Shown here: one piece after another, positions 1-64,000 of the stretch
Position numbering within the stretch: position 1 is the stretch's first letter
Layout: every line of letters starts with the position of its first letter
Source: Desulfatiglandales bacterium
GTDB lineage: Bacteria > Desulfobacterota > DSM-4660 > Desulfatiglandales > Desulfatiglandaceae
DNA: 64,000 bases
Direction of reading: 5' to 3'
NCBI GenBank assembly: GCA_963662465.1
Contig: OY759599.1
Span: 2,048,001-2,112,000, forward strand
Program-made: the position numbers and the translations under genes
The notes under the pieces: model-generated
What the model saw: the letters and a program-made list of their open reading frames with translations, nothing else
Databases searched by the model: none
What the model was told of the DNA's origin: nothing

Positions 1-545
1 AGCTTCGAAGTTCCCAGGAGATAGACCAGATATTTTTTGCCCGCCTCAAAGGCATCTTTACTCTGATAATGGGCCACCAGCGGATAGGTAAATAGGGTGA
101 TGATTTCATAAAAGAGATAAAGGGTGAACACATTGCCCGCAAAGGCGACCCCCTGGGCCCCGAAGACGGCGATCCCGAAACAGATGTAATAACGGGTCTG
201 GGCGTGTTCCTTGAGGGTCCGCATATAGCCGATGTTGTAGCTGGTGGTGAGTATCCATAAAAAAGACGAGATCAGAGCAAAGACCATGCTCAAGCCGTCC
301 GCGCAAAAACTCACGGTCATGCCGGGAAGGATGCGAAAGAGGGTATACGTATAGATTTTCCCTTCCAGAATGCCCGGCGCCATGGACACCACGGCAATAA
401 ACGTGATGGCGCCGATGATAAAGGAAACGGCCTCCCGGCGGTTTTCATTTTTGGCAAAAAGCCGAATGAGAAAGGGGGCAAAAAATGTCACTGCCACCGG
501 AATGAGGGGTCGGATGCCGGCGATAATGTCAGGGTTTGGGGTCAC
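1..545 (-). CDS. Antiporter-like membrane subunit of complex I (NuoL/M/N-MrpD family); N-terminal part, runs off the window edge
   Basis: Hand translation from GTG at 545: MTPNPDIIAGIRPLIPVAVTFFAPFL...ADGLSMVFALISSFLW...AGNVFTLYLFYEIITLFTYPLVAH. It is hydrophobic, has the FYE..T motif of this family and starts 5 nt after the nuoK stop. Confidence 0.85.
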   Translation of the reverse strand, partial: MTPNPDIIAGIRPLIPVAVTFFAPFLIRLFAKNENRREAVSFIIGAITFIAVVSMAPGILEGKIYTYTLFRILPGMTVSFCADGLSMVFALISSFLWILTTSYNIGYMRTLKEHAQTRYYICFGIAVFGAQGVAFAGNVFTLYLFYEIITLFTYPLVAHYQSKDAFEAGKKYLVYLLGTSK

Positions 546-550
546 AAAAA

Positions 551-859
551 CTACCCTCTCATTTGGGAAATACTGTCGGTTTGACCGTTGTTGAAGCGTT
601 TGACCACCACCAGAATAAGGGCCAGCATCAGCGTTGCTTCAGCCGCCGCCAGACCCATGACAAACAAGGCGCCCAATTGCCCCACAACAGCGTCCCCTTC
701 GGTGAGCTGGGCAGCAGCCACGATGGAAAGCCCGGCCCCGTTGATCATCAGTTCCAGGGCGATGAGCATGCCCACCAGGGTTTTTCGCCGAACAAGGCCG
801 AACCCCCCGATGCAGAACAGGAACAGGCCCACCAGTTGAAATAGCGTCAATGCGGTCAT
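551..859 (-). CDS. nuoK: NADH-quinone oxidoreductase subunit K
   Basis: MTALTLFQLVG...LIALELMING...GLAAAEATL with both conserved Glu residues. ATG at 859 overlaps the nuoJ stop (ATGA); the ORF-track start at 1066 is too long. Confidence 0.92.
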   Translation of the reverse strand: MTALTLFQLVGLFLFCIGGFGLVRRKTLVGMLIALELMINGAGLSIVAAAQLTEGDAVVGQLGALFVMGLAAAEATLMLALILVVVKRFNNGQTDSISQMRG

Positions 860-1377
860 TTTTTCCCCCGCTTGCGCCAGACCACCAGTACCGCACCTGC
901 CATGGCCGCAAAAAGCACCACGGAAATCAGCTCGAAAGGCAGCAGGTAGGGTCCGAGCATCCCCTTTCCCAGCATGGCCGGCGCCACATTTACCGGCATA
1001 TTCAGGCTTCTTTCGGGATGATTGAAAATAACGACTGAGAGGATCACTGCGGGCGCCAGCAGGCATGCCAGGGCATTGACCGCTTTCTTAAGGGAAACGG
1101 GACCGGTCTCATCCCCTTCTGCCGAGGCTCTGGACAACATGATGGCAAAAAAGATGAGTACGCCGATACCCCCTACATAGATGAGGACCTGCATAAAGGC
1201 GATAAAGGGCGCCGCCAGCAACAGATACATGCCCGCAACGGCCATCATCACGGCAATCAAGCCCACGAGGGCCCGCACCAGGCTTTTCGATGTTACGGCC
1301 ATGATGGAACCGATGCAGATGATGAGGCAGTAGAAAGCAAAAGCGCTTTTAGCCAGGATTTCCATTGTTTCGGTCAT
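856..1377 (-). CDS. nuoJ: NADH-quinone oxidoreductase subunit J
   Basis: QVLIYVGGIGVLIFFAIML and YLLPFELISVVL motifs; lies between nuoI and nuoK. Confidence 0.92.
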   Translation of the reverse strand: MTETMEILAKSAFAFYCLIICIGSIMAVTSKSLVRALVGLIAVMMAVAGMYLLLAAPFIAFMQVLIYVGGIGVLIFFAIMLSRASAEGDETGPVSLKKAVNALACLLAPAVILSVVIFNHPERSLNMPVNVAPAMLGKGMLGPYLLPFELISVVLFAAMAGAVLVVWRKRGKK

Positions 1378-1382
1378 GTTTA

Positions 1383-1414
1383 TTAGCTGTTAGCTGTTAG
1401 CTGTTAGCTGTTAG
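1383..1414. repeat. Heptamer tandem repeat (TTAGCTG)x4.5
   Basis: ttagctg ttagctg ttagctg ttagctg ttag, read directly just upstream of the nuoJ start. Confidence 0.9.
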
Positions 1415-1482
1415 TAGCTTACAGATTAAATGCTTCGAAAAAAACAAGATGATCAATATAACAACATGGATTCATTGGTAGA

Positions 1483-1528
1483 AAAACTTAAAACTTAAAA
1501 CCTAAAACTTAAAACTGCGGCTTACCGC
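1483..1528. repeat. Heptamer tandem repeat (AAAACTT)x5 followed by a GCGG-CTTA-CCGC mini-hairpin; related copy at 50007-50040
   Basis: aaaactt aaaactt aaaacct aaaactt aaaact gcggcttaccgc. The second copy reads acttaaaacctaaaactgcggcttgccgccttag. Confidence 0.85.
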
Positions 1529-1536
1529 TTTAGCTA

Positions 1537-2025
1537 TTAGCAGTTAGATCGAAATTTATCAAGAAGATCAAATTTAAAATCATTTTTGTCGGTGCTTGCG
1601 GAATAGGGGTTTCCCGAAAACCGGATGGCCCCCTTGGGGCAGTTTTCCGCGCACAGACCGCATTGGCAGCACACAGTGTAATCATAGGTGAATTTTTCGG
1701 GACCTTTGGGGGCCTTCTCTCCCTCAACTGCCTCCCCGGGTTTCGGGGTCTTTTTTTTGACCACTGAAATGGCCCCCATGGGACAGGTGGAGGCACAAGT
1801 CATACATGCAATACACAGGGGCAGCGTGGGATCTTCCGGGTTGGGAACAAGTTCAATGGGTCCCCGGAAGGTTGCCAGGTTATCCACTTGGACCCTTGGG
1901 TAATGGACGGTCACCTGTTTTGAAAAGAAAAAGGCGCCGGTAATCTTGAGCCCTTTCACCAAACTCCAGAGTCCCAGAACGTCTTCCCCCATTTTTTTCA
2001 GTGCATTCATGAATAATTTTCTCAA
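1537..2025 (-). CDS. nuoI: NADH-quinone oxidoreductase subunit I (2x[4Fe-4S]); start may be ATG at 2010
   Basis: CIACMTCASTCP and CCQCGLCAENCP motifs; VTVHYP...FRG N-terminus; follows nuoH. Confidence 0.92.
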   Translation of the reverse strand: MRKLFMNALKKMGEDVLGLWSLVKGLKITGAFFFSKQVTVHYPRVQVDNLATFRGPIELVPNPEDPTLPLCIACMTCASTCPMGAISVVKKKTPKPGEAVEGEKAPKGPEKFTYDYTVCCQCGLCAENCPKGAIRFSGNPYSASTDKNDFKFDLLDKFRSNC

Positions 2026-2993
2026 AAAAGCTTCATTACCAAGGCCGTCGCCATCAGATTAATCAACGCCGGCGGCAACAGCCATTTCCAATTAAGATTG
2101 AGCAACTGGTCAAAACGGAGACGGGGAAAGGTCCATCGAAACCACATCATAACCAGCAACAGCACATACATCTTGGCCAGGAACCACCAGAACCCCGGCA
2201 GAAAGGGTCCCTGCCAGCCCCCCAGAAAGAGTACCGTGCAAACACTGCACACCACAATCATATTGGTGTATTCCGCCAGGAAAAAGAGGCCGAACCCCAT
2301 ACCCGAGTATTCCGTATGGAAACCGGCAGTCAGCTCGCTTTCCGCCTCGGGCAGGTCAAAGGGGTTGCGGTTGGTCTCCGCTACCGCGCAGATAAAGAAG
2401 ATGAAAAAGGCCAGGGGCTGGCTCACGAAATTCCAGTGCCATGGGTACGGCCCCTGTCTCACCACGATTTCGGACAAGTTCAACGTGCCGTTGTTAAAGG
2501 TCACGGCCAGCACCGCCAGCAGCAGGGGGATTTCATACCCCACAGCCTGGGCCACGGAACGGGCCGCTCCCAGAATAGCCCATTTATTGTCGGAACCCCA
2601 TCCGGCCAGGCAGAGGGCCAGCACATTAACCCCCGAAAAGGCCAGGATCAACAAAAGTCCCAGGTTCACCTCGCATCCGGTGAGAGTCGGTCCGAAAGGG
2701 ATGGGGAGCAGCAACAGCAGCGTCGGCGCAAAGGCCGCAACGGGCGCCAGCCAGAACAGAAAAGAATCGGCGCCATCAGGTTTCAGGGGCTGTTTTGATA
2801 AAAGTTTAACAGCATCCGCAACGGTTTGGAGCATGCCGTGGGGTCCTACCTCAAAAGGCCCCGGTCGCCGGTGAACGTGCCCCGCCACCTTCCGTTCCAG
2901 GTAAACCAGGAAGATCACACTGGCAGCCACAAACAGGGCCGTGGCCACCACCGCAATGATCATCCGGATCAACTGAATCTCGTCAAAGGACAT
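2022..2993 (-). CDS. nuoH: NADH-quinone oxidoreductase subunit H
   Basis: ERKVAG..RRPGP, AETNRNPFDLPEAESELTAGFHTEYSG and PRLRFDQL motifs. Confidence 0.95.
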   Translation of the reverse strand: MSFDEIQLIRMIIAVVATALFVAASVIFLVYLERKVAGHVHRRPGPFEVGPHGMLQTVADAVKLLSKQPLKPDGADSFLFWLAPVAAFAPTLLLLLPIPFGPTLTGCEVNLGLLLILAFSGVNVLALCLAGWGSDNKWAILGAARSVAQAVGYEIPLLLAVLAVTFNNGTLNLSEIVVRQGPYPWHWNFVSQPLAFFIFFICAVAETNRNPFDLPEAESELTAGFHTEYSGMGFGLFFLAEYTNMIVVCSVCTVLFLGGWQGPFLPGFWWFLAKMYVLLLVMMWFRWTFPRLRFDQLLNLNWKWLLPPALINLMATALVMKLF

Positions 2994-3017
2994 GTTGTGT
3001 AAATTACCCTTTCCCCA

Positions 3018-3800
3018 TCAACACTGATCTAAATCGGCTAATTTGGCCTCAAGGCTTTTCATGGGTTTAATGGTTTGTGGTTGATAAATCATATAACTTT
3101 GAACCGGATATCTTGTTCCTTTCTCCTGGGTTTTTTTCAAGCCGTCCAAGAGCAATTCACAATCGCTTGCCGGAAATGTTAGAAACATCTCGGACTCATC
3201 CGTGCCTGCCAGTATGCGCTCTCCCCGTCCGGGATGAACAAATGCAGGCTTACCGGTAAAATGTGGCTTTAAGGCCGAAAGACAGGAAATACCAAATCCC
3301 GTGGTCCTGGATTCAATGAGTTCTCCATGGTGATATAGGTATCCCGCAGCCAATCTGGCCATTTGGGCGGGTGTTCCATAGATCAGCACAATATCGGGAT
3401 CGACCGGCGCCATTTCAAGGGGGAAAAAAGCTGCACCGCCGATTTCCCCTGCAGGTATCAGACCCAGCCCTTTTGTTACCTTCTCCGCTGATTCAATACT
3501 GTCGAAGTAACCCATTTCTAAAAAGTATTCGGAAAGCGGTTTGCTGCCCTCCATTCGTTTAAGGCCCAGCGCCGCAAGACACGGCGTGCAGTTGATATCG
3601 TCCGCTACGGCGCCAAGAATTCGTCCCCAGCGTCTTGCCATCGTTATCCACTGGCAAAGAGAGATCTTAATGCCATACTTTGAGGGTCTGATTGCGCTCT
3701 CCGGAAGTTGGTTGCTATTTTTTACCAATTTCACTCCGAGAGGATAAGATTGCGGTCGAATCAGCTTCGTAATTTCTTCGGAAAAGGTTTCATAATTCAT
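3018..3800 (-). CDS. DUF169 family protein
   Basis: PLGVKL...SLCQWITMARRWG...DINCTP...PDIVLIYGTPAQMARL pattern. Confidence 0.75.
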   Translation of the reverse strand: MNYETFSEEITKLIRPQSYPLGVKLVKNSNQLPESAIRPSKYGIKISLCQWITMARRWGRILGAVADDINCTPCLAALGLKRMEGSKPLSEYFLEMGYFDSIESAEKVTKGLGLIPAGEIGGAAFFPLEMAPVDPDIVLIYGTPAQMARLAAGYLYHHGELIESRTTGFGISCLSALKPHFTGKPAFVHPGRGERILAGTDESEMFLTFPASDCELLLDGLKKTQEKGTRYPVQSYMIYQPQTIKPMKSLEAKLADLDQC

Positions 3801-3918
3801 TTCATTCCCCCCCTTTCAGATACTATCCCCAAACGATAAATTCACCATTGCCATGCACGGACTATGCTTTGAAATCCGTATGACTCATGGCGCCTGGTGT
3901 AGCATCGGGTTCGCATTT

Positions 3919-4182
3919 TTACGCTAATTTGTGAGCGTAGGCATAAATCCGAACTGCTGCTGTTAATTGGTGCTTCCAATCAGATCCTTGAGCTTTGAAC
4001 CAATCGAGAACCTCCGGCTCAATTTCCAACATAACTTTAACTTTCGGCTTTGGCATTCGCCATTTTGCCGTCACAAAAAAGTCATCCGTCAATGGAGGAC
4101 TGTCTGACGTGTCAATCATATCATCGGTCATTGCGTCAATACGCTCCAAATTCGTTTTTGTATAAGTCGAAAATTTTTGCAT
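3919..4182 (-). CDS. BrnA-family antitoxin (orphan)
   Basis: IDTSDSPPLTDDFF...KVKVMLEIEPEVLDWFKAQG.DW. No BrnT ORF upstream. Confidence 0.75.
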   Translation of the reverse strand: MQKFSTYTKTNLERIDAMTDDMIDTSDSPPLTDDFFVTAKWRMPKPKVKVMLEIEPEVLDWFKAQGSDWKHQLTAAVRIYAYAHKLA

Positions 4183-4452
4183 TTAAGTTATCATAATCTG
4201 TTTTGTATGCTTTATCCAACCCTATTTCTTTTCTGAGGTTGAGATGTTTATGTCTTTTCTTCTTATTTCGTATTTTTTGTTTTTCACCTATATTTCAATA
4301 GCTTTCTCGATTAGTGCAAGATGTCCAACCGCAGTTGCATCATGTTCCCGTGGCGTTTCCCCGAGCTGATATGTCACTGCCCTTCAGGCCTGAAACGCAT
4401 GTGGCGCCCCATCAAGTTTCATCTAAGAATTCCTGCGAGTGTTTGCTTTAAT

Positions 4453-4749
4453 TTAGAAATCAATACTCTCAAAATGGTCGCATAGCGCTCCGAGTTCTCG
4501 CGCTTTTCGAGGAGATTTGGCATGATTGGATTCTGCCGCCATCCAACCGGCAAGATCGTTTATTTCATTTTGAGTCATGCGAATGGTATGAACCCCCTCT
4601 TTTCTAGACATCCGGGTTAAAGTTGTTTTTAATTGACCAAAAACAATAGCATTTTTTAAAATTAGGTCGCAGTCATAATCATCAAGTTCAACAGGATATT
4701 TTTCGATATTTTCAGACATAATAATTGCTTCCTTTACCCTTTCAGACAT
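4453..4749 (-). CDS. Hypothetical protein (start 4749 or 4719)
   Basis: 98-aa ORF co-oriented with its neighbours; helical DLAGWMAAESNHAK segment; function not recognised. Confidence 0.55.
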   Translation of the reverse strand: MSERVKEAIIMSENIEKYPVELDDYDCDLILKNAIVFGQLKTTLTRMSRKEGVHTIRMTQNEINDLAGWMAAESNHAKSPRKARELGALCDHFESIDF

Positions 4750-4771
4750 GGCAGAATACCCGTCCGTTTTT

Positions 4772-4799
4772 GTAGAGACAAGGCATGCCTTGTCTCTAC
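4772..4799. repeat. 28-bp perfect palindrome, GTAG-type REP-like element
   Basis: GTAGAGACAAGGCA|TGCCTTGTCTCTAC is exactly self-complementary. Confidence 0.8.
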
Positions 4800-4840
4800 G
4801 TTCCCGCGGGCACCGCCATCATTTTGATTTAACCCTCATA

Positions 4841-5821
4841 TCAATGTTCACGTGGTCCAAGAAAGCGATCTCCATTAAAATGGATCATGTGATCCGGGTT
4901 GTCTGCAATCCAGACCTCTGTTTCCCACGCTATATCCGCCGCATTTCTACGAAATTCCGCTCGGCTCGGAAAAGCAGTTACATATACCCTGCCCACTTTA
5001 CAGGTTGCTAAGGCTTCTTCCAGCTCTACCCATCTTTTAGGGGATACTGGCCCATGACTTGTGACCGCCTCAATCAAAAACAACCAATTGCGTTTCTCAT
5101 CAAAAACCACAACGTCAGGCAGTTTGTCATGTGACATGGGCGGCACTCCGATAGACTCAAGAAACTCACTTTCCAAAATCATGAGTTTACCGCCTTCGTT
5201 TCGACTGCTGGCTGTATCTCCCATATAGAGAAGTCGACCGCCTTCTCCAATAAATCTGGAGCAAAATTCGTGGACGATATCCGCATGCAATTGATTATGT
5301 TTCCCGGGAGAAAGTAAAATTTTCTTCCCATCAGGTAATGTGATGGGGATCTTTTCTTTATCCAGTTTTTTTGCATAAAGATATTTTAGGGCGGTTGAAT
5401 TCTGTTTATACTCTTCAATCTTTCTCCTCCACTCCCCCGCTGGGTACTCTCTCAAAACAGTAAGAATTGACTCATTCAGTGAATAGTTATTATCCTTGCT
5501 ATTTGTGGGACGAGCAGGGTCATCCCGATTCCGATCTACAATTCGGGCTTGTTCAAATTGATGTAATGTCTGTCGGCGGATCGTTTCACGGCTGTTCGGT
5601 TTGTAATCCTGTTTGTAGTGTTTACGGATGAACTGCATGATATCGACTGTTGGGAGCAGTGGTGATGCTGCGTTGCCCCATGGACTTTCCGGTCGAATAT
5701 CCGCTAAAGCCAAAAATACCCATCCTGATCTGTCATTATGTTGTGCCTTTGGTAAACCAAGGGCTTTCAATATTTCCTTGGACTGTTTTAGCTTCTCCTC
5801 TCGCTGTTTTTTGGTGCTCAT
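4841..5821 (-). CDS. BsuBI/PstI-family type II restriction endonuclease
   Basis: [33 protein letters not shown]...[18 protein letters not shown] and [21 protein letters not shown] motifs. Confidence 0.92.
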
Positions 5822-7308
5822 TGCAGGTTCCGTATCGCCAGTGCGGATTGGACAATCTCATCTACTGACAATTGTTCATAGCCTTTTGCCCTCTGCACTT
5901 CCTTTCCTATTGATATAATCTGATCTCTCGTCGGTAATTTCAAAAGTCGTATTTCCGTGGCGTTCACTTGGGTATTTCCAGATATTGACCGGAAGTAACG
6001 ATCCATAAGCGTAGAATTAAACAACGCAGCCAACCCGAATGCTTCCGTAAGATTCATGTCTTCATCTTTTACGCCGATATAGTTCAAATGATTTTCCAGT
6101 CCAATCAGGTGATTTTTGAATTGTTCAGGGTCATGAATACCTGCGACGAGACGGCGCTTTTCATCTTTAGAACTGAACCGTTTTAGTATTACATAGACTT
6201 TATTGCTGCAAGTGTGTTTTTCGTGCCCTTCCTTCAAAATAAAGCGTGCGTCTTTCCAGTGTTTTCCGGTCCATTCGATGCGAAACGCCTTAACATTGTG
6301 CATTCGCAACAAAGGAATGCTATTCTTTTGGGCCTTTGTTGTAATAAATTCTCTGGTGCGAAACTCCACCACCGGGCCGGTGGAAATATAGTAATTATTT
6401 TCTTCAAAGCTGCCGGGCCAATCTTCAACCAACTTCAGAATATGGCCGTCTGCCGTACTTTCCGGAATCCGAATAATATTATGTCCATTGCTTCCATCAA
6501 TAATCAATTTTTGTGGATAGCGGACGACCTCAGATTCCGCCAAGTCTTCCGCACAAATGCTCGACCCTATTTCTATGGTAGGTTGCTGTTCGTTTTTTAC
6601 GAACTTACAAATAATGTTCTCCTGTAGTACCCCCATACTTTTGAAAAGCCGGTTTCTGGAGCGAAAGATATGAACCCGTTCCAAGCTCATCCGTGACTGG
6701 AGATAGCCGCGAAAGCCTTTGAAATAGAGGCCATTTGTAAAACTGCGCGGAACAATGGCAACCATTTGTCCTCCCGGCGCCAGGCATGACGAAACCACCG
6801 CCATAAAGGATGCGTAAATATTGGGATTTCCCTTGAACAGATCGGCGGTTGCGCCACTATATACGGAGTGCTTGGTGTTATACTTGAAATATGGCGGATT
6901 GATTATTGAAATATGAAAGTTAGGTTCATGTTTATCCGGCCTCGACAATATGAAATCCTCGTTATGAATTTCATATGAGAATTTTCCGCCCTTTTTAATA
7001 AATATTCCAGCCAAGCGATCCAGGTTTTTTTCGAGTGTCGACAGTTGTTTATCGATCTCGAAAAGAATTGCATGAACTCGACGGTTTCCCAGCTCCAAGC
7101 AGCGGCGAGCGGCGGATGTCGTAAGAATTCCTTCTCCGGCGCCGGCATCGAGAATCTTTACCAACTCAACGTTCCCAATGGAATCAAGCATTGATGCCAT
7201 ATAATCGGCTGTTTTGGACTCCGTAAAAAACTGTCCCAGCTCTTTGCTTTGGGATCTGGATTTGAGATCGAATAAGCTAAGTTGTTTTACGGCATTCATA
7301 TTCGGCAC
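5818..7308 (-). CDS. BsuBI/PstI-type N6-adenine DNA methyltransferase (cognate to the endonuclease)
   Basis: [31 protein letters not shown] and [14 protein letters not shown] motifs; 4-nt overlap with the endonuclease gene. Confidence 0.92.
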
Positions 7309-7358
7309 AATATCAATTTCCTATTTGTTTCATTCGGCTTTATGGAAGTTCAGCAGTT

Positions 7359-7451
7359 TCAAAAAATCTCTGAAGTCTTGGGGGTAAGTGGATCGTATCC
7401 ATAAAGCATCTGCCTCATCATTTCGACCGACGCGAGTTCCCTATCAAACAT
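7359..7451 (-). pseudogene. Probable truncated HEPN/HepT toxin remnant
   Basis: ATG overlaps the end of the MNT gene; reads MFDREL... and stops after 30 codons. HepT genes normally occupy this position. Confidence 0.4.
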
Positions 7452-7749
7452 AAATCGCCTCTATGGCGATACGCTTTTTTAGAAAGGTATTCATTTTCTC
7501 CCGGTAATGAACAATATCAACTTTTGTCTGGTAATCAACCTCAAGTTCTTCCTTTATATGTACCATATTAAAGAGATCCGGCTTGTTCATCTTTACGACA
7601 ATATCCACATCACTATCCGATCCGCACCTCCCTCTGACAAGAGAGCCGAAAACGCCTATAGAAGTAACTCCAAATTCTTTTTCAAATGCCGTTTTTCTTT
7701 TTTTGAGAACTTTAAGCACCTCATCCAGGCTCAAATCTTTCCTGTGCAT
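7444..7749 (-). CDS. Minimal nucleotidyltransferase (MNT) antitoxin
   Basis: IGVFGSLVRG...SDSDVDIVV...KVDIV motif; GGAGGGGG RBS before ATG 7749. Confidence 0.85.
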   Translation of the reverse strand: MHRKDLSLDEVLKVLKKRKTAFEKEFGVTSIGVFGSLVRGRCGSDSDVDIVVKMNKPDLFNMVHIKEELEVDYQTKVDIVHYREKMNTFLKKRIAIEAIYV

Positions 7750-7918
7750 ATTCCCCCCTCTTCTTTCCCTGATGAATATACCTACCAACGACATGCTTCA
7801 TCATTCTCACAACAATCAGAATTTCAATCCAATGAAATTATCAACGTTTTTTGTATTTTCGTTTATCAAAAAACTGTCCTATCGTTGAACGATTGCATAA
7901 GTACGATAATAGTGGGAC

Positions 7919-8029
7919 GATAAACGGCAGCACAAAGACTCGGGGGGGATGAAGGAACTTCCTGCCCCGATGCCTGTGCCAACGATGAGCTAACTTTTTT
8001 GCATGTCCCAGGCAACAGCAAGGTTATAA
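7919..8029 (-). other. Degenerate/truncated attC-like sites
   Basis: Minus strand: the stop of the 8024-8380 gene lies in TTATAAC, followed by a shortened arm and GTTAGCT. A second hairpin, GCACAGGCATCGGGG...CCCCGAGTCTTTGTGC, ends in GTTTATC. Confidence 0.4.
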
Positions 8030-8380
8030 TCTCTTTAATTGAACTGTAAAAAATCGAAAATTCTTATCTTTCATTTCATTGAAGTTTGCTTCTTCAACAG
8101 GTAATCCTTCTTTCCGTGCAAGCGGATAAAACTTTTTGTATGACTCCTCGTCAAACCCATAAGCTGCACCAAAATTGAGGCCTCTCAATATTTCCCCGAA
8201 TCTCGTCTTTTTTACGATATGTCTTTTTTGATCATCTGGATCAAATTCTTTAAGGAAAGCTTTCATAGCTCGAACAGATCCAGATATTACACATGCGTTG
8301 CCTCGATCTCCGGTACATACAACTTCAGTAGGAGATGCAAAAGCAAAATAACCAATTATCTTTCGACTACGATCAGCCAT
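8024..8380 (-). CDS. Hypothetical protein (gene cassette)
   Basis: 118-aa AT-rich ORF with AGAGGA RBS, bounded by attC-like sites. Confidence 0.75.
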   Translation of the reverse strand: MADRSRKIIGYFAFASPTEVVCTGDRGNACVISGSVRAMKAFLKEFDPDDQKRHIVKKTRFGEILRGLNFGAAYGFDEESYKKFYPLARKEGLPVEEANFNEMKDKNFRFFTVQLKRL

Positions 8381-8456
8381 ATGAATTTTCCTCTTTGTGG
8401 TTTTGCTTCCTTGAGACCCTCATCTTTCTTGCTTGTAGATGCTACTAATGGCCTAC

Positions 8457-8515
8457 GGTCAAAGTGCTAATCAGTCGCGCGGCTTTTTGCGTCGGCTGCA
8501 TTAGGCTTGTTGGGC
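8457..8515 (-). other. attC site (R' box degenerate)
   Basis: Minus strand: GCCCAAC AAGC CTAATGCAGCCG ACGCAAAAAGCCGCG CGACTGATTAG CAC TTTGACC. It overlaps the helicase stop; R' reads TTT instead of GTT. Confidence 0.7.
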
Positions 8516-11500
8516 CATTTCCTTTAAAAGTCTGATCCGATTATTCTTGGCTTTATACTTTTCAATAATCCCTTGTTCTTCCAGCGTATTGAGACTGCGC
8601 ATAACTCGGTGCTCAAAAACTTTACGAGGGTTTCCGCGTGTTAAAACCCCCACTTCCTTGAGAACACGAGATGCCACGGAATGCAGGGTGCAGGACTGGT
8701 TTGGGCATTTTGACAATGCATTGATAATGGCGTTCTGGATTTCCATTATGGTAACTTCTTCCACGCGATGACCTACGGACTCTACGTCATTTTCATCATT
8801 TTCGGGTGAATCATCGCTATGAGTGCGATCGTTGTCTTCTTCATCATCTAATTCCTCGAAAACCTGCCCATCCTCAGCATCTTGCCAGCCTTCGTTGCTC
8901 TCGGAGTGATGGTCTCCAAAGCATGATCCGGGGAAAATACCTCTTTCTTCAAGCATGAACCACAATTGTTGAAGCGCCCCATTTTTGTCTGTGTAAAAGG
9001 CCGACTCTCTCACACGGAAAAACTCCCATCCGCAACGTTCAAGTTGCCGTTGGCGTTGCATGTCCGCCTCGTAACGGTCGGCGCCGTGCCAATTATCTCC
9101 ATCGCACTCAACCGCCAGCCGCGCCTGTCCGCCCTCAACCACAAGATCAATTCGCTTTCCCGCAACTTCATGCTGGGCAAGCACAGTGAAATCTCTGCGA
9201 AGAAGTTCCAAGGCAACGTCAACCTCGAACCAACTCTCGAATTTGTCAGGGGGCTTTACAATGCCTCGATTGTCCTGCGTTGCTCGCCGCTCCAGTTCGG
9301 CCACCTCAATTCCAGCAATCTGTTGAGGCTTCGTGTTCTCGAAAAAATCAAGCAACTGTCGCCGAAGACACGAGACGCTAAGATCGTCACAGGTGACGGA
9401 ATGGAATAGAATCATCATGTCACGGGCGCGACTGGCCGCGACATTGAAGCGTCGCTCGTCCGCCGCCTTTGCGAGAGGCCCGATTCTTTCATTGCCGGCC
9501 GCGACGAGCGACAAAAACATGATGTCGCGTTCATCGCCTTGAAAACTGTAAGGGTTGCCGCAAATCAGGCGACGCCGTTCCATTTCCTCGGCCCCCAGTC
9601 GTTCGAGCAACTGATTCTCGATCAAAGCAGCTTGCGCTTCGCCTTGAAGCACCACCACCCCCATAGTCTTGCCATTGTACCGGCTGTCGCCGCACATTTC
9701 GGCGAACCTTTCGACGATGGCTTCGGCTTCCGGACGGTTGATTGTTCGGGTGTTTGAACCTTCACGATATCCACCGCTCACAAAAACATGTTCCAGCGGC
9801 GGCAGCCGGTCCGGGCCATACTGCCTCAAGGGAATGAGCGGCGTATCCGAATAGCAAAGGTCATTGCTGAAACGGATGATTTCCGGCATGCAGCGGAAGT
9901 GCTCACGCAGCGTGACGCGCCGCGTGCCGTAGCGAAGTTTCCCGTGATCGAACAAGCTGCTTTCAATATCGAATGACGACTTGAAGTGGAAATCGTAAAG
10001 GAACTCTTCCATCAGGCGGTGCACCGAATCGCGGGGCAAACCCACGGCATCAGGGCTGATCTGTTTGTCATCGCCAACGATCAATATCTTCTTTCCAAGA
10101 TAGAATAAGTGAAGAGCTTCGACGCCACATTGCGAAGCTTCGTCAATGATAATCACATCGAACATGCCGGGCGTGGGATACACCGTGTCCCAAATGCGAT
10201 GGAGTGGCATTACCCATGCCGGAACCGCTTCGCGGCACTCATTCAGATGTCCTTGAGCCTCGCGACGATGGTGCGGCGCGTGTTTACCAGTCCCCTTGCC
10301 AAGCCGCCGCATGGATTGCTGCCAGGCCTCCATGTGGCGGCGATGGTCTTCCTTGAGCCGTGAGAAACAGAAAGACCAGGCGTAAAGGGAAGCAAGTTTC
10401 GCGATAATGCCGTTTATCTCATCCTCGATTTGTTTGGCGCGCATGGCGAGCGCCGGAACGTCTTCCTGTCGAATGTAATCCTCAATCCAGTACCACGCCT
10501 GCGCCCAATGCCAAGCGTCGCCAATTCGCCGGACTCGTTCTTCCCAATATGGCTCGTTGCAGGTTTGTTCCAAGGACTTCGTGAACTTCGGAAGCAAGCG
10601 GCGCAGTTTCGAGAGATATTCGTCCACCTTCTGAAGGCGGTGACGCTGTTTCTCCAAATCCTGAATCGTATTCGCGCACAGAGCAAACTTATCCATGCCG
10701 CGGCTGCGAATGGCACGCAGCAAATCGTTTGTCACCGGATGTGCGCTGCCCATAGCGACCACGCGAGAAATCGGAACCTCAACGCTTTGGATTTCCTCGA
10801 CGGCAAGCCGCTTGCGGATACGGGCCAACGCAAGGAGGCATGAGGAGACAACCCTTTCAACCTGGGATTCGTCGGCCCATACGGGCTCACCCATGCCTGA
10901 ACATTGGTTTATCGCTTCTCGACATTTGGCAATGAGTTCTTCTAGGGCCAAGGCGTTTTCGAGCGCATCACGCAACGACTTGAGAGCTGTCAATTGGAGA
11001 GTGTACGGACCTTCAACCTTTTCACTTCGCCCTTTCCAGAAGCCCCACGCCTTTTCAAATTCAATGCGAACATGCACCGCATCCGAAAGATTTGAGAAAT
11101 GCTCGACAGTGGAACAGGGGCGTCCAGTGATTCGCACAGTCTTGATTACGTAAAGCCTTTCCTTCACCGGTTTGGGTCGAAATACCCCCCAACCCAGTTT
11201 CCCGCCCTTCTCCATGTACTCTTTCAGTTTGCGAGCATCTTCATACAACGACCTGATATCGGTAGTGTCCGGGAATTCAATTCGGGTCTCATCGGCGACC
11301 GCAACGAGTTCTTCAATTGATGCAATAACATCTCGCGTAACACGTAGAAATTCATGCCACAGGGACGAGTTGCCGCCCAAAATATCGCTCAAAACATCGT
11401 TCATCCATGCATGCGGCGTTGCGAGGAGTCTCCTGCGAGTGTCCCGAAAAGTTGAGAAAGCTTTATGGATCGCCTCGATGGCCGAAGGATTGTTTTTTAC

Positions 11501-13390
11501 CAAAACATCGGCAAACCGTTCATCGGCCCCGCGTGCCGAGTTTTGCTCATCTTCAGTCGCCCTTGTCTCATTCCTCACAAGGTTAGCAAAGCGCTCAGGG
11601 GATGGCAACGCTTCGGGCCATGCAAGGCCCAATTCCCGGCTTTTCTCTGGCGTGAATTGGCGCAAAACCACAAGAACGTTTCTCAAGTCGTTTTCGGAGA
11701 TCTGACACGTCTTGTCTAAAGGAACGGAATCCGTGAACCATTCGTAGTCGGATCGATCCCGGTTCACAGTTTCGGCGATTCTAGCCGCCGTCCCTCGATA
11801 GGCTCCCTCCGCAATGGACTGCGTATGCGTTTCGGACTCCCTGATGTCGCGAAGTCGCCGGTTGACCCTGGCCTTCTCCTCGCGGAGTTTCCGAAGGCGC
11901 TCTTCAAGTTCCCTGCGCTCACATTTGGCGCGATCTTCGTTCCACTCCTCATTCTTCCGGAGAATGCCGCCAACGCTGGCTTCGAGAGAGCGGCGTTCCT
12001 CAAGTCCACTGCCAAGTAGATTGATGCAAAGGGGGCGCAACTCATCAGGCACAAGCCCTTCAAGAACCTGAAGCGCACGCGGCGTTTTCGCCGTGATGAG
12101 TGTTCGCTGTCCCGTGGCAAGCAGATGGCAAATCAGATTGGCGATGGTATGAGATTTTCCGGTGCCCGGCGGCCCTTGCACAAGTACGCCGCTTGCCGTT
12201 CGAATCTTATCAACAATGCGGCGTTGCTCATCGTTCGATGGTTTGGGGAAGAAGACCTCACCATCGAATGCAGCGTTTGCCTCTTCCGGCCCATTTGGCG
12301 ATTCACGGCCATCCTTCGGGCGGATTTCCGCGAGGTCCGAGAATTCGCCGAGGATGTCTTCGCCGTGCTCAATCTGTTCCTTGATCCGTTTCAAGGTTTC
12401 GGTAAGACCTTTGGCGGAACGCTTTCGCAGAATCAAAGCCGGAGCATATTCCACGATGGGCTTCGCCGAAGCGCGGATGTTTTTCGCTTCCAGCGAATCG
12501 TCATAATCGCCTTGTGAGTTGATCGAATGCACCAGGGCCTGTAGGACGCCTTCGATACATCCTTTTTCCCACGGATCGTCTTCGGCTGCGGTCAGTGACA
12601 CCTTCGCGGTTTCCTCCACGTGCGCCGGTTGCTCCTCGATGTCCAACATGTCGAGTTCGGGCCGTAGTTTGGCACCTTCGGTGTGGGGCCGGACGGTGAA
12701 TTTGCCCAAACGGGCTTCAAACTCCAAGATTGCATCCGCAACAGCCAAATGACGCCTGATGCGCTGTCCGGTCTGCGTCTGCCAAGTTAGCAGGCCCAAA
12801 CCGAGTACGAGTTCGTATTCCTCGCCAAGACGAAGTTGCTCCTGATGAATGGCAAAGAGCGCGGAATAGACCTTATGGACTTTCTCCCACGCATTATGTT
12901 CCTCCGTCCAAAGAAACCATTTGCCTTCCACATACCGTTCCCATGTTTGCTGAATTTCAGGGTGATTCTTAAGGTGTTCGATGTTCTGGATGGTTTCCGA
13001 CTGGTCTGATCCCTCGCGCCAATCGGGATTCTGGATTTGACGAGTAATCTCAGAAAGAAGTTCAGGTAGGACATTCTTGTTTCGGAGTAGAGACCGATTC
13101 ACCCAATCTCTGCATTGAGTGGGCACAGCGGGTAGTTCGGGTTCTCGTCGGTTTTGCACTTCCAACCATACGTCCGATTCATATTCCTCATCGCGCCCCC
13201 ATGCCTGGGTGAAACACCCCTGTTCCCTTGGAATGGCTGAAAGCCACAGAACCTTCTCGTACTCGTCAATGCTGCGGATCAGTTTCGCACGCAGGGTCGC
13301 CAGCCGTAGAAAATAATCCACCAAGCGAACGGCTTTTTTTGCTTCAGAGTTGAGTGTCTGTGGTTCGTTCACAAGCTCACTTATATCCAT
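8501..13390 (-). CDS. Superfamily-1 (DNA2/NAM7-Upf1-like) helicase with long helical insertion and C-terminal Vsr/DUF559-like nuclease; candidate anti-phage protein
   Basis: VQGPPGTGKS, IIDEASQ, VGDDKQISP, LREHFRC, FQGDERD and RRFNVAASRARD motifs; nuclease ESWFEVDV...RIDLVV...LAVECDGDNWH...DMQRQRQLERCGW. Confidence 0.9.
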   Translation of the reverse strand: MDISELVNEPQTLNSEAKKAVRLVDYFLRLATLRAKLIRSIDEYEKVLWLSAIPREQGCFTQAWGRDEEYESDVWLEVQNRREPELPAVPTQCRDWVNRSLLRNKNVLPELLSEITRQIQNPDWREGSDQSETIQNIEHLKNHPEIQQTWERYVEGKWFLWTEEHNAWEKVHKVYSALFAIHQEQLRLGEEYELVLGLGLLTWQTQTGQRIRRHLAVADAILEFEARLGKFTVRPHTEGAKLRPELDMLDIEEQPAHVEETAKVSLTAAEDDPWEKGCIEGVLQALVHSINSQGDYDDSLEAKNIRASAKPIVEYAPALILRKRSAKGLTETLKRIKEQIEHGEDILGEFSDLAEIRPKDGRESPNGPEEANAAFDGEVFFPKPSNDEQRRIVDKIRTASGVLVQGPPGTGKSHTIANLICHLLATGQRTLITAKTPRALQVLEGLVPDELRPLCINLLGSGLEERRSLEASVGGILRKNEEWNEDRAKCERRELEERLRKLREEKARVNRRLRDIRESETHTQSIAEGAYRGTAARIAETVNRDRSDYEWFTDSVPLDKTCQISENDLRNVLVVLRQFTPEKSRELGLAWPEALPSPERFANLVRNETRATEDEQNSARGADERFADVLVKNNPSAIEAIHKAFSTFRDTRRRLLATPHAWMNDVLSDILGGNSSLWHEFLRVTRDVIASIEELVAVADETRIEFPDTTDIRSLYEDARKLKEYMEKGGKLGWGVFRPKPVKERLYVIKTVRITGRPCSTVEHFSNLSDAVHVRIEFEKAWGFWKGRSEKVEGPYTLQLTALKSLRDALENALALEELIAKCREAINQCSGMGEPVWADESQVERVVSSCLLALARIRKRLAVEEIQSVEVPISRVVAMGSAHPVTNDLLRAIRSRGMDKFALCANTIQDLEKQRHRLQKVDEYLSKLRRLLPKFTKSLEQTCNEPYWEERVRRIGDAWHWAQAWYWIEDYIRQEDVPALAMRAKQIEDEINGIIAKLASLYAWSFCFSRLKEDHRRHMEAWQQSMRRLGKGTGKHAPHHRREAQGHLNECREAVPAWVMPLHRIWDTVYPTPGMFDVIIIDEASQCGVEALHLFYLGKKILIVGDDKQISPDAVGLPRDSVHRLMEEFLYDFHFKSSFDIESSLFDHGKLRYGTRRVTLREHFRCMPEIIRFSNDLCYSDTPLIPLRQYGPDRLPPLEHVFVSGGYREGSNTRTINRPEAEAIVERFAEMCGDSRYNGKTMGVVVLQGEAQAALIENQLLERLGAEEMERRRLICGNPYSFQGDERDIMFLSLVAAGNERIGPLAKAADERRFNVAASRARDMMILFHSVTCDDLSVSCLRRQLLDFFENTKPQQIAGIEVAELERRATQDNRGIVKPPDKFESWFEVDVALELLRRDFTVLAQHEVAGKRIDLVVEGGQARLAVECDGDNWHGADRYEADMQRQRQLERCGWEFFRVRESAFYTDKNGALQQLWFMLEERGIFPGSCFGDHHSESNEGWQDAEDGQVFEELDDEEDNDRTHSDDSPENDENDVESVGHRVEEVTIMEIQNAIINALSKCPNQSCTLHSVASRVLKEVGVLTRGNPRKVFEHRVMRSLNTLEEQGIIEKYKAKNNRIRLLKEMAQQA

Positions 13391-13400
13391 AGATTTCTTG

Positions 13401-13496
13401 ACCTAACGACAAACTTAGCAGAAGACAGGGCGATACAGACTTTCAGTCCGGCACGGCAGCCCTACCCTGGTTTTCTGCTACAGTGACAGGTTGGGC
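13401..13496 (-). other. attC site
   Basis: Minus strand: GCCCAAC...TAGCAGAAAACCAGGG...CCCTGTCTTCTGCTA...GTTAGGT (96 bp). The helicase ATG follows 10 nt after the R' box. Confidence 0.8.
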
Positions 13497-13507
13497 ATAA
13501 AAATATA

Positions 13508-13545
13508 TTGACATCCCACCTTTAATATGTACAATATTCTGTACA
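13508..13545 (+). promoter_or_regulatory. sigma70 promoter and YefM-YoeB operator
   Basis: TTGACA-16nt-TACAAT, with two TGTACA cores (13528 and 13540) 12 bp apart, as in the E. coli yefM-yoeB operator. Confidence 0.8.
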
Positions 13546-13557
13546 GGAGGTGCTAAA

Positions 13558-13809
13558 ATGGAAGCCATAACCTATACGGCAGCAAGGCAAAACCTTGCAA
13601 AAACAATGGAAAAAGTTTGCAGAGACCGTGCGCCGATGATTGTAACGAAAAAATCCTCGGGTTCTGTAGTTATTATGTCTCTTGAGGACTTTGAAGCCCT
13701 TGAAGAGACAGCCTATCTGCTACGGTCACCGAAAAACACAAAGCGGCTGATTGAATCTATTGCTCAACTCGAAAATGGCAAAGGGGCTGAAAAGGAGCTT
13801 GTAGAGTGA
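13558..13809 (+). CDS. yefM: YefM antitoxin
   Basis: ITYTAARQNLAKTM...VIMSLEDFEALEETAYLLRSPKN..RLIESI. Confidence 0.93.
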   Translation: MEAITYTAARQNLAKTMEKVCRDRAPMIVTKKSSGSVVIMSLEDFEALEETAYLLRSPKNTKRLIESIAQLENGKGAEKELVE

Positions 13810-14060
13810 AGCTCATTTTTTCTGACCACGCTTGGGACGATTACATCTTTTGGCAAAAAACTGACAAAAAGATTCTTCGTCGCATCAACACCCTCATTAA
13901 GGAAACCAAACGAAATCCTTTTGAGGGTGTGGGAAAGCCTGAGCCGCTAAAACATGCACTTTCCGGATATTGGTCCAGGCGAATAACAGACGAACATAGA
14001 TTTATCTATAAAGTCTCCGAAGATGCAATTCATATTGCCCAACTGAGATACCACTACTGA
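13806..14060 (+). CDS. yoeB: YoeB/Txe toxin
   Basis: AWDDYIFWQ...PFEGVGKPEPLKH.LSGYWSRRITDEHR...RYHY. Confidence 0.95.
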   Translation: MKLIFSDHAWDDYIFWQKTDKKILRRINTLIKETKRNPFEGVGKPEPLKHALSGYWSRRITDEHRFIYKVSEDAIHIAQLRYHY

Positions 14061-14071
14061 TCCCCGTTTAG

Positions 14072-14133
14072 CCCCAACGCCGCTACTGTGGGGTGCGCGG
14101 TCCTTGCGCATCCCTACCAGCAGTTTGTTAGGC
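14072..14133 (-). other. attC site
   Basis: Minus strand: GCCTAAC AAA CTGCTGGTAGGGATGCGC AAGGACC GCGCACCCCACAGTAG CGGC GTTGGGG (62 bp). It is an imperfect hairpin with bulged bases, 6 nt after the upstream gene's stop. Confidence 0.85.
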
Positions 14134-14139
14134 GAACAA

Positions 14140-14674
14140 TTACCGATACTCGTCACCAGCCTGATTGCACAATTCAATACAGCAATCAAGCCATGATTGG
14201 TACCAGTACCAAACACCTTGAACTTCAACCCCGAACCCCTTTGCCGGATTCTTGGCATCCTCGGCCTGCCACATGCGCAGGTGCTCTGCGAGAACGCGAA
14301 ATTTCTTGAAACCCGCTTTGTTAACTGCCTCAACGACATCAGTTGCGCGGTATTTCGGGCGTTCAGTTTCTTTCTTAACCCAGAATTCCTTATCAATGGT
14401 TTTTGCTAAATCAGACTTGGGGTCAATGAACTCGATCACCTTGTCAGCCTGCCCTGGCTTATTTTAAACTTATCTGGTAGACTCTTCAGCTCATTAAGGA
14501 ACTCTTGCATGCTGTCCCCAGTTAGATCCCCAAGGTAAGCATGGATAAAAACGGTCAACTGCTTCTTTTCCTCTTTGGATAAGCTTTTCGATAAGATTGA
14601 AGAGACTCCTCCTCGTCAGCGTTTGTCTTGAGGAAAGGATGAGACTCAAAACCGAGTTGAATGTAGAATGCCAC
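14140..14674 (-). pseudogene. Decayed chimeric first cassette: fragments of one gene's N-terminus joined to a DUF3644-like C-terminus
   Basis: AGGAG RBS plus GTG 14674 gives VAFYIQLGFESHPFLKTNADEEE, then frame breaks. The final segment, NKPGQADKVIEFIDPKS...WYWYQSW, stops at 14140. Confidence 0.55.
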
Positions 14675-14705
14675 GTGGAATTCTCCTATTATTTTTTCTT
14701 AATGC

Positions 14706-14745
14706 GCCCAACAAGATAATATGCTGTTTCCGAATAACCCATACC
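14706..14745 (-). other. attI-like site heading the cassette array
   Basis: Minus strand: GGGTTATTCGGAAACAGCATATTATCTT|GTTGGGC. This is a GTTRRRY box with no preceding attC hairpin, directly before the first cassette's RBS. Confidence 0.5.
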
Positions 14746-14907
14746 ACCAATTTCAATTTGCTTGCAAAAGTTCAAATTTTGCCGGTTTGCTAACGGTATA
14801 ACGTGATAAAGGAGGTGATATCTGGTTTCCGGATAAGCTGCCATACTGAGAATCCCTTCAGAAATAGCACATGCCTTTCACTTCCCAAGTTCCTCACCTT
14901 CTCCCTT

Positions 14908-16017
14908 TTACCGATCAATCTCAGGGATCACCAGATCCAGACTGCCCAGAATAGACACCGCATCCTGCAAAAGATGCCCTTTCGCCAGTTCCCCGAAAAG
15001 GCTCAGGTTGGAGAAACCGGGCGAGCGCAATTTCACGCGGTAGGGGAATTTGTCCCCGTTTGAAATGAGATAGACGCCGATCTTCCCCCGTGCCCCTTCC
15101 ACGGCGAAATAGGCTTCCCCCCTGGGAGGTTTCCAGCGGGGTTTGGGGGCTTTTTTGACGATGTAATCCCCTTCCGGAATCCGGTTTACGGCCTGTTCGA
15201 TGATGTTGAGACTTTCCGCCAGTTCCGCCATGCGAACCCGGTATCGGCCCATGGCATCACCCTTTTCATCAACGGGTATTCGATAATCGAACCGGTCGTA
15301 TATGGAATAGGGTTCGGATTTTCGAATATCATAGGGGCGGTTGGAGCCTCTGATAACGGGTCCTGTGGCCCCGTACCTTTGACACATCTCAAGGGAAAGA
15401 ACCCCTACCCCCTCGCAGCGCTTACGGAAAATAATGTTGTCCGTCACCAGATCCCGGTACATGGGGAGCCGGTCTCTCATATATTTCACAAAGGCAAGGG
15501 TATCTTTCAGAAATGAATCGGTAACGTCCGTTGCCACCCCGCCGGGGCGGAAAAAACTGTAGGTAAGGCGCGATCCCGAAATGGGTTGAAGGAGATCCAG
15601 AATTTTTTCCCGATCCTCAAAGGCGTACATGATGGGCGTAAAAGCCCCCAGATCCAGGATATAGGCCCCGAACCAGACCAGGTGAGAGGATATACGGTTC
15701 AACTCTCCGGTGATGACCCGAATAAATTCCGCCCGTTCAGGAACCTCAATGCCGGCCAGACGTTCCAGTGCCCCCACATAGGCCCAGTTCCATCCCAAAG
15801 GGTTCAGGTAGTCCACGCGGCCCATGTTTGGCATGTATTGCACACAGGTTCTGATCTCCGCCATTTTTTCGTGCATACGGTGGAGATATCCAATGACGGG
15901 CGTTGCCCTGACGATATATTCGCCGTCCAGGACCAGCACGACCCGAAGCACCCCGTGGGTGGACGGGTGCTGAGGCCCCATGTTAATGATGAGAGTTTGT
16001 TCGTCGCCTTCGGTCAT
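14908..16017 (-). CDS. nuoD: NADH-quinone oxidoreductase subunit D
   Basis: NMGPQHPSTHGVLR, GYLHR..EK and GSLDLVIPEIDR; no NiFe CxxC motifs. Confidence 0.95.
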   Translation of the reverse strand: MTEGDEQTLIINMGPQHPSTHGVLRVVLVLDGEYIVRATPVIGYLHRMHEKMAEIRTCVQYMPNMGRVDYLNPLGWNWAYVGALERLAGIEVPERAEFIRVITGELNRISSHLVWFGAYILDLGAFTPIMYAFEDREKILDLLQPISGSRLTYSFFRPGGVATDVTDSFLKDTLAFVKYMRDRLPMYRDLVTDNIIFRKRCEGVGVLSLEMCQRYGATGPVIRGSNRPYDIRKSEPYSIYDRFDYRIPVDEKGDAMGRYRVRMAELAESLNIIEQAVNRIPEGDYIVKKAPKPRWKPPRGEAYFAVEGARGKIGVYLISNGDKFPYRVKLRSPGFSNLSLFGELAKGHLLQDAVSILGSLDLVIPEIDR

Positions 16018-16610
16018 TGCCCCTCGGGTTTCGATTCTTCGGTTGGCAAATTGGCTTCTTCAAAAAACAGAAAATCAGGGTCCCTTTCCACGATTTCGCC
16101 CGGATCCAGCAGATTTTTTAACGGTGCCCGGCCTTTATCCTCCTTTATAAGGGGATGATCCGTCATGTCTTCGGGCAACAACAGAGGTTTTGGGTTCGGG
16201 TGACCGGTAAAGTAAATACCAAAAAAATCCATTACCTCCCGTTCGTGCCATAAAGCGCCGCTGTAAACAGGGCTGATGGTCGGAATTTGAGGGTCATCGT
16301 GAGGAACGATTACATAAAGAGCGGTCCTGTCCGAGCCGGAATATACGCTTAAATGGTACACCGCCACAAAGCCATTTGCGCTGTCCAGGCCCGAAATATC
16401 TTCCAGGAAAAAACCGGCTTGAAACAACCGCTGAGCCGCATCCACCAGCGTGTCGGGGGAAAGAAAAAGACCCCAGGTGATCCCCGTCTTTTCAAAAACG
16501 TGTCGGCACTTGCAAAGGGTATTGAGGCCTTCCATCCACGCAGGCGTCATGTGCCTTTGTCCTCGGTTTGGATTCCGGTTATTCTCATTTATGCGTTTAG
16601 ACTCATTCAA
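16014..16610 (-). CDS. nuoC: NADH-quinone oxidoreductase subunit C (start may be 16550)
   Basis: PTISPVYSGALWHEREVMDFFGIYFTGHPNPKPLLLP...HPL.K. Confidence 0.9.
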   Translation of the reverse strand: MNESKRINENNRNPNRGQRHMTPAWMEGLNTLCKCRHVFEKTGITWGLFLSPDTLVDAAQRLFQAGFFLEDISGLDSANGFVAVYHLSVYSGSDRTALYVIVPHDDPQIPTISPVYSGALWHEREVMDFFGIYFTGHPNPKPLLLPEDMTDHPLIKEDKGRAPLKNLLDPGEIVERDPDFLFFEEANLPTEESKPEGQ

Positions 16611-17019
16611 TGGCCATAGCCTTGAGGCCCCTTTTTGAAAGATCTCTGTCGAAGGAGTATATCCCTTTCAGATTTTTCTTTTTTGACAACGCCAATAAAT
16701 AGGCATCAACAAGGTCGATTTTTTCGGTTTGGAGTATTTCAAAACAGGATAGAATAAGGGGCTTATCATGCATGATGATACCCATAAACGATACGATGTC
16801 CGACAGCTTTTCGGCAGCCTCATTTTGGGGCACTCGATAAAATTTCGTGAGTACAAAAAATGCTTCGAACAACACAAGTTCACACAACGCTACGTTTCGC
16901 TCTCCACTTTCCACTTTTGGAAAAAAAGTAAAAACCCCTCTAAATTTCATGTGAACTTTTTCTGGATCTTCCACGAGATAACGGATGATGACATTTGTGT
17001 CAATTAGACTAATTTCCAC
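16603..17019 (-). CDS. PIN-domain VapC toxin
   Basis: LIDTNVIIRYL...VLFE...DLVDAYL...IYSFDRDL; GTG start overlaps the antitoxin end. Confidence 0.88.
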   Translation of the reverse strand: MEISLIDTNVIIRYLVEDPEKVHMKFRGVFTFFPKVESGERNVALCELVLFEAFFVLTKFYRVPQNEAAEKLSDIVSFMGIIMHDKPLILSCFEILQTEKIDLVDAYLLALSKKKNLKGIYSFDRDLSKRGLKAMAIE

Positions 17020-17269
17020 GGACAATTCCTTCCGCAAGTGCCTCTTTCATTTCTTGCTTTGAGGGGAACCGCCGTTTTTGTTTGTATTTTGAAAGAGAAC
17101 CAGCCAGTTTAGCGGATTTCATTCCGCCTGCCTTTTTCAGCGTTAGGCTTTTTTCACGTCTATCCACGATAACATCCAGCATATCACCAATCTCAATATC
17201 GAACTCTTTTCGGACGTCAACCGGGATCACCACTTGACCCTTATCAAATATCTCAATCAGCATCTTCAT
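17009..17269 (-). CDS. AbrB/MazE-family antitoxin
   Basis: KGQVVIPVDVRKEFDIEIGDML motif. Confidence 0.88.
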   Translation of the reverse strand: MKMLIEIFDKGQVVIPVDVRKEFDIEIGDMLDVIVDRREKSLTLKKAGGMKSAKLAGSLSKYKQKRRFPSKQEMKEALAEGIVRGN

Positions 17270-17305
17270 TACCCCCCTCGACCTATTTTGCTTGCTCCAG
17301 TACGA

Positions 17306-17333
17306 AATATACCGAATCCTCTGAAGTTGTCAA
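17306..17333 (-). promoter_or_regulatory. Internal sigma70 promoter for abrB-vapC, pointing into nuoCD
   Basis: Minus strand TTGACA-16nt-TATATT between the nuoB stop and abrB. Confidence 0.6.
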
Positions 17334-17369
17334 AAAAGAACTGCCCCAAATTGCTATCCAATCCTGTTT

Positions 17370-17900
17370 TTAAGCGACTTTGCTGTCCCGCGGTTCCGGC
17401 CACCAGCGCCGGCCGGTGATTTTTTTCTGTAGTTCAAACAGACCTTCCAGGAGTGCTTCGGGTCGGGCCGGGCATCCGGGGACATAAACGTCCACGGGGA
17501 TGATTTTGTCCACGCCCTCCACCACCGAATATTGCCCCGGAAATTTGAAGGGTCCCCCGGATATAGCGCAGTTTCCCATGGCAATCACCCATTTGGGCGC
17601 AGGCATCTGTTCGTAAAGGCGCAAAATGGCGGGGGCCAGTTTGTGGGTGACGGTGCCGGCCACAATCATCAAATCCGACTGCCTGGGGGATGCACGAAAT
17701 ACCTCGGCCCCGAATCGTGCCAGATCATAGCGCGCCATGCCCGCGGCCATCATCTCGATGGCGCAACAGGCCAGCCCGAAAGTCATGGGCCACAGGGACA
17801 TGGACCTGCAAACATCCTTCAGCTTCTCCGCCAGCTCAAGACGAACAATGGGAGGGGTCCAGGGTTCGGGGCTTTGCGTCACGAAATTTTCCGGGGCCAC
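17370..17900 (-). CDS. nuoB: NADH-quinone oxidoreductase subunit B
   Basis: [26 protein letters not shown] and [13 protein letters not shown]. Confidence 0.95.
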
Positions 17901-18256
17901 TTAAAGACTCCTTTTGCATGAAAAAACAGAACCGCCAGGGCCAATACCAAGAGAAAAACGAATACCTTGAAAAATGCGGCAATACCAATGGTCTGAGAAT
18001 AGAAAAGGGCCACGGGAAAGAGGTAGAGAACATCCACCTCAAAGGCCAGAAAGATGAGGGCATAAATGGCGTAATTGATATGAAAACGGATTCGGGCGTC
18101 GGCAAGGGAGCGCATGCCGCATTCGTAGGCCATGCCCATTTGTTTATCCCTTGCTCGGGGCGAGAGAAAAAAAGCGCCGGTCAGGGCGCCCGCGGCCATG
18201 AGAAAACCCACTAAGAAAAAGAGGAGGATCGATATGTGTAACCAGTTAAAGACCAT
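17879..18256 (-). CDS. nuoA: NADH-quinone oxidoreductase subunit A
   Basis: AYECG...[16 protein letters not shown]...KGVFKW; the start MVFNW at 18256 gives the usual length of about 125 aa. Confidence 0.92.
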
Positions 18257-18469
18257 TGAGAACCCAAGTTTCTTATTCTGTTGACCGGGATGGAATCGAT
18301 ACGCGCTATCATACCAAGAAATGCGATGGTTGCAAGAAATAATTTGCGCTTGCTTTAAGGGTTGACAAAAAGCGGCCTTTTCGTGATATCCTCTATTTAA
18401 CATCCTGAAAAACCAATAAGGCTTCGAAATAAAATCCGTTTACCATTGTTAAAGCGTAAGGGAACCGCC

Positions 18470-19050
18470 ATGCCGCTTGCATCCCGGAAACAGCAGTTTT
18501 ATACTTACCGCAATTATTTGACCTGGCCGGATGGATTCAGGGCCGAGTTGCTGGATGGCGCCATTTTTGACATGAGTCCGGCGCCGACGCGCCGGCATCA
18601 ACAGGTTTCAGGGGAGCTTTTCAAACAGATTGCGGTTTTTCTGACTGGAAAACCATGTGAAGCGTATGCCGCGCCCTTTGATGTCCGGCTGCCCGATGAA
18701 GAAGAACCGGACGATGAAGTGCGAACCGTTGTCCAACCGGATATTCTGGTGGTCTGCGACCAGGCCAAACTGGATGAACGAGGATGCCGGGGCGCCCCTG
18801 ACCTTGTCGTGGAAATCGTCTCACCTGCTACCGCCGCCAGGGACCAGATTCACAAGGTCCATATTTATGAAAAGGCCGGCGTTCGAGAATACTGGATTAT
18901 CCATCCTATCGACAAGCTGGTAACCCTGCGCCGTCTCGGTTCGTCAGGCCACTACGATATTCCGAGACTGATTGAAGGAAAGGGTGTGTTGGAAATCAGT
19001 GTTCTGCGGGGCTTGTCATAGATCTCGATGCCGTCTTCGACGGTTCTTGA
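18470..19050 (+). CDS. Uma2 (DUF820) family endonuclease-like protein, with an apparent 1-nt frameshift near the C-terminus
   Basis: ELLDG...MSPAP...HQ...VQPDILVVCD...APDLVVEIVSP...YEKAGVREYWII. The expected tail GLVIDLDAVF is in another frame after about 19008. Confidence 0.85.
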
Positions 19051-19067
19051 ACGAGGGGTCATCTATT

Positions 19068-20089
19068 ATGGGTATCGTGTGCGCGTTGCTCCTTGTCATG
19101 GGCCTTGTCCTGATCCCCTGGGTCGGGGTTCAGGGGTTGGGCCTGGCCTATCTCTTCGGCGTTCTGATCCCCTACGCCGCCATAATCATTTTTTTTGTCG
19201 GTGTTCTGGCCCGTTTACTCAAGTGGGCACGTATTCCCAATCCCTTTGTCATCCCCACCACCGGCGGCCAGCAGAAGAGTCTGAACTGGATCAAACCCGC
19301 AAGAATAGATAACCCGTTTACCCGGGTCCAGACCATTGGCCGACTCTTTTCCGAAGTTTTCCTGTTCAGGAGCCTTTTTCGGAATCTCTCTCCCAGAATC
19401 GAAAGCCGGCAACCCACACTGACCTTTGCCTCAGCCAAATGGCTCTGGCTCTTTGCCATTCTGTTTCATTATGCCATGTTTGCAACGGTTTTCAGGCACT
19501 TGCGGTTTTTCACCAACCCCGTGCCATGGCCCGTGAAAATGGCGGAAGCCCTGGACGGGTGGCTGGAAGTGGGGATTCCGGAGATCCTGGTGAGTGGACT
19601 GGTCTTGCTGACGGCACTCAGCCTGCTCCTGGCCCGGCGATTGTTGATGCCGAGACTGCGATACATTTCGCTTTTAAACGACTATTTCCCTCTTTTTCTG
19701 CTGATCGCTATCGCCGGTACAGGCGCCCTCATGCGCTATGTGGTGGGAATCGACGCCATCAGCGCCAAGCAACTGGCCATGGGTCTTATTTCCTTTAATC
19801 CCTTGATTCCCCAGGGAATCGGCCCTCTTTTTTTCGTGCATCTCTTTCTGGTCTGCACCCTCCTGGCATACTTTCCCTTCAGCAAATTGATGCATGCGGG
19901 GGGCATTTTCTTTTCCCCCACCCGAACCATGCCCAACAACAGCCGGGCCGTATATCATGAAAACCCCTGGAACTACCCGGTCAAATTCCATACCTACCAG
20001 GCCTATGAAACGGAATTTCACGATAAAATGGTGGAAGCGGGCATCCCCTTGGGCTCGGCCACGCCCCCTGTGAACGGAAAGGATATCTC

Positions 20090-20093
<4 letters not shown>
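19068..20093 (+). CDS. dsrM: DsrM, membrane cytochrome b subunit
   Basis: IPTTGGQQKSL.W, EVFLFRSLFRN, FH...RHLRFF and YFPFSKLMH; ATG 19068 after GAGGGG. Confidence 0.93.
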
Positions 20094-21750
<1,657 letters not shown>

Positions 21751-21751
<1 letters not shown>

Positions 21752-22146
21752 TGCACGGTAAGGCCTGGGTAATTTCGGGAATGATTTTTTTTGCCGCATT
21801 GGCGGCCTTTCCCTTTTACTGGCATTCCATAGGTCAAAGCAAACCCTTCCCGCAACTGGAAATGCCGGGAAAGGCCAAAAAATGTATCGAGTCCACAGAC
21901 TTCATGCGGGCGGATCATATGCGCCTGCTGGACGCCTGGCGGGTTTCGGTGGTGCGGGATGATCTGCTCATGTACACGGCTTCAAACGGAAAAAGCTATG
22001 AAATGAACCTTCACAAAACATGCCTGGGGTGCCATGTCTCCACCGCCAAATTCTGCGATCGGTGCCATGAATACAATGACGTAAAGCCACCCTGCTGGGA
22101 TTGCCATGTGGCGCCGGATTTAACTGAAAAAGGGGACCGATTATGA
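21751..22146 (+). CDS. dsrJ: DsrJ, triheme cytochrome c
   Basis: C..STDFMRADHM, CLGCH, CDRCH and CWDCH. Confidence 0.93.
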
Positions 22147-22913
22147 CCCTGTCCCGCCGAAAATTTTTAAAAACAGCATCCGCCGCGGCCCTGACGGTAG
22201 CGACGGGACCCGCCATCAGCCATGGGTTTGATCTCCCCGGCCGCATATCCCCGGGCCCTAATGCCCTTAAAGCCAAACGGTGGGCCATGGTGGTGGACAT
22301 GAGCAAGTGCGATGGCGAGTGTGCGGAAAATTGCATCGGCGCGTGCCACGAAATCCACAATGTTCCCTTCATCCCCAAAGCCGAACACCAGGTCATGTGG
22401 CTGTTTCAGGAGCCCTATGAAAACACCTTCCCGGAACGGGCACATGAACTTATTTCCAACCCGCTCAAGAATCGGAAATTTTTCCTGTTGTGCAACCATT
22501 GCGATGACCCGCCCTGCGTGCGGGCCTGCCCCACCCAGGCCACCTTTAAGCGGGAAAAAGACGGCATCGTCATGATTGATTACCACCGCTGCATCGGATG
22601 TCGATTTTGCATGGCCGCCTGCCCCTATGGGTCCCGAAGTTTCAATTTCCGGGACCCCCGGCCCTATATCAAAAAGATTCATCCGGAGTTCCCCACCCGG
22701 CGCAAAGGGGTGGTGGAAAAATGCAACTTCTGCCAGGAACGACTGGCAGTGGGTCAAATGCCCGCCTGCGTGGAGGCCTGTAAAAAAGGCGCCCTGGTCT
22801 TTGGAGATCTGGGAGATCCGTCGTCTGAAATTCGTCAAATTCTGGCGGAAAAGCCTCACGTGAGACGCAAGCCGGATCTGGGCACCCGTCCATCGGTTTT
22901 TTACATTCTATGA
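22143..22913 (+). CDS. dsrO: DsrO, Tat-exported ferredoxin-like subunit
   Basis: SRRKFLK Tat motif; CNHCDDPPCVRACP, CIGCRFCMAACP and EKCNFC. Confidence 0.93.
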   Translation: MTLSRRKFLKTASAAALTVATGPAISHGFDLPGRISPGPNALKAKRWAMVVDMSKCDGECAENCIGACHEIHNVPFIPKAEHQVMWLFQEPYENTFPERAHELISNPLKNRKFFLLCNHCDDPPCVRACPTQATFKREKDGIVMIDYHRCIGCRFCMAACPYGSRSFNFRDPRPYIKKIHPEFPTRRKGVVEKCNFCQERLAVGQMPACVEACKKGALVFGDLGDPSSEIRQILAEKPHVRRKPDLGTRPSVFYIL

Positions 22914-22923
22914 GAGGTTCATC

Positions 22924-24084
22924 ATGATTGAAAAAGCCCTTCACGGGGGAAAAGGCTACTGGATATGGATCATTTTCCTGGCGGCAGGCGTCGGGGCGGG
23001 TCTTTGGGCCTATCTGTACCAGCTGCATGAGGGCCTTTGGCTTACGGGCATGAGCCGGAACGTTTCCTGGGGCTTTTACATCTCTCAGTTTACCTTCCTG
23101 GTGGGGGTGGCAGCCTCGGTACTCATGGTGGTGCTGCCCCTTTATCTTCATGATTTCAAAGCCTTTGCCCCCATCACAGCCCTGGCCCAGTTTTTAACGG
23201 TGGGAACTCTTGCCATGAGCCTGCTCTTTATCTTTTCCGATGTGGGCATGCCCATGCGCATTTTGAACGTCCCCCTGAACCCCACCCCCGGGTCCATGCT
23301 CTTTTATGATACCATCTTTCTACCGGGATTCATGCTGCTCAATCTGGTGATCGGCTGGACCGCCGTGGGCGCGGAGAAACGGGAGACGCCGCTGCCGGGA
23401 TGGATTAAGGGCCTGATTTATGTCTCCTTTCCCTGGGCCATAATCATGCACACCGTTACTGCATTCATCTACGCCGGCACCCCAGGGCGGGGATTCTGGA
23501 TGACAGCCATCATGGCGCCCCGCTTCTTGACCACGGCCTTTGCCGCGGGAACGGCCCTTCTGATCATTATTTCCATGGTACTGAAAACCCTGACCCGGTT
23601 TGACGCAGGAGAAAAAGCGCTTTCAAAACTCGTCACCCTTCTCCTCTATTCCCTGATCATCGACGCCTTTTTTCTGGCCGTGGAATATTTCACGGCCTTT
23701 TACAGCCATGTACCGGCTTACAGTGAAACCTTTCGGTATCTTTTTTTCGGGATTGACGGCAATAACGCCTTTGTGCCCTGGTTCTGGAGCATGAACCTGA
23801 CCCTCCTGGCCGCTATTTTGCTGCTGGCCATTCCGGGTGTAAGAGCGAGCCGTTCCCGTCTGGCCGCTGCCTCCATCATCGCCCTTGCGGGTCTCTGGAT
23901 CGACAAGGGGTTTCTGCTGGTGCCGGCGGCCTTTATTCCCAACGTTTTCGGCCGGATTATGGAATACCCACCCTCATGGGTGGAATTGACCGTCTCCTTT
24001 GGCATCTATTGTTTGGGTACGCTGATGATCACGGCCTTCTATAAAGTGGCTATTGTCGTAAAGCATCAAACCCATATATCCTGA
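22924..24084 (+). CDS. dsrP: DsrP, NrfD-family membrane subunit
   Basis: TGMSRNVSWGFYISQFTFLVGVAAS, HTVTAF and APRFL. Confidence 0.93.
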   Translation: MIEKALHGGKGYWIWIIFLAAGVGAGLWAYLYQLHEGLWLTGMSRNVSWGFYISQFTFLVGVAASVLMVVLPLYLHDFKAFAPITALAQFLTVGTLAMSLLFIFSDVGMPMRILNVPLNPTPGSMLFYDTIFLPGFMLLNLVIGWTAVGAEKRETPLPGWIKGLIYVSFPWAIIMHTVTAFIYAGTPGRGFWMTAIMAPRFLTTAFAAGTALLIIISMVLKTLTRFDAGEKALSKLVTLLLYSLIIDAFFLAVEYFTAFYSHVPAYSETFRYLFFGIDGNNAFVPWFWSMNLTLLAAILLLAIPGVRASRSRLAAASIIALAGLWIDKGFLLVPAAFIPNVFGRIMEYPPSWVELTVSFGIYCLGTLMITAFYKVAIVVKHQTHIS

Positions 24085-24567
24085 ATGGTCAATAATTCCT
24101 ATCCCATTACCGTCAGACCCGCTCAAAAGACTGATGTAGATTTTATCCGAGCATTGAGCGGTATCTTTGACCAATACGGCTCCTATGAAGAGATACTGCC
24201 GCAATGGTTCCTATCGGGTATTGCACTAACCCTGCTGGCTGTGGTAAATGAAGAACCTGCAGGCTACATTATGTTGGGAATGGATGAGGGACGGCATGAA
24301 CCTCTAAGCGTAGCGGAACTGCTGGCCATTGCCGTCACACCCACCCATTGTCATTGCGGCGTGGGAGACCGTTTGATGGAGGCGGTGATCAAAATGGCGG
24401 AAGACGCCGGGGTAAACATCATGATTCTCTACACAGGCGTCCACAACCTGCATGCGCAGGCCCTTTTTGAAAAACACGGGTTTTCGTCAATAGGTGTAAA
24501 GAAAAAATTTTACGAAGAGGGGCAAAACGCCCTGATGATGCAAAAAGAGATAAGGAGAAAAAAATGA
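24085..24567 (+). CDS. GNAT (RimI-like) acetyltransferase
   Basis: ELLAIAVTP...GVGDRLM...N..AQALFEKHGF...KKFY..GQNALMM. Confidence 0.8.
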   Translation: MVNNSYPITVRPAQKTDVDFIRALSGIFDQYGSYEEILPQWFLSGIALTLLAVVNEEPAGYIMLGMDEGRHEPLSVAELLAIAVTPTHCHCGVGDRLMEAVIKMAEDAGVNIMILYTGVHNLHAQALFEKHGFSSIGVKKKFYEEGQNALMMQKEIRRKK

Positions 24568-24634
24568 AATTTTCCAAAACGTTGTTGAGTATTAAGGAAG
24601 AAAAAATGAAATTTTTCAAAATGTTGTTGGGTAT
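24551..24634 (+). repeat. Imperfect 42-bp tandem duplication of the RBS and first codons of the Rieske gene
   Basis: taaggagaaaaaaatgaaattttccaaaacgttgttgagtat followed by taaggaagaaaaaatgaaatttttcaaaatgttgttgggtat. Confidence 0.8.
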
Positions 24635-25004
24635 TTGCGAAACGATCCCCCCTGCCGATGGGGGATGCTGGCGTTATTCGGATGGAAAAATCGAGGTTCA
24701 CCTGAACCGTTCCCCGGAGCTGGAGGACAAAGGCGGCGCCGTCCGTCTGGAAGGAAACGGGTCTCCTGAAAGAGTTTTGCTCATCCATGACCGGGATGGT
24801 CAATTCCGTGCCTACAAAAACCGCTGCACCCATGCCGGGCGGAGAATCGATACCTATGATGAAACCAAATTATTGAAATGCTGCAGCGTTTTCCAATCAG
24901 TCTTTGATTATGAGGGAAACGTGGTTTCGGGAGCGGCCAAAAAACCGTTGACCCAGTATAAGGTTGTGCAGAAAGACGGGATGTTGACGGTTTTTGTTAA
25001 TTGA
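24606..25004 (+). CDS. Rieske-like [2Fe-2S] domain protein (alternative start 24564)
   Basis: AYKNRCTHAG...LKCCSVFQSVFDYEGNVVSGAAKKPL. Confidence 0.75.
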   Translation: MKFFKMLLGICETIPPADGGCWRYSDGKIEVHLNRSPELEDKGGAVRLEGNGSPERVLLIHDRDGQFRAYKNRCTHAGRRIDTYDETKLLKCCSVFQSVFDYEGNVVSGAAKKPLTQYKVVQKDGMLTVFVN

Positions 25005-25087
25005 GTTCATCAGCCTCTCTTGCATTTGCCGCATGGGTTTAGTAAAAGGAAACCTTTTCTTTTTGGAACGCTGTTTCAGGGGTTTCC

Positions 25088-28000
25088 ATGAATTCGGGCA
25101 GAAAAGTTTTATTTTGGATTGGGGGAGTAGTGGGCGTCCTCCTGCTCTTGGCGTGCGTGTTGCTGGCAGCGATGCCCCTGCTCATAAACCTGGATGCCGT
25201 ACATGGAAAGATTGAAGCCCGTTTCCACAGCGAAACAGGCGGACAAGTCACATTCCGGAAACTCGATCTTTTGTTTCTTCCCCGGCCCCATGCGGTGATG
25301 CGTGGGGGAAGCCTTTCTTTTCCCGACCGGACAACCCTGGTCTTTGAAGCTTTAACGGTCTATCCAAAGCTTCTGCCATTGCTTAAAGGAGACATTCGTC
25401 CGGCGCGGGTTCAGATCTCTTCTCCCCGGATGACCGTAGCGCTCTCCCCTGCTAAAAGCGACAAGAAGAACGCATTTCCGTTTTGTGTCACTGATGGGCA
25501 ACCCGAAATCCCCCCAGCATTCCAGTGGCTTAAAAAGACCGAAGGCCTTGTGATCCAGGTGAATAACGGTCTCTTGAATCTTACCGCCACGGAAAAACAA
25601 TCGATTCAGTTCAGCAAAATTGACGTTTCGATCGACAACGCAAAAGGACGTTTAAACTTTGAATTGACCTGCGCCGCCAACCTTTTCAATCGGTTGATCT
25701 TGAAGGGACAACTGGACCCGACGTCCCTTAAAATATGCGGAACCCTGTCCCTGAAAAATTTGATGCTTCAGGAATTATCGGACCAAATAAAACTTCCGGA
25801 CTCAATGTCCCTCTCAGATGGCGCCATGGACCTGGAAATGGATTTTGATACGGTGGGGTTTCAAAACCTCAACACCACAATGCGGGCCTCTGCCCCATCC
25901 TTGGGCTTATCACGCGGGCAAAGAAACATTACCGTAAAAGGCGCCCGAATTAATGGCAGTATCCATTTGGGCGAGGGTTTCCTTGAGGCCTCCTTGTCTG
26001 ACATGACCCTGGATTATCCTCAACTGGGGCTGTCCGGAAAATTCAAAATGGAAAAGGACACGCCCCTTGTACGCATGCACCTTGAGGGAAAGGCCATTGA
26101 TGTGGCCGCCACCCGTTCCTGCGCCCTTGCTTTCGCCGGGGATATCCCCGCCGTTAACAACATATTTGCAGTTGTCATAGATGGGCATCTCCCCTTTATA
26201 TCGGTGGATGCCCATGGAAATGTGGCGGATTTAAGTACACTGGATCGGTACACCATCAGGGGCAATCTACAAAAAGGGCGCATTTCCCTGCCGAATCAGG
26301 GCTTGGACCTGACGAATGTAGAAGGCGGCGCGCTGATTTCAAAGGGAATTCTCAACGGGCAAAGACTTCGCGCAACCATAGGGGATATCAAAGGAAAAGA
26401 GGGAATGCTGACGGTAGCGCTGACACAGGGCGCCACTCCTTTTCACCTGGATATTCAGGTGGATGGGGATCTGGCCGAGGTTCATCCCATTTTGAAACGG
26501 CTGGTTAAAACAGGTGCGTTTGCCGAAGATCTTCGTGATATCCATTCAATAGAAGGACAGGCAACGGCGACCCTGCGTCTTGATGAAACGGAAAGCGGCC
26601 TTCTGGTGGATGTGGACGCTTCATCATGCCGTCTGAAAGCCGCTTACCGGTCTCTTCCATTTCCCGTGATTGTGGAGAAAGGCGAAATTCATTACCGTCA
26701 AAATCATGTCAGGTTACGCAATGTGGCGGGCGCCTATGGTCAATCGAATTTTTTCCTCGCATCAGGCCTTTTTGATTGGCAAAATGAGCCTCGAATAAAA
26801 ATCGAGTCCGCAACAGGCATCGTTTTTCCGGAAGAGGTCCATCCACTACTTTCCGTCGGGGAAGAAACGACCCCATGGCTGAAAAAGATTTCAGACATCA
26901 AAGGCCGGGTATCCGTTCATGCCCTGGACTTGAAAGGACCGCTGATGAACCCGGTCGCCTGGCAATACCAAACTGATTTGGAAGTGGAGGACTTTTCCCT
27001 GAACGCGGCGTTTTTGCCGTCCCCCGTAAGCATTTCAACGGCACGGGTAAAAGCCCGGACTGGAGGGGTCGATTTCCGGGATGCCGAAATTAATATTCTG
27101 GATGCAGACCTGAGTATGACCGGGAAATTAGAAGGTCCCCTGATGGCCCTGGAAAAGGTCGACGCCACCCTGTCGGGAAACCTGGGGGCAAAAGCGATTC
27201 AATATCTCTATGAAACCCTGGAACTGCCAGGGGATTTCATGGTGCAAACGCCCATGACGGTTCACTCGGGACGCGCCATCTGGGAAAAAGACGCCGGAAT
27301 GTCCTTTGATGGGAACCTGTTTTTTCCCAATGGACCGAACGTGACCCTGGACGTTTTTTATGAGCCGGACAACCTGAATATTCGAAAACTGACGGTGACG
27401 GACGAAACGTCAAAGGCTTCACTTGAATTTCTGGTTCGTGAGAATCTGGTGAATATTGCTTTTGCCGGAATATTGCAAAAAGCGGCACTGGATGGGCTGT
27501 TTGAAAAAAATCAATTTTTGAAGGGTTGGATCCAAGGCGAAATGAATGCCAGGGTGTTTCCCGAACAATCATTCAGTGCCTCAGCGGAAGGTGTCCTCAC
27601 CGGAAAAGACATTCCGATTTATGGCCTGGCGCTGCCCATAAAAATTAAAGACTTTTCGTTAAGCGCGGAAGGACCGCAGCTCCGTGTTGCATCGGCCCGC
27701 ATGGTTTTGGGTGAAAACACACTGTCCATGAGTGGGAAGGCTGATTTTTCGCCGGGAGACCCCCAATTTGACGTGGATGTTTCCACTGAAAATGTTGACA
27801 TGGACAAAGTGCTGAAGTTCCTGAAAGAAACGGATGAAAGCGCGGGGAATGGGGGTGACCCATGGGTTCTGCCCGTGCGGGGAACAGCGCATTTGATGTG
27901 GGACAGTTTAAAAATCGGAGGGTACACATGGCATCCCTTTCAAGGTGAAATTACCGTGGCCCCTGAAGAGGTTCGAGTTTCCGTTGAAAACGCCCAGCTC

Positions 28001-28735
28001 TGTGGTATTTCAAACCCCGGCGTCTTGCGTATTACACCCGATGGCATTCAGATGGACTTTCAATTGAGGGCGGAAAAACGTAATCTGAACCAATGTATAA
28101 CCTGCCTGAGTCACGAAAGGGTGATTGCCGAGGGGACCTTCGACCTGGAAGGACAAATCCAGGGGAACGGAACTTGGGAGAATTTACTTGAAAATCTGAA
28201 GGGCCCTCTTGTTTTTACCACCGTCAATGGGAAGGTTAAACAGGATCCGGCACTGGCACGGGTGCTTTCGCTCTTGAATGTTACGGATATCTTCAAAGGC
28301 AAGCTTCCGACCCTTAAAAATGAAGGCCTTTTCTACGATTTAATACGGATTAAGGCAAACCTTCAAGATGGAAAAATTCGTATCCATGAAGGTCTCATGA
28401 ACAGTTCCGCCATGGACCTTGTTTTTAAAGGGGATATCGATGCGTTGAATGACCGGATAAATCTCATGATGCTGGCTTCCCCTTTTACCATGACGGATCG
28501 CTTGATCAGGCTTATTCCGGTGGCGGGTTACATTCTCGGGGGAACGTTGATTTCCGTTCCCGTCAAAGTCGACGGTCCCATGGCTGATCCGAAAGTCCGC
28601 ATTCTCCCCCTGTCGGAGATTGGATTGGGAATGTGGGGCATTATGAAAAGAACCCTTGAAACACCGGTCAAGATCATGGAACCGTTTGTGGGAGAGGAAC
28701 AAAAAGACAAAGAGAATGAAGTGAAATTCTGGTAA
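25088..28735 (+). CDS. AsmA/YhdP-like intermembrane protein
   Basis: N-terminal membrane anchor, long beta-rich body and AsmA_2-like C-terminus (IPVAGYILGG..ISVPVKVDGPMADPKV). Confidence 0.8.
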   Translation: MNSGRKVLFWIGGVVGVLLLLACVLLAAMPLLINLDAVHGKIEARFHSETGGQVTFRKLDLLFLPRPHAVMRGGSLSFPDRTTLVFEALTVYPKLLPLLKGDIRPARVQISSPRMTVALSPAKSDKKNAFPFCVTDGQPEIPPAFQWLKKTEGLVIQVNNGLLNLTATEKQSIQFSKIDVSIDNAKGRLNFELTCAANLFNRLILKGQLDPTSLKICGTLSLKNLMLQELSDQIKLPDSMSLSDGAMDLEMDFDTVGFQNLNTTMRASAPSLGLSRGQRNITVKGARINGSIHLGEGFLEASLSDMTLDYPQLGLSGKFKMEKDTPLVRMHLEGKAIDVAATRSCALAFAGDIPAVNNIFAVVIDGHLPFISVDAHGNVADLSTLDRYTIRGNLQKGRISLPNQGLDLTNVEGGALISKGILNGQRLRATIGDIKGKEGMLTVALTQGATPFHLDIQVDGDLAEVHPILKRLVKTGAFAEDLRDIHSIEGQATATLRLDETESGLLVDVDASSCRLKAAYRSLPFPVIVEKGEIHYRQNHVRLRNVAGAYGQSNFFLASGLFDWQNEPRIKIESATGIVFPEEVHPLLSVGEETTPWLKKISDIKGRVSVHALDLKGPLMNPVAWQYQTDLEVEDFSLNAAFLPSPVSISTARVKARTGGVDFRDAEINILDADLSMTGKLEGPLMALEKVDATLSGNLGAKAIQYLYETLELPGDFMVQTPMTVHSGRAIWEKDAGMSFDGNLFFPNGPNVTLDVFYEPDNLNIRKLTVTDETSKASLEFLVRENLVNIAFAGILQKAALDGLFEKNQFLKGWIQGEMNARVFPEQSFSASAEGVLTGKDIPIYGLALPIKIKDFSLSAEGPQLRVASARMVLGENTLSMSGKADFSPGDPQFDVDVSTENVDMDKVLKFLKETDESAGNGGDPWVLPVRGTAHLMWDSLKIGGYTWHPFQGEITVAPEEVRVSVENAQLCGISNPGVLRITPDGIQMDFQLRAEKRNLNQCITCLSHERVIAEGTFDLEGQIQGNGTWENLLENLKGPLVFTTVNGKVKQDPALARVLSLLNVTDIFKGKLPTLKNEGLFYDLIRIKANLQDGKIRIHEGLMNSSAMDLVFKGDIDALNDRINLMMLASPFTMTDRLIRLIPVAGYILGGTLISVPVKVDGPMADPKVRILPLSEIGLGMWGIMKRTLETPVKIMEPFVGEEQKDKENEVKFW

Positions 28736-28756
28736 GGTTTTGGGTGAATAATTTTT

Positions 28757-29287
28757 ATGGAGGATCAAAAAATGAAAATTGGAAGTGTTGTTTTTGTACT
28801 GTTATTTCTGTTTGCCTGCGTGCCGGCCAAGACGTGGATCAGCACCCCTTCCACACAGCAGGTGCAAAATGTCGATTTCACTGCCGACCTGACCCCCCTT
28901 AAGAGGGATAAAAATCATTTTGTGTCATTCCGTCTTTTCATTGACAATAAAACGGACCGGAATTTAGAGATTGACTGGAATAAAACACAGTATCTCTACA
29001 ATGGAAAGGGGTCCGGACCGATGGTATTTCCGGGCATCGATCCCGCGACCATTAAAAAATCCATTCCACCGGATACCATCCCGGCGGGCGGCGCCTTCAG
29101 CAAGGAAATCTTCCCCCTCAAATTAGTGGCCTTTGCGCCCATGCGGGAGGAGATCCTCGATGGAGAAGGTCGGGGGCTCTATCCGGGGCCGCTTCCGGAA
29201 GGAAAAAACAGCGTCGAACTGGTGATCCATAAGGGCGGGAGTCTAATAAGGCAGATCATTACCGTAGATATCAAACAGGAGCAGTAA
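28757..29287 (+). CDS. Hypothetical lipoprotein
   Basis: MKIGSVVFVLLFLFAC lipobox. Confidence 0.7.
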   Translation: MEDQKMKIGSVVFVLLFLFACVPAKTWISTPSTQQVQNVDFTADLTPLKRDKNHFVSFRLFIDNKTDRNLEIDWNKTQYLYNGKGSGPMVFPGIDPATIKKSIPPDTIPAGGAFSKEIFPLKLVAFAPMREEILDGEGRGLYPGPLPEGKNSVELVIHKGGSLIRQIITVDIKQEQ

Positions 29288-29291
29288 ACAA

Positions 29292-29393
29292 GTAAAGGAT
29301 GCGCTGACAAGGCTAAAGGGTATCAGCGAAGCCTATATCTTCGGAGCACTGGACTACAACATGAGGGTATGGCAGATGGCCCCGGAACGATTA
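29292..29393 (+). pseudogene. Short fragment of an AcrB/HAE1 RND transporter gene
   Basis: Translates VKDALTRLKGISEAYIFGALDYNMRVWQMAPERL, resembling the AcrB segment KD.L.R..GV..V..FG..Y.MRIW..P; no start codon or flanks. Confidence 0.55.
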
Positions 29394-29487
29394 ACCTCTC
29401 GGATTTATCCGGCATTGACACTTAGGTTCCGGCTCTGCTAAAATATGAAATTCTCAAAAAAATGGAAAGAAAAGAGAAAGGAAACAA

Positions 29488-30111
29488 ATGGGTTTCATAA
29501 CCGGATCGGGAAGCTTTACCAGATACCAGGTAAAGGGCAAGCCCGCGGAAAATTTTCTGGAAGGTCTGGCTGACAAAATTGGCCGTTACGCTTTCAAAAA
29601 TCTGACGGATATTTCCACGGAAGAACGGTCCGCGGGATGGGTTAATATCATGGATATGTTCGATAACCGGTTTTCGGAACTTGAATTCCTTAAAGAGCCC
29701 TACATCGCCATGTCCCTTCGCGTAGATGAAAGAAAAACTCCCGCAACAGCTATCAAAAAGTACTGCCTGGAAGCCGAAGAAAAGATCAAGGCAGCCGAGA
29801 ATCTGGACTTTTTGCATAAAAAGCGGCGTGCGGACATCAAGGAAGGCGTGAGGCTTCGTCTCCTTAAAAGGGCAATTCCCAGTTCTAAGGCTCACGACAT
29901 GATCTGGAACTACAACACCGGCGACGTTATTTTCGCCTCTACCAATACCAAGCTCTGCGACGAATTTCAGGAACGTTTTCTTCAAACCTTTGATTTCCAT
30001 CTTCTGGCCATGTGCCCTTACACCCTCGGCGGCAAATTCCTCGAAAAAAAAGGGGATTCCCCCGAGTTCATTGACGGCCTGAGCCCTACGAATTTATGGG
30101 AGGAACCCTAA
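29488..30111 (+). CDS. RdgC-like recombination-associated protein
   Basis: EERSAGWV...YIAMSLRVDERKTP...IKEGVRLRLLKRAIPS pattern. Confidence 0.7.
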   Translation: MGFITGSGSFTRYQVKGKPAENFLEGLADKIGRYAFKNLTDISTEERSAGWVNIMDMFDNRFSELEFLKEPYIAMSLRVDERKTPATAIKKYCLEAEEKIKAAENLDFLHKKRRADIKEGVRLRLLKRAIPSSKAHDMIWNYNTGDVIFASTNTKLCDEFQERFLQTFDFHLLAMCPYTLGGKFLEKKGDSPEFIDGLSPTNLWEEP

Positions 30112-30114
30112 AAC

Positions 30115-30639
30115 ATGCAACTGCTTGAAAAAGTAAAAAAAACTGAATTTCTGGGAAGGGAATTCCTGGCTTGGCTGTGGTTCAGAACGGAAACGGACAG
30201 GGGAAATTTCAAACTGGGCGATAAAAATGTTGAAATCTGGTTTGATGGAAAAATCACCCTTCAAGGGGAAAATGAAAAAGGCCTTGAAATCATCACCTGC
30301 AGCGGCGAAAGCCAGAACATGAAAGAAGCGCGTTTCGCTCTGGCAAAAAACAAGGAGATTGTTCAAGCCACTCTCGTACTCAACATCGGCGACAACCAGT
30401 GGTCCTTTGTTCTGGACTCCCTCTGGATGAATTTCAAAACCTTCAAGGCGCCAAAGGTCGTTCAGGACAAAGAAGACGACGCGGACGGAATCTTTTATGA
30501 AAAAATGTTCCTCATTGAAGAGGCGGTGTCCGCCATGGATGGCATTTACGCCGAGTTCATGGAACAGCGTATCTCACCGGAATGGCTGACGGAAGAAACC
30601 CCCGCTCTTGTCCAATGGATCAGCGAAGGCAAAAAATAG
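30115..30639 (+). CDS. Conserved hypothetical protein paired with the RdgC-like gene
   Basis: FLGREFLAWLWF...EARFALAKNK; starts 3 nt after the upstream gene. Confidence 0.7.
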   Translation: MQLLEKVKKTEFLGREFLAWLWFRTETDRGNFKLGDKNVEIWFDGKITLQGENEKGLEIITCSGESQNMKEARFALAKNKEIVQATLVLNIGDNQWSFVLDSLWMNFKTFKAPKVVQDKEDDADGIFYEKMFLIEEAVSAMDGIYAEFMEQRISPEWLTEETPALVQWISEGKK

Positions 30640-30749
30640 CGTATGTTGTAACCGTTCACAGGGTGCAGTTGTCAGGGTGCGGAAAAACCAGTTTCGAATT
30701 TTATCCTGCCCCCTATGAACAGTTACGTATTTTTTTATGCCGGCAAAAA

Positions 30750-32024
30750 CTACTTCCAGTAATAAAGAGCTGAGCCCCCGAGTTCCTGTTCAATTTCAAG
30801 GAGTCGGTTGTACTTTGCCATCCGTTCGCTTCGACTGGCTGACCCGGTCTTGAGGTGCCCCCCATCCATGGCCACGGCAAAATCCGCCAGAAAAGCGTCT
30901 TCCGTTTCTCCCGAACGGTGGCTCAAAAAATAACGCCACCCCGCATCCCGGCACATGCGAACCGCTTCAATGGATTCGGTTACGGTTCCGATCTGATTCA
31001 GCTTAATAAGGGCGGCGTTGGCCGCCCCCTCTTTTATGCCGCGGGTAATGTACCGGGTGTTGGTGACAAAAAGGTCATCCCCCACCACTTCGATTTTCTC
31101 TCCCAGTTTCTCAGTTAACCGCGTAAATCCCTTCCAGTCCCTCTCGGCCAGGGGATCCTCCCACAAAACAATGGGATATTTCGCAACCCATTCCTCGCAA
31201 AGCGCAATCATTTGATCGCTTTTCATTTCACCGGCCCCGGACCATTTCAAATCATAGGGGCCCTCCTGCCCCAGGGAAAAAGAGCTGGCGGCGCTGTCAA
31301 TGGCAATGGCGATATCGACCCCCGGTTTGTATCCGGCCTTTAAAATGGCTTCGATGATAATTTCCATGGCCGCTTCATTGCTGTCGAGATTGGGCGCATA
31401 GCCCCCCTCGTCGCCCACACTGGTGGCCAGACCGCGGGATTTGAGGATTTTCTTCAACACGTGGAAGGTTTCCGCCACATACCGAAGACCCTCCCGGAAG
31501 GTCGGCGCCCCCAGGGGAACCGCCATGAACTCCTGAAAATCAACGCTGTTGTCCGCATGTTCACCACCGTTTAAGATGTTCATGCAGGGCACGGGCAACC
31601 GCCGTGCGCCGGCGCCCCCCAGATACCGGTATAGCGGAATCCCCACTGAAGCCGCCGCCGCCCGGGCAACCGCCATGGAAACACCCAGGATAGCATTGGC
31701 GCCCAGATTCGATTTGTTTTCCGTACCGTCCAAGTCGATCATGCACCTGTCGATCAGTGCCTGTTGAACCGCATTCATGCCCATCAGGGCCCGGCTGATT
31801 TTTTCATTGACATTGGCCACGGCCCGCAAAACACCTTTTCCACCGTAGCGTTTCGGATCATTGTCACGCAGCTCAACGGCCTCATTTTCGCCGGTGCTGG
31901 CGCCTGAAGGGACGGACGCCGCTGCCCGGGTGCCATCGCTCAACCCCACCACCACACGCACCGTGGGATTGCCGCGGGAATCAAGAATCTCCATAGCCTC
32001 TATTAACGTGATATTAGCGTTCAT
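30750..32024 (-). CDS. eno: Enolase
   Basis: EILDSRGNPT, VPSGASTG, VGDEGG, SHRSGETED and RSERMAKYN. Confidence 0.97.
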   Translation of the reverse strand: MNANITLIEAMEILDSRGNPTVRVVVGLSDGTRAAASVPSGASTGENEAVELRDNDPKRYGGKGVLRAVANVNEKISRALMGMNAVQQALIDRCMIDLDGTENKSNLGANAILGVSMAVARAAAASVGIPLYRYLGGAGARRLPVPCMNILNGGEHADNSVDFQEFMAVPLGAPTFREGLRYVAETFHVLKKILKSRGLATSVGDEGGYAPNLDSNEAAMEIIIEAILKAGYKPGVDIAIAIDSAASSFSLGQEGPYDLKWSGAGEMKSDQMIALCEEWVAKYPIVLWEDPLAERDWKGFTRLTEKLGEKIEVVGDDLFVTNTRYITRGIKEGAANAALIKLNQIGTVTESIEAVRMCRDAGWRYFLSHRSGETEDAFLADFAVAMDGGHLKTGSASRSERMAKYNRLLEIEQELGGSALYYWK

Positions 32025-32130
32025 ACGATCTCCTCCGGAAAATAGTTTTCAATTGATCAAACCCTTGACAGATTACAGCATAACCGGCAGAATGAACAGA
32101 TGAAAAATAACCGGTTCATCTGAAAAGCCC

Positions 32131-32436
32131 ATGAAAAGACCCAAGAGCGAATTGATCCCCATCGGAGATATCATCGCCACCCTGCTGACGGACGGCACTC
32201 TGCCTTATAAGCAAGATGACGTAGAAATCTGGCGGGTATGGAAAGAGGTGGTGGGACAGACTTATGCTGAAAATTCCCGGCCCTCAAAAATTCGAAACAA
32301 ACAGTTGACGGTGTCGGTTTCCGATTCCATATGGCTGCAGGAGATGACCTATTACAAGGAAATCATCCTTGAAAAACTCAACCAAAGACTCGGGAGAATA
32401 GCGGTTGACAAGATCAATATCAGGGTTGGGGCATAA
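32131..32436 (+). CDS. DUF721 / DciA-like protein
   Basis: WKEVVG..YAENSRP.KI...L.V.VSDSIWLQEM. Confidence 0.8.
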   Translation: MKRPKSELIPIGDIIATLLTDGTLPYKQDDVEIWRVWKEVVGQTYAENSRPSKIRNKQLTVSVSDSIWLQEMTYYKEIILEKLNQRLGRIAVDKINIRVGA

Positions 32437-33114
32437 TAGAAAAATTTCCCTGACCCAATAGCGGCGGTAGAATTTCCAATCCGGGCCTGCCACCCAGGGA
32501 CGCCTCGATCAACGCCAGTTTGGCATTGGCATCAAGATCCGGATAGTGAATCCTGACCCGCTTCGGCTCCAGATTGAAACGCCGCAAACGAACAAAAATT
32601 TCAGCCAGACGGACCGCTGGATAGACCAGCGCAAACCGTCCTTTTTTCCCCAGAAGTGTTGAGGCGGCCCGCAGGAGATCGTCCGGAGACGTCAGGATCT
32701 CGTGCCTGGCAATGGCCTTTTGCGGGTGGGGGTTGATACGCCCGCTGTTGATTTTTCGGTAGGGGGGATTGCAAACCACCACATCAGCGCATCCCGCGGC
32801 AAACGGTACATGGCGCATATCGCCCCTCACCACATCCATCCTTTCAAAAAACCCATTGAGCCTGGCATTCCGCACTGCCTGGGAGACAAGACGCTCTTGA
32901 ACTTCCAGTCCGAAAACACGCCTCACAGGTTTTGTGAGCAGCAGGATCAAGGGAATCACCCCGCAACCCGTACCCAAATCAAACACCACCTCCCCGGGAC
33001 GTATGGTCGCGAACTCGGATAGCAGGGCGGCGTCAATGGAAAACGGTAGCCGTCCCTGGATTGGATGAGCTTCAACCGACCCCCCATAAATAAGTCGATG
33101 CCCTCATCAGGCAA
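32420..33114 (-). pseudogene. tRNA1(Val) A37 N6-methyltransferase-like gene with a 1-nt frameshift (real or sequencing error)
   Basis: LKLIQSRDGYRF|SIDAALL...DLGTGCG...NPPY...ARHE; the frame breaks in the 4-A run at 33040-33043. Confidence 0.8.
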
Positions 33115-33124
33115 CAGACTGATT

Positions 33125-34510
33125 TCAGGGGACTGATATGATTTCCTTGGGATCAATTTTATTGAGTACCAAACCCGTCAATACCTTGGGATAAAAGAAG
33201 GTGGATTTTCTCGGCATCACAAGACCATTTTCCGCCACCTCGGTCACATGCTCGATTTTAGTGGCATTTAACATGAACATCATCTGATATTCTCCCGATG
33301 CCACACTCGAAAGGGCCTGGGACGTATCGCTCTGATACTGAAAAATTTCATCGTCGTCCAACCCTTCCCGGGTAAACCCCAGGCATTTCTGAAAGCCCAG
33401 CCGGGAAAGCACCACTACATCCAGCTTCTTAAGGGAGTCGTGAAGATCCACGCCCATTTCCCTTTTCATTCCCTCTTTGAGGGAAAGAAGGCGCCACTGG
33501 TCGCTGCCATGGAGGAAAAAAGCAAATGACGTCCTTTTCCGTCCAGCCTCCCACAAGGCATCCTTGTAGGTTTCATATTCCTTGACCATCCCATTGGATG
33601 AAACGGGAAATGAGGCAATATCAAACCACTGTTTTGCCTTTGCGACAAAGGCTTCCTCATTAAACCCGGGCACGCGTTTTACCATCCGGTGAGAAGGAAG
33701 GATGGTCAAGCCCTTATCCCGCATGTTGGACATATACATCATGACAAATTCATAAGATTTGTCGGCCGGTTTCCGGCCATGCCTGGACCGCATGATATTC
33801 CGGTAATTGCGGGAAGTCTCATAGCGATGGTGTCCATCGGCGATGAAAATAGTCTTTTCCCGCATTGACCGCGCCACCCGGCTGAAAAGTCGCGGATCTT
33901 CGAGAATCCACAGACGGTGCCGGGTGCCATCGGGAAGTTGAAAATCCATTTGAGGCGTCAGGTCCGCGGATTCGCGGCAGGCATTCAAGACCACATTTTC
34001 ACGGTCGTCATAGAGCCCGAAAATCTGGCTGAATTGTGCGCCGCAAGCCCTGAAAAGTTTCAAGCGATCTTCTTTGTGGGCGGAAAAGGTTCTTTCGTGG
34101 GGAAGGATAACGCCCGACCCCTCATCTTCAATGCGGGCCAATGCAATAACACCCCACCGGGTTCGCATGGGCATGCCGTTGCCGGGATTGTATGTCATGG
34201 CCGTCAGGTAAAGGCAGGGATGGGCGCCGCGAATCAGCGTTCTGTTGGACTGCCATCGCTGAAAGTCATCCGCGGCTCGGGTGTATCGATTGTCCCAATC
34301 CGAATCACCCGTTCTCTTTTCGCCTAAGATTAATCGGATGACATTATGGGTATCCGCCTGGTAATATCCACGCTGTTCCTCCGGGGAAATCACATCATAA
34401 GGGGGCGCGACAAGTCGAGAAATATCTTTGTTTTCGTTAAAGTTGTAGGTTAAACCTTTAAAGGGTGCGATCGTTAACATGTGTGACTCCTTGAAATAAA
34501 CCCAACACAA
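33125..34510 (-). CDS. DUF1015 family protein
   Basis: APPYDVIS, ILPHERT, IADGHHRYET and MPRKSTFFYPK. Confidence 0.9.
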   Translation of the reverse strand: MCWVYFKESHMLTIAPFKGLTYNFNENKDISRLVAPPYDVISPEEQRGYYQADTHNVIRLILGEKRTGDSDWDNRYTRAADDFQRWQSNRTLIRGAHPCLYLTAMTYNPGNGMPMRTRWGVIALARIEDEGSGVILPHERTFSAHKEDRLKLFRACGAQFSQIFGLYDDRENVVLNACRESADLTPQMDFQLPDGTRHRLWILEDPRLFSRVARSMREKTIFIADGHHRYETSRNYRNIMRSRHGRKPADKSYEFVMMYMSNMRDKGLTILPSHRMVKRVPGFNEEAFVAKAKQWFDIASFPVSSNGMVKEYETYKDALWEAGRKRTSFAFFLHGSDQWRLLSLKEGMKREMGVDLHDSLKKLDVVVLSRLGFQKCLGFTREGLDDDEIFQYQSDTSQALSSVASGEYQMMFMLNATKIEHVTEVAENGLVMPRKSTFFYPKVLTGLVLNKIDPKEIISVP

Positions 34511-34585
34511 TCAAAATAATTTTTCAGATTTTCATGAAATATATGCTATGTCAAGAAAATTTATTTTCAAAAAGGAATATGATTT

Positions 34586-35944
34586 ATGAAATTCAGTTAT
34601 CCACCCGAACGTCAAACGCACCCTTCCATAGAGATGCCGGATCTCATCATCCAGGGCGGTACAGCCGTCACCATGGTCCCGGGGCAAAAACCGATCTCCG
34701 ATGCACGCGTCCTCATCAAAAAAGACCGTATCCTGGAAATCGGTCCGTCGTCTGAAATACCCTTACCGCAGGGTTTACCGGTTGAAATAGTGGATGCACG
34801 GGACGCCATTATTATGCCGGGGCTGGTGAATGCCCATGCCCACACGGCCATGACCCTTTTTCGGGGATTCGCGGATGATCTCCCCTTGAACCAGTGGCTT
34901 TTCGACAAAATATTTCCGGCGGAGGCCGAGTTTCTTTCCCCGGAAACGGTTTACCGGGGCGCCCTTCTGGGTTGCATTGAAATGATCGCATCGGGAACCA
35001 CCTGCCTGGCGGATGGTTATTTTTTCCAGGACCAGACAGTTCGCGCCGTCCATGAGTCGGGGCTCAGGGGACTCCTGGCCCAGGGCGTCATCGATTTTCC
35101 CGCCCCGGGGGTTCCCGATCCAAAGGAGAATATTCGTATCGGACAAGATTTTTTGAAAAAATGGCGCCATTTTTCGGACCGGATCACGCCGGGCCTTTTT
35201 TGCCACAGCCCGGCAACCTGTTCTGAAAAAACCTTGCGGCGTGCATACGATCTTTCACGGGAGTATGGCGCGCCACTCCAGATCCACCTTTCAGAGACCG
35301 CCATGGAGGTTAATGAAATTATCAAGCGATCCGGCAAAAGGCCCGCGCACTATCTGGACCGACTCGGCCTGCTAAATGCCGACCTCATTGCGGCGCACGG
35401 AGTTCATCTGGACGAAACCGAATTGGCTTGTCTTTATGAAAAGGGCGTCAAAATGGTGCATGTTCCTGAAAGCAACATGAAATTAGCCTCCGGCATCGCA
35501 CCGTTGACCCGCATAATGGAAATGGGGTTGACAACCGGTCTGGGCACTGACGGTTGCGCTTCCAACAACAACCTGGATCTTTTCGGTGAAATGGACACCG
35601 CCGCCAAACTGGCCAAAGTGTCAACCCGAAACCCCGAGGCCGCAAAAGCCTACGACGTGCTTAAAATGGCAACCCTCGACGGCGCGGCGGCCCTGGGAAT
35701 CGACAAAGAGACGGGAAGCCTTGAAAAAGGAAAAAAGGCCGATATTATTGTTGTAGACCTGAAGGCGCCACACCTTTGCCCGCTGTTTGACCCCGTGTCA
35801 GCACTGGTTTATTCCGCCTGCGGCGCCGATGTAAAAGACGTGGTGGTCAACGGGGTACTTCTCATGAAGGAAAGAGAATTCCGGTCACTGGATCAGGTTG
35901 AAATCATGAATAAAGTCAGAGAATTTCGCAAAAAGATTCAATAG
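34586..35944 (+). CDS. Amidohydrolase, MTA/SAH deaminase (MtaD) family
   Basis: PGLVNAHAH, IHLSET, AAHGVHL, PESNMKLASG and GLGTDG.ASNN.LD. Confidence 0.85.
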   Translation: MKFSYPPERQTHPSIEMPDLIIQGGTAVTMVPGQKPISDARVLIKKDRILEIGPSSEIPLPQGLPVEIVDARDAIIMPGLVNAHAHTAMTLFRGFADDLPLNQWLFDKIFPAEAEFLSPETVYRGALLGCIEMIASGTTCLADGYFFQDQTVRAVHESGLRGLLAQGVIDFPAPGVPDPKENIRIGQDFLKKWRHFSDRITPGLFCHSPATCSEKTLRRAYDLSREYGAPLQIHLSETAMEVNEIIKRSGKRPAHYLDRLGLLNADLIAAHGVHLDETELACLYEKGVKMVHVPESNMKLASGIAPLTRIMEMGLTTGLGTDGCASNNNLDLFGEMDTAAKLAKVSTRNPEAAKAYDVLKMATLDGAAALGIDKETGSLEKGKKADIIVVDLKAPHLCPLFDPVSALVYSACGADVKDVVVNGVLLMKEREFRSLDQVEIMNKVREFRKKIQ

Positions 35945-36151
35945 TGAAAATTGATTATTCCAAAAGGAATACGTCGGATTTTCATATAATCGCCATGGTT
36001 TTTTGATACCTGTTTTGAGAAAAACCATTGCCTTAACGCGCTTTTGTTGATATCTAAATCAAGACAATAACCGCTCACTTAAAATTCAAAGGATGCGGGA
36101 TAGTTCAAAGGATTCGCTCACATCATAATAACGGTGGTATAAAATATTGAT

Positions 36152-37516
36152 ATGCGCAAAAAACGAAACGCCGCTTTAATATTGGCCATCAGCGCCATTG
36201 TCGTTGTCTTTGGTTTTATCGGATGGTTTCTCGTCTCCATTTTTGAGGGAGAAAAACCACAGATTCAGTTGGCTTCCCTTCCCGTTTTCCTTGCCAAAAC
36301 CACAGAAATACCCCTCGTTGTAACCGATGTAAAAAGAGGCATCAGAACCATCAAGGTCACGCTGAAACAGGGCAACCGCCATGTCACGCTTCTGGAAAAA
36401 CACTTTTCCTTTGAAGGATTGCTGAACGCGGAAGGCGCCCATCGGTTTGACGCCGTCCTATCCATCAACCCAACAGATCTCAATCAGGGAAGGGTCGATC
36501 TTGAGGTGTACGCCTGGGATTATTCAAGGAGCAACGGCGGAGACGGCAATCTGACCATATCCGAACATCAGATGACCATTGACACCATCCCCCCGGCTCT
36601 CAGGCTGGTCAGTCGACTCAATTACGTGAATGAAGGCGGTTCCGGCCTGGTGGTCTACCAAACCACATCGGATGCCGTTAAAAGCGGACTTTATGTGGAA
36701 AACCGTTTTTTTCCCGGATTTCCGGCGCCCAAAAATGCAGATCAAGGGATGCATGTCTGCTATTTTGGAATTCCCGTTAACGCCAAAAAGGATATCAATC
36801 TTTTTTTGTGGGCTGAAGACAAGGCGAAAAATATTTCAAAAGCCAATCTCAACCGAAGTATTCATATTCGCGAAAAAAATTTCCGTACACGAAAGATCAA
36901 CATTTCGGACCGGTTTCTCGATGAAATACTCCCTTACTTTGCCCCTGAATTGAAGGATCCAACAGCCCAAAACATGGTTAAATTTCTTGAAATCAACCAG
37001 CGGGTCAGAAAAGAGAACAGCGAAGTATTTTACAGCCTGCGGACCAATACCCGTCCTGAACAGTTGTGGGAAGGCTTGTGGCTCAGGCTCGAAAATGCCG
37101 CAACAATGGCAAAATTCGGAGACAAACGTCTTTATTATTATAAAGACAACGTGATTGATGAACAGATTCACATGGGCATTGACCTGGCCTCCCTGGCCAA
37201 CTCAAAGGTTGGGGCCGTTAACAATGGTCGCGTCATTTTTGCCGATCGACTGGGGATATACGGTTTAACCGTAGTCCTCGATCACGGACAGGGACTGGCC
37301 TCCACCTATTCCCACCTCAGCCACATCAATGTAAAACCGGAACAGACCGTCGCCAAAGGGGATGTCGTCGCAAAGACGGGCCAAACAGGACTGGCGGGTG
37401 GGGATCACCTTCACTTCGGCATCATGGTCAACGGTCTCTTTGTCAATCCCATTGAATGGTGGGACAGCCACTGGATCAAGGACAACGTTACCCGGAAGCT
37501 GGACGCCATAAAATAA
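36152..37516 (+). CDS. M23 family metallopeptidase
   Basis: HMGIDLAS, YGLTVVLDHG...YSHLS and GDHLHFG. Confidence 0.9.
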   Translation: MRKKRNAALILAISAIVVVFGFIGWFLVSIFEGEKPQIQLASLPVFLAKTTEIPLVVTDVKRGIRTIKVTLKQGNRHVTLLEKHFSFEGLLNAEGAHRFDAVLSINPTDLNQGRVDLEVYAWDYSRSNGGDGNLTISEHQMTIDTIPPALRLVSRLNYVNEGGSGLVVYQTTSDAVKSGLYVENRFFPGFPAPKNADQGMHVCYFGIPVNAKKDINLFLWAEDKAKNISKANLNRSIHIREKNFRTRKINISDRFLDEILPYFAPELKDPTAQNMVKFLEINQRVRKENSEVFYSLRTNTRPEQLWEGLWLRLENAATMAKFGDKRLYYYKDNVIDEQIHMGIDLASLANSKVGAVNNGRVIFADRLGIYGLTVVLDHGQGLASTYSHLSHINVKPEQTVAKGDVVAKTGQTGLAGGDHLHFGIMVNGLFVNPIEWWDSHWIKDNVTRKLDAIK

Positions 37517-37525
37517 GGTATATTT

Positions 37526-37713
37526 TCAGATGCTTACATTTTCTCAAACAAATCATAAAAGGAATAGTCTTTGTTCCCTTTCCAATGTTCCATGGCAATC
37601 GTTCCCTTAATGCCGTCTGTATAGAAATGCGTCGGAAATCTTTCTATTTCAAACAACGCTTTTCGGTTCTCGGTTTCCATTACAGCCAAGCTTGCATGCA
37701 GCTTTTCCAAAGG
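37526..37713 (-). pseudogene. Decayed copy of the 3' end of the gene at 48571-49674
   Basis: Aligns by eye with 48571-48786, with an internal deletion of about 27 bp and a frameshift near the stop. Confidence 0.85.
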
Positions 37714-37791
37714 CTTATTGACTTCGTCTACATTTGTTTGTAAATGACCCTCATACGTAATATCCCGCCCTCAAATAAAGGAGTTTTGAAG

Positions 37792-38982
37792 ATGAAAAGA
37801 ATAATTAGGGTTCTAACTGTTTTCGCAGCATTTTGCGGCCCTTTATTTCTGTCTTGCAGTAATGATGACAGCCACAATTATTTAAATCCCGTATATGATC
37901 TAAGACCACTCACCCGGGTTTTCGAGGAATTTGATGTAACCCCCCAGCTTCAAAATTTACGCATGAACCCCGGAAAAAAATCCAGGCATATGTCGGTTTC
38001 ATCCGGAAAGGAAATGATGCCGAAACTCCATAGCACTTTCTTCCAGGAATCCGCCGTCGTCGAAGAGACCCTTACCTTCACATACGGCGACAACGCCCAT
38101 TTGTTCTGGACGGAGGCCATGGGTAAAGACGCCGATGGAAGCACGGTGGCCACAGCCGTACAGACCTTGAATGATGCGGGTTTTCCCACACGCGTCCTGT
38201 GGTATGACGGCGAGGGCGGTTTCATGTATGGTTATGATTACACATACGACGAAACCTTATATTTACCGACGTCCGTCATCTGTTATTTGGATGATCCGAC
38301 AAACAATCCGGATGCCCGAAGAAATTATGAATTCGTGAAGGTTTGGAACAAAGACGGTATTCTCACCACCAAAAGCGAAGTTGAATATGATTCCGAAAGG
38401 ATCAAAGTTTTTGAAGGAAAATGGCGGTCTACGACCCTCCGGAACGCCTTGCGAGGTGCAGGCGGTTACGGCTTTTGGGAAGAGTTGCGAGAATATGAGG
38501 AAGGACAATTGACGGCTCAAGAAGAAACCACCTTCAATCAGGATGGATACCCTGAAACCTGGCGTATTGACGAGAACGGTGATGGAACCTTTGAATTGGT
38601 CTATTACTCGGAAATTGAAAAAACACCCGAAGGATACCTTGAATCGGTTACCTGGCTGGAAGACGGTACGGGCAATAAATATACGAAAACAATCTTGGCT
38701 TATGACGATGAAGGACTTCTGAAAAATACCAAAGATTACGATTGGGAGGATGATGGATTTATTTTGGATATCATCATTTCGGACGTGTGGTATCAAAATC
38801 CCGTCAACGGCCCCACAGGGGGGATGCATGTTTATTTCCAATCGGATGAGGCGGGCAACCCCGTGGGGACATATGAAACAGTGGACTGGACCGAAACCCT
38901 CATGGCTCACCACTACTTTTCGGACTCCGGAGAAGAATCCATGAGGATAACGGAATCACTGCAAAAAATATGGCTTCAATAA
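37792..38982 (+). CDS. Hypothetical acidic, Tyr-rich lipoprotein
   Basis: AAGGAG RBS; MKRIIRVLTVFAAFCGPLFLSCSNDDS; repeated Y.YD/AYDDEG beta-hairpin-like segments. Confidence 0.7.
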   Translation: MKRIIRVLTVFAAFCGPLFLSCSNDDSHNYLNPVYDLRPLTRVFEEFDVTPQLQNLRMNPGKKSRHMSVSSGKEMMPKLHSTFFQESAVVEETLTFTYGDNAHLFWTEAMGKDADGSTVATAVQTLNDAGFPTRVLWYDGEGGFMYGYDYTYDETLYLPTSVICYLDDPTNNPDARRNYEFVKVWNKDGILTTKSEVEYDSERIKVFEGKWRSTTLRNALRGAGGYGFWEELREYEEGQLTAQEETTFNQDGYPETWRIDENGDGTFELVYYSEIEKTPEGYLESVTWLEDGTGNKYTKTILAYDDEGLLKNTKDYDWEDDGFILDIIISDVWYQNPVNGPTGGMHVYFQSDEAGNPVGTYETVDWTETLMAHHYFSDSGEESMRITESLQKIWLQ

Positions 38983-38983
38983 T

Positions 38984-40600
38984 TCAGAAGGAGTTCCGGG
39001 AATTCCCCAAAGGGGTTGCCCGCTTGTAATTCCGACCGAAAGGAATGTTGAGTTTTTTCATTCGATACTGCAGGGTTCTGGGATGAACCCCCAAAAGCCG
39101 TGCGGCCCCGCGATTTCCCTCCACCCTGCCGCCGGTCATGTTCAGCACCTTCTTGATATGCAACGTGATAACCCGGCCGAGGTCCAGCGAACCTTCAGCC
39201 ATTCGTTCAACGGATATTGAACCATTTTCCGGCATGGTAGCGAACAGTGACGAAAAATTAAGCGGTTTTCCGCGATGTATGATGAGTTCCCGTTCCACGG
39301 AATTTTTTAGTTCCCGAATATTCCCGGGCCATTGGTAAGCCATCAGTCTGTCGATAACCCCCGGCGCCAAGCCGGCAATAGATGACAATTTTATTTTCCT
39401 GCTGATGATTTTGATGAAGTGATCGACGAAACGGGGGATATCCTCCCTGCGATCCCTTAAAGGCGGAATCGGAATGGGAAAGACATTCAGGCGAAAGAAT
39501 AGATCTTTTCGAAATTGGCCTTTTTGCACCATTGATTCCAGCGGTCTGTGGGTAGCGGCAATGACCCGAATGTTCACCTTAATAACCTCGGATCCGCCGA
39601 CCCGTTCGATGATCCCCTCCTGGAGGACCCTCAGAAGCCTTTTCTGGGTTTCCGGGGAGAGTTCTCCGATTTCATCCAGGAACAGGGTCCCGCCGTGTGC
39701 CCGTTCAAAACGGCCGCGCACCCGTGAGAAAGCCCCGGTAAACGATCCCTTTTCATGGCCGAAAAGCTCGTTTTCCACCAGATTATCCGGGATGGCCGCG
39801 CAGTCCACCTTGATAAGGGGATTGTTTTTACGTAAAGAAAGCCGGTGTATGGTGTTGGCAATAACCTCCTTGCCCACGCCCGTTTCTCCCAAAAGGAGTA
39901 CCGGCGTTTCAGCCGGCGCCACCTGGTGGACCATTTCCATGACCCCTTTGAGGCCGAACCCGGCGCCGATCACCTCATCCCCCGTGATGCTGATGAAATC
40001 CTCCTGCAGCAAACGGTAATTTTCAGCCAGACGGTCGCTGAGTTCTTTCAGTTCCCTCTGTCTTAGAAAATTGGCACAGGCCATGGCCAACGGATTGTGG
40101 ATCAGAAGCATCAAACGGGCATGTTCTTCCGTGAATTTTTCGCCTCGGCTGTTGGTGGCGGCCACAATGCCCAGATATTCTCCTTCAAGAATCATATCCA
40201 GTAAAAGACCGGACTCGTCCGGCGTATTCAGATCCCGGGCCACGAGCCTGGCCATGTCATCATCCCTCAATCGATCAATGATCTGACATGCGGGCTTACC
40301 CCCGAGATCCTTGATAAAATCCCGTAACTGTTCCCGAATGGGGGCTGGTAATTGTGTTTTAATGGCGTGGGCTTTACCCCCTTCGAGAGTGGCTTCGGCC
40401 ACAGCCTCGATAAATCCGAGTCCGGGATCAAATAGAAGGAGGGTCATGGCGTCGGCGGGAATATCCTCTTGAACGGTCTGAAGACATCTCCAGACGGCCG
40501 TTTCAATGCGGGGGCTGCTGCAGATTTTGAACCTTTTATCATAACAGAAATTATCCGTTTCCAAGAAACCTCCTTGTTTTTGCGGAAAAGCACCCCTCAT
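38984..40600 (-). CDS. sigma54-dependent activator (GAF-like + AAA + HTH, FhlA-like)
   Basis: LLGETGVGKE, ELFGHEKGSFTGA, LFLDEIGE, WPGNIREL and GAARLLGVHPRTL. Confidence 0.92.
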   Translation of the reverse strand: MRGAFPQKQGGFLETDNFCYDKRFKICSSPRIETAVWRCLQTVQEDIPADAMTLLLFDPGLGFIEAVAEATLEGGKAHAIKTQLPAPIREQLRDFIKDLGGKPACQIIDRLRDDDMARLVARDLNTPDESGLLLDMILEGEYLGIVAATNSRGEKFTEEHARLMLLIHNPLAMACANFLRQRELKELSDRLAENYRLLQEDFISITGDEVIGAGFGLKGVMEMVHQVAPAETPVLLLGETGVGKEVIANTIHRLSLRKNNPLIKVDCAAIPDNLVENELFGHEKGSFTGAFSRVRGRFERAHGGTLFLDEIGELSPETQKRLLRVLQEGIIERVGGSEVIKVNIRVIAATHRPLESMVQKGQFRKDLFFRLNVFPIPIPPLRDRREDIPRFVDHFIKIISRKIKLSSIAGLAPGVIDRLMAYQWPGNIRELKNSVERELIIHRGKPLNFSSLFATMPENGSISVERMAEGSLDLGRVITLHIKKVLNMTGGRVEGNRGAARLLGVHPRTLQYRMKKLNIPFGRNYKRATPLGNSRNSF

Positions 40601-40741
40601 ATTTCGGAGCCTGCAAGCAAACCGAAAAATACGAGAGCAAATTCTGATAAATATGAGAGAAATATCCCTTTATTTCAAGTAAAAAACAAGGCGTTTTCAT
40701 AAGTATATGAAAATATGGCATAAAAAAAATAGAATAGCACC

Positions 40742-40757
40742 TGGTACAATTTTTGCT
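40742..40757 (+). promoter_or_regulatory. sigma54 -24/-12 promoter
   Basis: TGGTAC-AATTT-TTGCT with GG and GC 10 nt apart; divergent from the sigma54 activator. Confidence 0.75.
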
Positions 40758-40802
40758 TAAAAATGTGGCGAACATTCAGAAAGCCAACAAAAGGAGAGCA
40801 CA

Positions 40803-41093
40803 ATGAGCTGGATAGAAACCATCCGAATTCGTCTCGGCAGGGGGAATCAGGGAGAGGAGGGAATGAGACTTCTGGAAATGATGGAATCGGATGAAAAGCC
40901 ATTGAACATGCGTCAATGGGAAATCTACATGAATCCGGCTGTAAAAGAGGAACTCATGATGGTGTTGCATTGGGGGGAAAACCTGAGTACGCTCCAGGGA
41001 AGCGGTTTCGCTCTGGCGCTGATTCAGGAACTGAAAAAACAGGGTCTGGTGGAACACACCGTGTGGGAGGATGCTCGTTTGGGAATCAGATGA
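40803..41093 (+). CDS. Small hypothetical protein
   Basis: AAGGAG RBS; 96 aa; first gene after the sigma54 promoter. Confidence 0.75.
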   Translation: MSWIETIRIRLGRGNQGEEGMRLLEMMESDEKPLNMRQWEIYMNPAVKEELMMVLHWGENLSTLQGSGFALALIQELKKQGLVEHTVWEDARLGIR

Positions 41094-41131
41094 AATGAAG
41101 TTTATTCGGAAAAGATAAGGAGGAAATTATT

Positions 41132-41668
41132 TTGAAATCAAAATTTAAAATCAGGATGACACTCATCTTAATAAGTTTTATGGCCATAGCGTTTTTTCCC
41201 GGATGTTCCGACAACGGCTCTGACAGCGGGGGTAATGTTGTGGATCCTAGTGCCACGGTCCAGGGACAAGCTTATTTCAACGGACCCATTGAAGGGGCAA
41301 CTGTGAGGATTCTGGACTCAACCGGAGAGATGCTGGCCAGCGAAGACGGGGCCACCGATGAAGAAGGTAATTTTTCAATATTGGTGTTTGATCTTCCCCA
41401 ATCATTCTTTATTGAGGTGGAAGGGGGAGGCGTCAACGAGATCGAATACGGCCAGGTGGAAGACCCCCTTGGCCCGCGCCCGCCCATCGTCTCTGTAACA
41501 CAGATGCCTTTTAAGGATATGGCAGACCGGTATGTGGAAGACTTCGATGCCAACATTCGATATTCGGTTAACATTCTGAGTTCCATCGTTATGGACCTTC
41601 GGTTCGCTAAGATTAACCCGGATGATGCCGAAAAATACCTGAGTGAATACATTGGATTGCCGTCCTAA
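41132..41668 (+). CDS. Lipoprotein N-terminal part; probably continuous with 41669-44173 through one in-frame TAA
   Basis: AGGAGG RBS; FFPGCSDNGSDSGG lipobox; GPIEGATVRILD...TDEEGNFSI beta-sandwich motif. Confidence 0.7.
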   Translation: MKSKFKIRMTLILISFMAIAFFPGCSDNGSDSGGNVVDPSATVQGQAYFNGPIEGATVRILDSTGEMLASEDGATDEEGNFSILVFDLPQSFFIEVEGGGVNEIEYGQVEDPLGPRPPIVSVTQMPFKDMADRYVEDFDANIRYSVNILSSIVMDLRFAKINPDDAEKYLSEYIGLPS

Positions 41669-44173
41669 GTGTCAGTGGAAGATGCGATTCAGTGGAGCAA
41701 CTGGTACGGCGGTTATTTCAACGCTGAATACTTTCTGGAAGATATGACCACGGAGTGGGGGTACACCGACTATAATGCCTTCATGGAATTCGTCGTTCAA
41801 GAGATTCATGCCTTTGCCTCAGAACTGGAGACGCTCGATTCAGCATCGCCGACACAGGAAATAAGGCTAACAAGCACAACCGGGAATACGAGTACAATCC
41901 GTACAATTGACCAGACAATCTTGAATTCCCAGATTTCCAAAAATAAGGCATATGCAGGAACAACAAAAAAGAGCACCATAACACCACAGAGGGTTTTTGA
42001 CGGAGTAGATCTTGTTTTCAATGTCATCGTCTTTGCGCTGAACGCGATCGCCCAAAACACCGCGGATACTGAAGCGGGCCGAACTCTGGGAACGATCCTG
42101 AGTTTTATCCTGACCAGCGCCGGCGGGGACCCGGGGCAGGAAGCCATCATGAAAAACTTTGCCGCCCTTCATAAGAGCGTAGAGCAGGTCCAGGCGCACC
42201 TGAACACAATGCATAGCGAACTCAATATCCAGATGACGCAACTACAAGCCATGCTCCGAGAAGGACATGCCGATACCGCAATAAACAACATAAATACCTG
42301 GTATGGCAGTCCCGGCGAGGAAGATACTCATTATGAAGGTGCATCGGGTCTTCTGAGATACATGCGTTTAAATCATAACACGTTGACCCCCGAGCAGAGA
42401 ACAAGTATCACGAACTGGTGCAACAGTGTGATCCATAACGAAACAGGGGCGCCAAACGATTTGACAGCCCTTCACAACACCATTGTTGGTAATGCGACGG
42501 CAGGCAAATCACTGTTTTCATTTTGGAAAGAACTCGCTAAAGCACAGACCAATCCCACAAACAGGGCGGATTTCGAAAATCTCCTGTATCTGACTGTTCG
42601 AAAGAGCTTCACCTGGCTGGTCTTCTGGCAGACGGCGGGCACGACCTGTCTGGTCGAAGCATACAAGGCGCGGGGGGAACCGGAAAATCAAAGGAGCGCA
42701 ATCGTTCGGCTTCGGGATAGACTCAAAGAACAGGTGAAACTCTACGAGAGTATGATAGAAGAACTGGCCTTGCAGGGGACATGGAGACTCTACAGCCGTG
42801 GGGGAGTGTCCGAGAGTACATCCAACCAGGCCTGCCCTAACTTTCCCATGGGCCTTGTTGGAGGAGATGGCTTTCTCTCTGATGTGGACACCTTTGTGCA
42901 GAAATATGTGTACGCTGATGAGCAGGAATACACGGACAACGGGACAACAAAGAAGAGACTTGTCGCCCGTGATATGTTGACCGTGCGAATTGTGGCCCCG
43001 TATAATTCGGGCGGGGAAACCGTGGGTCTTGTGGGGTTTGGTAGCTCCCGGTACTGGAAGCTGTACGATGATCCTATTATGCGCGACAAACCCACTGTTC
43101 CGACCGATCCCCCAGGAACATCCACGGAGACACTACAGTTTGCCTATAATTGCATCAAGATCCTTCCCTATCTGGATAATAGTAATGTGAATAAGACGCC
43201 TTCCCGGGAGATTGACGGCCGAAACCCCTTTGAGACTCGCAATACGGCATTAAAAGATCAGCTGAGCTGGAAATACACCCTGCACAAGATGCGCCGGGTT
43301 TTCGACCTCGACCATGGCGCGCCGCCTGATCTGAGTAAGGAATTTAATGTGAGCCTTGAAACCGGGTTGAGCAGATCAGACGGCCACGATGATCAGTGGC
43401 ATCCTAACTTGACCCGAGGTCAGTGGCCGACGGCCGACGGCGCCTGGAATTCGACGCTTCCCAATCTGAAGGTAAGAAAAGGCAAGACCAAAGTGTGCGA
43501 AAGTTACGGGTTCTACGGACTTAAAGGGCCGCAGTATGTGCGGCTCATGGCCTATCATGAAAATAGGCCTCTTAGTGACTGGTGGTTTTCGGGTTGGAAG
43601 TCCCAAGACAGCCAATGGCTTTTTGCCAACCGAGCGGATGCTTATACATTCTACCAACTCTGGCCTCTTGGCAACGCTTGGTATGCTCTCAGAGATTCGG
43701 TGGGCACCAATTGGAGCAATAAAGATAATGGTATTCCGATCGCATACCTGGGACGCGATAACTACTCCCTCCCGGTACAAAAATGGATTGGCGTGAACCC
43801 CGATAGAAATTGGCATGGGAGTACGAACCTGATATTTGCTGACCAGGCATACATTGGGCCGCGATGCACCTTTAAGGTCAAGTTTGAGAAAAAATTTGAA
43901 CCGGAGGTCGCTCCGACACCTATCCCTGGAATGAAATCATACACCATGAAGACGTGGGCTGACGGCGACAAAGGCTCATACCTCAAGTGGCATTACGAGA
44001 CGGCCCAATGGGACCGTTATCACGCGGATGGATCCGATGATGACGCTACTAAAAAAGACTGCTGGGTCCGTCATCATGCCCGAGTATTTCAAAATGGTCG
44101 ATTACCTTCTCAGCTTCCAAAGGTAATGTTTCGCACCGTGCTGATGTTAAAAAATAGGTGTACGGAATTCTGA
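41669..44173 (+). CDS. Large protein with hydrophobic helical/coiled-coil domain and Trp-rich beta C-terminus; possibly toxin-like
   Basis: 834-codon open frame starting immediately after the TAA in the same frame, with no RBS of its own. Confidence 0.65.
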   Translation: MSVEDAIQWSNWYGGYFNAEYFLEDMTTEWGYTDYNAFMEFVVQEIHAFASELETLDSASPTQEIRLTSTTGNTSTIRTIDQTILNSQISKNKAYAGTTKKSTITPQRVFDGVDLVFNVIVFALNAIAQNTADTEAGRTLGTILSFILTSAGGDPGQEAIMKNFAALHKSVEQVQAHLNTMHSELNIQMTQLQAMLREGHADTAINNINTWYGSPGEEDTHYEGASGLLRYMRLNHNTLTPEQRTSITNWCNSVIHNETGAPNDLTALHNTIVGNATAGKSLFSFWKELAKAQTNPTNRADFENLLYLTVRKSFTWLVFWQTAGTTCLVEAYKARGEPENQRSAIVRLRDRLKEQVKLYESMIEELALQGTWRLYSRGGVSESTSNQACPNFPMGLVGGDGFLSDVDTFVQKYVYADEQEYTDNGTTKKRLVARDMLTVRIVAPYNSGGETVGLVGFGSSRYWKLYDDPIMRDKPTVPTDPPGTSTETLQFAYNCIKILPYLDNSNVNKTPSREIDGRNPFETRNTALKDQLSWKYTLHKMRRVFDLDHGAPPDLSKEFNVSLETGLSRSDGHDDQWHPNLTRGQWPTADGAWNSTLPNLKVRKGKTKVCESYGFYGLKGPQYVRLMAYHENRPLSDWWFSGWKSQDSQWLFANRADAYTFYQLWPLGNAWYALRDSVGTNWSNKDNGIPIAYLGRDNYSLPVQKWIGVNPDRNWHGSTNLIFADQAYIGPRCTFKVKFEKKFEPEVAPTPIPGMKSYTMKTWADGDKGSYLKWHYETAQWDRYHADGSDDDATKKDCWVRHHARVFQNGRLPSQLPKVMFRTVLMLKNRCTEF

Positions 44174-44204
44174 AAACAAACAACTCAGTTTCGCCGGTAG
44201 TTCT

Positions 44205-44251
44205 AATCGTCAGTAACAACCCAGCATATAGCTGGGAAGTTGCCGATGGTT
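44205..44251. terminator. Hairpin between convergent genes
   Basis: AATCGTCAGTAAC-AA-CCCAGC-ATATA-GCTGGG-AA-GTTGCCGATGGTT imperfect stem. Confidence 0.4.
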
Positions 44252-44307
44252 ACGGTGTGAAGTTCAAGAGATAGACAAGAAACGGGGTTAGGCCTTGATC
44301 AGGGCCA

Positions 44308-47169
44308 TCAAATGGACATATCGATTTGGCTGCATTCCGAAATCTTTTTCAAAAGTTCCCCCTTTTTTATGGGCTTGGGCAAATAGTCGGTGCAACCCGC
44401 ATCCAGGCATTTCTGCCTGTCCTCAATAAGCGCATGGGCCGTCAGGGCTATAATCGGGATGGCGGGTTTCTTATTCTTCCCCTCCCATTTCCGGATCTCC
44501 CCGGTGGCCGTGTAACCATCCATCACCGGCATTCGCATATCCATCAAAACAAGGTCGTATTCGCCTTCCACGAATTTGTCAACGCCGATCCTGCCGTTTT
44601 CAGCGACCTCAATGGTGTGGGGGGTCTTTTTCAAAAAGGCCTTAACCACGATTCGGTTTTCTTTGGCATCTTCCACCAATAGGATCTTCAATGGGCGAAT
44701 TTCGGGATCATCTTCTTCCTTTTGATCCTGCGTGATTTTTTCCGCATGAGGGACGGTCTTTCCCAGGGCCGTTTGAATGGCCTCTTTCAGCTCCCGGCGC
44801 TTGACCGGCTTGACCAGATAAACGGCAATACCGATCTCCCTGGCCCTCTTAATGTCCCTGGTACTCTCTTCCGATGTGAGCAACATCAGGGTCTGCGCCA
44901 AATGTTCAAAGCAATCCTTTATCTTCATAGCGGTTTCGAACCCATCCATTCCGGGCATTTTGCTATCGAGCAGGACCAACTGGAATGGTTGTCCGGTAGT
45001 TTCGGCATCGGCGATGGTCTCAAGACACGCTTCACCATTTTCGGCTTCCCGAACCTGCACCCCCCAGGAAGAAAGCGTCTCATTCAGGATAAGACGATTG
45101 GTGGCATTGTCATCCACCACCAGGGCCCGAAGCCCTTTCACGTCCAAAGGCGTCGGGATAGCCTCCAGCTCAGGTTTTGGGGCGATACGGAAGCAGACCG
45201 TAAAGGAGAAGGTGCTTCCTTTCCCCGGTTTACTTTCAATCCGGATATTCCCCCCCATCATTTCCACAAGACGCCGACAGATGGTCAAACCGAGGCCGGT
45301 TCCCCCATATTCCCGGGTGGTGGAGACGTCCGCCTGGGTAAAGGTCTCGAAAACCGCGGCCTGTTTCTCTTTTGGGATGCCGATTCCCGTATCCCGCACT
45401 GAAAACTGAAGCATCGTTTCTTTCACTCCAGCTTCCGAATTTTGGATTTGATCTGTCCGGCACGCGATTCCGCATTCAAGAATAATTTCGCCCTCATGGG
45501 TGAATTTTACCGCATTTCCCAACAGATTGACCAATATCTGTCTCACCCTGACAGGGTCTCCCAGCAGATGAACAGGGGTCCCCGGCAATATACGACAGAG
45601 CAGTTCCAGATTCTTCTCGTGGGCCTTCCGCGCCATCATTTCGGAGACCTTCTCAACCAACTCCACAAGATTAAAAGTGGTTTTCTCCAATTCAAGATGC
45701 CCCGCTTCAACCTTGGATAAATCCAGGATATCATTGATCAGATCCAGCAAACCTTCGCCTGAATTTTTAAGGATATGAACATATTTCCGCTGTTCGGGAT
45801 CCAATGCCGATTCCTGGAGGAGATCCGACATGCCCAGAATGGCGTTCATGGGGGTGCGGATTTCATAGCTCATGATGGCCAGGAATTCATTTTTGGCCCG
45901 GCTGGCAGCTTCGGCAATTTCCCGTTCCCGGCGGAGGGTATGGATACGATCCCCCAGAGCCAGTGAGAGCAGCAGCGCCTCCAGGGAAAGGCTGCATTCA
46001 AAAATGGTAAAAGCACAATCAAAGTAGGGAAGCACACCCTCAAATATGAGAGCATAATAAATGGCGAACAAACAGGAAGTCATTTCCGCCGGCAAAAAGA
46101 ACCTGGCCGGTTTGAATCCTCGTCTCCAGCATATGAATCCAAGCCAGATGGCGATGAAAGACGACAAAAACAGCAATAGTGAAATGATGTCGTTTAGGAC
46201 GTGTACCTCTAAAAAAGGATTTAAGAACATGGATATGAGGCAAAGCACCAGAAACAGCTGCAACACCTTGTCGCCGGTGGGGAAATTTTCTTTTGTCGCC
46301 AGAAAAGAGCGGGTAAACAGCACGAAAAATATCAATGCCGCACCCACAAAAAAGAGGAGCAGATGTCCATGGTACACGATTTGGTCAATATCAAGGCATC
46401 CAAAAAACGTGCTGTCATGGTAGCCGTACAAATAAAGCCCGGAAAATGAAAGATAGAAGACATACCACAGATAACTCCGGGCCCGGAGTGAAAAGAAAAG
46501 GAACAGATTAAACACCGCCATGGCAATTAAGATGCCGTAATTGACACTACGCCAGCCCTTTATCCGCAGGGACCGACTGAGGTAGGCGTTGTTCCTGTAG
46601 AGCATCAAAGGCAATATGATGCCCCCCTCCCCTTCTACGCGCAAATAGACGGTTACGGGCCCTTCGGATTTCAACGGCAAAGTAAAAAATGGGAGTTTTT
46701 GACCGGAGGAGCCTGCAACCGAATCGACAGGGGCGCCGCCCGCCTCGGTAACCCATCCACCCGAATCGCTCCCCGGTGCGCCGGCGGATGTGCGGACAAA
46801 AAACCTTGTAAAAAGGGTCAACGGCCAATTGACGTCAAGGAGCCATTCGCCAGGAGACAAATTGTCACCCGGTACGGTTTCGGCTTGAATCGTAAACCGG
46901 ATCCAAAAGGCGGAATCGCTTAACCCAAGGTTCAGGGTCTTTGAACCAACCGCTTTGAATGCTTCCGCCAAGGGGGGGATCGCGACGTCATCAATGCGCC
47001 ACTTGCGATCCTTATCCTCCAGAATTTCCGCGTAGGGAGAGACGTCATAGCGGTTCCGGTCAGACCTGAGCTAAAGCGCGGGAACAGTCCCGGCCCCGCA
47101 TACCGGCGCCACGAGCAGGCACAGGATCACCACCAGGAGGAGTTGTGGATATGCTGATATTTTTTTCAA
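44308..47169 (-). pseudogene. 7TM-DISM hybrid histidine kinase (HisKA-HATPase-REC-REC) with an in-frame TAG after the signal peptide and a His-to-Tyr change in the H-box
   Basis: TTG 47169 LKKISAYPQLLLVVILCLLVAPVCGAGTVPAL*(47071-47073)[19 protein letters not shown] continues in frame into ORF 44308-46971. The H-box reads MSYEIRTPM. Confidence 0.8.
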
Positions 47170-47281
47170 AAGAATGCCTTAAAATAACAGGGTGGTCAAA
47201 AATTTAAGGGTTACACGTTTCACTTTTTTTCTCCTTGAACTGTTTAGGGCGAGCGTACTGCAGATCCAATGTCTCTTTTTA

Positions 47282-48406
47282 TTACCCACCGCTTCGGTCT
47301 TTCGGCAATAGCCGGTTTAAAGTATAACTGGTACTCCTTCCTCCGGCATTTGCTTTTGTTAATATTTTCCGTTCAACCAGATTGTTGATATCGCGTAACG
47401 CTGTATCCTGTGAACATTTTGCAATTTTGGCCCATTTTGATGAAGTCAGCTTGCCTTCAAATCCATTAAGCAGTCGATTTAGGATGCCATACTGTCTCTC
47501 ATTGAAGGATTGTCCGGTATGACTTTCCCAGAAACGTGCTTTGGCTAAGATGGCTTGCAGTGTCTCTTCCGATTTTTCAATAGCGCGTTTCAGACAGCCC
47601 AAAAACCATTCCACCCACAAAGTGACATCAAGTGTCCCTTTTTGACACTTTTCCAGGATATGATAATAAGCGCCTCGTTCACGCTGAATCTGGGAAGACA
47701 TACTGTAAAATCGTTGTGTGCTTTTTTCGGATTTTGCCAGCAACATATCCGAAATGGCACGGGCAATGCGGCCGTTGCCATCATCAAAGGGATGAATGGT
47801 AACAAACCAGAAATGTGCCAAGGATGATTTCAGCACCGGATCTATCCCGGAACTGCCATTAAACCAATGAATAAAACGGTCCATTTCCGCATCTAATCTG
47901 TTATAAACGGGTGCTTCAAAGTGTATTTTTTCGCGACCCAGAGGACCGGAAACAACTTGCATGACATCGCTTGAAACACCGCGCCAACCCCCAACCGTGA
48001 TACGGTGCATTCCACTGCGTCCGGTTGGAAAAAGGGCTGCGTGCCAATCAAAGAGCCGTTGGGCCGTCAAGGGTGTATCGTAATTGCGAGTTACATCCAT
48101 CATCACTTCCACAATGCCTTCCACATTGCGGGCAACAGCGGGAAAATGCGCGATATCAATGCCAAGCCTGCGAGCGATCGAAGATCTCACCTGTTTGGCA
48201 TCCAGTACCAGCCCCTCAATTTCGCAGGTCTTGACAACGTCTTCCGTCAGAGATAGAAGTGTGGCATCTTCACACCAGTTAAAACCCAATGCTTCCATGC
48301 GCCCAAGCAGCCGGCCCTGCAAATGGCGTGTGTCAGCAAGCAAAGCAGACACTTCTGCTTCGTTCCAGGTAAAATTAGGCCATTCTTTTCGTTCATGAAT
48401 ATACAT
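47282..48406 (-). CDS. Fic family protein (DUF4172-like N-terminus, C-terminal HTH)
   Basis: HPFDDGNGRIAR motif; YIHE..EWPNFTW N-terminus; KWAKIAKCSQDTALRDI. Confidence 0.92.
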   Translation of the reverse strand: MYIHERKEWPNFTWNEAEVSALLADTRHLQGRLLGRMEALGFNWCEDATLLSLTEDVVKTCEIEGLVLDAKQVRSSIARRLGIDIAHFPAVARNVEGIVEVMMDVTRNYDTPLTAQRLFDWHAALFPTGRSGMHRITVGGWRGVSSDVMQVVSGPLGREKIHFEAPVYNRLDAEMDRFIHWFNGSSGIDPVLKSSLAHFWFVTIHPFDDGNGRIARAISDMLLAKSEKSTQRFYSMSSQIQRERGAYYHILEKCQKGTLDVTLWVEWFLGCLKRAIEKSEETLQAILAKARFWESHTGQSFNERQYGILNRLLNGFEGKLTSSKWAKIAKCSQDTALRDINNLVERKILTKANAGGRSTSYTLNRLLPKDRSGG

Positions 48407-48430
48407 GTAATCTCCTCAAATAATGCGAAG

Positions 48431-48459
48431 ATTATAGCCTCTATTCACCGCAAACGCAA
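48431..48459 (-). promoter_or_regulatory. sigma70 promoter of the fic gene
   Basis: Minus strand TTGCGT-17nt-TATAAT. Confidence 0.6.
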
Positions 48460-48570
48460 GACACGTACAGTTGTTTGCACCATTGTGTCATCCTCCACAT
48501 CAGTTTCGTTCCACTTGGATTGGCCCTTATAAGGCTCAAACGCATAATCCGTATCCAGGTTCCCCCAAAG

Positions 48571-49674
48571 TCAGATGTTTATAATTTTCTCAAACAAATC
48601 ATAAAAGGAATAGTCTTTGTTCCCTTTCCAATGTTCCATGGCAATCGTCTTCCGGGCCGTGAAACGCCCCCTTAACCCCTTAATGCCGTCTGTATAAAAA
48701 TGCGTCGGAAATCTCTCTACTTCGGGCAACGCTTTTCGGTTCTCGGTTTCCATTACAACCAGGCTTGCATGCAGCTTTTCCAAGGGGTTTTTGATGGATG
48801 CCATCTCATCCTTCAGCCGTTTCATTAACTTTTCAGGATCATTGGCGACAATGGGGCGTTTGTCAAAATAATCCGCATGTTTGGGCAAATTTCCATCGTA
48901 ACGGTCAAAGATTTTGTTCAATACCGTGATATCCGAAACTTTTGCGACGGTTCTTTTTAGATAGCGATCAAAAAACAAAATGGCTTTCTCCGCCCGTTCA
49001 AATGAGTTCACATCCAGATACATCTCTTCCTCATGCATTGAATAAAAAGATCCCAGTATGATGGGCCTTCTTTCTTTAGGAATGTCATGATATGAGGCTT
49101 TAAATTTTATTTTCCTGGCTTCTGCCTCGTACAACCAAACCCAACGATCCTTAATGCGATCATAGGCCATACAGTTTAAAGATGAAAAGACATCTTGTAT
49201 TTTCAATCCGTCAAATAAGTCATAATGTATCCTGGCCAGCATGTATGGTTCCTGGGTCATGGTTGTAACGAGGGTTTTATTCCCCGCCTTTTCATTTTCA
49301 GGTATTGCCGATTCCACCTCGCTTGCAAAAAGAGACATTTTTTCATAATCCAGATCGTCTTTTTCACATGCTTTAATGATGGGAATAGGAATCTTTCGCA
49401 CTGTTTCAGCATCCCATTCAATACTCAGGAGTGGATCCTCGGAATTTTCATTTTCGATCTCATAAATTTTCCCCGTCCACCCTTCTATATCAATGCCATA
49501 ATCCGGATCATTGACGCCCTTCTTTACTTTCACGAAATGGCCCAGCGGATACTGGAATTCGCTTTGAGTTTCCTCTTTCAGCAATCTTTTGCACACATTC
49601 CGGCTATTGTTCTTTTTTTTGAGCTTCTTATTTTTCTTGTTTTTTCTTTTCTGGGTCATCGTAAGTACCATCAA
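48571..49674 (-). CDS. Hypothetical protein ('gene X')
   Basis: 367-aa AT-rich ORF with a basic N-terminus and an SH3-like VKVKKGVNDPDYGIDIEGWTGKI segment; function not recognised. Confidence 0.7.
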   Translation of the reverse strand: MMVLTMTQKRKNKKNKKLKKKNNSRNVCKRLLKEETQSEFQYPLGHFVKVKKGVNDPDYGIDIEGWTGKIYEIENENSEDPLLSIEWDAETVRKIPIPIIKACEKDDLDYEKMSLFASEVESAIPENEKAGNKTLVTTMTQEPYMLARIHYDLFDGLKIQDVFSSLNCMAYDRIKDRWVWLYEAEARKIKFKASYHDIPKERRPIILGSFYSMHEEEMYLDVNSFERAEKAILFFDRYLKRTVAKVSDITVLNKIFDRYDGNLPKHADYFDKRPIVANDPEKLMKRLKDEMASIKNPLEKLHASLVVMETENRKALPEVERFPTHFYTDGIKGLRGRFTARKTIAMEHWKGNKDYSFYDLFEKIINI

Positions 49675-49720
49675 TTCAAATGAAACTGTAAGAATCTAAA
49701 AAACCCTTATCCCGCTTCAA

Positions 49721-49838
49721 TGTATTCCGAAATTTTCCACCGGCATCCACATGTCCATCCATACGAGGTCATATTCTCCCGATACGAATTTGTCAACGCC
49801 GATCCTGATAGATCGAGATGCCGATCTCCCTGGCCCTC
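49721..49838 (-). pseudogene. Remnant of a hybrid kinase paralogue (REC-domain fragments)
   Basis: 49738-49807 aligns with 44525-44593, and ccgatctccctggccctc matches about 44831-44848. A further 29-bp identical patch, 51612-51640, equals 46497-46525. Confidence 0.7.
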
Positions 49839-50047
49839 AAATATAGTCCACCCACGCAAGATGTGACCCCAGATTTACGCTAATGCTTATTGACAATATA
49901 TTGTTCATTATGGTAATAAGTATTCTGATATTGATAATATATGATCTTTTAGTACCTTATCCTCAGAAACTCTATTACAAAAAACAAGAAAATCATTGAC
50001 AGGAAGACTTAAAACCTAAAACTGCGGCTTGCCGCCTTAGAGGGGAT

Positions 50048-50347
50048 ATGGATTTCGAGTTAAAAACAACCGGAGAAATTGCACAACTACTGGCAAAGCA
50101 GGTTAAAGAGCTGCGCCTCCTGAACAAATGGAAACGTTCCACCATGGCCGAAAGATCCGGTGTTTCCGAGTCATCCCTGCGGCGGTTTGAGCAAACCGCC
50201 AGGATTTCGCTGGAAAATTTTTTGAAATTATTGTCAGCGCTTGGGCGGCTTGATGAAATGGACGATTTGTTGCACCCCCCCTCCGCTAAATCAATTGACG
50301 AACTTGAAACGCGAAAGCATAAACTTTCCAAAAGAGGTTCAATTTGA
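50048..50347 (+). CDS. XRE/HipB-like antitoxin
   Basis: LAKQVKELRL...MAERSGVSESSLRRFEQTARISLENF. Confidence 0.85.
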   Translation: MDFELKTTGEIAQLLAKQVKELRLLNKWKRSTMAERSGVSESSLRRFEQTARISLENFLKLLSALGRLDEMDDLLHPPSAKSIDELETRKHKLSKRGSI

Positions 50348-51585
50348 TCCGGCTAAATGTCCTTTTGCGCTTTAATGAAAATACAATGATCCCCGTCGGT
50401 CAGCTTGCCGAGGACAAGCACCGGCTCTATTTTCAATATGATAAGGGTTTTTTAACTAAAGAACTGTGGCTGTCTCCCTACAAGCTTCCCTTAAAGTCAG
50501 CGCTCTTCGAACACAAAGACAGAGATTTCAGCCCTGTCTTTGGCCTGTTTGACGATTCATTGCCTGACGGGTGGGGCCTTTTGTTAATGGATCGATACCT
50601 TAGGAAACAGGGATATGACATTGAGGCCCTGTCTATTTTGGATCGACTGGCATTTCTTGGCAAGAACACCATGGGCGCTCTGATCTATGAACCTGCCCTG
50701 GATATTATTCCCGGCGATAACAGCCCGTTTGATTTGCATGATTTATCAATACATTCACATGACATCCTGTCCGGCAGAAGCGACGACGTGTTACCACAGC
50801 TTATAGCCGCGGGCGGCAGTCCCTGCGGGGCCCGGCCAAAAGTACTTGTTGGCATTTATAATGACAATATGGTTTCCGGAGAAACAGATCTTGCGGAACA
50901 TTTCGAACACTGGATTATCAAGTTCCTCTCTGGAAATGACTTCCCTGATGCCGGTCCCCTGGAGTATGCCTATTCTTTGATGGCGCGGGATGCCGGTATA
51001 AATATGACCGAAACACGCCTATTTAACACAAACCAGGGTGATATTTTTTTCGGCATTAAACGATTTGACCGCAGTGGCAATAAACGCTTTCATGCCCATA
51101 CTTTCGGCAACCTCATACATTCAAATTTCAGGATACCTTCTCAAGACTATGATCACTTTTTCAAGGTGGTCATAAACCTGACTAAAAACCATCAGGATTT
51201 ACTCCGAGCTTTCAGACAAATGGTTTTTAACATACTTGCCAATAACCGGGACGATCATGTGAAAAATTTCGGATTTCTTATGGATCATGAGGGCAAATGG
51301 TCCCTGTCGCCGGCATACGACCTTGTTTATTCAGCCGGCCCCGGGGGGGAACACTCCATGACTGTTTCAGGGGAAGGGAAGGCTCCGACTGAAACAGATA
51401 TTTACAAATTGTCCGAAATGCACGGCATAAAAAAAAAGGATGCAGGCCTGATAGTTGAGCAGGTTTCTGATGCTGTAAATCGCTTTAAAACCCATGCGCT
51501 AACTGCCGGTGTATCCAAATCCACCCGGAATAAAATTAATGCCGGCATCAAGAGTAATCTTGATGGATTGGGCAGATCTAAATAA
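50344..51585 (+). CDS. HipA-family kinase toxin
   Basis: FDDSLPDGWG, GGSP.GARPK, KRFDR, NRDDHVKNF and LSPAYDL; overlaps the antitoxin stop. Confidence 0.92.
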   Translation: MIRLNVLLRFNENTMIPVGQLAEDKHRLYFQYDKGFLTKELWLSPYKLPLKSALFEHKDRDFSPVFGLFDDSLPDGWGLLLMDRYLRKQGYDIEALSILDRLAFLGKNTMGALIYEPALDIIPGDNSPFDLHDLSIHSHDILSGRSDDVLPQLIAAGGSPCGARPKVLVGIYNDNMVSGETDLAEHFEHWIIKFLSGNDFPDAGPLEYAYSLMARDAGINMTETRLFNTNQGDIFFGIKRFDRSGNKRFHAHTFGNLIHSNFRIPSQDYDHFFKVVINLTKNHQDLLRAFRQMVFNILANNRDDHVKNFGFLMDHEGKWSLSPAYDLVYSAGPGGEHSMTVSGEGKAPTETDIYKLSEMHGIKKKDAGLIVEQVSDAVNRFKTHALTAGVSKSTRNKINAGIKSNLDGLGRSK

Positions 51586-51861
51586 ACCGGAAGAGTTTTG
51601 AATGAAATGTTAAAGGAACAGATTAAACACCGCCATGGCAGCGAGATTCTCTAAAATGGGTGTGGAAAGTCAGCTGGGTCGATCCCTCTTTGTGACTATT
51701 TCCGGGTTATATTTTTATTGACAACCAAGATTTTTTCCACGATAGTTTGGCATCAAAATAAGGGTATTTTATCATATGAACAACAAGTTATGACCTTATT
51801 TCAGCCTGACGGAAGCGATTTCTTAACGTCACCGAATCCCCGATGCACTTATGAGGTTGCC

Positions 51862-52992
51862 ATGAAAACAGTCATCCAATTTTCAGTTTTTCTGATATTA
51901 TCGGCAGGATTCGTTTTGTTTCCAAATCCCGGCCATGCGGAAGAAATTACGGTTAACAGTTACTATGGCCACTACGATGCCAATCAGAAAAAGGCAGGAT
52001 TTCCTTCCAGGAGCCTGCTTGGGCCCAGATTTGAGACCTGGAAGACTCCCAAACCCAACAAACCATACCATATCGGCGTTCTCATTCCACATTTACAGGA
52101 TTCCTATTGGAAAACGGCCAGTTACGGAATTATGCGCCATGCTGGGGAACTAGGTCTGAAGATCACCTTGCATGAAGCCGGCGGGTATGGCCGTGTGGGA
52201 GATCAAAGAAGTCAATTGAACACGCTGATCAAGAGTTCAAAAGTGGATGGCGTGATACTGGCGTCCGTCAATTATACAAAATTGGATGATCCCGTGGCAA
52301 AAAGCGTTGACGGTGGTACTCCCGTAATCGAATTGATTAATGATATCCATGCGCCGAAAATTCAAGGGAAGGCATTGGTCTCATTTTTTGAGATGGGATT
52401 TAAAGCCGGTGAATTTGTTCTCAACCATTCAGGAGGCAAAGATATCAAAGTGGCGTTTTATCCGGGGCCGGAAGAATCCGGTTGGGCGCCGGATACGTTC
52501 CTTGGGTTTCAATCGGCCGTTAAAAACAGACACAACAAGAATCAAAAGATTACCATTGTCGGGCCGTTTTACGGCGACACCCGTCCCGGCGTGCAAGCCA
52601 TGAGAATTCGCCATACACTCGGGCAATCGGAGAATCAGGATATTGATTATGTGATCGGATGTGCCACCGCCGTCAGTGAAGCCGTCAACTATTTGGAACA
52701 AAATCGGGACAAGCTGAAAAAGACGAAGATCGTGTCCACCTATATTACGGACGCAGTATACGATTTGATCAAAAAGGGTGACGTCCTGGCCTCTCCCTCC
52801 GATCAAACCATCCAACAAACAACGCTCGCACTGGACATGATGGTGAGACTGCTGAATGGGGAACAGCCTGGAAAAGATTTTCCATTCCGAACAGGTCCGG
52901 TCATTCCCGTCATTTCCGAACAAAACATCCAGGATTACCGTTATGAGTCGCTTTTCGGCTCAAGAGACTATGTTCCGATCGTGCGGAAATGA
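51862..52992 (+). CDS. TorT-like periplasmic binding protein
   Basis: Signal peptide; IGVLIPHLQDSYW..ASYG...EAGGY, YPGP..SGWA, YGDT and ASPSDQ. Confidence 0.8.
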   Translation: MKTVIQFSVFLILSAGFVLFPNPGHAEEITVNSYYGHYDANQKKAGFPSRSLLGPRFETWKTPKPNKPYHIGVLIPHLQDSYWKTASYGIMRHAGELGLKITLHEAGGYGRVGDQRSQLNTLIKSSKVDGVILASVNYTKLDDPVAKSVDGGTPVIELINDIHAPKIQGKALVSFFEMGFKAGEFVLNHSGGKDIKVAFYPGPEESGWAPDTFLGFQSAVKNRHNKNQKITIVGPFYGDTRPGVQAMRIRHTLGQSENQDIDYVIGCATAVSEAVNYLEQNRDKLKKTKIVSTYITDAVYDLIKKGDVLASPSDQTIQQTTLALDMMVRLLNGEQPGKDFPFRTGPVIPVISEQNIQDYRYESLFGSRDYVPIVRK

Positions 52993-54380
52993 AACCTCAC
53001 GTCATGATTACCGCAACGGTAACGCTGGCTCTGCTTCTGACCAATATCGACATTACGACCATCAACATCGCCATCCCCGTGTTGACCCAACAGTTTGGGA
53101 TTCCCGTCGACACCTCGGTTCTGATCATTATCACGTACCTGCTGGCCATCGCGGGCACGCTGTTGATTTTTGGACGGCTAAATGACATGGGATACGCAAA
53201 CCGTCTATTTACGCTGGGGTTCTGGGTATTTCCGGCGGCATCGGTTTTGTGCGCTCTTTCCTGGAATTTTGTGACCCTGCTGATTTTCAGGTTCATCCAG
53301 GGCATCGGCGGCGCCATGTTTCTCAGCACATATGCCATCATCATCAAAAACCATGTCCCGGCTGAAAACCTTGGGAAAGCGTACGGCGTCATCGGCGTTG
53401 CCGCCGGGGCCGGATATACCGTCGGCCTTTTTCTCGGCGGTTTACTGCTGACTTACTTCAGTTGGCGAATGATTTTCATCATTAACATTCCCGTTTGTAT
53501 TGCCGGCATTATTTTTTGCCGGCTGTTTCTGGAGAAAGATTCCATCAGCCGTGTCGCCGGAGCGCCCTTTGATTATGTGGGCGCCGTCCTCAGTTTTGTT
53601 TCTTTTGCCTGTTTGGTTTACGGGCTTCATCTGGCCTATGAGGACCACAGATTTAACATTTCCGCCGTTTGGTGGCTTATGGCCGCATTACTGTTTCTGG
53701 CCGCATTTTTCTATTCCCAGAAGAAATCCCCCGCCCCATTGCTTGATTTGAGCATCATAAAAAACAAGCCCGTCTGCCTGATTCTGATGAGCACCGTCTG
53801 TTTTCTCGTCGTGGAAAACGTGGCATGCCTTCTGTTGCCGCTCTATTTCACTGAGGCCATGGAATTTACGCTCATGAGAACCAGTCATCTGCTGATCGTA
53901 CCGGCAATGGTGACGCTTGTTTTTTCACCGCTAAGCGGATATTTCGTCGACCGCTACGGGGCACGAACCATCAGCATCATCAGCGCCGTGACCTTTTGCT
54001 GTGGGACAGGCGCCCTGGCGACCTTTCATCTTCACGTATCCATTGCCTATATCGTTGTCATTCTTCTCTTTTACGGCATTATGATCAGCCTTTTCAGCGC
54101 CGCGATAATGACATACCTGATGCAACACGCCACCCCCGAATCCACCGGCACAATCACATCGCTCAAATCACTGCTCCCGATTGTTTTCGGCATGATCGCC
54201 ACCATCATTTACGGCAGTCTGTACACCTATTTTAACCAGGTTGTATCCGCCTCCAAACCGATCAGGGCGCAGGTAGCCTATCGAAATGATATGATCTTGT
54301 CGCTCTTTATTTGCGTCATTCCGATTATTCTCCTGGCATGCACTCCCAGACGACCGCTCACAAAAGAGGCGGAATCGTAG
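52989..54380 (+). CDS. MFS transporter (DHA2/EmrB-like)
   Basis: DITTINIAIP, FGRLND..G, FRFIQGIGGA and SWRMIFIINIPV. Confidence 0.9.
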   Translation: MKPHVMITATVTLALLLTNIDITTINIAIPVLTQQFGIPVDTSVLIIITYLLAIAGTLLIFGRLNDMGYANRLFTLGFWVFPAASVLCALSWNFVTLLIFRFIQGIGGAMFLSTYAIIIKNHVPAENLGKAYGVIGVAAGAGYTVGLFLGGLLLTYFSWRMIFIINIPVCIAGIIFCRLFLEKDSISRVAGAPFDYVGAVLSFVSFACLVYGLHLAYEDHRFNISAVWWLMAALLFLAAFFYSQKKSPAPLLDLSIIKNKPVCLILMSTVCFLVVENVACLLLPLYFTEAMEFTLMRTSHLLIVPAMVTLVFSPLSGYFVDRYGARTISIISAVTFCCGTGALATFHLHVSIAYIVVILLFYGIMISLFSAAIMTYLMQHATPESTGTITSLKSLLPIVFGMIATIIYGSLYTYFNQVVSASKPIRAQVAYRNDMILSLFICVIPIILLACTPRRPLTKEAES

Positions 54381-54748
54381 AAGCACTTCAATGCCATACT
54401 CAGGGAACCTTGCGTCGGCTGTAATGGTTATCTTGATGTGTAAACCCTGAAAAGTCCGGACATCGACGGTTCCCATCTATCCCTGGAACATCGTCGGACA
54501 TCTCATGAAGATTCTGCCTGGCCGGTGTGATCGCAAAAATGTCGTGATCCCTTCCATTCTTACCGTAGTGTAATGTTCAAGAAAGGCTTTGGAAAGAATT
54601 GGCGTATACCTTATAGCCACGTTTCATGACAGTTGGTTGTCAAGACCGAACAGTTCAGAAGGGAGGCGATAGGGAATTACGGCGGTGGTTTGAAGGATAA
54701 AGCGAATCGGTTTTGGTGGGAACATCAATGATGAGAAAGGAATTGCAT

Positions 54749-55768
54749 ATGGAAAAGAAAAAAGTGATCAAAACGATATCTGTTGCGGCGCTGGTATTGC
54801 TTGTTGGGGCTTTCGCGCTTAACGGTTGGGCCTTGAACTCAAAGGATGACAAAGACGGGGTCCTGGCAATGGTTGATAAGGTGAATATTACGCAAAACGA
54901 GGTGGATGAAAGAATAGCCGCCATGCTGGGACCTCAGGCCGCGGCCATTCCGCCTGAAAAACTGGGCTCAATCCGTGACCGGTTGAATCAGCGGGCACTG
55001 GACGGCCTGATTGTGGAGGCTCTTCTGAAAAAGGCCATTGAAAAGGAAAATGTGATGGTCGGGGATGAAAAGGTGGATGCCATCGTTACACAGTTTAAAG
55101 CATCTCTTCCCGCGGACATGACCTATGAGGAATACCTCAAACAAATCGGATTTACCGAAAAAGAATTGAAACAGACCGTCAGCAAAAATCTCAGGATTCA
55201 AAAACTGCTGGAGCAGCAGTTCATCGCAATTGCAGCGCCCGAAGATCAGGAAATAGAGGCCTACTACACAGCCCATGCGGCGGAATTTGAAACACCTGAA
55301 AGCGTGGATGTTCGGCACATTCTCATCGCGGTGAATTCCGAGGACAGCCAGGAGAAAAAAGCCGAAAAGATGAAAAAAGCACAGGAGATAAGGAAACAGG
55401 TGATTGCCGGCAAGGATTTCGAGACCGCGGCCGGTGAAGTTTCAGACTGTCCCAGCAAGGCCAAAGGGGGGCACCTGGGGTTCATAGCGCGGGGACAGAC
55501 GGTGAAACCCTTTGAAGACGCGGCCTTTGGCGGAAAAGCGGGTGAGTTGGGACCGGTGGTGGAGACCCGGTTTGGTTATCACGTCATTGAGGTCCTGGGG
55601 CACAAGGATGCCGGAAAGCCACCCCTTTCCGAGGTGAAAGAGCAAATTACGGAAGACTTGACCAAACAAAAAAAGGACCAGGCTGTGCGGGCGTATATCG
55701 ATTCGCTTAAAGCGAGAGCAACCATCGTCTTTCATAAGCAGCCCACCGATCATTCAGACCCCGCATAA
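54749..55768 (+). CDS. PpiC-type peptidyl-prolyl isomerase (SurA/PrsA-like)
   Basis: VRHILI...SDCPSKAKGGHLG...VKPFEDAAF...VETRFGYHVI. Confidence 0.92.
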   Translation: MEKKKVIKTISVAALVLLVGAFALNGWALNSKDDKDGVLAMVDKVNITQNEVDERIAAMLGPQAAAIPPEKLGSIRDRLNQRALDGLIVEALLKKAIEKENVMVGDEKVDAIVTQFKASLPADMTYEEYLKQIGFTEKELKQTVSKNLRIQKLLEQQFIAIAAPEDQEIEAYYTAHAAEFETPESVDVRHILIAVNSEDSQEKKAEKMKKAQEIRKQVIAGKDFETAAGEVSDCPSKAKGGHLGFIARGQTVKPFEDAAFGGKAGELGPVVETRFGYHVIEVLGHKDAGKPPLSEVKEQITEDLTKQKKDQAVRAYIDSLKARATIVFHKQPTDHSDPA

Positions 55769-55777
55769 ACAAAAAGA

Positions 55778-55816
55778 TTCCGCGGGTTATCCAAGTGCGG
55801 GAGGTAACCCGTGGAA
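55778..55816 (+). terminator. Hairpin after the PPIase gene
   Basis: TTCCGCGGGTTATC...GGTAACCCGTGGAA. Confidence 0.45.
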
Positions 55817-55834
55817 ATGCCCCACGATGACCAT

Positions 55835-55948
55835 GGGAATTATGGGACGTCCATTTGTAATTAGGCAACTATGGTTCCATTCTCAGGTTTTCATCTCTGA
55901 CAATCCTCTCCCCCTTTTTTACTGCATATGCAATACCTGGTTGGCTCA
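55835..55948 (-). mobile_element. Remnant of the RAYT element 3' end (copy of 62474-62587)
   Basis: gggaattatgggacgtccatttgtaattaggcaactatggttccatt...ttggctca aligns without gaps to 62474-62587. Confidence 0.85.
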
Positions 55949-56099
55949 GGGGAAGGTACCGGTCAGGAACTACTTAAAAGCGACATCTTTCGTTCCGTTT
56001 TTCTGCGCTTTTCTGGAAATCTAAACCCTCTTATTCACACCGTGTGCGGGAGCAGGCCTTGATCAGCGATCATTGACGACTGTCGTTTTTTACTCCGCT

Positions 56100-56540
56100 C
56101 TATTGCACACAATTATCAATTGTTAAACCAGCTAAACGAGCCAGTGAAGATTGTCTTTTATCGAGGGTCAGAAACCTGTTTGCCTTGATGGCGAGAGCTG
56201 AAGCCACATGCAAAATATCAAGCGACCTTGAACCGGTGGCTTTCGTGTGGTTTTGGGACAGGTCGAGAGCGAAGTTAATGGCGTCTGTCCAATTTATCTG
56301 TGGCCGATAGTACACGCCTCTTCTTTGATGTTCATCAAATTTCGAAAGAACAAGTAGCGCCTGTTCATTTGTCATCTCTGTTCTGAACTGCTTCAAATAG
56401 ATGGCATTTGTAAATTCCAGCTCATGAAAACGCGTTAAAGGAATGGCTTCATTATTTCGTCTTATCCAACGGGAGACTTCAAGCGAGTATTCTTCTTTTA
56501 TGTACAGTTTCACAAGTACACTGGTATCTACATAAAGCAC
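56100..56540 (-). CDS. PIN-domain VapC toxin
   Basis: YVDTSVLVKLY..E...RSLDILHVASAL...FLTLDKRQ. Confidence 0.9.
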   Translation of the reverse strand: MLYVDTSVLVKLYIKEEYSLEVSRWIRRNNEAIPLTRFHELEFTNAIYLKQFRTEMTNEQALLVLSKFDEHQRRGVYYRPQINWTDAINFALDLSQNHTKATGSRSLDILHVASALAIKANRFLTLDKRQSSLARLAGLTIDNCVQ

Positions 56541-56771
56541 TTAGAATCTATCCTCTCTTCCTTCAAGTACGATTTCGCTCAGCGATTTCCCCTCAAGCTT
56601 GATCGCCTCATTGTAGAAATCCGGCCAGTCGATTTCATCTTTTGGCCCCAACGCAGCTATTTTGGCGACTGGTTTCCCTCTTCTGGTAACTGTTATTTCT
56701 TCACCAGCCCAAATATTTTTTAAAACCTGAGCAAAGTTCTTCTGAATTTCCCCAACCGTTGCCGTTTTCAT
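56541..56771 (-). CDS. Phd/YefM-family antitoxin
   Basis: TATVGEIQKNFAQVL...GEEITVTRRGKPVAKI. Confidence 0.9.
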   Translation of the reverse strand: MKTATVGEIQKNFAQVLKNIWAGEEITVTRRGKPVAKIAALGPKDEIDWPDFYNEAIKLEGKSLSEIVLEGREDRF

Positions 56772-56820
56772 GCTTACCCCCCCCTTTTTTACGTATATTA
56801 CATGCGTAAACTGCGATATG

Positions 56821-56864
56821 TCAAGGAATCATGGGAAGTCCATTTGACTTTCTGCCTGCTCTTT
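56821..56864 (-). mobile_element. Internally deleted remnant of the same RAYT 3' end
   Basis: caaggaatcatgggaagtccattt (compare 62471-62495) is joined to gactttctgcctgctcttt (equals 62673-62691). Confidence 0.7.
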
Positions 56865-57074
56865 CCCCTTTTACTTCTTCCCGCCGCAGAAACTGACTCA
56901 AAGGCAAAGCGAATCGAATTGCCTGATACATCGCCTCCGGCGATTTCTCCTGAGTAGTATCCCCATTGCAACTCTCCCTTGACGATACAGAATTCTTGAC
57001 ATTTGGCTAGATTGATATTAAATCTGACATACTCGGAAAATTAGCTATAAATCGAAAATCTGGGAGGATAGAAT

Positions 57075-57607
57075 ATGGCGCCATTGTCCCGATCGATTCA
57101 TGGGATGGTCTTCTCGGCGGTGCTCGGTGCGGTCGCGGGCTGTCCGATTCCGACAGCCTCCATTATGACGAGAACCGCGCTCTTGAAGAGGCCATGGATC
57201 AGGCCTACCAGGAACAAGGTTTGCCCGGGATAGTCGCAACGGTAACCCGTCCGAATGGATCGGCCTGGACCGGCACCAGAGGAAAGCCCGAAATGACGAC
57301 TGAAGCCGGAAAGACTCCCCTGCTGACCATCTGGCTTGCAGCCCTTCAAGAGGGTCTACTGGTCACGGAAGAACACCACCGGGAGATGTTCGACTTCGTG
57401 CCCACGGGGCTGGGTATTTCTTATGGCTACGGCATATATGATCTGGGCGGGGCCGTGGGACACAACGGCTTCATCTTCGGGTACACCACGGCAATGTATC
57501 GTTACAAAGGTTATGATTTCATCGTTCTGACCAACGGTTCACCCGGCCTTGGGGTCGTGTCGGCCGATTCTGTTTTTCTCCGGCTGAAACAGGCTGTCTT
57601 TGAGTGA
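57075..57607 (+). pseudogene. Decayed serine hydrolase (beta-lactamase family) lipoprotein
   Basis: Lipobox AVAGC, then a 1-nt frameshift. LPGIVATV...WTGTRG is joined directly to IWLAAL..G.L...YGYGI...GHNGFIFGYTT; the SxxK core is missing. Confidence 0.7.
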
Positions 57608-57726
57608 AGTCGCCGGGATGGACCGTGGGAGACTACGAGGGAAAATAATCATTTCAAAACAGGATCTTCCCAGCTTCAGTCAGTTGATAAAGGGGGCCGT
57701 TGAAAAAAATCGAAAGGAGAAACGTA

Positions 57727-59304
57727 ATGAAAAGGATGTCTTTTTCCAGGGTGATACATTTGCTTTTGGCCTTCTGTTTTGCCACGGTTTTGGGGTGTTC
57801 AAGCGACAGCAGCGACACCGGCAAAGATTACAGTCATTTATTGAAGGGGGCTTTTCTCGAACAGCCTTCGGGAGAAAACCATCCCGCTGTTTTGCATATT
57901 GAAGGCAGTCATTATGAAATGGGCTTCCAGCAAGGGTACCTCCTTGCAGACCGTATTGCGGGAACTTACAGCTCTTTTCTTACATTCACCGCATACATGT
58001 ATCATATCAAGCAGGGTGAAGCGTTGGTTGTTCTCGATCAAACAAAATTGAAGGCTTTTTATGAACTGCTGATTCAACAGTCCAAAAAGTACTTCCTGAA
58101 TATTATTCAAGACAAAACACCGGAGCTTCTGCGCGAAATTCAGGGAATGGCGGATGGCCTGGCTGCAAAAGAATCTTCCTTTGGTTTCGATGATATTGTT
58201 GCCATGGCAGCCCTGATAGACGTAGTAGACAACGACATGCTTTTTTTTGATTTTTTTGAATTGGCGCCTAATGAAGCTGAATCGCCCATTTCAGGGCTGG
58301 CTTGCTCGGGCTTTGCAGCCTGGGGGGCTGCCACATGGGATGGCAGAATCATTCATGGTGCAAACCAGGATCTTCCCAGTGTCGGTCTGCTGGATCAGAC
58401 CATTGTTACCGTTGCGAAACCCGATACGGGGAATGCCTTCCTTCAGATAAGCTTTCCAGGATGGTTCACAATGTCCGGTATGAACGAAGCGGGAATAACA
58501 GCAAGTGAAATGGCTTCCCCTTCCTCCGATACGAATCTTCACGAAAATCCTGAAATTCCCCATACCCTGGATATGAGGATGATCGTCCAGTACGCAAATA
58601 ATCTGGAAGAAGCAAAAGGGGTGATTCAAACTTACGGCGGTGCTTCGGGATGGAACATCCTGGTTTCGGACGCCAATACCGGAGAAGCGGTGGATATCGA
58701 GTGCTCAACCCTCAAAATCGGTCCCGTTTACCCCTGGGATGATCCCGCAACCCTTTCCATAGATGAAGCGCAAGGACTGTGTGTTACAAACCAGTACATG
58801 TCATGTCCGGGTTTTCGCGGTTATTCAGGGGAGAATTTGACTTTGGATCAAATGAAATATGACGGCGTGGATACATCCTCATGGGGTACGGGAAATGAAT
58901 ACAAAGTCAATTGGGAAGCCCAATTTCAGAAAGAGAATTACAAACGTTCGGAATCATGGGATCGTTGGAGCCGCTTGTGGGATTTGTACGCATCCAAATA
59001 TGAAGCGATTACTGTTGAAGATGTCGTAGCATTCATGAGCGATACAAAAGAGGGGCCACATGGGGGAATCATTTCGCATGCCTCTGAAGAGATAATCTGG
59101 TTTGACGGTGACCCTGTGCCGCATATCAATGGCTCTGACAAAGCAATCGCATTTTATTCACTTGCGAGCGTCTACAGCTGTGTTTTTGACCCTGAATCGA
59201 GTACAAAGGGCGTAATATGGATCGCGGCGGCCGGTGCCAAACCTGCTCAAAAAGGCACATTTTACCCCATTGATTTTGGAGATTCGCTGGATAAAATAAA
59301 TTAG
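57727..59304 (+). CDS. C45 family (Ntn-hydrolase) lipoprotein
   Basis: VLGCSSDS lipobox; EGSHYEMGFQQG, EIQGMADG, ACSGFAAWG.AT.DG.IIHG.N.D and GMNEAGI. Confidence 0.85.
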   Translation: MKRMSFSRVIHLLLAFCFATVLGCSSDSSDTGKDYSHLLKGAFLEQPSGENHPAVLHIEGSHYEMGFQQGYLLADRIAGTYSSFLTFTAYMYHIKQGEALVVLDQTKLKAFYELLIQQSKKYFLNIIQDKTPELLREIQGMADGLAAKESSFGFDDIVAMAALIDVVDNDMLFFDFFELAPNEAESPISGLACSGFAAWGAATWDGRIIHGANQDLPSVGLLDQTIVTVAKPDTGNAFLQISFPGWFTMSGMNEAGITASEMASPSSDTNLHENPEIPHTLDMRMIVQYANNLEEAKGVIQTYGGASGWNILVSDANTGEAVDIECSTLKIGPVYPWDDPATLSIDEAQGLCVTNQYMSCPGFRGYSGENLTLDQMKYDGVDTSSWGTGNEYKVNWEAQFQKENYKRSESWDRWSRLWDLYASKYEAITVEDVVAFMSDTKEGPHGGIISHASEEIIWFDGDPVPHINGSDKAIAFYSLASVYSCVFDPESSTKGVIWIAAAGAKPAQKGTFYPIDFGDSLDKIN

Positions 59305-59497
59305 TGAATACATGAAAAACAGGAACCAACGTATTTGGAGGGCTGAACCCGAGGCAATACTCAATATATCCCATTTTTGACGGCTGAAAAGCGACACGCA
59401 ATATGTGGTGTAAGGCCTCCTGCACTCCGTGCGGATGTCTTGATAGTTTGCACTTAAACATGCCAGGTATGTTCGAATATAGCGGGATTCAAGGATC

Positions 59498-62467
59498 ATG
59501 CAACCATTTGCGTTCAGGCATTATTTAATCGACAATCGTAGACCCTGTAGTAGCTCCCGCGTTACCCATATGTGCAAACAGTATGGCAAACGTACCCATT
59601 TTACTTCGTTTTTTTTCATCATCCTCCTGATCATTTCCGCCGCCTGCGGTTCCAGGTCCGAGGCTTCCACGGATAGTAGCGCGCTGGAAATCGGCCCCGC
59701 TTTTAAGGACGCGCAAATTCTTCCTCACGCAGAAGTTCTTAGAGACCCCACCGGAACGCTGTCCTATCAAGACGTCTCCTCATATCCATTTTCCGGACAA
59801 TTCGCGCCGCACAGGAGCGATACGATCAATCGGGGGCTGGATAGCTCGGCCTACTGGTTCCGGTTTCGGCTAAAAAAGGCCGAACAGGACGAAAAAGGCG
59901 GTCGGTTGATTTTGGCATTGCCCCAGCTTATTAAAGAATTGGATCTGTTTGTGCCGATCCAGGGACCACGGAAGGACGATTTACGATGCCTTCGTTCGGG
60001 GTTGAAGTATTATGGCGCCGGTGATGACCTGGGCTACAGATTCCCTGCGCTGGCGCTGCCTTGGGGTTTGCGTTACGGTTCTGAACTCTATCTCAGGGTG
60101 CGTGGCAAAATGGTCAACTTCCCGATAGTGCTTTTTGATCAGTCTGTTTTTGACCGCTTCGTAAGGTTTGACTGCTTGTTTTTCGGGTTAATCACCGGAA
60201 TTCTGGGGGCCATGCTACTCTATAACCTGGCGCTGGGAATATTCCTGAAAGACAAAGCTTACGCCATGTATTGCATCTATATCGCGAGCATGACCTGCTA
60301 TTTGGCGGGGCTATCGGGCTGGGCTCTCTGGTTGGGGCTATCCCCCGAATTTCTCTCGAATACGGTGTTGATACTCTCCGGCGGGACAATGTTTTTTGGA
60401 ATAGCCTTTTCCAGAATCTTCCTCCATACTTCCACCAAACATCGCTATATTGACCGCATTTTCTTGTTTTTTATGGGCGTAGCAATGGTCATTTCGGCAT
60501 TGTGCGTCGCAGGATTTTTCGACATCGCAAACCAAATTGCTTTTTTCACAGCGCTGGTCTTTCCACCGACCGCCATTGCATGTGCAGCTATTCGATGGCG
60601 TCAGGGGTATCGGCCCGCTCGGTATTATCTGGCGGCCTGGACATTTTTATTTGCCTCCGTCATCCTTTTTGCAGCTTGTGGTCTCGGGTTTATCGAATAT
60701 TCCTACCTCGTATCGCATGCCTCTCTGGGCATCGGGGCTGCCGCCGAATCGATTCTTCTTTCCATGGCACTGGCAGACCGCGTGAGGGAGCTGAGGGAAG
60801 AGCGAATGCGGTTGCGTGAGGCCAAAGAAAAGGCGGAAACGGCCACCGAGGCCAAGAGTGAGTTCCTTGCCAGTATGAGCCACGAGATCCGGACACCCAT
60901 GAACGCCATTCTCGGTATGGCCGATCTTCTCTCTGAGTCCCCTCTGAACAATGAGCAAAAGCACTATGTTCAGGTGTTTAAGAACGCAGGAGACTCCCTT
61001 CTCGATCTCATCAACGATATCCTGGATCTATCAAAGGTGGAAGCCGGACAGTTATCCCTGGAAGAAACCTCCTTTGATCTCCTTGATTTTGTGGAGAGGG
61101 TCTGCGAGGTCATGGCCCTTAAAGCCCACGAGAAGAAGCTGGAACTGCTGTTTCATCTTGTGTCGGGAACACCCGTTCATCTCATGGGTGATCCTGTCAG
61201 GCTGAGACAGGTCCTCATCAACCTTATGGGGAATGCGGTCAAGTTTACGAGTGAGGGGGAAATCACGCTTGAATGCGGCTTGCGGAATGCGGATTGGGGA
61301 ACCGCCTCCGACGCGGCTCAAATCAATGATCCTGAATCCGGAAGGGAAGAAGTGCTGCTGCAATTTTCAGTCCGGGACAGCGGTATCGGCATCCCCCGGG
61401 AAAAACAAGAATCGATTTTCGAAAGTTTCACCCAGGCGGATTCTTCCACCACCCGCGAATATGGCGGCACCGGCCTGGGGTTGACCATCTGCAGGCGTCT
61501 GGTGGAGATGATGGGGGGTAAAATATGGATTGAGAGCGAACCGGGGAAAGGGAGCACGTTTTTCTTTACGGCCCGGTTCGGCATTGACCGTGAGCCTGAG
61601 GAGGAAAAAGGTCGCGCGCCTGTGGATGTGAGGGGCCTGTCGGTATTGATCGTGGATGACAATGCCACCAACAGGCTGATCCTCCGCGAAAATCTCGTAT
61701 CCTGGGGTGCCCTGGTCAGTGAGGCTGAAAACGGAAAGGATTGCCTGGGGGCTATCGAGACAAGAGAAAGAGAAGGGAAACCCTTTCATCTGATTCTCAT
61801 GGACGGCAGAATGCCGGGAATGGACGGTTTTGAAACCGTCGAGGAGATCAAAATCCGTTTTGGCCACCTTATTAAGATTGTGATGCTTCTCACCTCTGAT
61901 AACCGCAGCAACAAAATATCAAGGGCCAGAAAGGCGGGGGTTCCACTCTATCTGGTAAAGCCGGTGAAAAAGGATGAACTGAAAACGGCCATTCAAACGA
62001 CCCTGGGCAGGGCCGTGTCGCCAGTCGGTAGTCCGGTGGAAGGATTTAAGGCGGAAGAGACGCTGGAGGTTCCGCCCTTAAAGATACTCCTTGTGGAGGA
62101 TGCCAAAGAGAACCGGATCATCATCAAGGCCTATCTGAAAAAGACGCCCCACAAGATAGAGGTTGCTGAAAACGGCAAGATCGGTTTGGAAAAATTTATT
62201 TCGGAGGATTACGATCTCGTTTTGATGGATATGCGGATGCCGGTCATGGATGGCTATACGGCGACCGGGGAGATCCGGAAATGGGAAGGTGAGAATCGGA
62301 AAGACGCTACGCCGATTGTTGCTCTGACGGCCCATGCGCTCACAGAAGACAGACAGAAATGCCTCGATGCCGGCTGCACTGATTACCTATCCAAGCCGCT
62401 AAAAAAGGCGGATCTTTTGAGGAAAATCCGGCAGCATTCGGGCGTCGCAGGGTCTGATAACGGGTGA
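59498..62467 (+). CDS. 7TM-DISM hybrid histidine kinase (HisKA-HATPase-REC-REC), intact; start may be 59570
   Basis: [14 protein letters not shown], 7 TM segments, [25 protein letters not shown] and two REC domains. Confidence 0.92.
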
Positions 62468-62473
62468 ATTCAA

Positions 62474-62745
62474 GGGAATCATGGGACGTCCATTTGTAAT
62501 TAAGCAACTATGATTCCATTCGCAGGTTTTCATCTCTGACAATCCTCTCCCCCTTTTTTACGGCATATGCAATGCCTTGCTGGCTCATGTATAAACGTTT
62601 TGCCATTTGAGTTCCCTCTACTCCCAATTCTCTTACCGCCCAATAGCAGAATACACTCCTTGCATCCGCTCTGACTTTCTGCCTGCTCTTTGAATACAAT
62701 TCATCTCTATCAATCCGATAAATCTCTAATACCCTCTCCTCCAAC
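62474..62745 (-). pseudogene. RAYT transposase C-terminal HTH part and element end
   Basis: ELYSKSRQKVRADARSVFCYWAVRELG...MAKRL.MSQQGIAYAVKKGE; the stop is followed by GGACGTCCCAT. Confidence 0.75.
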
Positions 62746-62802
62746 TTTTCGATGCCATAGCGGGTAAAAGCAGCAAAGAGAAGGAGGTGTTACCAGTCTG
62801 AC

Positions 62803-63114
62803 TCAATGCTGTTGTTGGGCCGTATACTCAGCCCAGGGTTTGATCTTATTCAGCATTGGACCAAGCGTTTGCTCAGCAATTTCAGTATTGTAGGCTGCCT
62901 GAGCACGCAACCAATACCCGTTGGATAAACCAAAAAATCGGCATAATCGCAAATCCGTATCAGCTGTTATTGAGCGTTTCCCGGAAGCAATCTCGCTGAT
63001 ACGCTGCGCTGGAACACCGATTTCCTTAGCCAAGCGATATTGGCTAATCCCCATAGGTTTCAGAAACTCCTCTAATAGGAGTTCGCCCGGCGTAATGGGT
63101 TCGAGTTTTTTCAT
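62803..63114 (-). CDS. higA: HigA antitoxin
   Basis: PITPGELLLEEFLKPMGISQYRLAKEIGVP..RISEI..GKRSITADTDLRL.RFFG.S..YWL..Q. Confidence 0.93.
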   Translation of the reverse strand: MKKLEPITPGELLLEEFLKPMGISQYRLAKEIGVPAQRISEIASGKRSITADTDLRLCRFFGLSNGYWLRAQAAYNTEIAEQTLGPMLNKIKPWAEYTAQQQH

Positions 63115-63126
63115 GATGCCCTCTCC

Positions 63127-63405
63127 TCAGTGGTAATCAACAATTTCCACATTCTCAGCACCCGCATCCGTCCAACAAAAGCAGACTCGTCACTGATTGT
63201 TGATGCGAATGCTGTGTTGACCCAAGCGATCGCCCTTGAGCGCCTCAAGATGATTGCCGGGTGGAACCCTCAAGTCATCAAGCCGATTAGCGATTTCGAG
63301 CTGTCTCAGTTTGCGCCGCGCGACTTTGGCAATATTCACGAATTGCCTGACACGGTGCCCTTTTGATAGCTCCTCGGTGTATGCACACTTGAACGATTTG
63401 ATCAT
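63127..63405 (-). pseudogene. higB: HigB toxin with a premature TGA
   Basis: MIKSF...[34 protein letters not shown]....ENVEIVDYH; the TGA at 63190-63192 replaces the conserved Trp. Confidence 0.88.
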
Positions 63406-63519
63406 GTAACAATTATTAACGCACAACGTGATTAACGTCAAACGTGATTATGTCGTCCCGACTAACCCCCATGCCCTGGTGGGCACAACAAAAAATTAAT
63501 TTTCTTTAATTTGGGCATG

Positions 63520-64000
63520 GAATTTGTTGAGGATCCTATCGTTATTGATAGTTATTGTCAATCAGTCTCAACTTCTCAACCTCTGACCAACCACCAAGGC
63601 TCCTTATCAAACCTCCCCCGACCAACTCGGGCCGTCTCCCTTTCGCCAGACCTTCCCTGACATAGCGATAATAGTTCTTTCTCCCATCCAATTGGCCCTG
63701 TCCAAAATAGGAAAGAACGTATTTTGTTTCCTGCCAATCACATGCCCTTTTTCCCATAAGAACACTGTGTCCGCAATATTTATACCGATCCAAACCTTCC
63801 ATATCGGTGACGAGCTTTGCCCTGAGCGGATTCAGGTGGATATAGCGGACTCATTCGTTTAAATAAACGTCTTCCTGGCAAACGATGGACTTATACCGAT
63901 TTTGAAAAAGCTGGCCATGCCGTCTATGCCCGCGGTTAAACTGTGTAGCATACCCCGTTAACAGCCGCCGCATCAAGTTGGAAAGGCCTTTATCTCCTGC
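63520..64000 (-). pseudogene. REP-associated tyrosine transposase (RAYT, Y1) core, inactivated; runs off the window edge
   Basis: LSNLMRRLLTGYATQFNRGHRRHGQLFQNRYKSIVCQEDVYLNE*VRYIHLNPLRA...RRPELVGGGLIRSLGGW; TGA at 63851-63853. Confidence 0.88.

Follow-up and report, generated by a model that had tools for sequence, protein, structure and literature searches.

An integrase-less attC cassette cluster between nuoD and nuoH in a Desulfatiglandales bacterium

Integrase-less attC cassette clusters (CALINs) are common, but their origin and the expression of their cassettes are still debated. In the portion of Cury et al. (2016; PMC4889954) devoted to them, CALINs are defined, insertion at secondary sites is discussed as an origin, and a complete integron is present elsewhere in the same replicon for about half of those reported. 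The criterion is a minimum of two same-strand attC sites, which IntegronFinder by default expects to be no more than 4 kb apart. The relevant sections of the Loot et al. preprint (10.1101/2022.09.11.507474) show experimentally that cassettes which have entered 5'-GWT-3' attG sites, outside any integron, are expressed when a resident promoter is close by and can later be excised. Chromosomal integrons are enriched in toxin-antitoxin (TA) cassettes that carry a promoter of their own, according to the part of Richard et al. (2024; PMC13108822) concerned with them.

In the 64-kb stretch of DNA analysed here (the window), the complex I (nuo) operon has an interruption of about 12 kb (an insert of 11.9 kb) between nuoD and nuoH; it carries TA and likely phage-defence genes, with four attC sites interspersed (Table 1). 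On sequence grounds the insert is a CALIN, co-oriented with nuo, partly decayed, and mixed with modules that lack attC, namely a restriction-modification (R-M) system and a nucleotidyltransferase (NTase) remnant. Only part of it is demonstrably cassette-structured. We assign a probability of roughly 0.78 to the reading in which the four attC sites constitute a CALIN whose cassettes were likely inserted and exchanged by an IntI encoded elsewhere, and would be transcribed by read-through from the nuo promoter. The core of this reading, an integrase-less and nuo-co-oriented CALIN as proposed in a preliminary description of the window, rests on model matches, homology to the genome's intI-linked attC families and a cassette-precise indel relative to the sister species.

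The CALIN is a known type of element; its position inside the nuo operon is unusual. As in CALINs characterized in the cited portion of PMC4889954, at least two same-strand attC sites enclose cassette ORFs, neither intI nor a pseudogene of it is close by, and complete integrons are present elsewhere in the replicon; unlike those, the nuo array lies in sense orientation in a conserved respiratory operon, has spacings of 4.9 and 4.5 kb that exceed the 4-kb default, and includes attC-less modules and a probably inactivated site. Its cassettes resemble the attG-inserted cassettes and SALINs covered in the cited sections of 10.1101/2022.09.11.507474 in being off-platform and oriented for possible drive by a resident promoter, but there are several of them and the founding junction is not preserved. 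Like the TA cassettes of sedentary chromosomal integrons in the cited part of PMC13108822, yefM-yoeB has its own promoter and an attC within an array; unlike those integrons, the nuo array is small and integrase-less, and a "cassette-loss killing" role may be supposed for the pair. With defence islands and hot spots the locus shares species-specific R-M, helicase-nuclease, MNT-type NTase and TA genes between conserved flanks. It differs from them in that the flanks are two genes of one operon and part of the turnover bears the signature of attC recombination.

Table 1. Features from nuoD to nuoH, with positions in the window; the arrow marks the presumed crossover point.
Feature	Position	Strand	Evidence
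nuoD (49-kDa subunit), last nuo gene ahead of the insert	14908..16017	-	Pfam PF00346, E 4e-89
Spacer past nuoD, conserved in G000, G010 and G008; contains start of small ORF c51a	14801..14907	-	blastn, flank alignment
c99, 99-aa ORF, first cassette	14140..14439	-	PADLOC PDLC04948, E 7e-32, positions 229-323 of 325
attC-1: R'' GCCTAAC (14133-14127), R' GTTGGGG (14078-14072)	14071..14133	-	R2 22.2 bits, E 0.005; R3 25.4 bits, E 2e-4
yefM-yoeB TA pair, inverted in own cassette	13558..14060	+	Pfam PF02604, E 8e-22; PF06769, E 1e-40
attC-2: R'' GCCCAAC (13496-13490), R' GTTAGGT (13407-13401)	13400..13496	-	R1 29.4 bits, E 2e-6
Hel1629, 1629-aa SF1 helicase with C-terminal MTES_1575/DUF559 nuclease	8501..13390	-	Pfam PF18741, PF13087, PF13086
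attC-3, resident 62-nt attC family	8456..8515	-	R3 40.3 bits, E 1e-8; R2 only 11.1 bits, E 2
c118, 118-aa ORF, inside G000-specific 5.6-kb block	8024..8380	-	No Pfam or PADLOC match
R'-type junction TGTC G↓TT GGTA, 3' end of G000-specific block	7783..7793	-	Comparison with G010
MNT-type NTase, antitoxin-like	7444..7794	-	Pfam PF01909, E 4e-13; PADLOC PDC-S09
Type II R-M methylase (pair 4841..7308)	5818-7308	-	Pfam PF07669, PF06616, PF17728 (pair); PADLOC MTase_II, E 7e-113
Type II R-M endonuclease, BsuBI/PstI-type	4841-5821	-	PADLOC REase_II, E 6e-104
c98, 98-aa ORF, no assigned function	4453..4749	-	tblastn
BrnA-type antitoxin gene	3919..4182	-	Pfam PF14384, E 7e-7
attC-4, after BrnA: R'' TGCGAAC (3915-3909), R' GTTTGGG (3834-3828)	3827..3915	-	R1 29.5 bits
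DUF169 gene, end 24 nt ahead of nuoH	3018..3800	-	Pfam PF02596, E 6e-46
nuoH, first nuo gene past the insert	2022..2993	-	Pfam PF00146, E 6e-116

Detection of the attC sites

Three covariance models, built from intI-linked or foreign integron sites with no window sequence, served as surrogates for the attC model of IntegronFinder. For R1, the input was 46 copies of the resident 87-nt attC family, in which the L helix is 97% paired and the observed covariation was reached by none of 500 shuffles. R1 detects attC sites in general: across 80 foreign IntI loci, 39 matches were obtained, all upstream of intI and 37 of them on the strand opposite intI. These 39 foreign sites made up R2, which recovers the resident 87-nt family at 50-64 bits, and 15 copies of the resident 62-nt family made up R3.

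When both strands of the window were searched with filters off, the highest matches (the top two for R1, the top three for R2 and for R3) all fell on the minus strand of the nuoD-nuoH gap. Similarity to the sites of intI-adjacent arrays, in sequence and structure, has E-values from 1e-8 to 5e-3 across the models, which are rough because calibration was shortened. Resident sites are well discriminated by strand, at 27-42 bits forward versus 7-17 bits reverse. All four sites fit the attC layout in the model alignments, with an unpaired central spacer, an L''/L' stem with extrahelical L'' bases and a variable loop; pairable R''(...AAC)/R'(GTT...) cores are present in attC-1, attC-2 and attC-4 and absent in attC-3. 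Support for attC-1, whose L'' arm has two extra bases, is only moderately significant (Table 1). For attC-2, R2 gave 41.9 bits (E 1e-7) and R3 27.1 bits (E 7e-5), and the minimum-energy fold of its bottom strand has an R stem, 5-nt spacers, a bulged L stem and a variable loop, whereas those of the other three sites have the bulged L stem only. The R1 match of attC-4 has E 2e-6 in the window and 2.4e-4 genome-wide (R2, 14.1 bits).

Two of the sites fall into the two attC families of the genome's intI-linked arrays, one into each: attC-4 is a diverged member of the 87-nt family, and attC-3 is 96% identical over 51 nt to a cassette-cluster copy at genome position 6,380,916. Canonical copies of the attC-3 family end ...GATTAGC GGC GTT. 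The R' box of attC-3 is CTTTGACC (TTTGACC), where a T (8463) replaces the conserved crossover G, and the site is probably inactive.

The bare RYYYAAC...hairpin...GTT pattern is not enriched genome-wide (121 sites for AAC, 67-159 for five decoy cores), and the four sites do not stand out in folding energy (z -1.0 to -1.6). Both controls speak against a naive reading; support for the sites rests on the covariance models, family homology and a comparative junction. The preliminary description had reasoned that hairpins scattered independently of gene ends would speak against an array; the bare pattern is indeed no commoner than decoys, and within the window the top model matches lie in the gap. 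Three of the four elements that it named (14072-14133, 13401-13496 and 8457-8515) match attC models on the minus strand. The fourth, the "degenerate" 7919-8029, has no minus-strand match at E<=10 with any model, and 7960-8032 folds like its shuffles (z +0.5). The array also extends beyond the proposed limits of 7919..14745, down to 3827, since attC-4 (3827-3915) had been missed.

Nor are the intergenic spaces attC sites throughout, as had been supposed: attC lies at four of roughly ten gene junctions in the insert, and the three models found none after c118, the NTase, the methylase-endonuclease pair or c98. Where attC is present, the expected arrangement holds. Genes end at the R'' box (c99 stop 14140, R'' 14133; BrnA stop 3919, R'' 3915; the Hel1629 stop inside R''-L''), and the next gene begins shortly past R', Hel1629 starting 10 nt after it. 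The distances from attC-1 to attC-2, attC-2 to attC-3 and attC-3 to attC-4 are 575, 4,885 and 4,541 nt. All four sites share one strand and the latter two distances exceed 4 kb, and IntegronFinder would probably call a two-site CALIN and single sites.

Modules of the insert and their turnover among relatives

The insert is supported by X1 contigs, which span 2344-4048, 5472-8275, 8246-13586 and 14009-16266 with 0 mismatches; X1 may be the source sample. Orthologues of nuoD are 90-97% identical in six species of the genus. The comparison of nuoD-nuoH spacing that had been suggested, made where both genes lie on the same contig, revealed a hypervariable gap: 11.9 kb in the window's own genome (G000), 5.1 kb in the sister species (G010), 4.9 kb in G005, 0.86 kb in G003 and G006, and about 49 bp in another genus (G013). 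On a contig of public run X4, nuoH and nuoD are joined with 22 nt between them. The gap contains attC in four species; co-oriented with nuo downstream of nuoD are sites in G010 (39.1 bits), G007 (34.7 bits) and G005 (18-20 bits). The gaps of G003 and G006 are occupied by single modules (VapBC; a small ORF and MscL) without detectable attC, no attC was detected with the VapBC modules of G003 and G010, and IS1595 and IS4 transposases lie in the G007 gap. Between nuoB and nuoC there is another TA insertion, with a direct duplication rather than attC at its flanks.

Homology of G000 to G010 past nuoD ends at ...TTTATCAC|GTTATACC; the corresponding breaks are ...TTTTTCAA|GTTAGCC in G008 and ...TTTATCAA|GTAAGG in G010, with CAC|GTT in G000, CAA|GTT in G008 and CAA|GTA in G010. 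No empty site with matching flanks was found, those of G013 and the X4 contig being flanked differently. Given the GTA at the G010 junction and the lack of a same-flank empty site, the founding event is not assignable to attG, and with the founding junction lost such an origin is at most inferred. The segment 14067-14800 is missing from G010. Its gene c99 matches only the C-terminal third of the candidate defence family PDC-S19. The next pair, yefM-yoeB, is 98% identical in G010 and is preceded by a sigma-70-like promoter (13508-13535, 11 of 12 positions) over a TGTACA-N6-TGTACA palindrome; attC-2 has a G010 orthologue at 39.1 bits.

A 5.6-kb block, comprising the Hel1629 gene and the small gene c118, is present in G000 and missing in the sister species. 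In the latter, attC-2 joins directly to the sequence of the 7783..7793 junction, which in G000 is preceded by an L'-like GATGAAGC and the spacer ATGTC. The G010 junction reads ...TTTGTCGTTGGTAT..., and those of G000 read ...TTTGTCGTTAGGTC... at 13405 and ...GCATGTCGTTGGTAGG... at 7793-7783, with the block between them; only the 7 nt TGTCGTT are common to all three. Both block ends fall in TGTCGTT at two R' boxes, as predicted for IntI crossover at G↓TT. Another natural indel has GTT at its right end, with a 9-nt difference just past it. Hel1629, a candidate defence gene judging from its matches in PADLOC (PDC-S37, E 1e-55, and MkoA/MkoC/Hhe-like), was not found in any of 30 relatives searched at E<=1e-50.

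Other changes bear no such signature. The NTase, whose start is likely the ATG at 7749, has no intact HEPN partner past it and is mostly deleted in G010, where 7366-7696 is missing; the ends of this deletion lie off attC cores. The R-M pair is present in G010 (93%), and the replacement of c98-BrnA (G000) by VapBC (G010) has its left end right at the endonuclease stop, off an attC core. A REP-like palindrome is found at 4772-4799. The c98 homologue of G005 (73% identical) sits directly past an attC (L015 4874-4949; R2 18.2 bits, R3 20.2 bits). No intact BrnT partner was recognised for BrnA. The DUF169 gene is present in G010, and a distant DUF169 gene directly follows nuoD in G005.

This record could be read as a generic defence/TA hot spot between core genes, filled mainly through homologous exchange via the nuo flanks, transposition or illegitimate recombination, with attC cassettes as passengers. 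Most modules lack attC, including those of G003 and G006, and the G007 transposases, the palindrome and the duplication-flanked nuoB-nuoC insertion all suit such routes. They do not account for four attC sites all on the nuo strand, for three models having their top matches here, for attC in the same gap of four species, or for both ends of the 5.6-kb indel inside TGTCGTT, a shared stretch too short for homologous recombination. We consider this explanation unlikely.

Source of the integrase and origin of the array

The genome encodes plausible sources of IntI. A six-frame TIGR02249 search, carried out genome-wide as had been advised, yielded five matches above the NCBIfam cut-off of 265 bits (454, 446, 444, 373 and 281 bits), four of them full length over the model and stop-free; large attC arrays accompany each of the five, and all are over 1 Mb away from the window. 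As stated in the preliminary description, the 64 kb contain no tyrosine recombinase: none of the 68 matches at E<=0.001, which include weak general tyrosine recombinases, falls within 2,048,001-2,112,000, and the nearest TIGR02249 matches among those listed are more than 400 kb away. The array has no neighbouring intI, nor an intI pseudogene within 10 kb, and at the array head, where a complete integron has intI, attI and Pc, lies the 3' end of nuoD. The suggestion that an IntI elsewhere could shuffle the cassettes in trans fits these data.

A CALIN built in place could have arisen as follows. A first cassette would have entered a short nuoD-nuoH spacer, either by way of a secondary (attG-like) site used by IntI or by some other means, and later cassettes would have followed by attC x attC recombination at the G↓TT of existing R' boxes, with IntI binding the folded bottom strand, which is the window's plus strand. 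Subsequent decay may have cost attC-3 its crossover G and produced deletions in the NTase and HEPN genes, several modules having lost attC or never possessed it. The promoter-bearing yefM-yoeB cassette likely stabilises the array, while the sense-oriented cassette genes and the downstream nuoH-N would depend on transcription crossing it. Expression of the cassettes by nuo read-through is plausible; on the minus strand of 14140-14907 no strong terminator-like site was found, in a scan that itself performs at chance level (30 found, 22 expected).

Alternatively, the array might be a fragment of one of the genome's large chromosomal integrons, relocated into nuo by rearrangement, which the cited portion of PMC4889954 lists as one origin of CALINs and with which the membership of attC-3 and attC-4 in the two resident families of intI-linked arrays would agree. 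The flanks, however, are contiguous halves of one operon, relatives differ stepwise, module by module, in the same gap, no intI pseudogene or attI-like sequence was found, neither insert edge in G000 has an IS, and the insert proteins have no paralogues inside the genome's integron arrays; we regard relocation as very improbable. An identity of the hairpins unrelated to integrons, as terminators, REP elements or mere chance matches, is scarcely credible, for although the bare pattern and the weak folding z-scores would allow it, the E-values of three independent models (1e-8 to 2e-4) with correct strand discrimination, the 96% identity of attC-3 to a cassette-cluster copy and the G↓TT junction already disfavour it.

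Extending the reading of the insert as a CALIN, we tentatively suggest, with considerable doubt, that the nuoD-nuoH spacer of the genus is an integrase-less satellite platform: a fixed secondary site at which cassettes would be captured repeatedly in sense orientation by a trans-acting IntI, with the nuo promoter serving as Pc. If so, expression of the cassettes would be tied to that of complex I, and the array would be held in place by TA cassettes.

The nuo locus offers a natural instance consistent with the recently demonstrated insertion of cassettes outside integrons beside a resident promoter, combining sense orientation in an operon, turnover between species and one gain or loss with a G↓TT signature, with integrases more than 1 Mb away. 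It raises the practical question of whether the distal nuoH-N can still be co-expressed with 12 kb of foreign DNA, a head-on TA promoter included, in between, and could be used as a system for studying the trans-mobilisation of CALIN cassettes and polar effects on a respiratory operon.

attC families and covariance models

The gene array between nuoD and nuoH is best read as a CALIN, a cluster of attC sites without an integrase. The earlier proposal of such an array, integrase-less and co-oriented with nuo, is supported by attC model matches, by the attC families resident in the genome, and by a junction in the comparison with G010, a relative of the same genus.

The source genome (G000) is closed at 8.16 Mb. 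Its IntI matches above the TIGR02249 cut-off number five, and four of these are full length. Repeats of 87 nt, laid out like classical attC sites, adjoin the intI matches and also make up several integrase-less clusters; nhmmer counts 56 copies of this family, in 17 clusters genome-wide, and the window and its surroundings contain none. Two cassette arrays of ~55–60 kb adjoin full-length intI genes (genome positions 3,293,405–3,353,257 and 6,734,667–6,789,627; loci L009, L010 and L023–L027), and both carry this family; within an intI-linked array (L009, 9789–11321), a 510-aa ORF with structured flanks follows an attC. Integrase-less clusters include 277,704–294,230, 441,430–451,050, 2,364,202–2,371,488, 3,201,500–3,221,240 and 5,898,713–5,902,845. 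At 4,413,960–4,423,744 (L011), a 1,609-bp unit is repeated seven times in tandem, without sequence differences, just upstream of an intI gene, and a 131-nt GTCCAAC...GTTGGAC hairpin closes each unit.

Simple pattern searches proved non-discriminating. A strict RYYYAAC-N-GTTRRRY scan of the genome gave 130 candidates, mostly noise, and did not recover the sites of the window; a looser regional version with folding was noisy; and in a genome scan for R-box/L-box stems, the AAC core was not enriched (1602 raw and 121 filtered hits, versus 874–2357 and 67–159 for five decoy cores). Covariance models, all built without window sequence, were therefore constructed instead. The first, R1, derives from an alignment of 46 copies of the 87-nt family (A1); pairing in the L helix of this alignment reaches 97%, compensatory changes are present, and its covariation score was attained by 0 of 500 shuffles. 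R1 is not merely family-specific: on 80 IntI loci of other genomes it found 39 sites, every one upstream of intI, and for 37 of them the strand was the one opposite intI, which is what true attC should show. From these 39 foreign sites we built R2, whose consensus shows the textbook core boxes, gcCUAAC and GUUAGgc, and which recovers the resident 87-nt family at 50–64 bits. R3 was built from 15 copies, outside the window, of a second resident family of ~62 nt; these copies score 27–42 bits forward and 7–17 bits reverse under R2, and their alignment is model-guided, since MAFFT misaligned the R boxes of this short family (A3).

attC sites between nuoD and nuoH

The 64 kb were searched on both strands with filters off, and all the matches listed in the table are on the minus strand between nuoD and nuoH.

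nuo genes flanking the array and covariance-model matches to attC sites in the window (E-values are rough by construction of the models)
Feature	Coordinates	Strand	Model	Score (bits)	E-value	Remark
nuoA	17879-18403	minus
nuoB	17370-17900	minus
nuoC	16014-16610	minus
nuoD	14908-16017	minus				followed by ~11.9 kb of non-nuo genes
attC-1	14071-14133	minus	R2	22.2	0.005
attC-1	14071-14133	minus	R3	25.4	2e-4	next best R3 hit elsewhere E 0.27
attC-2	13400-13496	minus	R1	29.4	2e-6	next best R1 hit elsewhere E 0.08
attC-2	13400-13496	minus	R2	41.9	1e-7
attC-2	13400-13496	minus	R3	27.1	7e-5
attC-3	8456-8515	minus	R3	40.3	1e-8
attC-3	8450-8515	minus	R2	11.1	2
attC-4	3827-3915	minus	R1	29.5	2e-6
attC-4	3827-3915	minus	R2	14.1	0.4
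nuoH	2022-2993	minus				followed by nuoI, J, K, L

The preliminary description had named four attC-type elements. Three of them hold as attC on these matches (attC-1, attC-2 and attC-3), while the degenerate element at 7919–8029 has neither model nor folding support; attC-4, found by R1, is additional. Two of the four sites in the window belong to resident attC families: attC-4 falls in the 87-nt family as a diverged copy, and attC-3 shares 96% identity over 51 nt with another copy in the genome. Canonical copies end ...GATTAGC-GGC-GTT; in attC-3 the corresponding end is ...GATTAGC-ACT-TTG, and a T occupies the position of the crossover G. Folding counts against the attC reading, as the energies of all four sites lie within ~1–1.6 sd of shuffles.

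In three public sequencing runs (X1, X3 and X4), 10–21 contigs per end match only the core of attC-3 (8466–8511) and diverge on both sides, and local depth there is 4–80 times that of neighbouring bins; in these samples, members of the attC-3 family thus appear to be numerous and set in many different surroundings.

Gene content and turnover of the gap

The nuo operon of the window is of the 11-subunit type. Along its orientation, the insert carries small ORFs with the 99-aa ORF c99, an inverted yefM-yoeB pair, Hel1629 (a 1629-aa SF1 helicase with an MTES_1575 nuclease), the 118-aa ORF c118, an MNT-type nucleotidyltransferase (NTase), a type II methylase, a BsuBI/PstI endonuclease, the 98-aa ORF c98, a BrnA antitoxin and a DUF169 gene. 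In the PADLOC search Hel1629 came out as PDC-S37, with further Mokosh/Hhe-like matches, and the NTase as PDC-S09; c99 matches only positions 229–323 of the 325 of the PDC-S19 profile, that is, the last third. Two 51-codon ORFs precede c99 within 14140–14844, and the first cassette may represent a longer gene that has been truncated or frameshifted. In 7309–7443, after the NTase gene, where a HEPN toxin partner is expected, there is only a short ORF of ~30 codons; the NTase/HEPN pair appears to be a remnant. A tblastn search of the genome found no paralogues of the insert proteins inside its integron arrays.

Contigs of run X1, which may be the sample of origin, match 2344–4048 (nuoH, DUF169, attC-4 and BrnA), 5472–8275, 8246–13586 and 14009–16266 (attC-1 through nuoD) with 0 mismatches, so that, as far as these data go, the junctions spanned are not assembly artefacts.

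An orthologous nuoD is present in 7 of the 30 relatives searched, five of which have nuoD and nuoH on one contig. The gap between them, 11.9 kb in the source genome, measures ~5.1 kb in G010, 4.9 kb in G005, 0.86 kb in G003 and G006, and 49 bp in G013, a member of another genus; a contig of run X4 has 22 nt between the two genes, and in G007 and G008 they lie on separate contigs. Its contents vary likewise: a VapBC pair in G003, a small ORF and MscL in G006, transposases in G007, and DUF169, HTH-Fic, DUF433-DUF5615, a c98 homologue and Phd-PIN in G005. attC sites co-oriented with nuo occur in the gaps of G010 (39.1 bits), G007 (34.7 bits) and G005 (18.2 and 20.2 bits), and covariance-model searches found none in G003 or G006. 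Hel1629 was found in 0 of the 30 relatives.

Two further elements were seen in and around the operon. A perfect 28-nt palindrome, GTAGAGACAAGGCATGCCTTGTCTCTAC, at 4772–4799, 3' of the restriction endonuclease gene, has dozens of copies genome-wide and looks like a REP-type element; G008 carries a near-identical copy upstream of nuoH (L021), beside a 114-aa ORF with no Pfam match. A MazE/PIN (VapBC-type) pair at 16603–17269 separates nuoB from nuoC; in its flanks (16540–17400), ~25 nt of the nuoB-end/nuoC-start overlap are directly duplicated, and there is no attC. G010 retains part of the pair, G003, G005, G006, G007 and G008 have none of it, and contigs of runs X1 and X5 connect 16539 to 17397 without it.

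G010 and the source genome are 91–98% identical across shared parts. G010 lacks 14067–14800 (c99), with GTT at the right end in both genomes followed by a 9-nt difference; 7786–13404 (Hel1629 and c118); and 7366–7696 within the NTase gene, with no attC at the deletion ends. In addition, VapBC replaces c98-BrnA-attC-4, the left end of the replacement lying at the stop codon of the restriction endonuclease. The 5.6-kb difference (7786–13404) is the most informative of these: attC-2 of G010 runs there ...TTTGTC-GTT-GGTAT..., and the source genome has ...TTTGTC-GTT-AGGTC... at the left junction and ...GCATGTC-GTT-GGTAGG... at the right. TGTCGTT is the only sequence common to all three, and exactly this pattern would be predicted by an IntI crossover between the G and TT of R'. 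After nuoD, homology stops at CAC|GTT in the source genome, CAA|GTT in G008 and CAA|GTA in G010. No empty site with these flanks was present among the genomes compared.

Origin, orientation and expression of the array

We propose that the cassettes were drawn from the pool feeding the genome's own integrons and would have been placed in the nuo gap by IntI acting in trans. Subsequent cassettes would have entered at R' boxes already present, and the array would since have partly decayed, with other modules arriving by other routes.

GC skew places the origin at ~5.5 Mb and the terminus at ~1.75 Mb, which makes the minus strand leading at the window and puts the attC bottom strands on the leading-strand template. 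This is reportedly the low-excision orientation usual in chromosomal integrons. Passages of Richard et al. 2024 (PMC13108822) describe the lagging-strand template as favouring folding, and chromosomal integrons as holding promoter-bearing toxin–antitoxin (TA) cassettes.

Expression of the cassettes by nuo read-through, as first suggested, would be consistent with their orientation and with a terminator scan, itself at chance level, that found no strong terminator-like site in 14140–14907. A promoter-like site of yefM-yoeB (13508–13535; 11 of 12 consensus positions) is directed head-on against nuo.

CALINs and their possible origin via secondary-site insertion are treated in Cury et al. 2016 (PMC4889954), and a preprint by Loot et al. 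(10.1101/2022.09.11.507474) shows that cassettes can insert into the genome at attG sites (consensus GWT), are expressed when a resident promoter is close by, and can be excised again. A full-text search found no literature tying attC sites or integrons to an NADH dehydrogenase operon or to Desulfobacteraceae, which is no proof of absence in print. The nuo-gap locus belongs to a known kind, the CALINs; it stands out by lying within a respiratory operon and by turning over among the species of a genus.
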